Positions 1 through 64,000 of a stretch of DNA of 64,000 nucleotides are shown here, one piece after another. Both the position numbers and the translations under genes were made by a program. The notes below the pieces were generated by a model, which saw nothing but the letters and a program-made list of their open reading frames with translations, was not told the origin of the DNA and made no database searches. This stretch comes from Folioceros fuciformis (Eukaryota), in the NCBI GenBank assembly GCA_049999805.1, contig JBNGIO010006257.1, positions 81,675-145,674 of the forward strand. Reading direction: 5' to 3'. Positions within the stretch are counted from its first letter, which is position 1. Every line of letters begins with the position of its first letter.

Positions 1-1297
1 CACAAGGAAACACTTGGCTGTTCCGTTACACAAATCACATGATCCTTGACAATGGTTACCTGAAGTGAGTACAAAGTGCCACACTTCAATCCACGAGCTA
101 ACACAAGAGAACATTCAGAGATCTTCCAAGAATGATCTCCAAACCAATAGTGGTAGCCAGCGTCATCCAACTGCCCTGCGCTAATCATGCTTTTTGTCAA
201 CTTCGGAACATGCCTAACATCCTTCAGTACAAATGAAGACCCGTTGACAAACTTCAGCTGCACATCACCTATGCTTGCAATCTCGCATGCCTAGTTATTT
301 CCAAGCCGAACACATACTTTCCTAGTAGCATCATAGGTGCTAAACCATTCCCTATGCGGAGTAACATGGAAAGATGCTCCAGAGTTAATTATCCAATTAG
401 AGAATAAGCGACTCTCCACGGCTGTCAATTGCGTAGAATCGAAGGAAGAAGGGATAAGAACATCTCCATCGTGAACAGAATTCACCTCGTCAAGGTTGAT
501 ACTCGAGCTTGCCTTGTTGTCGCTCTACTTCTTCTCCTTGCCTTTGTCCTTCTTGAACTTCTCGCAGTCCCTTCTGAAGTGACCCTTCTTGTGATAATGG
601 TAACACTCAACATTGTTACGGCTACGATATTTACTAGGGGATAGGCTTCGCTCCTTGTACTGCCCCTTTGAAGTGGACCTTCCTCTCACCATGAGGGAAT
701 TGGAACCTTTTGAAGGTTCCATATTCTTCCTATTCACCTCTTTTGTTAACATGCTACCTTTTACATTTACAACGGTAAGACCACTGGTAGGAGCGGAATT
801 ACTCAAAGCTGAACGAAAGGTGTGCAAGCTCTCTGGTAATGTGACCAACAGAAACATAGCTCTCACGGAATCGGGAACAAGATACCTTGAGATGAGAGCT
901 GGCTGAAAATGGTATTGAACTTATTTAGATGATCAGACATCCTCGTCCCTTCCTTCATCTTCAAAACCACCAGCTGTTTCAACCAGTACACCTGAGAAGC
1001 CGCACTTTGCTTCTCATACAGGTCATACAACTTTTGCCATAGCTTTTAACTTGTGGTCTTGTCTTTCACGTTGAAGTAGACCAACTTCGACAATGTTAGC
1101 ATGATGGTAGATCTAGCAAGCTCATTTAGATCCTGCTACTCATCCTGAGTTATGCTAACGGGTTTCACTCCTAACAACTTTATCGGTTTGATCTGCTTCT
1201 TCTGCATTAGAACATAATACACTTGTTCTTTCTAGAACGGGAAGTTAGTACCATCTAACTTCTCGACATTGAACATGACGTTTTCTGCGGACGTCAT
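1..1297 (-). mobile_element. Ty1/copia gag-protease-(pre-integrase) region, degenerate, runs off window start
   Basis: Minus strand reads MTSAENVMFNVEKLDGTNFPF* from 1297. Gag (MFLLVTLPES) and a degenerate zinc knuckle CYHYHKKGHFRRDC are in ORF 525-866. Protease WIINSGASFHVTP is in 291-485, and VLKDVRHVPKLTKSMISAGQLDD lies below 290. Stops and frameshifts present. Confidence 0.9.
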
Positions 1298-1425
1298 GAT
1301 TCAAAATCGATGCAAATCAACCAAAAGGCTAGTTAAAAAGCGATCGAAATGAAATGTAGATTCTATTACCCTCACACCTCGTTCCGAATCGGCGGTCCAC
1401 AATTAGGCTTCTGTCACTCACAATT

Positions 1426-2208
1426 GGAGTGTCCCGCCCTCCGATTGAATCAAAATTTGGAATTTGGCCACCTCTCAACCGGGATTGGTCTCCGCCCGCG
1501 CCCTTGCTCTCGGTGTCGATGTTTCGACGCTCGCGACATTGAACATGACACCCCTGGCGCCCCGACGAGACCGAGTGCCCCACGAGCCGGGGCAGTCTGC
1601 ACATGGCCTGGCCGCTTGCGCCCACCCGCGCCCGCCTAGGCCACGGGCTGGAGCCTGCTGCGCCTCGCCTGTGCGCCCGGCGCCCACACCCTATCGCACT
1701 AGTGCTCGGGAGTTGGTGCGGATGGCGCCCCGAGCAGAAACTCCTTGCGGCACGGTTGCACGCTCCCGGCACCCCGAGCTCCTGGCTGCCCGCGCTCACG
1801 GCGTCTCACGCTCCTTCTAGATGCTCTTCCTCATGGGCCTTTGTCCGCAGCACATGTGGACATGATCACCTCGAGCCATCACCTCTTGCTCCACACCTTG
1901 CTTTCATACAAGTTGAAGGATCTCTAGAGGAACTGCATGGTGAAGGAGAAGAGGAGGAGGCAAGGAGGAGAGGAGAAAGAGAGGTCACACTCTCACGCAC
2001 AGAGTCTCACATTGCAAAGGAGCTCAAGGGGGGTATTCATACCCTCTAGAGGAGCTCCCAAGCAAGCTTCACAAGAAGCACATAGGAAGCTGCGCAAGAA
2101 GCTTTCTAGAGATTAGCTTAAGCTAATCTAAACTAATGATACTTAACTAGACATTAATCTTAGACTAAACACATTAGTCTAAGCACATTGGGCTTTAATA
2201 ACCCTACA
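1426..2208 (-). repeat. Probable 5' LTR of the copia element
   Basis: Minus strand begins TGTAGGG at 2208. A degenerate tRNA-Met PBS-like sequence lies at about 1406-1425, just before gag. The partner LTR is outside the window, so boundaries are inferred. Confidence 0.45.
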
Positions 2209-2713
2209 CTTATGTTGCACAAACTTACTCTTAGGAGATACCTTGTGCAACAACTTTTACTAGTGAAATCTGATGGTAGAGATGTAACCCATGTGGGTGG
2301 TTAGACTTTGTAACACATACTTCGTACACAAAGTATGTAACGAAGTATGTGCTAGCCAAGGGGCTGGCAGAATTACAAGGACCAGAGTAGCAGGTTGCCA
2401 TTGTCTTGCTGAGAGAACACAAGAGAGCTCAAAAGGAATTGATTGTAAAGCATTGCTCGAATGTGTAGCGGAACTAGTGTCTAGGCACCCTCAAATTCAG
2501 CAACATACTTGTGGGTTACTAAGCCAAATGGTGCGCAAACTCCAAGGCCTTGTCTAGTAAGGTGAATGTCATGGGTATAATGCTCGGCCACACTTGGTAC
2601 CTAAGCTAGGGCCAGACAACTCGACTAAGAGGAAAAAGGCGTTTTGCAAGAAACATTTACGTAGGATCATTGCTGGCCAATCCTTAAGTAAGCCATAGAA
2701 GTGTTCACCAGGA

Positions 2714-2975
2714 AAGAAGCTGAGAATTGTTGCCATGGAAGAAGCTGAGAACTGTTGCCATGGAAGAAGCTGAAAACTTTTGCAAATCAAGCTACAGGCC
2801 ATGGAGCCGCGCATGCTTAATTGTGAGTTGTAGTATAGAATTCCAAAAGTGGTGATTGTGGAGATCATATTTTATCACTTGTAGTGAGTGGAAGTTGTGA
2901 TTGTGGAGATCATAACTGATTACCCACGAGTGAATGGAAGTTGGATTGTGGAGATCATAGTTGATTACCTGTAGT
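2714..2975. repeat. Two short tandem arrays (GAAGAAGCTGAGAAYTGTTGCCATG about x3; GTGATTGTGGAGATCATA-containing unit x3), likely retroelement non-coding DNA
   Basis: Direct repeats visible at 2714-2775 and 2850-2970. Confidence 0.6.
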
Positions 2976-3171
2976 GTATACGATCAACCAAAAGCCCAAA
3001 GGTGTACAGAGCAAAAGACCAAAAGCCGAATTAGCAAAAACCCATAAGTCCCAAAAGTTGAGTACATATATATGCATATATACTCATGTATAAATATGCA
3101 CATATGTATATGCATGTATAAATATGTTCATAGGAATGTAGGGGACAAGTTTGGATCAAGGTTAGTCAAGT

Positions 3172-3990
3172 TCAGTTTGACAGTAGGGCAACTAAAGTAG
3201 TCGTTCTACGCCATGGAGAGGAGAGGTGGTGAAGGGACAAATTTGGTAGAGCTACTTCACTCCCAACACACTCATCCAACAGATCTCTAAATATAGTATT
3301 CATGAGCGTCTGAAATGTGGCTGGTGCGTTAGTGAGTCCAAATGGCATGACTAGAAATTCAAAAGATCCATACCTTGTCCTACAAGCAACTTTGTATTCA
3401 TGTCCTCCTGTGATGCGAATTTGGTAATCACCAGCCATTAAATCTAGTCTAGTAAAATACTTAGCACCTTTCAACTTGTCAAATATATCATCCATCCTTG
3501 GCAAAGGATAGGAATTCTTGATTAGTACATGGTTGAGTGCTCTGTAATCCAAGCATAACCTTAATCCTCCATTCTTACGCGTAAACAATATTGGCACACC
3601 AAATGGGGATTTTGAGACTCTAACATAGCCCTTGGCTAACAAGTTAGACATTTGTCTCTTCAACTCTTGAAACTCATCTAACGACAATCTATATGGTGCT
3701 CTTGAAGGCGGTACACTTCTTTGCTTCAGCTCAATCTCATGATCTACAACTCTCCTATGAGGTAAAGGAGGTAACTCATTAGGCATCAAGTCTTTAGACT
3801 CGTCTAAGACAACCAGTATCTCCTTTGGAATCTTTGGTTGCTTTTGAGACTCCATCTTAAGACCATTTTCTAGTCCTTGCAACACTAACAAATAGAGTTC
3901 CTCTCCATTCTTAACACAACGCTTGAGCTCTTTCTTAAAGATGACTTCATCAATCTTGTGTCCAAGCTAATGCTCAAGAATTGCACAACT
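3172..3990 (-). mobile_element. Ty3/gypsy reverse transcriptase fragment (truncated)
   Basis: ORF 3172-3891 has [54 protein letters not shown] and [18 protein letters not shown]. Similarity ends before the YxDD motif. Confidence 0.92.
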
Positions 3991-4149
3991 CACTTTGTGC
4001 TTTTCATCTCCTAAGATCTATACGAGTGGGTGGAGAGAGTTTGATGGTCAATGGAGCGGGTTTGGTGGAGGGACGAGTTTGGTGGTCAATGAAGCGGGTT
4101 TGGTGGAGGGAACGAGTTTGGTTCGAATCAAGGAAACAAATGGCAATGG

Positions 4150-4292
4150 ATTGAAAACCCTATAAGAGGGGAGCTGAAAATCCTTCGGTCGGGTGCATCA
4201 CGAGCTGAAAACCCTTCGGTCGAGTGCATCACAAGTTGAAAACCCTTCAGTCGAGTACATCATAAGCTGAAAACCCTTCGGTCGAGTGCATT
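4150..4292. repeat. About 31-bp tandem repeat (GCTGAAAACCCTTCGGTCGAGTGCATCACRA) about x4
   Basis: Direct inspection. Confidence 0.8.
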
Positions 4293-4695
4293 GCAACAAA
4301 TCTTGCACAAATTCCTCCATAACCAGGTACTGAAAACTACGGAAGATATTTCGGATGAGGTTTAGGCGTTTCAGATGAGGCTGGGAGCAAGAAAAGCATG
4401 CCATTCTGCCTTCAAATTTCTTATAGTTAAAGTCAGTAGCTATTCTCAAACTTCATGTCCATTTCTACATTAACCGTCCATACCTCAATCTACTATCCAG
4501 ACTTAAATTTAGTAATTATACCTCGATTTATGAATTAATAATCGTTCAACTTCTACTCATACCTCAGCTTAGTGTTCTTATCTTCAGATATATCCTCTGC
4601 ACGCATACTCGCCTGGGATTGTACCTGGCCTGGATAAGTCTTTATTTCCTTAGAATAGATCTGTAAATCTAAACGTCTACTAAGTCCCGAGAGAC

Positions 4696-4874
4696 TCGAC
4701 GTATCGAAGACATGGAGGTAGACCTTTTTCTCACGTAGGATGCACTCCCATACCTCGACGTAGTGAAGACATGGAGGTAGACCTTTTTCTCACGTAGGAT
4801 GCACTCCCATACCTCGACGTAGTGAAGACATGGAGGTAGACCTTTTTCTCACTTAGGATGCACTCCCATACCTC
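4696..4874. repeat. About 59-bp tandem repeat x3 (CTCGACGTAGTGAAGACATGGAGGTAGACCTTTTTCTCACGTAGGATGCACTCCCATAC)
   Basis: Three near-identical copies. Confidence 0.9.
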
Positions 4875-6039
4875 ATATGTCCATATCCTGTCCGTACTTC
4901 TATCTTAGGGTAGAACACTTACTCCTGAAGTGCTAGACCTACCTGAGCGAAGGATGCTTAGTCCAGAAGCCCTGGTATGCATGGCCGCCTGCATCCAGAT
5001 TTTGGTCATCCGCCTCACAAACTTAGTGGAGGATATTGATCCCTACTCTTTACACTTAGTGAAGGTGCTTAGAGTCCTCAAAACCTTAGTGCCCATAAAG
5101 CCTACGCCGTTTGCACGGAAGTTTATGTTAGCCTATATGAACAAGTTCATAAGAACTCCAGGTTTGGCTACTGATCAGAATAAGATCTACAGGTTTGGTA
5201 GCCAAAACTAAAACCCAAGTCAAGTCAGAGGGCATGGTACTCACCTGGGAGTAAATGCTGTAGACGCGTCTACTCTGCTGCGTAAGATCTCGGCACTCGT
5301 GCTGGACCGGTGGGTGACAAACAGGAGAACTCCCACAGAAGTGTCTGAATGGTTTGGAAGTCAATGAGTCCGATGCTACAATGGGGACAAGAATTCCTTT
5401 TCTTCGGAGGACATCGACATACCTACAAACTTGGGCTACAGTGTTCTACGGTAAGGCTGGACAACGAGAGAGTACATGGGACGACAAAGTAGTAACAGCT
5501 TGTGCAAAAAGCAAGGACCCACTGACGATTAGTGGGGCCTGGGTATTTACACCGACGACTACGACTCTCGAATGCGTTCGACCCAGAAGGCGCATATCTT
5601 GAAGCAAAATCCAAACATTTCCTTCGCTGATGTTGTCGACGGGTTAAGCGCAACGTCCTCAGTAAGGAAAAACAACTAAGCAGCCAAGACCATATCACAT
5701 TCCACCAGTCTGACGCAGATACGGGCTACACCGGAGTTGAGGTAGCAGGAAAACTCAATCTACTTCCGTATTTTCCGCTTGCGGGTTGTTGGTACCCGAA
5801 ACTGTCCAGACAAGTACCCGGAGATACTATCCAGACAGACACGACGAAAAAACAAAGTGGGCTTGAGACGAGAATGAACGGACAACGTGGTCTCCACAAC
5901 TGAGAAAGATAACACCTAACGACTAGCAAGTGCATAACTTCCCCAGCCGGAAGCAAGCATCGTCAGAAGTTCCGCATTACAATACGCAACTTGACGGGAC
6001 GAACTAACGCATGTGCAGAAGAATTACAAAACCCACACC

Positions 6040-6180
6040 TTCGCAGATACAGTAGACGAAGGGGAAAACAGCAAGAAACAAACAAGAGAGACAGGCCTGC
6101 TCAGATATGTTTCTCTTCACAAATCTCGAAAGACCTCGAAGCGAGCTGGGATTATAAAAGTCGTCACAGCAGACATTGGC
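6040..6180 (+). repeat. Dispersed repeat, copy 1 (homologous to 31515-31660 in reverse orientation)
   Basis: Shared core AATCTCGAAAGACCTCGAAGCGAGCTGGGATTATA plus flanking similarity (GGCCTGCTCAGAT, TCACAGCAGAC). Confidence 0.85.
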
Positions 6181-7670
6181 CACAGATTTAAGCTTCAAAC
6201 CACAGGCATAGAAACCTTAGCAAGAAAGATTCGGACCACGTCGAGCACAAGGCCACAACACAAGCAGAGGCGCCATGACTCCAGACGCAGGGCAGGAGAT
6301 CGAACCGAAGCAGTACGCGACTGCACCGCATTCAAAACAACCACGAGATGTACCACACATCTTCGGGGGAATGCCTACAGGATCCGAAGAAGCCATTAAA
6401 TAGTCGAACTTGGTGCCCTAACGTCTGGTTGAAATTGGTGCCCTAAAATATGCCTCCCTCCTTCATCACCCCGTCAGCCAGGTGGGGTACGTTAACCTGT
6501 GGACAACCATAGAGGTCTTCCCTTGCTCGACCGTACTTGCCACTTGGGACTCATTGGTGCCGTTCTTGAATCAATCGCTAGATGAGTGGACGAACGAAAT
6601 GTTTGGGGAACTAAGAAGAAGAAGAATTCTATTATTAGTATACTAAGGACCGAAGGTGAAATGTGTGGATGGCTTTTTTGAAGTTCCAACTGTTACCTGA
6701 GAGCCGGAGGTGCACCGATGAATTGCCTGGACAAATTCCAAGGGCAGCAGGGTAGTCTTTGCATCATCATCCAGCGGCGCAGAGGATGCAATCCAACGCC
6801 GAGCAGCGATTACATTGCTGAAAACCAGCTCTCAGAACAGATATGGCAGTTGATTCTGTTCTTGTTCCGATTCCCAATTTTACAGGTTAACAGAAGATGC
6901 AGCATCCGAGCGAAGGGCAACCGATAAAGCCTTGCGATGACGCACAGGTTGTTCTCTGCTCCACATACATCCTGTGAGGATCTGCGATGCTTTGTCAAGA
7001 GTGCCGTGCGTGGGCAGCAGATAAGAGACACATCCCCGAACACCATGCCAAAATGGCAGAAACAACGTACGTACTGGCAGCAACTTGGAGAATCGCATAG
7101 CGTCGGGTAGCCCATAATCCTGTTGGAGCCTCGCCGTGGCTGTGGGTTTCAGGTGCGAGCAAGGCACGTGAAAGTGTGGGTTCTGAGGCATTGGAGAAGG
7201 GAAATCATGATGCTATGGTGTTCGTTTCCCCTCCTCCTGGTGCATGCAGGCATGTTCGACGGGGCAAGCTCGGGCACCCTGGCCCTGGCTTGGTCTCCAA
7301 TGTGAAGGAAGGCACGAAGCTCAAGGGGCGATTGTAGCATACAGTTTTGATCGTGTGAACATGGATGGATGCCAAGCAAGCAAGCAAGCAACCTTTGTAG
7401 CGTGGCCCAGTACGACAAAATCCGGATCCAAGCAAAGCAAAGGCAATTACATATTGTATATTGCAGGGCGGGGGTGTATACATATGTGAAAGACAAAAGC
7501 ATGTAGGCATGGGGACGGAGAGTGGATAGCTTATTGGCCCAGGAATGAGAGCTTACGGGCCGGCAGTTGGAGGGGGAGAATTTTGTGTCTCCTTCCTTGC
7601 TTGCCTGCTAAAGCTTGACAGTTTCCTTGCTAGTATGCATGTACGTACGTTGTTGAGTGTAGAATAATTT

Positions 7671-8828
7671 CTACTTCCTGGCGAGAAGGGCGACGGCATA
7701 GTTGACGGTGAACAGTTCGTTGACATCTGTAGTGCTCTCAAGGAGGAGGTGCTGGTAGTGCTGGAAAACCCGATTGCTGAGCTCCGCACCGAAGTGCTCC
7801 TCCATGGAAGTGCGGAAGAGGCTCTTCCACAAGAGGACACTGTCGGCGGCAAAGGAGCGGAGATCCACTCGGTACTCCTGGCACTTGTGTGCCGGGAAGC
7901 CGAGGACGTCTCCGCACGAATGGAGGAGGTGGATGTCGAAGAGCCCCACGTCCTCCACAGCCCGCCTCACCTGCGCCACGCTGGGGAAGTACATGGGAAT
8001 GTTGAAGGTGCGAATGAGGGCGGGCGGAATGACGCCCTGCAGGGCCAGGTCGTGGAAGGTGTCATGGAAGAGGTCCTGCAGCTTGGCGCGGTGCCCCCGC
8101 TCGTCGGGCTTGGCCAGCATAGCCAGTGCCAGGAAGCCTCCAGGCACGAGCTCGGCCGCGCGCTTGGCGAGGAATGCCGCTAGGTCCCGGGAGCTCTGGG
8201 CCGCGAAGGCGCGGTCCACGGCGGGGTGAGCGCCCCGGACGTGCACCCTGGAGGAATTGAAAGCGGGCGAGCTTGGGTCCAGGACCTCGGGCGGCACCCG
8301 GGACAGCCAGTGCAGCGCCGTGAAGCAAGTGATGGCGTGGACGCTCCCGGTGGGGAAGAGGCGGCCGAAGAAGCAGCCCGGCACCCCCGCCGCGTAGTAG
8401 CGCCTCGCCGGCAGGCTCCGGAACAGCGTGTTGAAGTCGTTGGAGGCGAGGTCGGCGAAGAAGACCTGCACGGAATCGGGGAATTCCCGGATCCCGGCCC
8501 CGGACTCGGACTTGGTCTCCCACAGTGCGCTCAGGCTAGCCAGCAGCTTGTCCACGGCATGCACCGTGTTGCCGCCTGTGGCACATCCGAGGTCGGCCAC
8601 CCGCAGGGCCGTCTCGCCATCGCTGCCAATCTCCGGAATGCGGGAGGCGGATCGAATTCCCTGCCACAGCGGCCCTTCCGCCATGCCTAGCATGTGGGAC
8701 TGCACCCACGAGTTCTTCACGTAGCTGTTGTCTCCTTCTCCCGGCCCCATTTGCACCACCTTCTGCTGCTGTCCCTCCAGGACCACGTCGCCATCGCACC
8801 GGTCCGATCCAAGCATGTCGCCTGCCAT
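7671..8828 (-). CDS. SABATH-family SAM-dependent carboxyl methyltransferase (Methyltransf_7), intronless
   Basis: Motifs MGPGEGDNSYVKNS, RVADLGCATGGNT, VFFADLASNDFNTLFRSLP, AAGVPGCFFGRLFP, ALHWLSRVP, FLAKRAAELVPGG and FNIPMYFPS. First ATG at 8828 (MAGDM). Confidence 0.95.
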   Translation of the reverse strand: MAGDMLGSDRCDGDVVLEGQQQKVVQMGPGEGDNSYVKNSWVQSHMLGMAEGPLWQGIRSASRIPEIGSDGETALRVADLGCATGGNTVHAVDKLLASLSALWETKSESGAGIREFPDSVQVFFADLASNDFNTLFRSLPARRYYAAGVPGCFFGRLFPTGSVHAITCFTALHWLSRVPPEVLDPSSPAFNSSRVHVRGAHPAVDRAFAAQSSRDLAAFLAKRAAELVPGGFLALAMLAKPDERGHRAKLQDLFHDTFHDLALQGVIPPALIRTFNIPMYFPSVAQVRRAVEDVGLFDIHLLHSCGDVLGFPAHKCQEYRVDLRSFAADSVLLWKSLFRTSMEEHFGAELSNRVFQHYQHLLLESTTDVNELFTVNYAVALLARK

Positions 8829-9267
8829 TTGGACCTGTCTTCCAGCTGCTTGCGAGTTCAACTGTCTGTTGATATGTCTACATATGCCCCTGAAGCCAAC
8901 TGCCGTCGTACCGCTCCATAGTAAAGCTGTATCCTGTCAAGAAGTTTCACGTTTTCACCCTGCAAACTGGATTGAGTGGTGGTGGCTATGCAACGCACGG
9001 CACGAGGCAACCCCAGTGGTGGTGGCTATGCAACGCACGGCACGAGGCAACCCCACTTCACGCTCCAACTTCCTACCACAAGTTGAGACGGAGGAGATGA
9101 CTTCGCCATGGAAGAGGCTCTTATTTGGGGCTTATTTTGGGATATTGTGTTATTAACATGGTATGAGAGCCCATGTTTTAGTCCCAAGTTCCTTGATTTG
9201 GGAGCCGCCTACATTTACTTGTGTAGGACTACCTTTGCTTCCTTTGTGTTGTGTATAGGGCCATGCA

Positions 9268-9412
9268 AACTATGTGTCTGTTGTAAGACTTTGTGATGCA
9301 GACTATGTGTCTGTTGTAAGACTTTGTGATACACATTATGTCTCTGTTGTAAGACTTTGTGATGCAGACTATGTGTCTGTTGTAAGACTNNNNNNNNNNA
9401 GACTTTGTGCAA
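9268..9412. repeat. 33-bp tandem repeat in the copia leader (AGACTTTGTGATGCAGACTATGTGTCTGTTGTA), interrupted by an N gap
   Basis: At least three to four copies between PBS and gag. Confidence 0.85.
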
Positions 9413-12269
9413 GTTAGAGAAGCTTGGTGATAGTGCAGGGAAGTCATCCTGTTCGGCCGCAAAGGACGGGAACATGGAGACACGTTTTCTCAAAACTCGT
9501 GTGGTGAAGAAGTTTGGAGGGAAGAACTTCACCTTATGGAAGCTGAAGATGAAGATGCTTCTTATTAAGGAGGGAGTATGGAAGTTCGCTGACAAGGGTC
9601 TCAATGTTGCCCCCGCATAGAAAGACCTCGACAAAGATGGACGAGCGCTGGCAACAATCTTGTTGAATGTCTCAGATGACGTTCTCTCTCAATTGAGCGA
9701 ATGCACAACGTTACAAGAAGCTTGGATCACCCTCTGCAATACATACGAAAAGAAAAACATGGTAAGTTCGATGCTGTTGGAACAACAACTTGCGAACTTC
9801 ACGATGGCCGTAGGCGACACCATCTAGCAACATGTCAGCAAGTTAAAGACCTTAGTGGACCAGATGAAGGCGATGGACATCAAACCGACCGAGGAAAGGA
9901 TCCTCGTGGTGTTGTTGTGTAGCTTGCCATCAACCTACAAGCCATTTGAGTCGGCCTTCAAGACAACGGTCGCGATGCGTTCAAGCGATAGGCTGCCGTC
10001 GTTGGATGAGGTGGTCGGATTGCTTTTGCAGGAAGAATTGGAGTTTTCAAACAAGAAAGAGAAGATTGATAACGTTGTCCTTCTTACCAAGAAAGGCAAA
10101 GCAAAGGCGAAGTTCAAGTCTAAGAACAAGTCCAAGTCTACAGATCAGATGAAGAAGGATGGTACGAGCCGTACGATGAAAGGATCTTGCTATTATTGCA
10201 GGAAACCAGGTCATCATGCCAAAGAATGTAGAACTAGGTTGGCAGACGAGTCGAAGAAGGAGAAATCCTCTCAAGCCAATCAAGTGAGTAAGCAACCTGA
10301 GCAGGAACAATCTTTCATGGCTAGCGATGGAGTTACTTCATCGATGAAGGATGAGAGTCTTTATCTTGACTCTGGTGCATCTCAGCACTTAGTTACAACC
10401 TTCCAGGGTTCACTTGCTACACTAGACTCCCTAAGGACCATACAGTGGCACTCAGTGACAATACGTCACATGATATCGAGGGGAAAGGAGTCTTACACAT
10501 TCAGTTGCAGGGCGGTAACCCCGCACGTATTGAGAATGTGCATCATGTACCTAATCTCACGAGGAATCTTCTCTCTGTTGCGTGGATTGCAGATGCAGAT
10601 CATGACATAGTCTTCAACTCCGCAGGCTGTCGCATTCAACTTGTACAGCCTGAGCCATCACACGTGGTTGCTCGTGGTGTTCGTGTGGGAAATCTGTACA
10701 AACTTTGTGCTTCAATGAGAAAGCAAGCTTGTACATTCCTGGCCAGTTCACGCAACCACATAGGGTCTATCAATTTATGGCATCAGCGTTTGGGCCACAT
10801 CGGAGTGGACAAACTGAAGCAGATGATGACTCATGACATGGTGACAGGATTGGATTTGACGGAGATTACTGCAACACAGTTGTGTCCAGGATGTCAGATG
10901 GGGAAGCTAAATCGCACAAAGTTTTCTAAAGCTACGATACATCGAGCACAAAAGGCGCTGGAATTAGTCCACACTGGCGTGAGCAGGCTCATGCAAAACC
11001 CTACACAAGGTGAGAATCGCTACATCGCTACATGCTCATCTGAACGAAGAGATCTACATGGAGCAACCCAAGGGCTATATGGTACCTAGACGTGAGGGCG
11101 AGGTATGTAAGTTACAAAAGGAAATTTATGGTCTTAAGCAATCTGCCCTTACCTAGTATCGTAAAATTGATGATCATTTCCAGTCTAGAGGTTTCAAGAA
11201 GACTAATGCAAATTGAAATATTTATGTGAAGCGAGTGGGAGGTTCTGTTATTATCATTGTCGTGTATGTGGATGATTTAGTCATTGTCAGTGATGATTAG
11301 GAGCTTTTGGCCTATGCAAAGCGAGGGCTCAACGAAACCTTTGTTGTACGAGACCTTGGGGAGCTATATCATTTTCTAGGTGTAAAGGTTGACATAGATA
11401 GGACCAATAAGGCAATCTCTCTAAGTCAGCAGCCGTATGTGCATACTATACTAGAACAGTTTGGGATGCTAGATTGCAAACTGATGCAGACGCCAATGAT
11501 CCGCAATGAGAAGTTATCACAAGTGGCGGATCCCAACGTGAAGGAACAAGTAGATAAGCATCTCCACCAGTGTATTGTTAGTTGCCTTACTTATTTGGCG
11601 ACAAGCACTAGGCCTGACATTGCAGAGGCAGTGGGAGTTGCGAGCCAATTCTTGGTCAAACCCCAGCCACAACATTATTAAGCCGTAAAGAGAATACTCA
11701 GACATCTGCAGGGTACAAAACATTGGACGTTGACTTACCGAAAGAAGGAGGACGAAGAAGCCAATATCGTGGGATTTTACGATGCAGATTGGGTAGGAGA
11801 TGTCGATACTTGTAGGTCTACCACAAGGTATGCCTTTGTGCTATTTGGGGGAGCTATTTCATGGTGTAGCAGGCGTCAGCCTACAATGGCGTTATCCTCT
11901 ATAGAGGCTGAGTATGTGGTAACCTTTACTGCAACCGTGGAAGCTATAAGGCTCAGGCGATTGCTCGAAGAAATGGGGTTCAAGCAGCAAGGTGCAACGC
12001 CCATCTTCAACGACAATCAGGGCTGTATTCCTCTGGCTAAAAGTGCTATTTTCCATGCAACGACTAAGGACATCGAAGTTAAGCATCACTTCATTAGGGA
12101 GAAAGTCCAGTCAAAGAAAATAGTTTTAGTTTATTGTCCTATAGAGGACATGCCCATCGATATTCTTCCGAAAGGTTTAGCTTTAGAGAAGCATATGAAG
12201 TTTAGCAAGATGCTAGGGTTAACTGAGTGAGTCATGTATAGGATAAGTAATAGATGTGTTGAGTGGGAG

Positions 12270-12405
12270 TGTTAGAAAATCCATATTCTTTAGAGTTTGT
12301 GTGCACCATATCTAGGAGTATATAAGTAGGCATAGACAATGACTCTAATTGTACTGAAATGAGGCTCTTACTTGGGGCTCATTTTGGGATATTATGTTAT
12401 TAACA
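12270..12405 (+). repeat. 3' LTR (136 bp, TGTTA...TAACA)
   Basis: Follows the PPT. Its last 45 bp match 9114-9158, which directly precedes the PBS. Confidence 0.9.
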
Positions 12406-14698
12406 AAAGTTTGTGCCTCAATGTACACTAAGTACTGTGACAACATTGCGAGGAGGAATCCCAAGGCGTCCCACAGAAATGCATGTATCCCGAGTCCCGA
12501 GGTCAGGAGAGATCCCCATGTGCAAAACCAGGAGAGATCCCCATGTGTAAAACCCCTTTGATGTACTGCAGGGAGTGACGAGAAAGGGCTTTTGCATGAT
12601 CCGGTTCCCATTGCCGGACTGGAAAGGTGGTTTGTGAGAGTTGACTCCATCTCTCGGCATCAGCCTTTCTCGTTGTTCCAAGGACTTTCGAAGCTGCTTT
12701 GCTTTGCAGCTGGACTTCCTTTTCATATTCTTGTCAAATGGAAAGGTGGGTATCATGAAATGCGTTGGGTCTTCGGGAGTGAAGGGGAAGAAGGATCTTG
12801 CCCACTTGCCGAGAGCGTCACTGCAGGAGCTTGTTGGGAATGAGGACTCCGAGGAGCGTACGGGACGACCACTTTGGAGAGTTGTTTCGTTTCTACCCCA
12901 TCAGGATCTCTCATTACATCTTCAGAGTTGGCATGTGTGAGTAGTACGCTGTTCACATTAATGCCTCGCGACGCAGTCACTCTACACTTACATCTTCGAA
13001 TTTTGGGCTTTGCTGAATTGCTCTTTCTATCCCAATGGGGCCGCTGCCGCTGTCGCTGAGCTGGATTTTGAGATGCCCACGCAGCGCTCAATCGGTTGCG
13101 TAGACATCGGGAACGATTCCATTCGGAAAAGTTTCACCAGGAACGCCTGCGCAGTCTCTGTAGATCCAGCAACCACGATTAAGAAAGGAGGTATGTATTG
13201 CGGTAGCAACAACAGCCTCCCCGAAAATCGGATGGCGGCGCGGGCCTTTTCCTAGGCCTCCCTCTCCCATCTTGTCCCTCCACGTTCATCTCCCGTACGT
13301 GTGACGTGGTCTTGACGTGCAGGGGATCGTCCACATCGTCCCAGTCGCTTATGTGGAGCGCTTTTAGAGATCCTGCGTCAAAAATGGAGCTTGTCCAAGG
13401 AGGCATCGAAATGGAGCTTTGCTATGGATGCATCCAAATCTTGCATGAGGATCCTCTTGACCACAGTCTACTTATTGCATGTGGACATGGGCATGTTGGC
13501 TGGTTGGTTTCTTTCCACACTTCCAGCGGCGTGTCTGCATTGTGGCCCACAGGATATCTTGTCCACATGGTCCTTTAGATCTAGTGTTCAGAGGTCGGCT
13601 TACTTGAGAAGCAACTGAGTGTTCATCTTCCTTTCAAGCAGCACAGCAGGAGAGGGGAGAAGATAAGAGAATCAAAGTGTGTGCAGATTTGTTGCTCTCG
13701 CCAAACGCACCTCTCTCTCGCTGCTCGGTGAGAAAACCCTGCAGTTTCCCTGCAAGCACCAGGCTTCTGAATTTCAGTACGAAGGTGCTCTGTTTGGGCG
13801 CCTTTTGCGGCCATCACAAGTTCTACATGCTTTGGCCCAAACGAGGTAGCTACAAGGAGCCTGGGATAAATGGAACTCTCGCAGGATCTCGTCGCCAGTT
13901 GTTATTGCATACACCATCCCCCTAGCAGATATATATTCCCACATGCCACCTTGCTCGTGCATCCATCATGCTCCCCATGTGCGAAAGCGTAGGTCAAACT
14001 AGCTGACAGGATGAGAGAAAACTGCCACTCACTCTCTCCTGAAGAGCTCGGAGGGTGCGCGGTCTAGAGCTGGTGCATTCCTGAAGGGTGGGGGGGGGGG
14101 GAGGGGGGCGCGAGATCTATGAATGTGCCCTTGTCAGCGCGCACACCTTCTAGGAGCTCGCATTTCTCTGGCTAATATTTGCAAATTCTCCATTACCTGG
14201 TGGTGCTCGGTGTCTGCTGCACGTGTCGTGGTCCATGACTCTTCGTCACGCTGCTACAAACCATCACACTCACGCATACATTCCATCCAGCCACAAAATA
14301 TGCTCGCATTTCGCATTTCGAGCAACCAAAGTGCTCCCAACAACGACCTTCCCTACATGTGTATTTTGAACAGAGTTCAAGGGCCGACATGGTGATTGTG
14401 ATGAGGATCTTGGGCTCCTGTCTGGGTGCCTGTCCGTGGTCAGTGTGGACGATGCTCGCACGCTCGTTGATTGACAAGACTTGCCTGCAAGCGATGGTCA
14501 CAATTTAATCGTCAGCAGCGACACGTGTGTATGGGAGGAGTGAGGAGGTGCAACTTAACCAACGTTGTGTCATCATCTGTGATCACTACTATCTGAAGAT
14601 GAGGCTGAAATTTTTGTCGGCCGCACGACGAAAGGTTGAGCTAGCACAACCCCCGACTGGACCATCGATCAACAACCCTCACAATCAGCTCAGGAAGC

Positions 14699-15610
14699 AT
14701 GGCAGACATGGCATCCGCGTGGCAAGGGCCCGCAGCGTCCGCAATCCCAGCAGCTTCCTCTCCATCATCGTCGTCCGTGAACCCTAAACCTTGCGGACTG
14801 TTGCCACAGCGGCATCGCAGCTCGGCTGCATTACTGGCCGTCTCCCTCACCATGGCCTTAGGAGCACCAGCAGGAGGGGCAGCAGCAACAGGAACAGGAG
14901 CTGGATTGGATCCTCCATTCCTGCTGGACGCGGCTAGGGTTTTGTCGGTCAGCAAGGCGGGGGAAGTGGAGGAGCAGCTGGAGGACCTGCAGCAGCGTAG
15001 CGGGTGGCGGGTGAGGGTGGTGACCAGAACCGAGCCTACCCCGGCCACTTCGGGACAGACACTCCGGACGCTGTGGAGCCCCGACGAACGTACCATCGTG
15101 GTGATCGAGGACCTGACGGCGCCTAACATCCTCAACTTCAACGTAGGACCTGCTGTGAACTCGCTGCTGCCTCGCCAGTTCTTCGTCGAGCTGCAATCCC
15201 GCTACGGCAACCAGTTCTTCGTGGCGCAGGAAGGCGAGTCAGCGGCTCTGCTCTTCACTCTAGCCGCGCTCAACGACTGCCTGCTGCGCCCCGCCGGCTG
15301 CCGCTTTGTGCCAGGCCTCACCGACGACCTCTATTTCCTAACGCTCGCCACCTCCATCTTCGCCGGCTGCGTGTTCGGGTTTGCCGCCAGAATCCCGCCA
15401 TCGGGCCGCATAGGGGCATCCTGGCAGTGGGTTCTGCTGTTCGCTCCCCTCTGGCTGCTGTTGCTCGGATCCTTCAGCATCCTGCCGATCGTGGGGAGGA
15501 CTGCAGAGGTGGAACCCTTGGTGAAGAATCTGGCGGCGTTCCTCGCTGCTGCTTCCGCTCTGTATTGGACTCCCATCCTTGGCTCGCCACCCCGAGGCGA
15601 TCAGTCCTAG
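14699..15610 (+). CDS. Chloroplast TPM-domain protein (thylakoid lumen 15-kDa-like family) with C-terminal transmembrane helices, intronless
   Basis: Ser/Ala-rich transit peptide and hydrophobic lumen-signal-like segment, then LLDAARVLS...LEDLQQRSGWRVRVVT, NILNFNVG and FFVELQSRYGNQFFV. Hydrophobic C-terminal segments (LTLATSIFAGCVFGFAA, WQWVLLFAPLW). Confidence 0.8.
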   Translation: MADMASAWQGPAASAIPAASSPSSSSVNPKPCGLLPQRHRSSAALLAVSLTMALGAPAGGAAATGTGAGLDPPFLLDAARVLSVSKAGEVEEQLEDLQQRSGWRVRVVTRTEPTPATSGQTLRTLWSPDERTIVVIEDLTAPNILNFNVGPAVNSLLPRQFFVELQSRYGNQFFVAQEGESAALLFTLAALNDCLLRPAGCRFVPGLTDDLYFLTLATSIFAGCVFGFAARIPPSGRIGASWQWVLLFAPLWLLLLGSFSILPIVGRTAEVEPLVKNLAAFLAAASALYWTPILGSPPRGDQS

Positions 15611-16428
15611 CCTCCTCCGGCAGTGGAGGAAGCGTGTATTCCGAATCCTTCGCTACAGCGGCTGCTCTATTGTTTTTGCTCCCCGTTCAAGAAGTCCCTC
15701 TTCAAGACCTAGTCAATCGTCAGCTCAGGCCCTTCACGTCCCAGCGGATGCAATATAAAGAAACCTCTTGCAAAGCCTTCCAAAGATGAGATGGCAGCCT
15801 GTATCCCACGAGACGAATTTCTGTCGTGCAATGTATTGCAATGCAGGCGGCCGTGTGACAACCAGCTCCCGGAAATAGCAGTGGCAGTTCCCACTGGTTT
15901 CGTACGATCCAAGAGAACCTGTCTGCATCCCGAAAATTCAGATGAGCAGCAGCAACGAACAGACTTGCAGTGCAACCTTGGGCATCACGACAGTATGTTT
16001 AGGGTTATGAGGTCTGAGCATCTGCCTGCGCACCTTACGTCAGGTTACGGATCGGTCGACATACTGTTTGTTTCGCTGATGTCTATTTCGCTGCACCAGC
16101 TGAGCTATGTGAAATTCAGCTCTTGGAGTGGCTGTTGAAGTGCACAGGCGTCGATGCAAGATCTGTTATGAAGGGATTCGGTGGGATCCGGGCAAGAGGT
16201 GCTTCCTGATGCAGGTGAAGCAAGTGACGCACTGCTTTTTTCTGGGTTCTCTGTAGGGGCTCGGATCGGGCAGTGACAGACATTGTCGAATCAGATTGTC
16301 ACTTCCAAATTTAAAATTCTTGTTACAAGAGATGATATGCATGGGAGAGGATACGGAGAAGGAGACGGAAGCTGGAAAAGCTTCACCATCGCTTCGTAAA
16401 TGGAATTGAGCATCAGGAGCAGGCGCCC

Positions 16429-19400
16429 ATGACGTTCTCTGATGATTCTGATCTGGATGCCTTGCTGGATGCTCAAAGCAGCGACGAGGATGACGGTGAC
16501 GAACAGGGAGGCGGGCGCAGGCGGATCGATGATATCCTCAAGGATTTTGACGAATTCGGGCTGGATGAAGTAGACCCCCCGCCCTCCGTTCCAAGGTCTG
16601 AGCAGCAGCAGCAGGAGTCTGCAGGAGGCCATGCCACGCACCGCAGGCCCGCAAACAACGTGGCTGTGGACCAGTTCGAGGGGAAAGAAGGCGCTCCAGC
16701 TGTTGCCTTGCCAGCAGGGGGGGCGGTTTTGGAGGAAGTTTTGCGACGCGCCAACAGTACAGAGCCGTGCAGTTTGGATTCCCAGGACGAGGGTGACGAT
16801 GTGATGTACACAGTCCTTGATGATGCGTGGGAGTTGGAGGACCAGGCTGTGCCACCACCAGAAACTGCATCATCTGCTGGTGCCTTGGATGATGAGAAAT
16901 TGCTGACCGACTTAGCTGCAAAGTCCGTTCTCGAGGGATCTCCTGGCGAGGGTGTCTGGACATCTGGCAGTGTCGTCCAGGATGCACAGCTGCCGGAGTT
17001 TTCGGATGACAGAGAGGATGGTTTGGTCGCGGATTCCCTGCACGTGGGTGCTCTGTCTGACGTTCAGGGCTCTGTGTCTGGCATCTCCCAATCCAGGTCA
17101 GAAGCTCTAGGCAGGGAAGATGGTGGAATATCGGAGCATATGTTTCAGAGTACTAGCACCAACTTGTTTGAGGGAGACAGAAAAAAGGAGCAAGGTTTGT
17201 CGTCGGTGGGAAGCAAGGAATACTTTCTCAAGTCAGGGGACTCCAAGGTTAGTAGGAGGCCCGGAGCTGCGTTTGCAGCAGCTGCAGCTGCCTCTCGATT
17301 ATTTAGGAGTAGAATGATTGCTGATTTGGAGACGTCTACCAGCTCACATCTCTCTTCAGCTCAGACGCCTGAGGACGAGTCTAGCTTCGGTGATACCTCC
17401 ACATCTGTCGACAACCACGACCTTGTTGAGGGCGACTCATTAGTCCAGTCCTTAAGAGATTCAGAGCTGACTGACAGCTCGGGAGTACCTCCATTTTTGT
17501 CTTCGAATTCATTGAACTCCACACGTAGGAAGGACTTTGTGGTTCACCGTATCGATGAAGGTGACAGTCATCTAGTAACTACCCCGAAGGAGAGTTCTGA
17601 ATCATCTTATCTATCTGATCCTCCTTGTGTGCACAATATCGAGGGTGATGGTGGCCCTCAAACTTTTTCGATGATAAATGTGCCATATGCGAGACCGCAG
17701 CAAAGCTCTTCTATTTCACATGCTTCTTTATCCAGATTTGATCCGAGCAGCAAGGATGACAGCACCGCAGCTGAAGGGGCCGAACGTCAGGATGTAGATG
17801 TTGCCCCGGAGAGCGGCAATGAAGAGCGTCTTGTTCCAGAAATGTCTTCAAGTGATATGTCCGGTGATGATGCAGCAAATTATGTGCCAAGCTTGTGGGA
17901 AACCACTTCTCTTGAAGGTTCCGATGTTGCAGTTGAGGAATTACAATCTCGTGACTCTCTCTCGGTTGAAGCCACAAAGATGCACGTTGTGGATGGCTCT
18001 GTCGAGGGAGCACTTGGTGTAAGCAGGCAGGAAGAGTGCATGCCTCTGGCAACTGCTGAGGAGTTTGAGAGGAGAGCTGCAAGTTCAGGTTTTCATCTGG
18101 AGGAAGGAGCAGCTGCTCAGCCTATGAGGCTCGAGGGTATTCATAGTGGACCTCCTGCAATCGGGGTTTTGCAGCTGGACTCTGGAGGCCGCCTTTCACA
18201 GGCTTTAGGAAATCCTGCTATCAGAAGAGATCATGGTTATCCACAAGCTCTGGCAGTTCACTCAAGTTCAGTTGCTGTAGGCATGTCCAAAGGATGTGTC
18301 ATGGTATCCAATGCAAATGGAGGCACTTCTGATAGCAGTGAGTCGAAGGTAAGAAACCGAATTACCTCGGAAATGCTCAATGGCCCGCTAAGCTAGAAAG
18401 TCACAGGAGTACGTCTAAGCAGGTAACATTCTTCTGTTTACCTTTGCAGGCTCGGTTTCTTGGAGCTGGCGACAAGTCGCTTTCTGCAGTAAGTGCAATG
18501 TGCTTCAATCTGCCGGGGGATATGCTACTCGTGGGGTACTCAAACGGATCTGTACTACTCTGGGATCTGACCAGAGCATCAGCCTCAAAATCAGTTACAA
18601 CAGAGCATACAGCTGCAGTCATCCACGCTGTAATTTTGCAAGACTCACGAGCAGGTCGTCAGATGAGAGCTATAACTGGAGACTGTAAAGGAAATGTCCT
18701 TGTGCATACAATCACAATCGTGCCACTGCTTCGACATGTATCTGTGACTACGCAGGTATCGTTGCTGCTGCTTTGTTGCTGTGACTTTCAAGCTTCTATT
18801 TGTGTCTTCTGACTTTCTATCATCTGTTTGTTCGCATGGTCTTGTTACTGCCATGTTCTTTCTAGATGTTAACCCAGGTCTGACAGTTGCAGCATGTCGT
18901 AACAGTGTTTGCTGGATGGTCGGGTGAATGGACTAGCGCTTTCAGTTTCGGTACAAGATGAAGCTCCCCATGCCAATGGTGTCACTGCTTCTAGTCATTC
19001 TGTCCTCACTTCAAATTCCATAGGGTTGAATACTATGATGGGTGGAGTAGCTGGAGTAGTGGGAGGGGTGACTGACGTGGGTCGTAAGGCTTCCGCTGAT
19101 GAAGGTGGAGGCCTTGTTGTGTTGGTAACGCAACAAATTTCTCTTGTTGTAAGTTCAGCTCATTCAACTACAATCTATAGAGTTTGTCTTGCAGGCTCAG
19201 AAATCTCATGGGGTTCTTAGTCAGATTGTGCTTTCATCTAAGGTCATCGTCAGTAATATTGTGACGGTCTTTAGTGTGAAGAAGCTGTTCATTTCCCGTA
19301 CCCTTTGGATGCCTGCATGCTAACGGATATACTATGCCACAGGTGCGTCTGCCACCCACGTTGGAAGTCTGTGCAAAGTTCACTCGGCCACAGAGTGTGA

Positions 19401-22400
19401 GGGAGACTGCAATCCCCTACACAGCATGGAGGCCAAACAACTATGGGTTTTCCAAAGGCAGTCAGACAGGTGTTCCACCTGGTCTGCCTATGAATGCTGC
19501 AGGCACTGGGTTGGCTGTTGACAATACCGGGGCTAGTAATACTTCTGAAAAGCATGTGGAGAAGGATGTGCTTCCTGAATCTGGGAAAAGGGCCAACATG
19601 GGTAGACTAGAAGGTCAGATGGTGCCAACCCTGGCAATGGCTTGGGATCATAAGGCGTTTGTTATGCAACTCTTCGAGTCCGAGCTGAAGGTCACGGCAG
19701 AATGGGATCTTCACAGTACTGCTGCAGGTGTGGCATGGTTAGAGGAGCAGGTGTGTTCTTTTGTTCTGTCTATATACAATCTATGGACATGCTTAGCGGT
19801 GTTGGAACCGACTTGTTGTCATGTTTCCTCTCATGATCATTTGTCGCTTGCAGATGGTGGTTGTTCTTACCGTGGATAATCAGTTGCGGTTGTTCACTGT
19901 GGAGGGATTCGAAGTGGACCGAGCAACTCTGGGCGGGGAGCAAGGAGATGAGGCTGTTGCATACCTCACCCACTTGGTCAATCCGTTTGGAAACCCTGAG
20001 AGAACGTACCATAGTTCGTTAGCAGTACGTGGTGCAGCACTGTATTTGCTTGGCCACTCTCAACTTTGGAGGACTTGTTTATTACCTTGGAGAAATCGTA
20101 TCAAGGCTCTTCAAGATGCTGGTGACTGGATGGGAGCGTTTCATATAGCTATGGAGCTTTACGATGGGAAGGCAAGAGGTGTAACAGGCCTTCCGAGAAG
20201 CTTAGATGCACGTCGGACTGCAATCATGCCCACTCTTCTATCGTTGCTATCTGCCTATATAGATGAAGCTTTTGCATACCTTTCCCTTGCCTTTCGCTCT
20301 TCTGTCTCTACCAAGTCAAATGGCGGTTTGTCAGATCTTTCAGCCGCTGGAAACCATGAAGTACAGGCAATTGGGCATAGCTCCCCTTCATCGGCAAGCG
20401 CGTCAGACGTGAAAGACCAATATGCAAGAGTAGGAGGAGTTGCCATTGAGTTTTGTGTTCATATAAAAAAGACAGACGTGCTTTTTGAGAATGTTTTTGC
20501 CAAGTTTGACGCTGTGGGTCAAAGAGGTGAGTTTGTTGGATATTCACTGTAGTTCTTTTTGGATTTAGACACGGATTTGACTTCTGACGCTCAACATTCA
20601 TAGGGAGTTTTCTGGAGCTGTTGGAGCCATACATTTTGAAGGATATGCTTGGAGGCCTTGCACCTGAGGTTCCTTCTCAGCAACTCGATTTGAACTTCTT
20701 TCCTTACGTCTTGTAGCTTTGCAATGACTTATTGCAGTCCTGAACATCTGGAAAGCACCTTGCAGGTCATGCAAGGTCTGGTCGAGCACTACAGTGATCG
20801 GGGTTGGCTCCAAAGGGTCGAGCAATGCATATTGCACATGGATATTGGATCGTTGGATTTCAATCAGGCAAGAATCTGGAAATAGTTTAGTTTTCTTCAT
20901 TTGAGCGAAAGGCTTGAATTTCGACTCGGGTAGCAGGCACATGTAGGTGTTGGCACAAACCTGAAGGGGATCTGTCACTAGTTCGGTTTTCTTCATTTGA
21001 GTGCAAGGCTGTAATTTCGACTTGGGTAGCAGGCACATATAGGTGTTGGCACAAACCTGACGGGGATCTGTCACTGCAGGTAGTTAGACTTTGCAGGGAA
21101 CATGGTCTCTACAGCGCCCTGATATACATTTTCAACAAAGGGCTGGATGACTTCAGGTCACCCTTGGAAGAGCTTTTGACTGTAGCTCAAGATCTTCAGA
21201 ATCCTCAATGTCAAGCGTTCGGGTAGGACTCACTATACAACTGAACATCACTTCCAGAGTTTTCTGCTGGTTGCAAACCCACATTACACTATGTATCATT
21301 ACACTATGTATGGAAAATGTTGCACCGTTCTGCCGTTCATGGTACATTTGTCGTGGATTGCTGCTGCTGCTTTTATCATGGGGCCTGAATGTATATTGGC
21401 AGGTATAAACTGCTCGTGTATCTGAAGTACTGCTTCCTTGGTCTCTCCTTCCCACCAGGTTTGTGACTCTTGTGAGATGAATGTACTTCTTTCTGGGCAA
21501 CTAGTCTTATGCAGCAGAACTGAATTGGAACCTGTCTATGCAGGGCGTGGAGAACTTTCTCCCGCTCGGTTACCTTCTTTGCGAGCAGAGCTGCTTCAGT
21601 TTCTGCTTGACCCTGTTGGTAGCAATGAGGATCAAGCAGTCATGAGGTCAAAAAATCAGAGGGGAAAGACTTACCCGAGGCTGTGTTTTTTACTTGAGCT
21701 GGATACAAAAGCAACGCTGCTTGTGTTGAGCTTGGCCTTCCCAGAGAGCGGTCCTTTGGGCGTTGGTAAGGTAGGCTGTGCATATTCAGCTGGTCAGCAA
21801 GAAGAAACATCTCAGGTTGAAGACGGACCAAATGCTGGTGAAGCTTCCCCCTACATGCAGGCAGTAGTCAATGCTCTTGTTCATGTACTGGAAGCTGCCC
21901 AGTGTGGTCTTTCTGCCACAAGTAAACATGAAAGTGAAGGCTCGGAGAGTGCATCGCACCTGTCTTGGCCTTCCAAGGAAGACGCCAGCTGCCTACTCCA
22001 GTTGGTTGCTCGTTTTGTTGCTGCGAGACATGCTGTGGTGGCAAGTAACACGTTGTGCTCCATCTTGGAGAATTTAACATCCAGTGTGGAACTGTCTAGA
22101 CAAGATGATAAGGCAAGGATAGAAAAGGAAGGTGTCATGTTGGAACTCTTGCAGGGGTTACCTGAAACAGAGTGGGATGTGGCCCGTACACTTAAACAGG
22201 CTCAACAAGCACAGTTTTGGCAGGTCTGAACGTCTTTTGGTAGCGACAGGTCAGTGTTTGAACTTTCTATGTGCTGACTTGCTAGTCGCAACTGGCAGGT
22301 GAGTGCGCTTATTCACAGGAAAAGCGGGGACATGATTACTGCTCTAGACTGCTATCTGTTGGATGTGAATCACCCACAACATGCCTTTACTTTTATAATG

Positions 22401-24912
22401 GATATGCTGCATCCCGAGGATGGTTTAGAGGGTTCGAACATGCTGAGCTTCAGGGAAGGAGTTCTTAGCCGGATTGCAAAGCTTCTAGCTCTGAGCAGGT
22501 CAGTCCAGTGTCACATTATGTTCTGGTCGACTGGGATTGATTGGGAACTGTGCTCACTCAAATTGGTTGGTTTTTGGTTTGTCCTAGGCCAACTACGTTA
22601 CTTATTGTGCTGAAATACTTCATCGGAGATCTTGATTCGATCACAACTTCGCTAGGCCAGGAGCCTTATCTGTTGTTCAGCTATTTGAAAGCTATTATGG
22701 ATGTCCGCACCCATGGGTACTGCCAACCTCTGCCTTCACTTTCGAAACAAGCCTCTGAAGAGACTGTCAGCACCCAGCTGGAGACTCTGCTCGTTCAGGA
22801 CAAGGATGTCAACCTGGCAGATATGCTGGAACAGTCCGGGCTGCTCTCCAGAGATGGGTTGGCAGAATTGTATCTGGAGGTGTGTGTCATTATATGGGTC
22901 ATTTTCAGATGCAATTGTGAGGTCAGATGCACTGGAGTAGCACGATTGCTTTCAAGTAAGGCTGAGTAATTTCCCTTTTTGCTCTCCGGATTCTTTAAGA
23001 ACGTATTTGCATGGTGCTGCAGCTTCTATGCCAATTCCACCCCACATCAGTCTTGAGCTTTTTGGAGAGATCTGAGAATTATCGGCTAGAGCATTGCCTG
23101 AAGTTGTGTCAGGAGTATGAGATAACAGATGCAGCCGTGTTTATCTTGGAAAGAGTCGGCGATGTTGCAAGTGCTTTGTCTCTGGTGCTTTCTGAGTTTG
23201 AACAGCGATTGCGGGAGATGGATCAGGCAGTGTCATGCGTTTTTTCCTCAGTTGGCTCATCAAAACGTCACGTCAGCATTCTCCATGGTCCTGATCTGCC
23301 TGAGGTAAGAGGAACCACACACGTTTGTATGTGGTTTGGTGACGTTTGTGTACTGAGTAGCGACACTGGCGAGCAAATACTACACTGGAACTGTCCAGTT
23401 TTGTGTTCATCTCGTTGATGTGTTTGTGGCCGATGTAGGTAGAACTGGCTGCTTCAGTTATGAGAGATGCGATTAGACTCTGTCAACGAAACGCACTGCA
23501 GCTAGACCTACGAGAGTCCAAGCAGTTGTGGTTTCGAGTTCTTGACAGGTACTTGTATTTCCATCTTGACTGATGGTTGGACGGCTTATTTGCACGTTGG
23601 AGAGTGCTGACGAAGCTCATCTGACCCGCAAGTGTGTGGTGTGATCAGAGTCGTTGACCCCCTCTGTAGCTTGAGCATGAGTGAAGAGACTATAAAGTTT
23701 CAGGAACAAACGCTTGGGCAACATGAAAAGGGCACTTTCCATTGGAATGTAGTAGCAGGAAGACCATCAGGAGAATATGTACGAAAGCATCTGAGGCAGT
23801 TTATGGGCGAGATTGTCGAGAGCATGAAGGGCTATGTTCCTCTATCGGACATAATGCAAAAGATTTTGACAGACAACGGCGGTCATGAGTTCAGGGACTT
23901 CAGAGAAACAATTCTGGGACTCCTCAGTACATACGGTTTCGAATGTGCGCTTCTGGTATACTTCGGACATCGGTGTGTGGGAGTGCTGCGGTTTTCTTAG
24001 AGTCTGTCGCTGACGAGATTTTTCTGACAAACAGGGTAAGGCAAAGCGTGTCTTGGAAGATGACACATACTCTAATATCAGCACGCTGAAGAAATACCGT
24101 ACACATGCTTATGCTCCCAGTGGTATAAACTGTTGTGTATGCCAACGGAAACTGAACGAGGATCGTGACAGAAGCTCTGATGGAAATGTTGTAAGCAGAC
24201 ACATGAGCAGCAAGGACAAGCTCAAAGGAAAGATGACAGAGGAAGAAAGCAGAGAAGATCGAATTCCAAGCTTACCAGTCGGAGTGTTCATATTTGCTTG
24301 TGGGCACGCAGTTCACTCTTCGTGTCTGGATGATACAGTCAACGGTGAATCGCAATTTATTGGTTGCCCAATTTGCTATACATCAGGGAGCGACAATGAG
24401 GCTGTGGTTCAACGACAAACGGTACAACAACCCAGAACCCGCCAAAAATTAAGAGGGATGGAGACGACGACAGTGGGTAGCGAAGCTAAAACATCGTCGG
24501 TTTTCTCCAGGGTGTGTACAGACCCCCTAAAGCATTACATTCATGTTATTCGTAAAAGTTCTTTTGACTAACAATGATGCGGACTGTTGCAACTCCTGGT
24601 GTGCAGTGGGAAGTGCTGAATAGTCTTCAAAAAGGGAAGGGAATCGATGAGCTGGGACCTTCAATACAGCTGAGTCTGGCACCCCCGAAACTAAACGCCA
24701 CTCTCCAGAAAGGGGGTACAATCGGCCGTACAATCGGCCCTTCGCGAGCTACAAGTTCCAGCCGGAAAGCAGGCGCTTCTGTGAGGAGTTCACTAAAGCG
24801 CGACCTGGGAAAACCTGCAGCTGCGAGACCTCGTCAACGGGGGATTCGTGATGCAATTGCGGGTACCCCATCTGGCAAGGTGCAGGTCCCTAGTAAAAGG
24901 AGGACTGCATAG
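16429..24912 (+). CDS. VPS8: Vacuolar protein sorting 8 homologue (CORVET subunit), multi-exon
   Basis: AQPMRLEG, WD-like region, LLPWRNRIKALQDAGDWMGA, FLELLEPYILKDMLGGLAPEVMQGLVEHY...WLQRVEQCILHMDI, VVRLCREHGLYSALIY, YRLEHCLKLCQEYEITDA and a C-terminal RING (CCVC...ACGHAVHSSC...CPIC). Exons are linked by GT-AG introns plus one GC-AG. Exact last exon is approximate. Confidence 0.9.
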
Positions 24913-26716
24913 CACCTTGAAGGTCCATGAGCAAGAAAGTGTCCCTCCAGACCTCGTTCCAAGTTGGTTTCAAAAGGAAAACGGCTTTGGGAAGGGTGGG
25001 TTTCTTTACAGGGCTCTTTCCCATGAACTAAGTTCCGCTGTGTTTGCAGCGCACGATCCAACAATAACACACTTCCAGCTTAACGCGTCAAGCAAGACCA
25101 TAGCAAACAATTTCGTCGCGATTCGATCCTGCCCAAAAAAGGGTGCGCAGGTGTCAGAACGTCCACCAATCTTGACAGACCCTAATTCGTAGTTTGCTTC
25201 TAACATGCTTTCTGAAGCTTAGTTCACATGAGGTATGGATATTTTATCCACTATAGGTAATTTGTCTTTATGTAAGAATAACAGTTACTCCAAACAACCT
25301 ATTTGGGATTATCTGATTTCAAACATATGCACAAACACGTCTTCACTTAGTTATTTAAGAAAATAATTATCACCATGTCTTCTTCTTCTGAAGTTCCAAC
25401 TTTACTTTGTTTTCATCCACATTCATTATTTGTATATATTCATCATCATATTACTTTTAATTTATTTATATTTAACTATTATTGTATTATCANNNNNNNN
25501 NNNNNNNNNNNNNNNNNNNNNNNNNNNNNNNNNNNNNNNNNNNNNNNNNNNNNNNNNNNNNNNNNNNNNNNNNNNNNNNNNNNNNNNNNNNNTCTCTATA
25601 AAATTTTAAAATAAATCATATATTTAAATAATATTTAAATAATATTATTATCTAAACTCCACATCATAGAAACTATTTTTTAGGACATGCACGGTGTACA
25701 GCTGCAAAGCAACTAAGTCTACAAATCAAAATAATAAATAAATAAATTTATCCTTCACTAAAAGGAAACATGAGTTTCAAATCTTGAAGAGTTGTTATAC
25801 AAACTGGAGTTCAAAATTGGACATCATATAATCCCTTGACCTACTCCGACCTCACGTCTTGACTCAAACGGACGGCCTTGTGGAGAACGTCGGCCCTACA
25901 TATATAAACATGCGCGCCAGTATGCACGAGTTAAAATTCAGGTCACAAACTTATCAAAGAAAGGCGTTGTACAAATCTTTGATTCGGACATTCAAAAGTT
26001 AATTCGTCCTTTCAGGTGCAAATCAAAAACGCCTTAACTTCAAGCACGACAGTCCATCCATCCAGCAAAGCCGGGCGGAAGAACAGACTGACCATACAAC
26101 ACAACAAGCCTGAACCGTGACATACAGGATTTTCAAAACATTGACACAATTGGCTTAACTTTTTGCCAAGCTCATTTGTCATTCGGAGCGATTGGACACA
26201 TGGTTTGGACTACAGGTTAAGGATGTATGCACGTTGCGCCCTTGGTGTATTGTGGTGTAGTTGGCCAAGGCTTGGCTGTAGACTGTACACACCCTTCCCA
26301 AATCTATCTCATGTTCCTATTTCTTGGATAGTGATACTTTCTAAAAGCCACTCTTCTCCTGCTGCATGTCATGGGACCTATTTGGGCATATCAGGAGCAT
26401 ATATTAAAGTTAGCACAGGCTAACACAGTTTATCCAGGCGATCTTCTGACCACCATGCCTATTGTAATCTACCAGCTTCATGGAATAGGTGACAACACAA
26501 CTATGGAAGAACTTAAGCCTCTACGCTTCTGCAGAGTTCACATTGGCTTAGTCTCATATTTACACAGTTTTGACCTAACCAAGCAACAAGACTGCATGCA
26601 TGGCATTTTCATCCACAGGGGTGTACATTGTGCCTACCTGGACACCTCTTCAGACAGTGGACAACTACACACACCGAGCGTTGGCAATAGAAAGAAATCT
26701 GCAAGATGAGGCTTGG

Positions 26717-29467
26717 TTATACTATGTTGATAAAGAAGGTGCAGAATCGAACCTGTTTCTCAACAACGTTCACAGCAGAAGTGTCTGTTGAAATGCCTTT
26801 TAGCAACCTCGAGACACCAGCAGGCAATGACTCTACCACCCCAAAAATTGAACCACTGTCACCTTGGTCATTTGCAACGCCCTCCATCGCATCTCCTGAA
26901 GGAGGACTTTGATCCTCCAGGTTGCATAGCCCAGGTTCCAACTTCTTGGTAATGATAGAACCTGTACTTGCATGCCCTGCATCCCTTGTACTACGCTCCA
27001 GGCTCTCCACGCCTGGGTGGATTGACTCGCAGCCTACCCCTCGACAACTTACCCCTCCATCGCGAGAGTCCGTTAGAATCGCCTGCTTTGGTCGCTGTGC
27101 CAGAGCTACAGCATCTCCCCTACTATCTTGCAGTGCCTCTCCGACTCCAGAAAGATCATCGACGACACAGCTACCTTGACAAGCTCCACTGCCACCAGAT
27201 AGCAAGGGCCATTGCGGACAGAGCAATTTTCCAATTTCAGCAGGTGATGGGACATGCCTCACGTCTTGAAAGGCAGGCCTTAATGAGTCTTCACAATCCT
27301 CGAGGTTGGTGCGGTTTGGGTTCCCGGTTAGTCTGGGCCCTGTTGTTTCAGCGTCTGGTATTCCTACAGTCCCTTGAAAAAAAGAGGGCAAACTGACATC
27401 ACCCTCACCCGGAGATGACTGGCACTGGCCCCCGTTACCTGTTTCAAAGCCTTTGGTCAGTGGCCGGGCATGATTTTTCTTGTATCGATGATGGAGCAAG
27501 AGAGATTTTGACTTAAAGCTCTGCCCACAAATTTCACACGTGAATGCCTGCATGTGATCAAACTCTATGATATGCAACCGCAGCTTCCGCTCTGTTAGAC
27601 AGTCAATCCCACATACGGGGCAGTTGCAACATATCTTTGTCACGTCAACATCTCTGCTAACACCAACGGCAAGATGCCCCCGAACAAGTAACTTGTGTCG
27701 TCCATCACTTTCACCAGATGTATTTGAGGCAGCCTTACCTGCCAAATACTCCGTGCTGTGATGCACACTCTGTGTGCACTGACGTCCAGACTCGACACCA
27801 GATGCAGGGGAGACATCCTCAAGGCACCCATCAATTTCAATCGAAGGCTCTTCTTTCACCTTCACCACAGTGTCATGCTCCTTCTGGATCGCCTGTAAGG
27901 GTGCTTCATCTAGCATCGGAGAAGGACCAACAGTTCCTTCCTGCCCCACATGCTCAACCAAAACCTGGCCTCCACAATCATGAGGGGTCGTATCCGCAGC
28001 AGAGAGTTCCACTGGAATAGTCCTTGCAAAAGAAGGCCAAGTATAAGTGGGCCTCACTCCAGCACCATCCACTACCACACAGGAATTCACTCCAGTTTCT
28101 TCCTGCCTCTTCGGATCCTCATGAACATGATCTTCATTTCCTGCAGGAATGGAATGAAGTGCAGCAGGAGATTCGTTTGGCATAGTCTTCGGCAGAGAGG
28201 AGAGAGACATATCAGGCCTGGCTCCATCACCATCTGCTGCAAGAGATGCATTGCTGGTTCTGCTCGACTTAAGATTCAGATCCTCCTCAGTGACAGTCAC
28301 GAGTTGAGCAGCAGCCTCTTTGAATGATCCCCACGTGTTGCCCTGCGGGCTGCACATGCAAGAAACCACACATTGATGATAACAAACAAGGCAACATAAC
28401 CTCCCCTTTTCCCTTACTAGACTGCGCTTTCAACACGAAAAAGGCCCAGCACTCAGAAGAACATGACTGCAATTGTGCTTGAAGTAGGAGGCATACTCTT
28501 TGTAGTCTCTATACTCAAAGTAGTACCGTCCATGCTTCTGACGCAAGCCTACACAAACAGTCCATCCCGAAGGAAATCCATTTGCAGACACGGTCTTCCT
28601 CCGCTTGTGATCAGAGGTCCAAGTGCCCCCCATGTTTGTCAAAACCTCGAACAGTCCTGCCTCTGACGTGTCAGGTCCCTTTCCCCTCCTCTTGCCAGGG
28701 AGGAGGTCTACGTCTTGTTCTCTCTGGAGTTCTGCATCCTGGTCTCCTTGCGCATCCTTCCTATCACCTGCCTGTTTTATCTTCCTCCGCTTACGATGCC
28801 CTTCGCGTCGCATAGATTCATCTTCCTCCCTAGATGTGCCCACCGCAGTATTCCTCTTCTTCCTGTCTCCGGATGAGGGAACTGTTCCAAGCAGCGGATT
28901 ATCCTGCACAGGAGGACTCCGGGACCTGGCAAGGCCACCCGCCTGGTCCATTCCATAAGCATCACAGCTTCGACGTGAAGGCCGCCCACGGCTTCTGCGA
29001 GGACTCGTTTCAGGAGACCGATCATTCTTTGCCTTGCCACTTCCGCGCCCTCTAGAAGGAGCCTTCTCCTCCAGGAAGCACTGTTTGTGATTTGCAGCAC
29101 TGTCATTAAACCCACTATTCTTCTCTGCATGCACTTCCACCAATGCCAGTGTTCTAGCATGATCCAGATCTTGGCCCGACACAACCTCCGCAACCTGAAG
29201 CAACTCGTCCGTACCAAACGCACGAAGGTCCACCAAAACCACTGGCGGCACTCCCTTAGGTTTTCTCACATCCTCAAACTCTACCACAGTCCTCGGGTCT
29301 ACTGCACCTGGCACCACAATAGTGCCATCCCCAGTGCACACGGGCTCCGGTAGGCCAGCAGCAATCTCATCCTTGACAACAAGCTCCTCTCCCGCCTCCA
29401 ACTCCACCAGGCTCACCATGCTCGAATCAACTTCAAGCAGAAATCCTCCAGCGCCGTCCTCTCCCAC
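26717..29467 (-). CDS. MBD8-like methyl-CpG-binding-domain protein with two C2H2 zinc fingers
   Basis: VVLVDLRAFGTDELL N-terminal motif. GGTWTSDHKRRKTV...FPSGWTVCVGLRQKHGRYYFEYRDYK is spliced (intron about 28350-28496) to DPQGNTWGSFKEAAAQL. Fingers CPVCGIDCLTERKLRLHIIEFDH and CEICGQSFKSKSLLLHHRYKKNH. Start codon uncertain (first in-frame ATG about 29419). Confidence 0.75.
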
Positions 29468-30439
29468 TCACGTACCTTCTCCCCAAGGATCCTCCAGCAG
29501 GGTCTCCAAGATATCACAACACACCTTCAAGATCCCGGACCCCTTCGGCGTAAGCCCCACACAGCCCCATACCGTCCACTACACATACCCCGCAGCTCTG
29601 CGTTCCCCGGCTTGGACCCATCTCCTCCACCCCCGCACATGAAAGCAATAAAGAGGAAGTGCAAATGCGTCGAGCTGCAGCCCCAACCTCGTCAGCACAC
29701 AAGGCGACGCCGGCTCCTCACCTGCAACCACACGACCTCAGAATTCCAACCGCATTGCCTCCGGACGGGGCCTGGAAGCACAAGCACCACAAGAGCAAGA
29801 GCAGAGAACGTATTAGGGCACAGGCATTCGAAAAAGAAGACGATTCTTAGGCCACAGAATTGGTCACTGAAGCAAGCTCAAGAAGTATACCAGGCACAGC
29901 CGAAATGCGGAGCACAGCGCAGCCGTGCCATGGCAACTGCAGGGAAAGTGAATTCCGAGAGCAAGCCTCCGGGAGCAGGAGACGCCGCCAAGAAGCTCCC
30001 CGAGGAGCAGCAGGCTGAAGACGTGATTCCATCGTAATTTCCGTTGTGAGGCTGCATCCCTGGAGCGGGTGGCGAGCCTAGGCAGAGTCCAGCGCTCTGA
30101 TTCGCACGACTCCATGGCAAGAACGGCTCTCGTATCGGATCGCTAAGCCCATGGGTGAAGGTCTCGCTGAATCGATACTTGACGACAAACGGTGCGGGAA
30201 GGCGGGGAATAAAGCAACAAATTTGAAAGTCCCTCCCGAACTGCACTCATCTAGCACATGCAACACCGGCTCTTACAACGCAGCCCTGGCTTCGCTCCGC
30301 TTGCATCCACTGCACCATATACAAGTCACAAATTTCGAAGTCCCCTTCAAAACTGCACTCACGTAACACACGCACTATGCAGACCTATCTTGCAAGGCCC
30401 TCTTCATTCTCCTCCCTTTCCCTTCACCATTGGAGTGAG

Positions 30440-31085
30440 TGATTTGTGAAGACAAGGTTCAAGTCTCCTTTCTTTCTTTTTTAATATGCATATTTCTTCC
30501 TCCAAACAAACTAGCCCTAAACAACACAACTGAGATGTTCCGGCAAGTCTCTATGTTAAATATTGTAGATGTTGTTCAGAAGACAAGTATGTTCTAAATC
30601 CTATGTTTGCATATTTGTATGATCTGGAACTTGCAAAAGACAAGTAGCCCATTAGGTCAATCTTGGGATGACCAATGATTGGACTACAAATTAGTCTTAG
30701 CTAGGTTATAAAACTAGTGAAATATGACATAACACAAATTACTACTGAATTGCTGCAACAAGATACTCCATATGGAAAGAATTTTCAGCAAGTGGGCTGT
30801 AGTCAATGAGCAAGTTTTGAGTGTGCTAAGATGTTGCAATGTTCAAGTGTAGTCTTGAACATGGAAGGAGAAATGCCAAGATCAAACTCACTACTTACCC
30901 AAAGCCATGCTTTCCTCTTGGGCTTCTTATTTCCTCTAGGGCTTCTAATTTCCTCTTGGGCTTCTTATTTCCTCTTGGGCTTCTAATTTCCTCTTGGGCT
31001 TCTAATCTAGGGTTCTCTCTAATCTAGGGTTCTCTCTTTGTTTTTTCACATTGCCTCTTATACTTCTCTTGTGCACTTCACATCA
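30440..31085. mobile_element. Possible solo LTR
   Basis: AT-rich block bounded by inverted ends TGTGAAG (30445) and CTTCACA (31082), with internal TTTCCTCTTGGGCTTCT repeats at 30911-31005. No clear target-site duplication. Confidence 0.4.
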
Positions 31086-31514
31086 GGCCAAAACATGTTG
31101 TTTAGGAATTGTGGAGGCAATTTTAGTCCTGTTCTGAAGCAGCCTTTAGTGGCTGTAAGCATCTTTCCGGACCCGGAGGGCCCGGGCAGAACAAAACTAA
31201 AATTGATGGCCAAATCCTGCTTTATGCCATCCTGATGGTCGGGACCGGGCTACAAGCACTACAAGGATATATTGGCGCATATATACGCCAGGTAGGGATC
31301 AAGGCAGCCGACTCGGACTTTGTGGAGTATTGTTAGGGTTGGGGTTAGGGTTAGGGTTCTCCGGGGTGTAGTGATTATCCTTCAGTGCGCAACACAGTCA
31401 GTCTGTCTCTTGTTGGGGGTCGTCTCAGTTTTTTGTAGATGTGCGTGCGGCATCATATGTTCACTTTCTGCAGAGGGATTTCAGTGGTTTGTGGTAACCT
31501 TTCGTCGCTGCGAT

Positions 31515-31660
31515 GTCTAGTCTGCTGTGATGACTACTATAATCCCAGCTCGCTTCGAGGTCTTTCGAGATTGATGAAGAGACAGAGATCTGAGCAGGCC
31601 CGAGTCGTGTCGTGTTTGTTTTCCTGCTGTTTTCCTGTCCGTCCACCACTTCTCCTTCGC
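31515..31660 (-). repeat. Dispersed repeat, copy 2 (homologous to 6040-6180)
   Basis: Reverse complement shares an identical core of about 35 bp and similar flanks. Confidence 0.85.
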
Positions 31661-33007
31661 TGTGCAAGAGATGTTTGGCTGGACGAGTGTTGAAATGATG
31701 ATGTCTTGCTGTGCTTGTGCCATATGTCGTTACGGCAAGCTTTTCCTATGATTACATCTACCATGCTAATACTGAACCTGCGATGAAATTGGCCTACGGC
31801 GATGAGGAAGCTGCGATACGAAGCTAAGCACAGCTTGTGGTTTGGGCCTTAGGTTAGGTCCAGGTTTGAAGGTGTCGTTCTCGTGCCCCCGTTATTCCTG
31901 ATGGTTGTGTGTTCTTGGTTCTCCCAAGAACTTGAGGCTATGTCCTCCGGTTACGGAGGCAGCCGGGAAGCGGATGGAGTTATCTTGCCCCCTTGTGTTC
32001 CTTTGTTTGCCGCTTACTGTCTGCATGGTAGACACTTCTGTGGCTTTCTGCGTTGTGCTTCCCTAAGTCTTTTCGGTCACGTTGCTTCATTGACAGCCCT
32101 AAACCTCACGCAATGGCGCCCCAGTTCTTGCGTGGTAAGCTCTTTTTTTTCCCGGTGAAATGAAGAGTGAAGATAGGACACGCGGTTCGTTCGGTCTTCG
32201 GAACCTTTGGTCGAAGCCTTCACCGAAAGGCGTGAACTTTAGACTTCACGGTTCCACTCGGGTTTTGTAGTATGCACGGCTCCACTCCGGCTTTGTAGTA
32301 CACATGGTTCGTCTCGGGATTCTGAGCTGAGCTCGACTCGGGCTGTGCGGTGCTCACTGGGCTCCTCTCGGGATTTGTAGTAACGAATGTCGAGTGGCAT
32401 TTCTTTTGCTACTAGCCGCCGGTAACCGGGGCATCACCACCTGTGGCTGCTGTTGTCTCATTCCTTCGAGACAGATTTCCGAATATCGTCTCAAGTGAAA
32501 GAGTGAGGGAAGGAAAAATAATGAAAAAGGAAATAGCGAACTCAGGATGGCACCGCAACTATGCTGACATAGTTCATCTTCTCTTCGTCAGGTAATTCAT
32601 CACTTCCTCAGGTCCTGCAGGTTGCTAGAAAAATTCTCAACACAAACAACATTCTAGAAACCTCTAGATCATTGAAACCATATTATATCACATCTGAGAA
32701 AGGTACAGTGTTATACACGTGTGGTGCGATGTAGGTGACTAACACGTGTGAGCGTTCGTAAAAGTTGCCACGGCAGCCCTCCGAGCTTTCCAGGCCCGTG
32801 GACTGGTCTGTTTGTAGAAGCTGCTCGTCGTTTCTCGATGCAGCTTCTAGGAACAGATCAGGTCTGCCAAGGCTTGTCCGTCACTCCCATCGTTTGGGTG
32901 CAGATCCATGTGCTAGATCCCGTGCATCTGTAAGAAGTCGTGTAAGGATCCACAGTATGTGGCACCTGCCTGTACTGTCACGGGTTGCCCATCTCTAATG
33001 CCAGTGC

Positions 33008-35009
33008 TCAAGGCTCAGCGAGTAGTCCAAATTGGGCAGCCATCTTGAGAATGGTGGCTTTCACGTCCTCCTCCTTCATCTCACCTTCTTTCATCTGTCA
33101 GCCAAAGCAACATGACAAGGCCTATGAGCTCCGGGGCTTTAACACAAAGCGAGCACAAAGAGAGCACCAAGCTTCTAGTCAATAGAAGTGGTGAAGACAA
33201 GTCAGAACTTTACCTCAGCTATGAATGTGTTGAGGACATTCTTGTTAAAGCAGGTGAGGTTTGCGTTCAGCACATCCAGACCCGCAGCTTCGAGTGTTTG
33301 CATAAGTTGTACTAGCACACCGGGGCCTTGCTTGCAGAATATTCTCAGTTGAAAGGCTCCTACATCAACCCGGGAAATCTCCACCTGCAAAAAGAGTCGT
33401 CATTTGTCAAGGGGCTGAAGATGAAACATGCTCAGTCCAGGATGTGGATGGACAGCTGAATCCTTCACTTCACAGACAAAACTTACTTGCAGCAATGACT
33501 GCTGAGGCAGATTGCTGCCGGCTTGGCTGCCTAAGGTGGAGACCAATCCATCTTCCGTTGGAGGCACAGGAGAGCTCTCTGTGCCGTCACAAACTATGCC
33601 TGCAGGACAAGGAGCACAGCCGCTTTTGATCTTCTGGCTGTCTGCTTCGATTTCTGATATGTCAGACTGGAGACTCTCCACCTGCTGCTGAAGCTCTCGC
33701 ACATACTCTATGGCATCCCCGACGATCGAAGCTTTATCCATCTGCGCCATTGCAAACATGCAATTGTTACCAGGAAAGACTTGACGAGGGAATGAGCCGT
33801 ATAAAGTACTTTACGCAGTGCTGGTAATGACAGACTCACTTTGCTGATTTTGGGCACCAGAGCACGCAAAGCGTACAGGCCATCGTTTAGCCGCTTCCGC
33901 CGTTTTCTCTCTGAAACCAGATTCTTGGATGCTGTTCCAGAGGTGTACTGTCTCCTGCGACCTCTGCTGGATGTCATTACTGCGGGTTTCACATCCATGT
34001 CGTCTTGATCACTGCAATCCGTACCTGAGTCTCCGGCGGCTATAGGCTCCTCCTTTTCGGCTACAGCCTGCTGAATGTCACCCGCGACCCCTGAAAGATA
34101 GGCATCCTTGGTAAGGAACTCTCCCTCTTTGGAAGTCTCAAGCTTGGGCGCTACCTTCTGCATCTCCTTGACGCTGCTGGGAGCGTTGAAACACGATTTC
34201 CCTCTCAACAACAGGTCGTCGACGTCGGATTGGAAAGAGTCGTTCCCCGTGAAAGATTGGGTTCCACTCTGGGACAAGTTCCCCTTGGATTGCCGACTAT
34301 GATTGCTCAAGGTGTCAGAGTAGTCGATGCTACCGTCCCGGGATGCAGGAGACGACAGATCCTGAAGAAAAGACCTGGTCCAGTACGCACCACCGGTACC
34401 GCTTGGGGCTCCAGGACCAGCAGATATCGCTCCTAGCGATAGACGAGAGATGCTCGACAAGGGAGAGGAATTGGGAGTGGACATGGAACTGAGTGCAGAC
34501 ATCCAAGGCACCCCCGCGTTGCCTCGGCTGCCCACTTGCAGGCCATGGGACAAGCTCGAAGGCTGCCCCACCCCGTCCATAATTCCCTCCGTCTTGCCTA
34601 CAGCCCCCTGGCTCTCAACCTGCGGCCTCTTCTCAAACACAGGAGGCTGCAATGCGGTGTGACCGTGACCTGCACGATGTGGGTACTTCCCATGCAGCAA
34701 CTCCTGCACGGAGCCTGAAGAATGCACAAAGGCGTCGGAGGCGGTGAATGTCTCCACCGGAGCTGAATTCAGCAGCCCGGTGACTTGTCCGGAAGCATGA
34801 AGCGCTGCCGGGTGAGCTGGAGTGGTGGTACAGCCACCGGTACTGCAAGGGTCAGTCATGGAATGCAGCTGATTGTAATGACCCAAGGCCTCGATAATCT
34901 TGCCACAAGTGGCCGAGATGCTGAGCCTTGCGTCATAGGTTGCTGCCCCGTGGTGATCGGGCACCTTAAGCCGATGGCGATTCAGGAGGAAAGGTGAGCG
35001 ATCATGCAT
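33008..35009 (-). CDS. Group III bHLH transcription factor with C-terminal ACT-like domain (ICE/FIT/AMS-type)
   Basis: ASKNLVSERKRRKRLNDGLYALRALVPKISK|MDKASIVGDAIEYVRELQQQV, then the ACT-like VEISRVD..FQLRIFCKQGPGVLVQLMQTLE. Exons: ?-33840, 33741-33487, 33384-33214, 33094-33008 (TGA). 5' start uncertain. Confidence 0.9.
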
Positions 35010-36134
35010 CTGTTGAACACACAACCGACGTGCACATGGTGTTAGAAGCTACATACGGAGTGCACATAAGGAAGAGCGGTAACAAAGCGGTTACATCATC
35101 AGCGCCATGGTGACATGAAGCAAGCAGGCAAGACAGCCCCGGGCCGCAGCAAACCTTACCAACAAATCTGCCTTGTGAAAAGCCGTTCAGGAATCAGCAG
35201 TGAAAGGGACATGAAGGACGGGGGACTGGAGGAAATGAAATTTTAATCACGAGGTGACCAAGCAGCTACACTGACATCCTTCCTGTAGTACATGCTGCAG
35301 CCCAGGCAGAGTGAGAAGACTGTGTACAAACAGCATCCCGGCCAGTGAACCGATCCCCTGGGCTGTCCTGACAGAGCAGAGATGCCCCATGAGGATCTAC
35401 AAGAGCTGAAGAAAGGCTGTACATGCTGCGAAATGGTTGTTCACGATAAAGGCAAGGTTCAGGCAGAAGGCAGAAACTTGCGAAAAGAGGTCACAGTGAC
35501 GGACTCTTGGCAGCTCGTTTCACCTCCTGCCGCAGGACTTGGGTGAAAAGTCAGTTACAGTAGCAAAAAAGAAGAATGCTTTGAAAGCAAGGAGCTGTAA
35601 GGAGTTGGCCATGTTTTCCAAGCAAGAGCCATTCCAGCAGCTGTCACAAAAGAAACCTGTATGGAAACAGCAAAATTGACACACTAGAGAGTCCCAATAC
35701 GGTACGCAACGTTGGACGGTGTCACCCGTGGTGTACTCAAACGCAGCATTTGTTGGTCCAGGACACACAGAAGCAGCTGAGAAGACAGTAGACGAAGAGA
35801 CTCATGTACCGCACCATATAATGGGTGGTAATTTGACATATTTCCTAAGCAGCGATAGGAATCTCGGGCGGCTGAGAGCACTAGCATAACAAGAGTCCAG
35901 AATTGGATTGCAGGACACTGGTAGGTTTCGCACATGCGGAGTCAATGCAGGTCAGGAATCTTAAGCCAATTCGACGGGCCTTGAAACAAGGCACTGAACT
36001 GCACTGAGCACTGAGAGAGCGGAATGAGAAAGCTAGCTAAGCATGGCGCAGCGAGCGGGTCCCCCATGGCAACGGATTAAACAGACTGAGTGAGTGGCGG
36101 CCGTTCGAAGCAAAATTTCGCAACCGGGGATGCG

Positions 36135-36300
36135 GCACGGCAAGGCGAGGCAAAGGCGAGGCAAGGCAAAGCAAGGCAAGGCGAGGCAAGGCAAAGCAAG
36201 GCAAGGCAAAGCAAAGCAAAGCAAAGGAGAGGAGAGGCAAGGCATGGCAAGGCAAGGCACGACACGCCACGCCACGGCAGGGCACGGCACGGCGCGGCAC
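36135..36300. repeat. (GCAAG/GCAAA/GCACG)n pentanucleotide microsatellite
   Basis: Direct inspection. It explains the spurious ARQGK/PCLAL ORFs. Confidence 0.9.
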
Positions 36301-38843
36301 TGCAAAGCTCTCTTGTCCGCTGGCTCGCCAAAGATTTTTGTGTGTCACATGGCCACCTCCCAGCGACAAAAATTGGACGCGTACCTGCATTGCGTGCGTC
36401 ATATGGGCGAGCGGAAGCAGGGCACGACGTTGCTGGTGCAGATGCTGACGCGAAGGTCAACTCGCAACGCTGCTGCTGGTGCCGATGGAGCTCCACGGCT
36501 GCCCCAATGACACAGGCGCCCGCAGGCTCAGGCTCAAGCTCATTGCTGCAACCACGTGGTGCCTGACATGACCCAATCGTCTCCCTGCTCCTGGCCGCGG
36601 CCGAGGATTCTCGCCTACGCGCTTCATGGTAATCGATCTACATGCTTCTTCTCCAATTGCCGCATTCCCGCCCACCGCGAGCTGAGAGCAGCGCAGGCCA
36701 AATGGAAGGCGGGAGCAGAGGAGGCGGCGTGAGGCGCAACAGGAGGAGTTGGGCAGGAGTAGTAATGGGGGAAAGGGGGAGGAGCAGTGACGTGAAATGG
36801 GAAGCTTCGGAGACGTGAGCTCGCTGGGCAGCTGGAGTCGCGGGAGCAGCAGAGTTCTCTTTTAAGGCACGTTCTGTCAGCACACTCACTCACTCCTCTC
36901 CTGATCAGTGCGTGGGTTGTATCCTACTGGAAGGTGGAAGCAGAGCCATCGTCCAGGGAGCGGGACTGGCTGGGCGAGTCGTGACGGTGTCCGAGAGGAT
37001 TGTGTGTGCAACTCCATGCCATGATGATGATGACTGGCAGGGCTGGCCGTGCCGTGCCTTGGGTTGGGTTGGGTTGGGTTGCCTTTCCCTGCGCTCTGGC
37101 CCTGTCCCTGGCCCCCTGGCCCTGTCCCTGGCACTGGCTCGTCACGACCTTCTTCCTCCTCCTCCTCGTCTTCCGCCGGGCCAGCCAAACAAAAAAGTCG
37201 AATACGACGTGAACGGAACGGAAGCGAGAGGTTTGACGTGCTCCAGTTGAAACATTTTTTGTTACCTCTTTCTTTCCCGGAGGGCCCCACCATCCGGGAG
37301 ACAATCCCCTCCCCGAGTCTGCCAACGCTCTTGGTTCATCATTGGGGCAATAAATTCACCCCCGTCCCCCTCCCATTCCCGCTCCTCCCCGCCCCGTTTT
37401 TCACTCCCAGTGAAACTCTCCACCGTTTTTACGACATGCGCATGTCATTACCCTGTCAAGCCCGTCAAGCGTGACACCAGAATCAGAATCGGTCGGATTC
37501 CGCGATATAGAATCGCGCATCGCTAAAAGATGCGTCAATTTTTTCTCCTAAATAAAACTGAAATGGCAGCCAAAAAAAACAATTCACCCTGCGAATATTC
37601 ATCTTCCATGCGTACGTACCGTATGTGGCAGGCAGACCTTTATTTTGAACCGTACGAGTTCGTGAAGGTGACGGTTTTGAGCTGCAGGCGTCTTGATGGC
37701 GCTGGATACATCCACCTGCGTCACGCCTCCGTTCCGTCCACATATCCAGTTTTACATATCATTTTTTCTTACACCGGCTTACGCCTGTTGGTGGGTTCCC
37801 ACTCTCCGAACTCTTTGAGATTCGACGAAAGAAGGCCTCGGATTCCGCAGGTTTGGTTTTTTCGGGTTTTTTTCTTTTCTAAAGGAAGAAAGAAACAAAG
37901 AAAGAGAGAGAGTGTGTATCCGGGCTCCTCAAGCTCAGGGTTCGACCCGAATGAGGCTTTTGAGGGACACTTTCCCCCAAGATCCTTTTGAGAGCAACCA
38001 ACAGAGGTTGTCAGGGCCAGGGCCAAGGCCAGGGCAATGTCAGGGGGTCTAGGTTTGTGTGCCTTCCGGAGATGGTTTCTCTAGATCGTTTGTAAAATAG
38101 TCAAGGGCGGGCGGATTTGCAAAACCAAGAGAATGAGGGGCAGAAGGTCAAAACTTGCTTTGCTTTCTCGTCGCCTTGCCTTGCCTTGTATCGCCTCCCA
38201 GGGCCATGTACTCGGGACAGGGACAGGCACAACAGACCAAGTCTCTCTCGTTTCACGAGTTTCCATGTAAGACCACGTCTTTCGCCCCTTCCGAGCCAAG
38301 TCATAATCACCGTAAGTTCTCATGTTTCTGTCACACAGCCTGCAAACCAGACATGGTGGAATACACAGAGATCTCGTCAGTGAGGACCACTGGACCAGGC
38401 ATGATACGCACCAGCTTGGCAGAGAAAGACATCGTAGCACGCGGGGTGTTCTCGTGATGTTGGGAAATGGTACACACACTTACATTTGTACGTTTCTCAT
38501 CAACAGGCCCACAGGGAGTGCACAGTGCTTGCTCCTGGGAGACTGGGCTGACCATAAAGACACAAGAATTAGTCTAGTATATACAAATGGTTTCATCTGT
38601 GGCACATACTAGCTTGCTGCTACAAATAGACTCTGCCAGGGCTCACAGCGCAACAAAGGGCTGTCATGTCATGTCAACAAAGCTGTTTAAATGAACTCGT
38701 GAAATGCCCAAGTTTTAGAACAAAACAAGGGAAATAGCACGAGAAGGGGCGTAGCAAAGACTACGAGCTAGGGGAACCAAACTGACAACAAAGACACGGT
38801 CGGTCAAGTCTGCAATAAGGGCGCAGCACGAAACCAGCCTGCT

Positions 38844-40344
38844 TCAAGGACTCCACCCATCGTACTCGTCCGCAAACATGTCGTCCACCATGAACATCTC
38901 ATCAAATACATCACCGTCCGAGTCCAGCTGCGACGCCATGCACCATTCCTCCAAGTCACTCAGCCAGATCTCATCATAGCGATCATCGTAGCTGTCCCAG
39001 GGATCGCCCACATCATCATCATCATCATCATCATCCAGATCATCGTCCTCATATACATCGCGATGAGTCTTGAACAGCCACGTCTTGAGCTTCTTCACCT
39101 TGCCTTGAAGTTCCTCATCCATTATCAGTTTGCCGCAATTGCGCACATCCAGGTATTGCAGGTCCTTGCAAGACTCCAGTATTGCCAGCAATCCAGTGTT
39201 CGAGAATTGCCCATATTTCAGCTCAAGGTGCTGCAGCTTGGACATGTTCTGTGCGATTGCAAGTGCCTCGCTCTCAGATGACACGTCACTCCCTCCTCGC
39301 ATGCGCCTCCTGAGGTCAAGCAAATTGCCAGCCTTCTTGCCGATGTTCTCAAGAGCCACCTCCGACAGCACCTGACAGTGACTGATGTTCAGTTGCATCA
39401 GAGCTGGGAACTTGACTTCCTCGTCAAAGAAACAGCCATCCGAAATGGGACTGTTCGGAATGAAGAGCTTCCTCAGATGCGCGCATCTGCAAGGGCAAAA
39501 ACCACGCACACGTCAACAACACACGGCCAGATACACCCCTCCTCTGCCAAAAACTCGCACCATAAGACAAGACGTGCGATACCTCGGTAGTCAAACATTC
39601 CTTTATTTGTTTTCCTTCTTACCCTTCTTACCCATCACAAGGCAAACAATCCGAAACAGCCAAGACACATTTTAACCACAAGTGATCCGAGACCGAGCAG
39701 AGCCAAACATCCAACAGTAAACTGCCCACACGAACAAGATTCGACGGCGGATGAACAGCATGAGAAACCAGCACCACCTTGTCGCAACGTATCGAATGGA
39801 GTCGTCAGACCCGACGTTTGTGACAATGAGCTCCTGAAGACCACCGCAGCTACGATCAACCACCAGCCTCACCATGCGATCCACTGTACCCGTCCGATCC
39901 TTGTCCGTCTTGCTCCACTCCTTCTTACTCCAGCTGGAAAGGTCCACGACCTAATGAAGCCATGAAGCTGCAAGGTGAAAAGACGACACCACTGCCAAAC
40001 ACAGGCCAGGAATCCAGATCCAGCATTCCAAGAAACTCATGCCAAGAACAACGAATCACCTGCCAGCACGAAGGATCCAGAGCAGCTCTCCTCCAAGACT
40101 TGCACACCAGTGGCACCACATTCATGAGCTCCTCGAACGACAGCCTACTGAAGATGGCTGCCAGAGCTTCCGGCAGCATGTCTGCCCAGGCGCACAAATC
40201 TTGCATCAGGGCTTCCTCAGGCTTCCCCTCCTCCGACGGTCTTGCAGATCCCGACTCTGCTCCGAGCGAAGGGTCATCAGAATTTCTGTCTGTCCCGCTC
40301 CCCACAGGCGGCACCAGCTGCCCACCAGCCATGCCATCGGCCAT
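38844..40344 (-). CDS. F-box/LRR protein, FBW2/SKIP1 family (FBW2-like)
   Basis: F-box WADMLPEALAAIFSRLSFEELMNVVPLVCKSWRRAALDPSCWQ, then VDRMVRLVVDRSCGGLQEL, EALAIAQNMSKLQHLEL, LQYLDVRNC and an acidic Trp-rich tail ending WSP. Exons 40344(or 40383)-40060, 39950-39778 and 39486-38844 are phase-consistent. The architecture parallels Arabidopsis FBW2 as recalled. Confidence 0.85.
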
Positions 40345-40654
40345 GTCAGGCCACCAAACCCTCCTCTCCGCTCTCTCGGCCATCAGCCACCTGCATAACT
40401 GCTTTAACACCCAGCAAACCCCCAAGCCGACAGCACCATGCAGTACTATGTCACTCTTCCACCCAGTTTGCATCTTGCTTGTATTGTTACCCGTCGCAGC
40501 CTACGGTTTTTGCGGACTACAGTACATAGTTTAGGTTTCCATGAGATGAAATTTTAACGCAGCTAAAACTTCTGTTTCTATAAGTATGTAAGTCTCTCAT
40601 TCAGCACTTTATAATAAGTGGACGGTACTCACTGGGACCTTGGAAATGCACCAC

Positions 40655-41552
40655 CTATAAGCATGTGTTTTGCTTGGTTGCTGCCCTAGGTAGGCAATGC
40701 AATGCATTGCTACACATAGTGGGTAATGTATGGGCAATGCATTGCTAAATATGGTTGCTACTTCAGGCAAGTAGCTATACATGGTTGTTGTCCTAGGCAT
40801 GCAATGGATTGCTACACATAATCCTTGTCATAGGTAAATAAGCATAATTATACATGGCTGTTGTCCTCAGCAAGCAATGCATTGCTATACATGATTTTTG
40901 TCCTCAGCAGGCAATGCATTGCTACACATGATTATTGTCCTCACCAAGCAATGCACTGCTACACATGATTGTTCTCCTCCACAGTAATGTAATGCTATGT
41001 ATGGTTGTTGTCCTCGTCATTGCTAGACATGGTTGTTGTCCTTGGCAAGCAATGCATTGCTATTACACATGGTTCTTGTCCCACATGGTTGTTGTCTTTG
41101 GCAAGCAATGCATTGCTATTACATAGGGTTCTTGTCCCACATGGTTGTTGTCCTTGGTAAGCAATGCATTGCTATTACACATGGTTCTTGTCCTCAGCAA
41201 GCAATGCATTGTTACATATGGTTGTTGTCCTTAGTAGGCAATACATTACTACACATGGTTGTTGTCGTCGACAGGCAATGCAATGCTACATATGGTTGTT
41301 GTGCTCAACAGGCAATGCATTGCTAGACATGGTTGTTATCCTTGACAGGCAATGCAATACTACATATGGTTGTTGTTCTCAGCAAGTAATGCATTCCTAC
41401 ACATGGTTGGTGTCCTAAGTAGGCAATACATAGCTACAAATGGTTGTCGTCCTTAATAGGCGATGCAATGCTACATATAGTTGTTGTCCTTGGCAGGTAA
41501 TGCATTGTTACACATGGTTGTTGTCCTAGGCAGGCAATGCATTGCTACACTT
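40655..41552. repeat. About 40-bp minisatellite (roughly 20 degenerate copies) with palindromic core GCAATGCATTGC
   Basis: Consensus approximately CAGGCAATGCATTGCTACACATGGTTGTTGTCCT, repeated head-to-tail. Confidence 0.92.
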
Positions 41553-41700
41553 CATATTCTCATATCCTCAGTAGCCAAGTAAGAAGGAAATAAGAAGGCT
41601 ACTTTCCTAGTAGCCTTACATTCTACCCAACAATGGGGTTGAAACAATCTTGTTTTCTGTAAAAGTATATAGCATGAGCCCTTGTTGCTAAACAAAGAAC

Positions 41701-41902
41701 TATGGAGTATGTGAATAACCCATTGCGAGTGACTAAATCTGATCAAACTCGAGGTTGAATCCCAAAATATGGAGTATGTGAATAGCCCATTGCGAATGAC
41801 TAAATCTAATCAAACCCTAGGTTGAATCCTAAAATATGAAGTATGTGAATAGCCCATTGCGAGTGACTAAATCCAATCAAACCTGAGGTTGAATCCCAAA
41901 AC
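41701..41902. repeat. About 67-bp tandem repeat x3
   Basis: TATGGAGTATGTGAATAGCCCATTGCGAGTGACTAAATC...GGTTGAATCCCAAAA occurs three times. Confidence 0.9.
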
Positions 41903-42101
41903 TTCCTCGTAAGAGAAACACCAAGGAATGTGCATGCTTACCGTAGCGATCACTGAACAAAGTACTAAGGGTTGCATCTTGAAAAGCATTTTAACATTTT
42001 GAATCAACCCATTACTGCATCCTCCATTAATTTTATATGGTTTCGTCTTCTTCTTCCAAGAGAACCATTTCTTTTCCATTCGAAGAAACTTGTTTTTTTT
42101 G

Positions 42102-42250
42102 TTACAAAAGTGGTTCTCACTAATGTCAAGCATGATCATGTGTTGTCGTTACAAAAGTGGTTCTCACTAATGTCAAGCATGATCCTGTGTTGTCGCTTAG
42201 GTGTGGTTCTCACTAATGTCAAGCATGATCCTGTGTTGTCGCTTAGGTGC
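42102..42250. repeat. About 45-bp tandem repeat x3
   Basis: GTGGTTCTCACTAATGTCAAGCATGATCCTGTGTTGTCG occurs three times. Confidence 0.9.
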
Positions 42251-43065
42251 ACGCACAAAGTAATTACTTAATAATTAAGTTATAGCATTGACAATGATTA
42301 ATAAATATTAATAAGATAATTATATAATATAATATATAATCAACTAAATGTGTGGACATGGAGTGGATTTTGTGGTGTCTGAAAGAAGCAAACGCTTCAC
42401 TTTTACAAGCTTGCTACAGGCTTTTATGCAAGCTACTTGAAGCTTGCTGCAGCCACGTCCACATAACTACTTCCTTGGAGGCCTAGGTTATTGTGTAGAG
42501 GGCGGTTGTGTTTCTGCCTATATGGTGGCCTCCGTAACCTTTCTGTTGAGGCTCCCTTACAAGCCCACAACTTACATCTCAAAGGATATAATATCCAATT
42601 AGAGATTTTATCACAAGAGAAGGAGGAGGAATTCATCTTTCACAAGGGGCATGTAAAGAAAACCCTCTTGCAAGGTTACTTTATTTATGTTGCTTATTTG
42701 TTGTGTGATGTTGTTATTTAGTCTTCCAATGTTGCATGTCCTGCGATTACACATTGTGTTTATTGACACATGGGAACCATACTATGTACTTCAAAATCTT
42801 TGTCGTTGTACACAAAAGGGAAAGTTAAAAAGGTTTTTCGATATAATCACCTAGTGTTATGTTAGTGAAAAAGAACAAGTACATACTTAGGCAACTATTA
42901 ACTTGAAGGGTGTGTGAGTATTTTGGGTTCAATCCCATATATCGAAATGAATACTTCATTTTGAAAAAGCTAAAGAAAGAAAGACGTAATTTATCATCTA
43001 CCCTAAGACCGAGGTAGAGGAAACAAATCTTGAAAAGCCATCACCTCATAAAATTCCATATTGTA

Positions 43066-43093
43066 TTTAGGGTTAGGGTTAGGGTTAGGGTTA
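43066..43093 (+). repeat. Interstitial telomere-like (TTAGGG)4
   Basis: TTTAGGGTTAGGGTTAGGGTTAGGGTTA. Confidence 0.85.
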
Positions 43094-43450
43094 TATTATA
43101 ATAGTAATTATTTAAATACATATATTTACAAATAAAAATAGATTAATAAAGATAACTACTTACTTATGTAGAGTAGGGGACTTTCTTAATAAAGAAACCA
43201 TCTAGGTTGTTAAAAAAACAACACGTGTTCACTTCTTAAAGAGTAGCTTTCTAATTTTAAAATTTTCTTATCCATGCTCATGATCGGTCTATAAGTATCA
43301 TCATGTAGGTGGTGTCATAACATTAAACTTATCCAAGACAAGTGAATCCACATGCATTCCATACTAAAATTTTAATATTTTTTATTATATTAATTGTTTC
43401 GTAAAGTTTCAACTTTATTACATTATAAGTACTACCCCCTATACCTTGTG

Positions 43451-44788
43451 ATGGAAGACCCAAAACTTCTCCCTCCAAGTGAAGCCATCCATGAGCTTGA
43501 ACGAATATTAGGTTATACATTTATAGATAAAAGTATTCTCTTGCAAGCAATAACTCACAAATCCCTTAGGAATGACAAATGCTATGAGGTGAGAAAGGAG
43601 TTAAATTTATTTAAAATAAATAAATAAAATATGAAATCACATGATGTTAAAGATAGGTATTTATATCGTTTCTTATAAATCATGTGTTGTGATTTATTGT
43701 TGTATCAGAGACTTGAACATCTAGGAGATAGCTTACTTAATTTTATGTTAAGTAAGTACTTCTATAATACATACCCCGATGCCTCAGAAGGGGACATGAC
43801 CCACATGAGGATAATGATGGCAAATAACGAGTCGCTTGCCAAAATTGCAAAAAAGCATAATATCGGCTCATACATACAACATAATGACAAACAAATTCAT
43901 GCACGACTCATAACGTGCTCTAACAATACTCATGTTATGAATGAAAAAGAAAGATGTTTAAAGGTATTGATTTAATTTTATTGAAATTGATGCATGTGCG
44001 GTGTATGTTTGTATGTTCAACATGACAATTTTATTAGAATAACTAGATAACTTATGTCAACACGTTGTTTTGAATAGATTTTAGCAGATGTCATAGAAAG
44101 CATAATAGGTGCAATTTTTCTTGATACAAAAGAAGATATTCAAAGAACATGGGAAATCACGCAACCTCTTCTATCACCCATTGTCACTTTACAACGTAAA
44201 AATATGAGTTCGATTGAAGAATCTCAAAATAAATTAAGTAAGCTTTCTTACAAAGTAATCTTTTGGTAATTGAAAACATGAATTTGTATCTAAATTCTGG
44301 TTTTCCTTTTGTAGAGGACGGAAGTTATAATGAGCATTCGCCAAAAGTTTCTCTTTCTCAATATAAGTCGAAACTTAATGAAATTTGTTTGCAAAGACGT
44401 TGGCATTTACCAGTATACATTGTAGACACCATGATAGGATCCCTTCATGAGACAAGGTAAGATATAGTTTTTATATATTTAAAATAGAAAGCTACAACTT
44501 AACAGTCATGCTTATCACTAATGTTTTTCAATGTTTAGATTCACATGTACAGTGAAGCTCGGGATCACGAATTCCAATACCAATGACATTATTCACACTA
44601 TTGTTTGTAGAGGTAGCCCTCAAACAAATAAGAAAGAGGCTGAAAGTGCAGCAGCTCAAGTTGTACTTAAGAAACTCTTCTCTCAAGAACAACTTGTTCA
44701 GGGTTCTCGTAAGAGATTTCACAACGTTTGTAAGAATATAGAACATCAACCTATCTACTACAATAATAGCCCATTGAGAAGAGTTTAA
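43451..44788 (+). CDS. RNase III + dsRBD protein (RNASE THREE-LIKE, RTL-like), 5 exons, 314 aa
   Basis: Exons 43451-43588, 43709-43963, 44078-44237, 44315-44456 and 44539-44788. All introns are GT-AG and phase-consistent (945 nt including stop). LERILGYTF...LLQAITHKS, signature YERLEHLGDS, KILADVIESIIGAIFLD, and dsRBD YKSKLNEICLQRRWHLPVY...FTCTV...KKEAESAAAQVVL. Confidence 0.92.
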
Positions 44789-47217
44789 ACAAGTACAAGT
44801 GCAAGACATGAGCCAAAGCAATTGGTTGCGTGTATAGTTAAGCACACCATATTTTGTCACCATGGCAATTAATGTTGTTTTAAGTGGAAAGTGTATGGAT
44901 AAACAAAAAGACTTTAGGGCATGAATTTTTAGCCGTACACACTTTGTTACAAGGACAAATTAAAATGGGCTACTTATCACACATGTTCAATAATTATGAA
45001 TGAATCTTTTATTCACTGAGGGAGAATGGGTTTGTGTTATTGATATGGTCATCATAGATCCATAAAGACCTCTCAAAGATGATATGATAGGTTATAGTTA
45101 GGTAAAGTTATCCACAACATAAATTATACTTAAAGGCATATGATTTATGAACAATTGCATAGGTAGAATTTAAATGTTCTTCTTATGCTGAACACTTTAA
45201 TCGAATCTAATTATCATAGTTTAGTGTGTATCATAGGGTGATAGTATCATAGTGTGATTCCACACAATTCAAGAAAAACACTGGTGATAGAGCATTAGTA
45301 ACTCTAATTTGTGTGGAAAAGGTGTTGTCTCTGCCACTCTCAAGTCAGGAACTTATTAGGAGTAGAATTGACAGCGTGAATTCCAATATAAATCGTGCAA
45401 TTTCATAATGCAAACAAGAAATTAAGTAAGGCATCAACTACTTGATTGATCTTCTGCAACTTATGAACCTTAGGCTATAAGAATTTGTAACTAACGGCCC
45501 TCATGCAGTTGTGGATCAGCAGAACCATGTCTTGAGCACTTTCGCTACAATTGAGAGGAGCAGTCCTAGCGGAGGTGCAATCCGTAGGAGGATTTGAAGT
45601 GTCGCTAGACAACATGCAGCCCTTTGCAATGTAGATCATGTTTGCAACAATTTNNNNNNNNNNNNNNNNNNNNNNNNNNNNNNNNNNNNNNNNNNNNNNN
45701 NNNNNNNNNNNNNNNNNNNNNNNNNNNNNNNNNNNNNNNNNNNNNNNNNNNNNAGACAACATGCAGCCCTTTGCAATGTAGATCATGTTTGCAACAATTT
45801 GATGCAGGTAGGCGCCTACCTGCAGCAAAGGGACATAACCATGGTTTATGGTGGTAAAGACCCAGCCTCAGTTAAATCCCTGTTATGGAGAATTTGGGGA
45901 TAGGTTTTAATTGCTGCAGAGGGGATAAGAAAGGCATCTCTGAGGAAGTTTAAGTGCAGGCATTGGAGACAAGCTGGTTTCCTCGCCGCAGGGAACGAGA
46001 TGAGGTGGAACCACTCGTGCCCTTGGAGGTGTTGAGATCTCCTTGATTGCAACAATCACACATCACATGTTAGTACTCCCTCATTGGTACGCAGTATTCT
46101 TCGTAGTTGCTACGTCAGAGGACTAAGAGGGTAGCGGATAGTTAGTGTCATAATCTTAGGGGGATTGGCTCCTTATTCCCCATTTCACGCCTTGTATCCT
46201 TTAACGGCGCAAGCTGTCATAATCCGATCTTTTCCACAAGAAAAAAAGGGACATGATCGTTAGTTCTCAAACCCTAATTCATGTTTTTTTTTTTTTTTGA
46301 AACGATATGAGTTTTTAGGGTTATGGCGTTGTAACCTTTTCTTTATGTCTGATTGCTTTGCTGAGGATGTTTAGCAAACTAATTGTATTAACAAGTCTCT
46401 AAGCTTCAATCATGTTATAGAGTACACACAACATGGCCATTTATATGTCCATGTCCATTGGAACTCAATTGAATGTGCTAGTTAATCAGTTTGGTCATCT
46501 TTGCCTGCAACCAAACACAAGCATGGGTTCATACCAACCTTCAGCCTCGTTCACCTCTAAATTAAAGGAAAAGAATTCTGAGTCTACTTCCTCTGTGAGC
46601 AGAGGATCATTTAGGTCTCCTGTAGAGTATGACAACAATGACTCGGGCTGCACCTAGCTGCTAGGCTAGGTTTTGGTTGGTGGGGCCTCTGGTTATCAGT
46701 GCATGTTGTGTGATGCATAATTCATAATCATACATTCAAAGCAAGGGCTTATGTGCATTATGCCAATATACGCAATGATGCTAATTTGACCATATCTATC
46801 ATAGGGGACATACATACACGGGATTGTTGTTGCTAAAGATATTGTATTTGCAGTTGGACAACACAAGCCGCGAGAACAAAAACCAACTATTATTCCCATA
46901 TCTAAACATGCTTATCGAGCTAGGGATTTTTGAGAAAGTGAAGGTTGGGTTTCTCTCTTAGTGGGTCACACTCATGATGAAGTGGACCAAATGTTCTCAT
47001 GGCATTTGAAGCACAAGGAGGCCAAGTCCCTTCCTATAATGACGGAGATATAACACAATGCATATACACCGGCCCCATAGGTAAAGATACTAACCAANNN
47101 NNNNNNNTTTCTGGCTTTCCTCTCCTGGTAAGAGACTCTCTCTTTTGTCTCCTGGCTAGCTTCCTCTTCTAGACGGTCTTCAGATCCTATCAGAATGAGT
47201 GGGAGCACACTAGGGAG

Positions 47218-47778
47218 TCAGGATGGCAACATGCATGGACTGATTTTCAGGGGGCTGGAAAAATGTTGCTTAAAGCATAAACGGCAACTGGGAAGATTGC
47301 CAAAACAGGTTAGGCAACTCACTATAATAGGTGATGACTGATCTTCAAAAACTGGACAATTCTGGATGTGAACGCGAACCATTTTCAGCCTTGAAGCAAC
47401 ACACCTATACCAAACAGGGGTTCCAGGCCACCTAGCTGTTCCAAGGGTAACAATCCTTGTTTCAGACACCACTCGTCTTGGCTCAGGAAACTTGGGTGAT
47501 GCTGAAGGATGTGGCTTGAGGGAGGTGTACTCGAACTCTCCCCACTCATATTTGCGGGCATTGAAAGAAGCCCTTGAGAAGGTCTGCTTCATAGGTTGTG
47601 GCGGTGAAGGATGACGAGATGGTGCTCCCATGTTGGGACTGGCCGTAGCAGCGGCAGCTGCTTGTCGCCGTTGCTGAAGCACCACTCTGGTTGTTCCCCT
47701 TGGTCTGCCTCTAGGCCGACCAGTTCCTCTGAATGTCCCAGCACCGACAGTCCCCTTTGCAGCAACACTTTGGTTCAT
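47218..47778 (-). CDS. Hypothetical protein with AT-hook (GRPRGRPRG) and C-terminal Cys/His cluster; possibly TE-derived or degenerate
   Basis: 186-aa ORF. C-terminal segment RCVA...HIQNCPVF...CLTCFGNLPSCRLCFKQH. No family recognised. Confidence 0.4.
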   Translation of the reverse strand: MNQSVAAKGTVGAGTFRGTGRPRGRPRGTTRVVLQQRRQAAAAATASPNMGAPSRHPSPPQPMKQTFSRASFNARKYEWGEFEYTSLKPHPSASPKFPEPRRVVSETRIVTLGTARWPGTPVWYRCVASRLKMVRVHIQNCPVFEDQSSPIIVSCLTCFGNLPSCRLCFKQHFSSPLKISPCMLPS

Positions 47779-49465
47779 AGCTGAGGTAACGAACCGCCCC
47801 AGAGCATCCCTCTATAAGATCCAACGCTTGGGACGTGAGAGGAGTTCTTCAGACTCCGAGGAAGACATACCGCCCAGTGGTGTGAGTTTACGCCCCAGAA
47901 TCCAAGAGAGAATGAAAGCCAAAACGTAAAGACACGCTAACGTACACGCAGCGGACCTGAACCGGGCCGTCTTCATATCGTGCGGTTCCATTGCGATCCG
48001 AGGAGGTCCAGTTGCTGAATCCGTTACACACTGTGTAGAGTAAGCTGGCCGAGCTGCCTACTCAAGACCTTCCTGAAGCTGGAGACAGTCCTCTGCGTCC
48101 TCTGCGCAATGATCAATAAGTGGGAGGAAAGGAAGATAGTGTGTTGATTCATTACTCAGGGTTTTGTTATATCCACATATATAGTGTGTACGCGTATATA
48201 GTTTAACGTATAGCCACTTACCCATTTCGCTAGGGTTACGTCTCTAGCCCAAAGGTCATGTCTTTTCACAATTAGATTAAGTCTAGTTGCTACGCTGTGT
48301 TACTTACTTCATATTCTTATGAACATATGAAAATGTAATGTAATTACTAAATACGTAATTGATCTATACCATTAATATATTTCGTTATAAGCCTCCTGCA
48401 GATTCTAGTGTTGATACTCTTGAAACAGACGTAGACACAGTAGATCAGCCACCCTTCTTCCGCTCGCAAATGCTGTGGAAGGGCAGCGATGATCTGCAGG
48501 CCGCTCGCAGTGGGCTGGACGCGGGTAGCTCCTGCGCCGCATTCGTGAAGTTTTAAGAGCTGTGGCGTAGGGGGGTACTGTGCTGACTGCTGATGCTTTA
48601 GCCATGAATCTACTAGGGAGGCCCGGACGAAACCTGGCCTGTAAGCTACGGGAGCCTTGGAAGGGATAGCCTGTGGCTCAGTGAGAACTTCCTGGACCTG
48701 CGTTTGAGATCCTCATCGTGAGTGAAAGTCTCTTACGAAGATGAAAAAGTCGAGTGACATGAATTCTTGCCAGCAATTGTAACCTTGTGTGCCGAGCCCT
48801 TGGATGAGGCAGTGTCTACTCGCAGGGTCATCTCCATTGAAGCTTCTAGTGCCCTGAGGCGTCATTTTGAAGTAAGGGACCCGGTCATGGAGAAGGAAGC
48901 AGGGTCTGACGACTCGTGCTGGCATCATTCTACGGGATGCGTACATGATCAGGTTTTGTGTCTTTCCTGCATAGATTTCGTCGGTGCAGACTTTTGCAAA
49001 TGTGTGCATTTTTTAGACCTTTTTTTGTCTGTGTTTTCAGACGTTGATGATGGGAGACTGCGGGTACAAAGCTCGCGACAGCTATCACTGTGCGCCCTCT
49101 GCTTCAGGGCGCAGCTTCTTGGAAGAGTCTTGGTGCTGAGTAAGATCGGCACAGAGTCTGTACAAGGGCAACGTGAATGACTGGCCTTGTTGTCTGTGCG
49201 TCGAGAGGGGCTTGCCGCGAAATAGCAAGTGAGTAGCGGAGTGTACAGAAAGAATTTAAAACAGAGAAGTATGACAGCGACGGGCGAAGTGTACCATCGC
49301 AATTTGTACATAATCGTGAGCTTGTATTATGCTGTTAGCGAATGCTGACGAATGATTGTGACATCAACTAGTACAGATGAATCGAGAACCAATATTCCTG
49401 TGCTACCTACAAAACTGGAGTTTCACTCTTATTGTGCACCTATGTCCAAATACGGGTACAAGCTA

Positions 49466-50826
49466 TCATGGTTCCCAAGTGTCCCAGCCGTCTTTGTTGG
49501 TCCGTCTCGAGTTCAATCCTTTGGCAGACAGGCTTGGCACCAGTGACCGAGCAGAAGTTCTCGCAGCTTCAGTGTCCTCCCACTCTTCATCATCCCACAC
49601 TTCATCCCATCCATCGGCAGATGAGTCCTGGCCAAAAACAGTTGACATGTCGACGGCCGGAGAACTCATCTCCACTTCCTGGTACTTCGCACCAGCCCCA
49701 TGCCGCTTCCGTGTCTTGATTCGGTAACAGATGCAGCTGCACGTAGTTCCCAAGATAGCCAACACCACCAAGATCCCTCCGATAACTCTCGCGCCCCCTC
49801 CCCACGCGACAAGGCTCTGAAAACTATCAGGGTGTGATGAAGCAATCGGCATCGCTATGGGCACCTCGGCCTCACAGTATATATGTGTGCCTGTCAAGCT
49901 GATGGTGAGTAGCACGGCGGGGTCGGCCGTGCTTGTGTCGATCACACAAATCGTCACCTGCAGGCCACGTGATGAGCTACTCCTGCCAGGAGGACATGCA
50001 AACACATTTGCAATCGATGCAAAGAGTTCGCTTACTTCAGATTCCCCGTCTTTGATCTCCAGCTCACTGGGCTCTACTTTGAGGTTGACTGGAGAAGTGA
50101 TCTTAACCGGCACGCCCTTCGAACCCTCCTGTTTCAGCTTCAAAAACCAACGGTGCTCTGGAATCGTACAAAAACGCTTCCTTCAGCCTCATCAGCAGCC
50201 CGAAGGACACCAGCTCGGAATGAAGGCCAAAACAGCTTACCTTCGTCTCCAGTCTGATTGATGCAGTAAGAAACCTTGCTGTTATTGCAAGGCCGGTAAG
50301 AACAAAGTGATTGAGTTTCCTTAGTCCTGGCATCTTTGTTGACCCTGTCTCCCGGGGGAGGCTGCTGTAAACCATCAAGAGGAGGAGGCGGAGGCGGAGG
50401 CTGATTCAAGATTGCAGGGGAGGGAGGAGGTGGAGAAAGAGAAGGAGCTGGAGGAGGTTCTGATCGCTCCGGCAGTGGAGCTTTCGGATTCGGATCCTTC
50501 GGAGTCGGGACAGATGGCTGTGGAGGACCCTTCCCTGTCGTTTCCCCACCCGAAGTGGATCCACCTTCAGCTACATCAGCCGCCCCCGCTTTCTTAGTTT
50601 CGTCCCCTGCATCATCCCCTTCCAATCTCCTACCACCAGCAAGCCGGAGTGGGTCTCCTAACCTCGTTGCGTCCAGGGCAACCTCATCTTCCACGGACAC
50701 GTCTGTTGCACCTGGTTGTAAGGCGAGGATCTTCCCCGCACCTCCAGCAAGAAGTGACAGCCACACAGTCCAAACTACGAAGGCCGGGAGAGCAGAAGCC
50801 CGCCGTCCTCCTGTATTCGCTGCCAT
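49466..50826 (-). CDS. Conserved plant single-pass membrane protein (signal peptide, Pro-rich ectodomain, TM, acidic Trp-rich tail)
   Basis: Exons 50826-50241 and 50157-49466 (83-bp phase-1 intron). TM GGILVVLAILGTTCSCICY, then KYQEVEM and DGWDEVWDDEEWED...SLSAKGLNSRRTNKDGW. Confidence 0.8.
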
Positions 50827-51595
50827 TCCAGCTACTGGTTGTCGAATACACTATCTGTCCATATCCCGGCCGTGCAAACGAATCAATCGACAGCTCTCCC
50901 ACTTCCGATCACAGCCACTCCGGTTCGTGCCGCCTTCCGATCTGGAGCCTTCCCGATGGGGTGAAACTGAATTAGGCCATCCCTTCACAGCCATTCCAGT
51001 CTCCCGCTTGCCAGCTCATACCTCCTGAGCTCACCTCAACGATCCGGACAACGAACATGTCAAACACGCAAGGCCCCCTAAAACGCAGGACATGCACAAC
51101 GAAATCGCAAGCTATGTACAGGGATCGCTGCAAACCGGGAGCCAGCATGGAATTGGCACCAAAACCTCATCGTCCGCGAGATTCTTCACATCGAAGCCTG
51201 CTCCCCCTCACATCCCACAGGCGTCAACCTGGTTTTGCCTCGACGCAGTCTTCACGATCGGCATCCCCGGTTACCCGTACCCTGACCCTAGGGCCAGAAT
51301 ATCCTGCGACTTTAAGGCGTTGCGTTGGAGTGTGTTGGGACTGGTTCATCTCACTGCTAACGACAATCGGTGCTTTCCTGGTGTAGGGCCAGTGAGTATC
51401 GAACCCGCGATCTCCATACCTCGGTGGACTCATTACCCTATCTCTCATCATAATTTCGGCGCTGGTACAACTCTTTCCCCGGTTTCCTGACCTGAATTAG
51501 CCCAACGGCCGAAGGGAAGATTTCCAATGACCCAAGTTTCTCAGGGTCCCGTGCAGATTCCAAATTTCAAGGTACTTGGAGGACACAGACATCTA

Positions 51596-54500
51596 TTATC
51601 CTACAATGCAAACGCCGATGCAAATGCAAATTTCACAACAGAAGCAAGTGGAATGATAACTTTAATCCAGGGGGCCTGGAAACAGCATCACCGTGCAAAT
51701 ACATACACTTGCTGCAAAAAAGAGAGGAGTGAACCCACCTCTCCGGCCTGCACCCCCACCTACACCACCTCCACCAGCACCTGTGCCTTGCCCGATAGCA
51801 GCACCGGGTGGCTTGTTAGATAGACGCCGCTTATATCGTTTCAACACAGATGCCAAGTTCTCTTTCCCTTTAGGAAATGCAACATCTCCGGCAGCTGTAC
51901 CAGTGCGTCCTTTGCGATGCCCCACTGCTAATTCCACGTCTTTGATGATGTCCAAGAACATGGAGGCACTAGCACCCTTACCCTGGACAGCACAAGCGGT
52001 ATTCTGTCCCCAAAGTGCGCTGCCGTGAGCATTTTTAGGTGAGTAACCGTTGGAAGGTGAGAAAGCGTTGATGTGTTCCAGCCCTTCATAGTCTCTCGCA
52101 CTACCTAGTCTGCCAAGGGATGTTCGCTTCACTCCATTTTCCAGTGCCCCAAATTCTTGCAGACACAGACAAGGCAGTGGGACCTGCCGTGGTTTCCCGA
52201 AAGCTGGTTCAAGGATACCCTGCAACCGAGGTAGTTTTGGTCAGCATAAGCTCCTCACACTGTGTATGAACAGATTATAAGTGAGTGGCAACAAGACTTG
52301 ATACCTGAAGGCGGTTCAACACGTATGTGTATTTCCCCCACAGTTCTGGCCTGCTCTCCATCACAGAAAGCTCCAGGACACGATGAACACACCACACTCC
52401 AAAGCTGAGCAGCAGTCCCTTGTTCCAAACACATTGATCGCCACAACGAGGAATGGCACTGTTTCCAAAGCTAACTTCAGGACTTTTCTTTACTGGGACG
52501 CCCACAGACCGACCGTAGGTCTGCCAGTGCTGCTGGTCGCTGCAAATTCTTTTGAGTGAGTCAGAGGCTAACCTCTGATATGCAGCAATGGAAGCAATGA
52601 GGTCCTGGTCTGAGCCACCACTGTCAAAGCGAAATAGCCAATCTGAACCTTCCAGCTGTGACAGCTTGACAAGACATGCCTTGAAACCCTCCAGCATTTC
52701 TACTTCAAAGTCAGTTGCGCCAGCACTCCCACTCGGAGGAGCATAAGTTATACCAGAGCCATCCATTCCAAGAGTTCTACTATCCAAGGAACTCTCTGTC
52801 GTTCCAAAAAGTTGTTCAAAGGGCTGCGTCGACCAAAGGGACTGATTTCCGGAATCTGGCATTGTCTGTGTCGAGAAGTTTTCTTTGGATGACCGAGCTG
52901 GTGAGATTTCATCGAATGGCAATAGGACCCTAGGCTCAGTACCAAACCCTTCCTCCCTAAGTGCAGAGCCACCGAACGTAGCAGGACGTGTACCCTCAGT
53001 CCACTGAGAAACTGAGTCGAATTGATGTGACATATCCAGTTCCCCTGTGGCTCTAGACACGAGCGGATCCCATCGGCCCGTGGCCCTGCTCACAAGAGGG
53101 CTCCACTGAGGGAACTCATATTCTGATGGCGGAAAGCTGGAATCATCTACATTCGACTGGCCTGCTTCTCTTGGATATCGCATATCAAGGTACATGGGTC
53201 TTGCTTTCACTCTGGGAGAGACAGGGCTACTACTTGGGCTAGATCGATTCATAAATGAAATACTTTGACATCCATGAATCGTGGCAGGTTGGTGGTCATA
53301 CTCCTCACGAGGTGCAGGAAGCTTCATACTGGAATAAGGGCGTTCAGTCCTGAGAAGTCCACTCCTGCCCAGCATATCAGGTGAAAGTCCAAATCGAGAT
53401 GATGTTGACGCTGCTGCATAAGTGTGTGCACGCAAATATGCATCCATGCGGCCCAGCTGGTCAGAGAACGTCTGTGTTTGCCAGGATTTCTTGGGCTGCC
53501 TGGGAGCAAATGACTGCAGGTCACTCCTTTCGTTCCCATTCTGCTGTCTTTGTTTCACCGCCGTACCATGCTTGGTGCTAGGTGGCCCTACTGGCTGCCC
53601 ATGGAGGTCAAAAATGTTGCCCCAAAATTCATCGAGGATTGCAGCAAATTGCCGCCGAGCCGCCCGGCCAAATCCTGAAAGTCTGGATAGACTACCACTG
53701 CCACTTCCGCCCCCACTACCTTCACTGGTGTCACTTCGGCCCCCAACACTTCGTCCTGACCCGGGGCCATCATATGCCAGGGAGGGGAGACTTCCACTAC
53801 GGCCAGGAAGGACCACTTCTTCGGGCCCTAGATTCTCCCAGGCATCTGCTTCCTCGTGTGTGTCTAGCAAGTCCAACTCCGCATCAAGACCTACCTCTGC
53901 ATCCGCCTCTGCCTCCGAGTGCTTCAATATAGAAGAATCGATGTCCTCCTCCTTCAAGTCACGCATCAGGCTCTCACTCTTACTGATCACACTCCCGAGG
54001 ACAGACCCTGCTGGCGACTGTGCAAGGGGTGACGGCCCTGGTGTTGAAGTTGAGCTTGTAGACGAAAGGGACTCCTCGAGGAAACAGTCGTCACAACTGA
54101 ACACAGGAGGTCGCTTCAATCCTTCTGGTTCAGAGTCTGCCTCAATGGTCAGATTGGGTGCAGACTTTGATGGCACAGCATAACCATGAAGTCCCTGGAT
54201 AGAATCACCTATGCCCCTTGACAGTGAGCCTTCTTGAGAAGAGGTTGGACAATTGCTGGAAGGCAGATCAGGACTCTTCTCATGGTGTGCCAGTTCACGT
54301 TCAGCACAAGGAGCAAGATCCCGTTGTGTTGCATTTATTTCACATCCAGTTAACCCCTCTTGTTTTGAAACAGTTGCTCCTTGTATCCTTTCATATTCCT
54401 CAATCCACAATTGCCTCCGCAGCTCTTGGCTCTCAACTCGAAGAGGAGTTATAGTCATCCAGACCAGGAAACCCACTGACATAAATACTGCAACTAGCAT

Positions 54501-56368
54501 CGTAGAAAACAAGGCAGCTTGTCCTGTCTCTGCCCATGTCAGCGACCACCACTCTAGGTTTGCTACTGTCTCCCAACTTGCAAAATTGACCCACTCATCA
54601 CTTTCTCCGAAAAGCATGTCGGAGACAAGCCACATGTCCAGAAAGAAAACTATACCTACTGTGATCCAAGCTAAAGATTTTACAGCAGCAGCATTTTTGT
54701 GGGCACCCATATGGGCACCAGATGACGTTATCTTAATCAGGGGGACTACAGCAAAAGGAAGCTGCAGGGCAAGAAAGACCTGCGAAAAAATCAATAATTG
54801 ATATGTCCCTTGACTGCCTGTTCTCCAGACACACACAGCTGCAGGAATAATAGCTGCGAGTCGTATACAGAATCGATGGACCCACCCATGCATTTTGGCC
54901 TGAAGAAACCCCTCCAGAGCTACTTGCCCTGCTACAGTTCCTGTGAACGCTGAGAGCTGGCCCGCACATACCAACGCTAAGCCAAAGACTGCTGGTGCCA
55001 TGGCATTGTCCAATATCTGCAGACCCACACCAAGGGTTCACATTCCAGAGGACACAGCAGGTCTTGCTGATAGCTACCAAAAGACACAAATGCAAAGTTC
55101 AGCAATCAAGCCAGACCTAGTCAGCTACAGCATGCACGTGTCCCTTACAAGTTCCATGAGTGCATGGGCATCTTGAAGGGTAAGAACCACACGCCCAGCG
55201 TTGTGGAAGGTGGTGGCAGCCACCATGAGAACCACCAGGTTGACAATGAGAGCTGCACCAAATGCAACTGCAATATCTACAAAATTGTACCTACAAAGAG
55301 CATCAAACGAACCCCTCCACCTCTCCCGTCGACCCTGCAGTGTGGGAATCGCGCAGGCGAGTTAGAGTAGCTTCCAGCCTTGAAGCATACGATCGTGTGG
55401 GATATTCGCACCTGACCGGAAGGAACACCCTGAAACGTAAATTACCTGAAGAAGAGAAGAATGCAGATACAAGTTGTGGGGCATGATATTTGCGCCAAAC
55501 AAACTGACTACAGTGTACAGGCTCTCCCGCCTCAGCCTGGGTACCAACCCGGACACGACCGCAGCCATCGGTGGATTGCTCAGCAGGATATGAAGAACAA
55601 AGCAAAGCAGCACGAGTCCAATAACACACACCGACGCCATCTCCGCCTTCCGAACACCCTGCAAGATAGGAACGCTACCGGCTCAGTACATATACGAACA
55701 TCCATGTTACATTTAATTGAGCACCAGAAAGTGCAAAAACAAGACCTTCGTACCAGTAAGGGCAGAATCAACAGGTAGAGAACCGCATCGGCTGCCATAA
55801 GAAATATACTGGAAAGCATGGGAAAATGCAGGAGAAGGTCCAAGCCGATAGCAGTCCCCAACACCTGAACACACAAACATCACAATTCAGTCCACCAACC
55901 CTTACTCACAAGACATAACCTCCAATTCACATTATGGGGCAGGACATCACCATTGTCAAGTCTTGAGCTACGACGGACATCTCGCACAGAATCCACATAA
56001 ACAGGGACGTCCCTCTTGGATACTCCTCCCTGCAAATCTGCGCTCGGAATCACGCCAATGTCAGTAAAACCCCACTGCACCCGGCCATACACGCATGTGC
56101 GCTCGCGGAATACAGTGAGCAATCAGACGCTTCTGCCCACCTGAGCCAGGTGCTTCCCCGTCACCAACCCTAACCGGGCGGCCAAAGTCTGCAGAAACAA
56201 CGCCATGACGTTGGCCAACACCAACACCCACACCAGCTCGTACCCGAATCGTGATCCCCCCTCAATGGCCGTTGCCCAGTTTCCGGGATCCATATACCCC
56301 ACTGAGACCAGAAATGCTGGCCCCAGAAACGGCACAAACGTGGCCACGGCTGCCTGGACCCTGTCCAT
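51596..56368 (-). CDS. EIN2: Ethylene-insensitive 2 (Nramp-like N-terminus + CEND)
   Basis: [139 protein letters not shown]. The stop is at 51596-51598 if a final intron is spliced, otherwise at 51662. Confidence 0.97.
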
Positions 56369-56769
56369 GGCCAGGCCCACGCCCTCAAGTCTCAAAAAGC
56401 CAAGGACTATCGTCACGCCCAGCGCTCCATCCTCCTACCCTGTTGCACACACACACTTTCCTGCTCCTGCTCTTGCTCTTTCTCTTTCTCTTGCTCCTGC
56501 TCCTGCTCCAGCTGGGCCCGTCTCGCCTCCGCCCGTCTCTTGCTGCAGACACGATCTGATTTAACCCACATTGTGTACCCGAATTCCGCAGCCAGGCGAG
56601 CTAAGATTCCCCGTCGGACTTCTCCGCCATCAGCAGCTGCCGCTGCCTCGTATAACACCGTCCACGCGTGTCCGGGCAAATCCGATAGCGATCATCCACC
56701 GGCCCCCGCTGTTCTGGCTTCACTCCCACTTGCACTATTGGGAGAGCAATGTATCTTTGCATGTGGCGT

Positions 56770-56830
56770 GGGTTCGAACCCCCGACTCTGGACTGGCTCG
56801 AACCCCCGACTCTGGACTGGCTCGAACCGG
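56770..56830. repeat. About 26-bp tandem repeat (GGYTCGAACCCCCGACTCTGGACT) in the EIN2/maspardin divergent intergenic region
   Basis: Two full copies plus a partial third. Confidence 0.8.
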
Positions 56831-56952
56831 AAGTCCCAGTTCAAACCCGCGGCCTGTGTTCCAACCATCCTCTGCAGTTTGAACCCTAAGCACCAGCATG
56901 ACACCGCATCATCGTTTTATCTCACCATGGTTTACATGGATTCTGTCTTATC

Positions 56953-58929
56953 ATGCCGCATGTCCCTTTCCCGGGAGCCGCCAACGCTGAGGGCGGCATG
57001 GTGAAGAAGAAGCGGGAGCGGCATCATGCCGCTGTGGTAACGTCGCCCGGAGATTACGTTCATTTCAAGGCCATCGTCCCGCTGCGCCATATCTCGGTGG
57101 GCGCAGCTCGGCCGCGTTTCGTGGGCTGTTTTTTTTTTCAGCTCAATTTTGGTGCATGCATGAATTTTCAAGTAGCCTGGATCATGCAGATAGGGACTAA
57201 GCAGTGGCGGTATTACGATTTCGGGCCCAAGACTGTGCCCCCACTGGTTTGCCTTTCCGGCATAGCTGGCACAGCTGACGTGTTTTACAAGCAGATTTTG
57301 TCTCTGTCTTCCAAGGTGAGTTTTGTAGGAGGTGGTTTTGGGTGGAATCTGCTGTGGATTTGTGCAGGGAGCCCTGCCAAGATGGGAAAGTGCATTCTGA
57401 CTGCGGATCTGTACTCAGGGTTATCGGCTGATCGCTGCAGATGCACCATCGGTTTGGAGCCACCAGGAGTGGGTTACTTCGTTCGAGAAGTTTCTGGACG
57501 TTCTTGGAGTGCATCATGTAAGGTTGGCGGGTTTTGCTGACTTGGGAATTGGGAAGGTTTGTGATGCTGGGATCATCTGTTGATGGGTGGTCCTGGTTGG
57601 GTTTCTGCAGGTGCATCTCTATGGTACCTCGCTGGGTGGCCTTCTAGCTCAGCTGTTTACACAGTTTCGTCCTCGGCGTGTGAAGTCGCTGCTGCTGTCC
57701 AACACGTTTTTGGATACGCAGACTTATCATGATGCCATGACATGGCACTCGCTGTGAGTAAATTGCCTGCTTGGAGCTGGTAGGCCCTTGGCTGCTTGTG
57801 TGAGCTAGAATCGCTCATGGTAAGGTTTTTTTTTGTCTATGCAGCATAAATTGGACTCCTGAATTTCTTCTCAAGAGGTATATTCTGACGGGGATTCAAG
57901 ACGGAGTTCATGATCTTCTTATTGCGGATGCTATTGACTTCGTGGTCAGCCAGGTTGGTGGAGCATAATCTATGTTGTTTGTGTTCTGTGTCTGGTGCTT
58001 GTTAGTGAGGGATGGATGTTAGCGCCTTAATTTTCTTGTTGGGGAATGTTGTAGTGTGGTTAACGATGAGATGAGCTCCTTAGTGGCATGTGTGCAGTCT
58101 TGAGTTTCTAGGCTGACTTATCTTCGATCTTTGAGTTGTGCAGCTTGAGAATGTGACCCGGGAAAAGCTAGCTTCAAGTCTCACTCTGAATTCTCAACCT
58201 ATTTCGGTCGGACAACTTTCACTGCCAGACTCAACCATCACCATAATGGATGTGAGTCAGTTGAGATTCGTCCCGTCCATGGATGCGGGCATGTTTAGAG
58301 AAAGGATTTAGAATAGGAGACAGACGTGTTTCTTTCGTATGTTCGGAACATGATGATGTTTGAATCTCCAGCTGGTGTTTGTGGTTCTGCAGACAAATGA
58401 TTACTGTGCTATACCTCAGCTGTTGAAAGACCAAGTCCTTGCCCGATATCCTGGAGCCAGACGTGCGCATCTTAAGACGGGTGGAGATTTTCCTTTTCTG
58501 TCAAGACCCGATGAAGTTAATCTCCATGTCAAGGTCTGTACGTTTGGCTGGAGCGATGACGATAATGGGGCCTTGGTTGATGGGACGGCATTTTGGTGAC
58601 GTGGTTATTGGGTCTTTTAACAGCTCCACTTGAAGCGTGTTGGAGTTGAAGGCACTGAGTTAATGGAGGCTGAGGAAGCACTCTCAAGAGATGATCAAAA
58701 TGGCGTTTCAGGAGTCGGTGAAGATTTCCATATGCAGCATGAGGATCAGGCTTCAAGGAGGAATGGGGGCCTGACATCAAAAGAACCACATGGTCCTTAC
58801 GCTGGTAACGGAGGAATTTCTCTTGCTCAAGACGTCTCATCATCAGAAGGTGAAATTCAACACGGTAAGCAGCCATCTCATCTTCTGGTTAGTGGCTATC
58901 CGCACAAGCATTCCAAATCGTTTCAGTGA
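56953..58929 (+). CDS. Maspardin (SPG21/ACP33-like) alpha/beta-hydrolase-fold protein, multi-exon
   Basis: SPGDYVHFKAIVPL, QWRYYDFGPKTVPPLVCLSGIAGTADVFYKQI, VHLYGTSLGGLLAQLF, NWTPEFLLKRYIL, YPGARRAHLKTGGDFPFLSRPDEVNLH. Start may be 56953 or 56998. Confidence 0.9.
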
Positions 58930-59678
58930 AGCCTTGGTGGCTGCTCTCTTCCAGAAACCGACAGACGAAGTCGCTCCCACCCAAGTTTTCTGGACGAGTA
59001 CAATGGTTTTGGAGACTTCAGTACTGTGTAGTCGCCGTTGCCCTAGTAGGTGTGTTGTAACGTTTCTCTTAAATTTGTACAACTTCGCAGTTCGTATGGG
59101 AGGGTGCCAATGTGGTGTGGAGACCGCCATCACCTCCTGGCCATCTAGTATGCTGGGTGGCGTCAGGTAGAGCCTTGGATATCAAACTCCCATCCTGTAT
59201 CTTGAGCTCTGAGTTGGGTGAGTTGGGCCGTGGGGAGTGGTCCCTTTTTCGCTTGATGCGCAACTCAATGTATATATCCAAGTTTTTCCACTGCTGTGGT
59301 TGAAGCTAGCTCAACTCAGTCGGGAGATGGAAGCGAGCTTCAGCAGATGGACCATGTAAAATAAAGAAGAGTCTTTTTTGGTATCGGATATTCTAGGCAC
59401 AGAAAGCAAGCAACCTTGGTTTTTGTGTGAGGTGATCGAGCGGCATGGCCATCATACGATCTAGAATATCACTTACGGTACTGTATGTGAATGTGCATCT
59501 GGACGATTTCCTGGATGGCACATGGCAGTAGAAGGACTAGTGGAGCTGCCTGACTTCCGGCCGAGCTTCTAACCCGAGTTGGGTGAGCAGCAGATGTATC
59601 TGGTTCTGTATCTGGCCCTGTGGAACTTTATTCCATCCTGTGCAGGTAACAGGTGCAAAGTCCATCGGTTCGGACGCC

Positions 59679-60966
59679 ATGGTGGCCGTGGAGAGAGTGG
59701 CAGATGTGTCCACCATCGAAGAGAGGCTGAAGAAGTTGAACTTGGACCCGAGCTTCGTGGTGGAACCGGAGCATCGCCCTCGGCCAGAAGTGCGACGCAA
59801 TTCGGAGAACTTGGAGAAGGACAACATACCGGTAATCGATCTGAGTCCTCTGTGGGGCGGGTTGCAGAAATTGATCGGAGACGCTGCAGGATTTGCCGCA
59901 GCTGCAGCAAAGGAGCCAGCGCTGGAAGAGCTAGTTGCGGAAGTGGGCCGGGCCTGCGAGGAGTGGGGCTTCTTTCAGGCGGTGAACCACGGTGTGCCGC
60001 TTTCCCTGCTGGACGAGCTGCAGGAGGTGAGCCGCCAGTTCTTCAGCCTCCCCCTGGCAGAGAAGCGGCAGGTACGGCGCACCCTGGAACGGCCCCTGGG
60101 CTACTACGACTCAGAGCTCACCAAGAACAAGCGCGACTGGAAGGAGGTGTTCGACTACTCGTGCAGCGGGAGCGTGGAGATTCCTGCCGGGCTAGAGGGG
60201 GACGAGGAGGTGTCGCAGCAGATGATCGTGGTGGAAAACCAGTGGCCGGCCAATCCCCCCGGCCTGAGAGAGGCTTGCGAGAAATGGAGCAGGGCTGTGG
60301 AAAGGCTGGCTTCCGACCTGGTGGGTGTCATCTCTCTGAGCCTGGGCCTCCCCTTCTCGCAATTCCATCAACACTTCGACCAGGGCACTAGCGCCATCCG
60401 GTTGAACTACTACCCCAAGTGCCCAGTCCCGGACCTGGCTCTGGGTGTCAGCAGGCACAAGGATTCCGGCGCTCTCACTGTGCTGGTGCAGGACGAGGTG
60501 GGCGGGCTCCAGGTCCGGCGCAGCGACGGGGAGTGGATCTCCGTTCAGCCCCGCCGAGATGCCTTTGTCATCAACGTCGGTGACTTGTTTCAGGTAAGTC
60601 TCACGTGCGATCGAAGGCTGGAAGGAAGGAAGGCTGTGGCTGTGGCTGTGGTTGTGGCTTGTGCACTAGGAAAGGATTTTTCGTCATGCTTGGGATGTCA
60701 CGTTGCAGGTGTGGAGCAATGATCGTTATCGTTCTGTGGAGCACCGGGTTGTGGTGAATGAGAATCGCGAAAGGTTTTCCTTCCCACTCTTCTTCAACCC
60801 GTCCGTCCGAACGGAGGTATCTCCAGCGCCGCAACTGCTCGACGCCAACCACCCTCCTAATTACCGCACTTTCAACTGGGGTTTTTTTCTCGTGTCTAGA
60901 AACAACGGGAATTACGAGCAGCTGGGGGAAGATATACAAATCCACCACTTTGCCGCACAAGCGTGA
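59679..60966 (+). CDS. 2-oxoglutarate/Fe(II)-dependent dioxygenase (DOXC class), 2 exons
   Basis: IPVIDLS, ACEEWGFFQAVNHGV, KRDWKEVFD, RLNYYPKCP, HKD...H (EHRV) iron triad and RFS 2OG motif. Exons 59679-60593 and 60709-60966. Confidence 0.95.
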
Positions 60967-61267
60967 GTGATTTTCATTTCTTACTCGCGGCGCGCCACTT
61001 TCCTTACCATATACAGATAGAGTGGTTTGTATCTACAAGGTGTATAGTCATCTCACATTTTACACTTCACATAACAAACGCCATGATGATAGCTTTTGCT
61101 CACAAAATCTCGTCTCCCTCTCGGAATAGAAGAGCAGCCCACCCGGGAAGGATCCGATCCTCCCTTAGAGTAGGAAAATGTCATGAACTGAAAATTTGCC
61201 CTCATGGGCACGGGCACGGGCACGGGCACGTGCTACACTACACTAAACGAGAATGTGATGCACTATA

Positions 61268-64000
61268 CTACAGTCGAAGAATAGTTCGAAGGGTATCAGA
61301 TAGATTCTCTATAATCTGTTGCTCCTGAACTGCTTGTGCGCCCTTCAGAGGCATTTCTTCATAACACCTGTAGGTTCACGTTGAGAAAAGGCCCAAAACA
61401 CTTCCCTTGAAAACAACAAGCAGTTCTGAAGACACATCTGGCAAAACTCACATATTGTGATAAGCTAAAGCTCGGGCGAGGTTGGGCAACGTTGTGCTAG
61501 TCGCAAGACGTTGGTATACACCTGGAGGCAGTGGTGCCTGCGCATAACGAGATAACTATTGATGCCATTGTGAACTTCAGCGGACGACACCGTAACGTCC
61601 ATACAGGACAATTTGGCGGTTACCAGGACAAGCATACCTCAGTGTTGGTAACCTTCCGACCCTTCCGAAGTTGAGCATCAGCAAAGCTTACGCCATTACA
61701 CAGCTCCTGGACAGCTTCCAACGCTATACCTCCACTTTGATCGGTTCGGCCATCACCAGAACTATTTGACAGCAGCGCTATTGGAGATATGTCTGTTGCT
61801 TTGAGAAATGGAATAGGAACAATATTGCCCGCTGCATACACAGAACTCAACTGCATGCAAATAGACTGATAATCAGCAAAAACCCAATTCGGCAAAAAAA
61901 CCAGTAGTACGAGAGAAGAAAGATTTTCAAACGCCAGGGCACCTTATCCTGTAAAGAGAATCCTTGTCGAACCAGGGCTGAACTACCCTGTGGGGTGCTC
62001 ACTGTAGTGCCAGTCCCCAACGTACTTCCTTTTTCCCCAAGCCTGAAAGTATCAAGAAGTGGGGAAGGTATGTCGGAACCAGAAGTGGAGGATGCAGACA
62101 CTTGAGCCAATTCTACTTGCAGGCTTCTGCCTGGCTTGGCTGGTGTGACACTCTGACCTACGAAACTTTCACCCCTGCAGAGGAAAAAAGAAAAAAGCAT
62201 CACCAAGTTAGCAAAAAACTGCAGGGATGCAGCTTCACAGCGAGATACCATCCACTCTACCTCATCCAACGTTTCATACCTCTCCTCCAGGTTGTTTTGG
62301 ATGACCACCGTTCCTGATAATACAGTTGCATCCACTCGCTGCAGAGTCCCCGTCTTATGCACAACGGTTGTTCCAAAATCAACATCTGGAAAGAGAACGT
62401 CATTTCGTTGCATCAACAACCTATCTTCATATTTGACGCCCTTGGACAAATAGCACAAGGGAAGTCCAGAAAATCTTCTGGCCAGCGCTTACCATCACCT
62501 TCTTCCGACTCCGTTTGACGAGCTGTGACATCTGGGTCCTCTGGTGTGGATGACTTCAGAAGCGTATCTGCACCTGCCCTCACAAGAACGGTGCCCCCAA
62601 AGGTTTCGTTCATTTTCACTGTCTGGCCTTTCTCCCATGACCATTGCTGCAGTGCACAGACAGCTACCAGGGTTAGAGAGGGACCAACACCCAGAATGGA
62701 GCGCAATGAAAGAATCTTTGGGATAACTAGTCAACAAAGATGAATTGAAACGCCTCAGTCACAAGGTACTCAAAGAACAGCAGCTCACCCCACCACCTGA
62801 TGACACAGTCCCTTGCTTTTTCTCCAAAGCAGCTTCGCGGGCAATCATCTCAATCCTAATGATCCGTGCCTTATCAATTCGTGGAAGCATTGCCGCAGCA
62901 TTAACCTTGCATTTTTCGATGAATTTGTGCTACAAAGCATATTTCACGAGTCAGTAAGACAGTGCCCCACAGCAAACCGCCACTTCTCCAATTTGAACAT
63001 CTGAACAGATCCACTACCTCGAGCATTTCAGTGGCTGTTGGTCGCAGCCGAGGCTCCTTTGAAAGACACTTAGCCACAAAATCATGAAAGACTAGGGACC
63101 TAAAACACGCAAGCAATCTCAGTTAAATATGAAAAGCTGCAGAGCAACTGGCAGATGGAAAACCAGAGATAACAGCATACCACTTTTCCTTATCCTCCAG
63201 CATCGGGGCAGGTTCGCTTGAAATCATAAACAGTACCTGAGGTAGCACAGGTAGAACCTCACTCTCTGAGAGTTTGTTCTTTTAGAAACAGAGCTCCAAA
63301 TAAGTTCACGAGCAATCATCACCAACTTACTCACTCTCATTGGATGAACATTTGACCGAGGAGGAAGCCCCTGAACAAAAAAGACACCTGGGCATGTTAT
63401 GAAGGACACATTGTGACATGATGAACCCCATGAAAACTGTTTTTCGCAAACAGCGAGAAGATACGATTTACTCACCTCGGCCATCTCAATCGCTGAAACA
63501 CCGAGTGCCCACACATCAACCTAAGACATGATTTCACAGAGGAAACAACTATTACCCAACGTTGCCCAGCTCTATACTTATTACTACTAGCACAACTAGC
63601 AGAATCAGACATACCTTTCCGTCATACCGGCTCTCTTGAATAACCTCAGGTGCCATCCAATGGGGAGTGCCAATAAACTACAGGATCCAAAGACAAGTGT
63701 AAGCTCTGGAACTGGGGAGTTCCCTGTACTACTACATCAGAATAAGCGTAATCAGTGCAGTTAAGGCACAACGCAAGCAAAATGGTGCCAACAGACCCCA
63801 GCAGAGCAGAAGAGGAAACAAGGGGTGTTGTGGTACAGACCGTGTTGCGCTTCGACATCGTTCTTGTCAACTGTGCAGCTACACCGAAGTCCCCTGGCAA
63901 CCAGAACACCGTGATCAATCATCCCATCAAGACGCCGTCCATAGCAGATGAACCATCAAATTTAGCAAATCCAACAAGTTAAGTTTTTGCTATGAAGAGG
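61268..64000 (-). CDS. Ste20/MAP4K kinase, SIK1-like, 3' portion (5' end beyond window)
   Basis: GDFGVAAQLTRTMSKRNT|FIGTPHWMAPEVIQESRYDGK|VDVWALGVSAIEMAE|GLPPRSNVHPMR|VLFMISSEPAPMLEDKEKW. C-terminal YAAGNIVPIPFLKATDISPIALL and ...ENLSDTLRTILRL* (TAG at 61268-61270). Confidence 0.92.

Follow-up and report, generated by a model that had tools for sequence, protein, structure and literature searches.

A gene for a stand-alone RNase III lies at positions 43451-44788, on the forward strand, of the window (the whole stretch of DNA that was analysed, 64 kb). As proposed in a preliminary description of this DNA, it comprises five exons and encodes a protein of 314 aa with both pairs of catalytic residues and a double-stranded RNA-binding domain (dsRBD). 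The four introns, all GT-AG, measure 120, 114, 77 and 82 nt. Exon 1 (43451-43588; aa 1-46) holds the ATG start and, at its end, the catalytic E46, and gives a weak match to PF14622. Exon 2 (43709-43963; aa 47-131) contains the RNase III signature with E49 and D53 (PF00636, E 4.8e-17), and exon 3 (44078-44237) the D135/E138 pair and the motif W-x8-P-I-V-T (aa 156-168). Cys209, in helix 1 of the dsRBD, is encoded by exon 4 (44315-44456; PF14709, E 2.8e-4) along with the linker and the rest of that domain's first half. Exon 5 (44539-44788; dsrm, E 2e-5) adds the second half (KKEAESAAA) and a tail of 34 aa that ends at the stop codon (44786-44788); all five exons are on the forward strand. Each of the five translations matches RNase III or dsRBD families in Pfam, although, taken alone, only exon 2 (PF00636, 63 bits against 27) and exon 5 (dsrm, 25.5 bits against 23) lie above the curated cutoffs. 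The spliced protein aligns unbroken over the exon 1/2 and exon 2/3 junctions with RTL and DCL3 proteins.

The set of five acidic catalytic residues is complete, namely E46, E49 and D53 (within ERLEHLGD) and D135 and E138 (within DVIES). Together with the signature motif, these equivalents of Aquifex E37, E40, D44, D107 and E110 place the protein in the RNase III superfamily; D107 we take to be the corresponding catalytic residue. Residue numbering for RTL1 and Aquifex follows the available part of PMC5714217. One RNase III domain and one dsRBD, with neither helicase nor PAZ (Pfam per exon; tblastn), make up the RTL1-type architecture as operationally defined in the accessible text of PMC4687873. 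With a single RNase III domain only, the protein is not a plant Dicer-like (class IV) enzyme. Six plant Dicer/Dicer-like proteins were run by tblastn against the 64-kb window; at E < 1e-3 they matched solely the exons of the RNase III gene, and no other Dicer exons (helicase, PAZ, IIIa) were found in the window. This search rules out a remnant of a larger Dicer gene that has lost its upstream exons. Because all five exons match Pfam families, the introns are GT-AG, the alignment runs unbroken over the junctions, and the catalytic and dsRBD motifs are present, we regard the gene as real and intact; it is divergent, of RTL type and probably active.

The gene is embedded in an AT-rich, CpG-poor island of about 6.5 kb (GC 0.37, CpG o/e 0.40, TpA o/e 0.86) with three tandem arrays and a TTAGGG run. 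Its being far more AT-rich than the flanking genes, as first described, is borne out by a GC content of 35.4% in the coding sequence against 50.7-56.2% in seven flanking ORFs; the introns have 21.7-27.3% GC. At 30.4%, its GC3 is the lowest among the window ORFs of at least 150 aa (next lowest 0.379), a value not easily explained for a native gene. Across the island GC shifts gradually and without a step (0.41, 0.36, 0.30, 0.35, 0.42). Since its dinucleotide make-up resembles that of the TE relics in the window (GC, CpG o/e and TpA o/e of 0.40, 0.31 and 0.79 in an RVT_1 relic and of 0.45, 0.66 and 0.79 in a copia relic), the island appears to be repeat DNA of the host itself rather than anything clearly foreign. 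Another AT patch in the window has a GC of 0.27, a CpG o/e of 0.33 and a TpA o/e of 0.92. Between 40600 and 42250 CpG o/e is as low as 0.27, with TpG/CpA at 1.6. The gene itself has a CpG o/e of 0.60, like the host genes, and its flanks have 0.37-0.44.

The three arrays and the TTAGGG repeats reported earlier around the gene were recovered; an AT-hook ORF named along with them falls outside the AT-rich part. The first array (40774-41550; TRF) consists of 21.2 copies of a 37-nt unit (70% matches) with the palindrome GCAATGCATTGC in each unit, and contains a higher-order block of three 56-nt copies at 41027-41193. It is followed by three copies of a 67-nt unit at 41701-41901 (91% matches; TRF) and three of a 46/47-nt unit at 42101-42249 (92% matches; TRF). 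TTAGGG is repeated 4.5 times on the forward strand at 43067-43093, about 360 nt upstream of the start codon; a degenerate TTAGGG-like run also occurs at 31333-31358. Tandem arrays are found at five further places in the 64-kb window, and TE relics occur elsewhere in it too. The AT-hook-like ORF (47218-47811, reverse strand; 197 aa with a GRPRGRPRG run) has a host-like GC of 51% and probably is not part of the island; it matches no Pfam family and has no usable match in the ESM Atlas. Rfam gave no matches over 40000-48500.

Two N gaps interrupt this region where they had been recorded before, one of 100 N at 45654-45753 and one of 10 N at 47098-47107. The 47 nt on either side of the larger gap are identical (45607-45653 and 45754-45800), which suggests unmerged overlapping contig ends. 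The 10-N gap is the island's right edge, so the right junction is not sequence-verified. The position between ordinary host genes is likewise confirmed. On the left, outside the island, an F-box/LRR gene (38844-40500, reverse strand; F-box-like, E 3.1e-9, with LRR matches in Pfam) is represented by two long ORFs at 38844-39512 and 39925-40500 with 51-56% GC. Further right lies EIN2, an ORF whose best named matches are from Marchantia paleacea and Riccia (41-42%). As far as its sequence tells, the host is a bryophyte, with an EIN2 neighbour closest to liverworts.

The preliminary description had seen neither a transposase nor clear termini in the island. No intact transposase and no terminal repeats came to light here either, but a frameshifted DUF7869 relic (PF25273) is present on the forward strand at 46714-47053, 2 kb downstream of the RNase III gene and on the same strand, cut by the 10-N gap. 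It is spread over three frames, 46714-46836, 46785-46961 and 46934-47053, which match profile positions 17-47 (E 0.18), 57-98 (E 5.5e-14) and 98-130 (E 2.2e-6). Its nearest ESM Atlas clusters are DUF7869 as well, the piece has no match in the PDB, and our literature search returned no mention of DUF7869 or PF25273. The relic is possibly transposase-like. A Pfam search with 15 more ORFs of the island produced nothing significant, the remaining matches (E 0.06-0.24) being below cutoff.

Searches with the RNase III protein lead to plants. The best full-length matches are the RNase IIIb domains of plant DCL3 and angiosperm RTL proteins, at 37-40% identity: the Ginkgo DCL3 IIIb domain matches at 37% over 180 aa (134 bits), Riccia DCL3 at 38.7%, and angiosperm RTL1-type proteins at 38-40% over about 160 aa (best 40% over 161 aa, 126 bits). 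The top PDB match of exon 2 is the IIIb domain of Arabidopsis DCL3 (7vg2; 41.9 bits). Among 1.84 billion representative proteins there were 2597 matches at E <= 0.001, none at <= 1e-30, and no relative above about 40-45% identity; long proteins reached at most 41-42% identity, and one partial bacterial protein 53% over 57 aa. Over its N-terminal half the protein shares 44% identity with partial proteins, among them one that is labelled bacterial. Four single-domain proteins stand among the best 150 HMMER matches. One of them, P0120, carries the name of a bacterial MAG protein; P0146, at 222 aa, resembles a bacterial RNase III in length and layout and matches over its full length, at just 28.5% identity. 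A word-index protein search with exon 2 yielded five candidates, none significant. The single match in metagenome contigs is a 231-aa bacterial RNase III of the ordinary kind (43% over 56 aa), and viral contigs contained no relative of exon 2 and none of the DUF7869 piece.

Two marks of the protein are characteristic of plant enzymes. The motif W-x(6-10)-P-[IMLV]-[IVL]-[TS], a pattern set post hoc after the alignment had been viewed, is present in the query, in 9 of 11 plant DCL IIIb rows and in 20 of 38 angiosperm RTL domains, against none of 18 other eukaryotic Dicer-like, 8 bacterial-type and 5 plant IIIa rows. Cys209 (N-E-I-C-L-Q) is the helix-1 cysteine of plant RTL/DCL dsRBDs, equivalent to RTL1 Cys230; the aligned residue is Cys in 20 of the 23 proteins with an aligned dsRBD, including all seven of RTL type. 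According to the accessible text of PMC5714217, this cysteine is conserved across RTL and DCL dsRBDs and required for cleavage by RTL1. The predicted enzyme is thus classed here as of the plant Dicer-IIIb/RTL type.

In maximum likelihood trees of 81 rows the query falls outside a clade of Dicer IIIb and angiosperm RTL sequences (58 of the 81 rows) supported at 98/91 (LG+G4) and 99/90 (LG+C20 PMSF), and it is neither inside nor sister to the angiosperm RTL1/2/3 clade (38 rows, 99/97). The AU test rejects the query with angiosperm RTLs (p 0.017) and with plant DCL IIIb (p 0.012), and does not reject it with bacterial-type sequences (p 0.40); in both ML trees it stands, without support, beside bacterial-type rows (eight of them, at 47/25, in the LG+C20 PMSF tree), a grouping against which its plant-type motifs speak. 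The tree set is free of bryophyte, fern and lycophyte RTLs and the query is a long, compositionally biased branch; both the placement and the AU tests may mislead because of this branch and the absence of non-angiosperm RTLs from the set. FastTree (293 domains) and a quick tree (71 rows) left the position of the query unsupported. The preliminary description had set a grouping with ordinary RTL orthologues against its suggestion that the island is mobile. Neither the ML trees nor the AU tests place the query with angiosperm RTLs, so on this point, which was tested on angiosperm RTLs, the mobile-island idea is not refuted. We infer that the gene is a divergent, lineage-restricted member of the family and not an orthologue of angiosperm RTL1-3.

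Taken together, we lean, with confidence slightly above even, towards an intact bryophyte nuclear gene for a stand-alone RNase III of the plant Dicer-IIIb/RTL type with a dsRBD, divergent and lying within host repeat DNA. Judging by the conserved residues, the RNase III domains of two subunits would dimerise into one catalytic valley. The dsRBDs would hold the dsRNA and both strands would most likely be cut, as by RTL1 and other single-domain RNase III enzymes. Candidate substrates are siRNA precursors, rRNA spacers or other dsRNA, and the gene may have originated by an old duplication of the 3' part of a Dicer gene, by a transposon ride or by transfer.

Transfer in the horizontal sense, from an AT-rich eukaryote such as a fungal symbiont (e.g. 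Glomeromycotina), a micro-animal or another plant, is unlikely. It would account for a coding GC of 35% and an intron GC of 22-27%, far from host values, for the lack of a close relative in any sampled plant, and for an ML position outside the plant clades with a bacterial-type placement that is not rejected. TTAGGG, moreover, is the telomere unit of fungi and animals. In arbuscular mycorrhizal (AM) fungi, which are liverwort symbionts, class I RNase III is encoded by two genes, RIRNC2 (264 aa) and RIRNC3 (291 aa), as given in the accessible parts of PMC5786227 and PMC5982333. Yet the protein carries the motif specific to plant DCL/RTL as well as the dsRBD cysteine, and with just the four single-domain proteins among the best 150 HMMER matches any sequenced AM-fungal RNase III, if the set contains one, scores below about 53 bits. 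The dinucleotide make-up of the island, which is like that of host TE relics, and the absence of a relative from viral contigs also speak against a foreign source. A giant-virus origin was set aside on the four spliceosomal introns, the want of a viral relative and the plant-type motifs.

A present or former mobile element, with a cargo RNase III that destroys the dsRNA precursors of the siRNAs that would silence it, was the central explanation of the AT-rich island in the preliminary description, and we consider it quite unlikely. The deviant composition, the seat of the gene among satellite arrays and its not being an orthologue of the sampled RTLs would suit such an element, and RTL1 has been proven to suppress siRNAs in a manner dependent on its catalytic residues, as stated in the accessible part of PMC4687873. 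The broken DUF7869 relic 2 kb downstream, on the strand of the RNase III gene, points the same way: the spacing of its D-N and G-H-T-H-x3-D (about 40 residues) would be compatible with an RNase-H-fold DDE enzyme. DUF7869 is, however, a domain of unknown function, no intact transposase accompanies it, and the decayed state of this piece beside an intact RNase III gene does not obviously make the two one unit. Moreover, no TIR or LTR pair bounds the island (whole window at seed 14, island at seed 9), the best inverted pairs in it being non-terminal and 16-35 nt long with 71-94% complementarity; apart from the TTAGGG run, nothing in the island has a second copy within the 64-kb window, and in other parts of the window, too, satellite arrays and TE relics are common. 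With neither TIR/LTR nor a second copy in 64 kb, a mobile island with anti-silencing cargo thus gains no positive support, and the idea as a whole is neither supported nor refuted. Very doubtful, too, is a reading in which a DUF7869-type DNA transposon, or a horizontally delivered element, brought a Dicer-derived RNase III into a liverwort genome and survives as the island, the enzyme having been kept intact for trimming dsRNA precursors of repeat-targeting siRNAs. Were the DUF7869-transposon reading true, it would amount to a transposon-borne silencing suppressor in a plant; by title, our literature search returned no work on transposon-borne RNase III suppressors.

Equally doubtful is a silent gene in decay, derived from a recent duplication or a captured fragment, that has no function and is still open by chance of its age. 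Its location in CpG-depleted, presumably methylated repeat DNA would fit, as would the scarcely detectable expression of Arabidopsis RTL1 and RTL3 themselves (accessible text of PMC4687873). Against this, 314 codons are open over five exons, where about 7.6% of random codons would be stops at 32% GC, and the CpG o/e of the gene (0.60) is like that of host genes and unlike that of its flanks (0.37-0.44). All catalytic and RNA-binding marks have also been retained at no more than about 40% identity to relatives, which argues for long purifying selection. An assembly chimera, or a contaminant wrongly joined to host DNA, is extremely unlikely: there are four N gaps in 64 kb, the host-island transition adjoins the 0.8-kb satellite array, the right edge is the 10-N gap, and the stretch occurs in only two sequencing runs (X1, X2), both from one sample, but a single gap-free piece (25593-45653) contains the RNase III gene together with the arrays and about 15 kb of host genes, the exact 47-nt overlap over the 100-N gap supports the adjacency of the next piece, and GC changes gradually with dinucleotides like those of host repeats.

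Plant stand-alone RNase III enzymes (RTLs) are few and have been studied almost solely in Arabidopsis, where RTL1 removes siRNAs. A survey of small-RNA genes across Viridiplantae leaves RTLs unmentioned (0 occurrences). As an intact, deep-branching bryophyte gene of RTL type with no close public relative, the gene described here would broaden the known range of the family, though the RTL1 orthologue alignments that supplement PMC4687873 and PMC5714217 may already cover non-seed plants. It would also offer a test case for the origin of stand-alone RNase III enzymes from parts of Dicer. Given its unusual base composition and repeat-rich surroundings, it may reasonably be considered a candidate for movement by a transposon or by transfer; were such movement shown, and did the gene lower siRNAs, it would be a first case in plants of a genomic parasite equipped with a dsRNA-cutting suppressor.

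Among known systems, the RNase3 of sweet potato chlorotic stunt virus is a stand-alone class I RNase III that acts as a silencing suppressor for a genetic parasite. The query differs from it in having introns and a plant-chromosomal location, and in lacking relatives in viral contigs. Arabidopsis RTL1 and the angiosperm RTL1-type proteins (about 300 aa) share with the query the domains, the catalytic E/E/D/D/E and the dsRBD helix-1 cysteine. By analogy with the homodimeric dsRNA cleavage described in the accessible parts of PMC4687873 and PMC5714217, the query is likely to act in the same way. It differs in lacking an N-terminal extension of about 50 aa (subject starts at 56-76 against query starts at 9-13), in its position outside the RTL clade (99/97; AU p 0.017) and in its bryophyte host, and siRNA suppression by it is putative. 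The IIIb and dsRBD end of plant DCL3 provides the best pairwise and PDB matches and has the stretch W-E-I..P.L-S-P-I-V-T in common with the query, which in contrast is a stand-alone gene and does not fall within the plant DCL IIIb group (AU p 0.012); the liverwort DCL3 (38.7%) shows no special closeness compared with the seed-plant DCL3s. Bacterial class I RNase III and the AM-fungal RIRNC2/3, finally, have the two-domain layout and the size class of the query. The query is set apart from the bacterial class I enzymes by its four spliceosomal introns, by the plant-type motif that follows the second catalytic pair and by the plant-type dsRBD cysteine, at whose aligned position the bacterial-type row P0091 has Leu.

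Our analysis shows that the RNase III gene in the AT-rich, repeat-filled island is real and intact. Its five exons are located on the plus strand (43451-43588, 43709-43963, 44078-44237, 44315-44456 and 44539-44788, with the stop codon at 44786-44788), are separated by four GT-AG introns of 120, 114, 77 and 82 nt, and encode a product of 314 amino acids. All five exon translations match a Pfam model of RNase III or of the dsRBD, and two of them score above the curated cutoff when taken alone: exon 2 (PF00636, E 4.8e-17) and exon 5 (dsrm, E 2e-5). The acidic residues E46, E49, D53, D135 and E138 and the dsRBD marks G-S-L-H and K-K-E-A-E-S-A-A-A are present, and alignment to plant RNase III-like (RTL) and Dicer-like 3 (DCL3) proteins is unbroken across the exon junctions. 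The clean five-exon gene, both catalytic pairs and the dsRBD of the preliminary description are thus confirmed. When six plant Dicer/Dicer-like proteins were searched against the window using tblastn, only the exons of this gene were matched; it is therefore a gene of its own rather than the end of a longer Dicer gene.

The gene was also correctly described as more AT-rich than its neighbours: GC content is 35.4% in the CDS (GC3 30.4%) and 21.7-27.3% in the introns vs. 50.7-56.2% in seven neighbouring ORFs, and no other ORF of at least 150 aa in the 64-kb window has a GC3 below 0.379. CpG o/e over the gene span (43451-44791, exons and introns) is 0.60, as in host genes. At the other end of the scale, a SABATH-type SAM carboxyl methyltransferase gene at 7674-8936 (minus strand; PF03492, E 1e-68) has a GC3 of 0.82, so the host GC3 range is wide.

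An exhaustive HMMER search of exon 2 against 1.84 billion representative proteins yielded 2597 matches at E <= 0.001, of which 75 reached E <= 1e-10 but none E <= 1e-30, with best identities of 41-42% among the matches listed; a word-index protein search with the same exon returned no significant relative. Names were retrieved for 30 of the best 150 HMMER matches. Seven of these 30 are plant DCL3 proteins (Ginkgo, Musa, Riccia fluitans, Raphanus, Selaginella 3a, Acorus and Cryptomeria), and the remainder include amoeba, heterolobosean, fluke, mantis shrimp and bacterial MAG proteins. In BLASTP searches the spliced protein matched the second RNase III domain (IIIb) of Ginkgo DCL3 (37% over 180 aa, 134 bits), Riccia DCL3 (38.7%, 121 bits), angiosperm RTL1-type proteins (38-40% over ~160 aa, up to 126 bits) and an RTL2-like protein (27.7% over 346 aa including the dsRBD, 134 bits).

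For phylogenetic analysis the RNase III domain was aligned in 81 rows (the query protein, 38 angiosperm RTLs retrieved with a hop RTL-like match as seed, 11 plant DCL IIIb, 5 plant IIIa, 18 other eukaryotic Dicer-like and 8 bacterial-type domains), a set without bryophyte, fern or lycophyte RTLs and without class I RNase III of AM fungi. In the LG+G4 tree, angiosperm RTLs form one clade (99/97), and a 58-row Dicer IIIb + RTL clade leaves the query outside (98/91). The LG+C20 PMSF tree likewise places it outside (99/90), beside the bacterial-type rows without support (47/25). AU tests rejected its grouping with angiosperm RTLs (p 0.017) and with plant DCL IIIb (p 0.012), and did not reject that with bacterial-type rows (p 0.40).

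Class I RNase III genes described from AM fungi (PMC5786227, PMC5982333) prompt the scenario of a gene transferred from an AT-rich donor. Two marks count against a non-plant origin. The motif W-x(6-10)-P-[IMLV]-[IVL]-[TS], a pattern picked after the alignment was viewed, follows the second catalytic pair in the query, 9 of 11 plant DCL IIIb and 20 of 38 RTL domains, and in 0 of 31 other rows. The residue of dsRBD helix 1 aligned to Cys209 of the query is a cysteine in 20 of 23 aligned proteins; according to PMC5714217, RTL and DCL dsRBDs conserve this cysteine, and RTL1 depends on it for cleavage. They make a donor among fungi or bacteria less likely but leave the case for a plant donor unchanged, and we regard transfer as rather unlikely. 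We take the sequence to be of plant type, from a lineage that diverged deeply and whose branch is long and biased in composition.

The gene sits at the centre of the most AT-rich part of the window (40500-47100; GC 0.30-0.42 vs. 0.47-0.61 in the flanks, 500-nt windows). The three tandem arrays, the TTAGGG run (x4.5) and both N gaps are as previously described; arrays are not peculiar to the island, with five more elsewhere in the window, and a degenerate TTAGGG run also occurs at 31333-31358. Further repeat DNA comprises a reverse-transcriptase (RVT_1) relic at 3175-3966 (minus strand) within a CpG-poor patch, a copia-type LTR retrotransposon relic at 9828-11086 (plus strand, perhaps to 12227) with Retrotran_gag_2, zf-CCHC, Pol_BBD and gag_pre-integrs domains (Pfam) in overlapping frames, and a second very AT-rich patch (25200-25850) around a 100-N gap (25493-25592). 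Within the window, TE relics coincide with low-GC patches, and assembly gaps co-occur with AT-rich DNA. An 81-nt inverted repeat (6094-6174/31520-31600, 90% complementary, arms 25 kb apart) may represent two opposite-orientation copies of a dispersed repeat, and a GC-rich (0.60) segment at 36033-36640, with several open frames on both strands and periodic K-A-R-Q-G-like peptide repeats, looks like a minisatellite, not a gene. GC, CpG o/e and TpA o/e are 0.37, 0.40 and 0.86 in the island (40600-47097), 0.40, 0.31 and 0.79 in the RVT_1 relic, 0.45, 0.66 and 0.79 in the copia relic, 0.27, 0.33 and 0.92 in the AT patch near 25493, and 0.52-0.54, 0.61-0.72 and 0.47-0.59 in host gene regions. In dinucleotide make-up the island resembles the repeat DNA of the host itself.

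This likeness to ordinary host repeat DNA speaks against the earlier proposal of a mobile cassette with the RNase III gene as anti-silencing cargo, in favour of which count the deviant base composition, the satellite setting and a protein that does not group with ordinary RTLs. On the same strand as the gene, three overlapping frames at 46714-47053 match successive parts of DUF7869 in Pfam (profile positions 17-47, E 0.18; 57-98, E 5.5e-14; 98-130, E 2.2e-6), a frameshifted relic truncated by the 10-N gap at 47098. Its middle piece falls in DUF7869 clusters of the ESM Atlas and has no match among solved structures or viral contigs; a literature search by the name DUF7869 found no publication. 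The pattern D-N ... G-H-T-H-x3-D, with ~40 residues between acidic sites, would be compatible with a DDE enzyme. The same-strand relic favours the cassette, but it is decayed beside an intact RNase III gene, and no intact transposase was found in the island. The preliminary description had seen neither transposase nor clear termini: to the former this TE-like relic is now added, and the latter holds, as repeat searches of window and island revealed neither terminal inverted repeats nor LTRs at the island bounds. The TTAGGG run is the only part of the island that recurs within the 64-kb window, where no second copy was found, and a cassette appears improbable.

The island's 100-N gap is flanked by identical 47 nt (45607-45653 and 45754-45800) and is for this reason probably an unmerged overlap, hiding no sequence and closable by merging. 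One gap-free stretch (25593-45653) contains the RNase III gene, arrays and ~15 kb of host genes, and a chimeric assembly is highly improbable.

Ordinary host genes surround the island, as had been stated: an F-box/LRR gene (minus strand, Pfam) and, farther away, a bHLH gene to the left, and to the right the orphan AT-hook-like ORF (host-like GC, no family match), two ORFs without family assignment and an EIN2-type Nramp gene (Pfam). The latter (52275-55037, minus strand) is a single open exon of 920 aa, in which the Nramp domain ends and a long C-terminal part follows; its best named relatives are from the liverworts Marchantia paleacea and Riccia (41-42%), then lycophytes, mosses and ferns, and one unnamed assembled protein shares 50% identity. 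These relatives mark the host as a bryophyte, probably a liverwort remote from Marchantiopsida. A 2OG-Fe(II) dioxygenase gene (DIOX_N + 2OG-FeII_Oxy) lies at 59541-60719 (plus strand).

On present evidence the gene and its island are no demonstrated mobile anti-silencing element. The gene adds a divergent member to a known family, lies among the AT-rich repeats and TE relics of a bryophyte genome, and as such merits a note. It is RTL-type and probably active. RTL1 is described as homodimerising via its RNase III domain and as needing the catalytic residues and Cys230 (PMC4687873, PMC5714217). By analogy, the protein should dimerise, its dsRBDs should hold dsRNA and both strands should be cut; candidate substrates would be siRNA precursors, rRNA spacers or others. 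An organellar transit peptide is unlikely because the predicted protein has no N-terminal extension. Among solved structures Arabidopsis DCL3 is the best match, its IIIb domain scoring 41.9 bits, whereas no bacterial RNase III structure scores above 36.8 bits.
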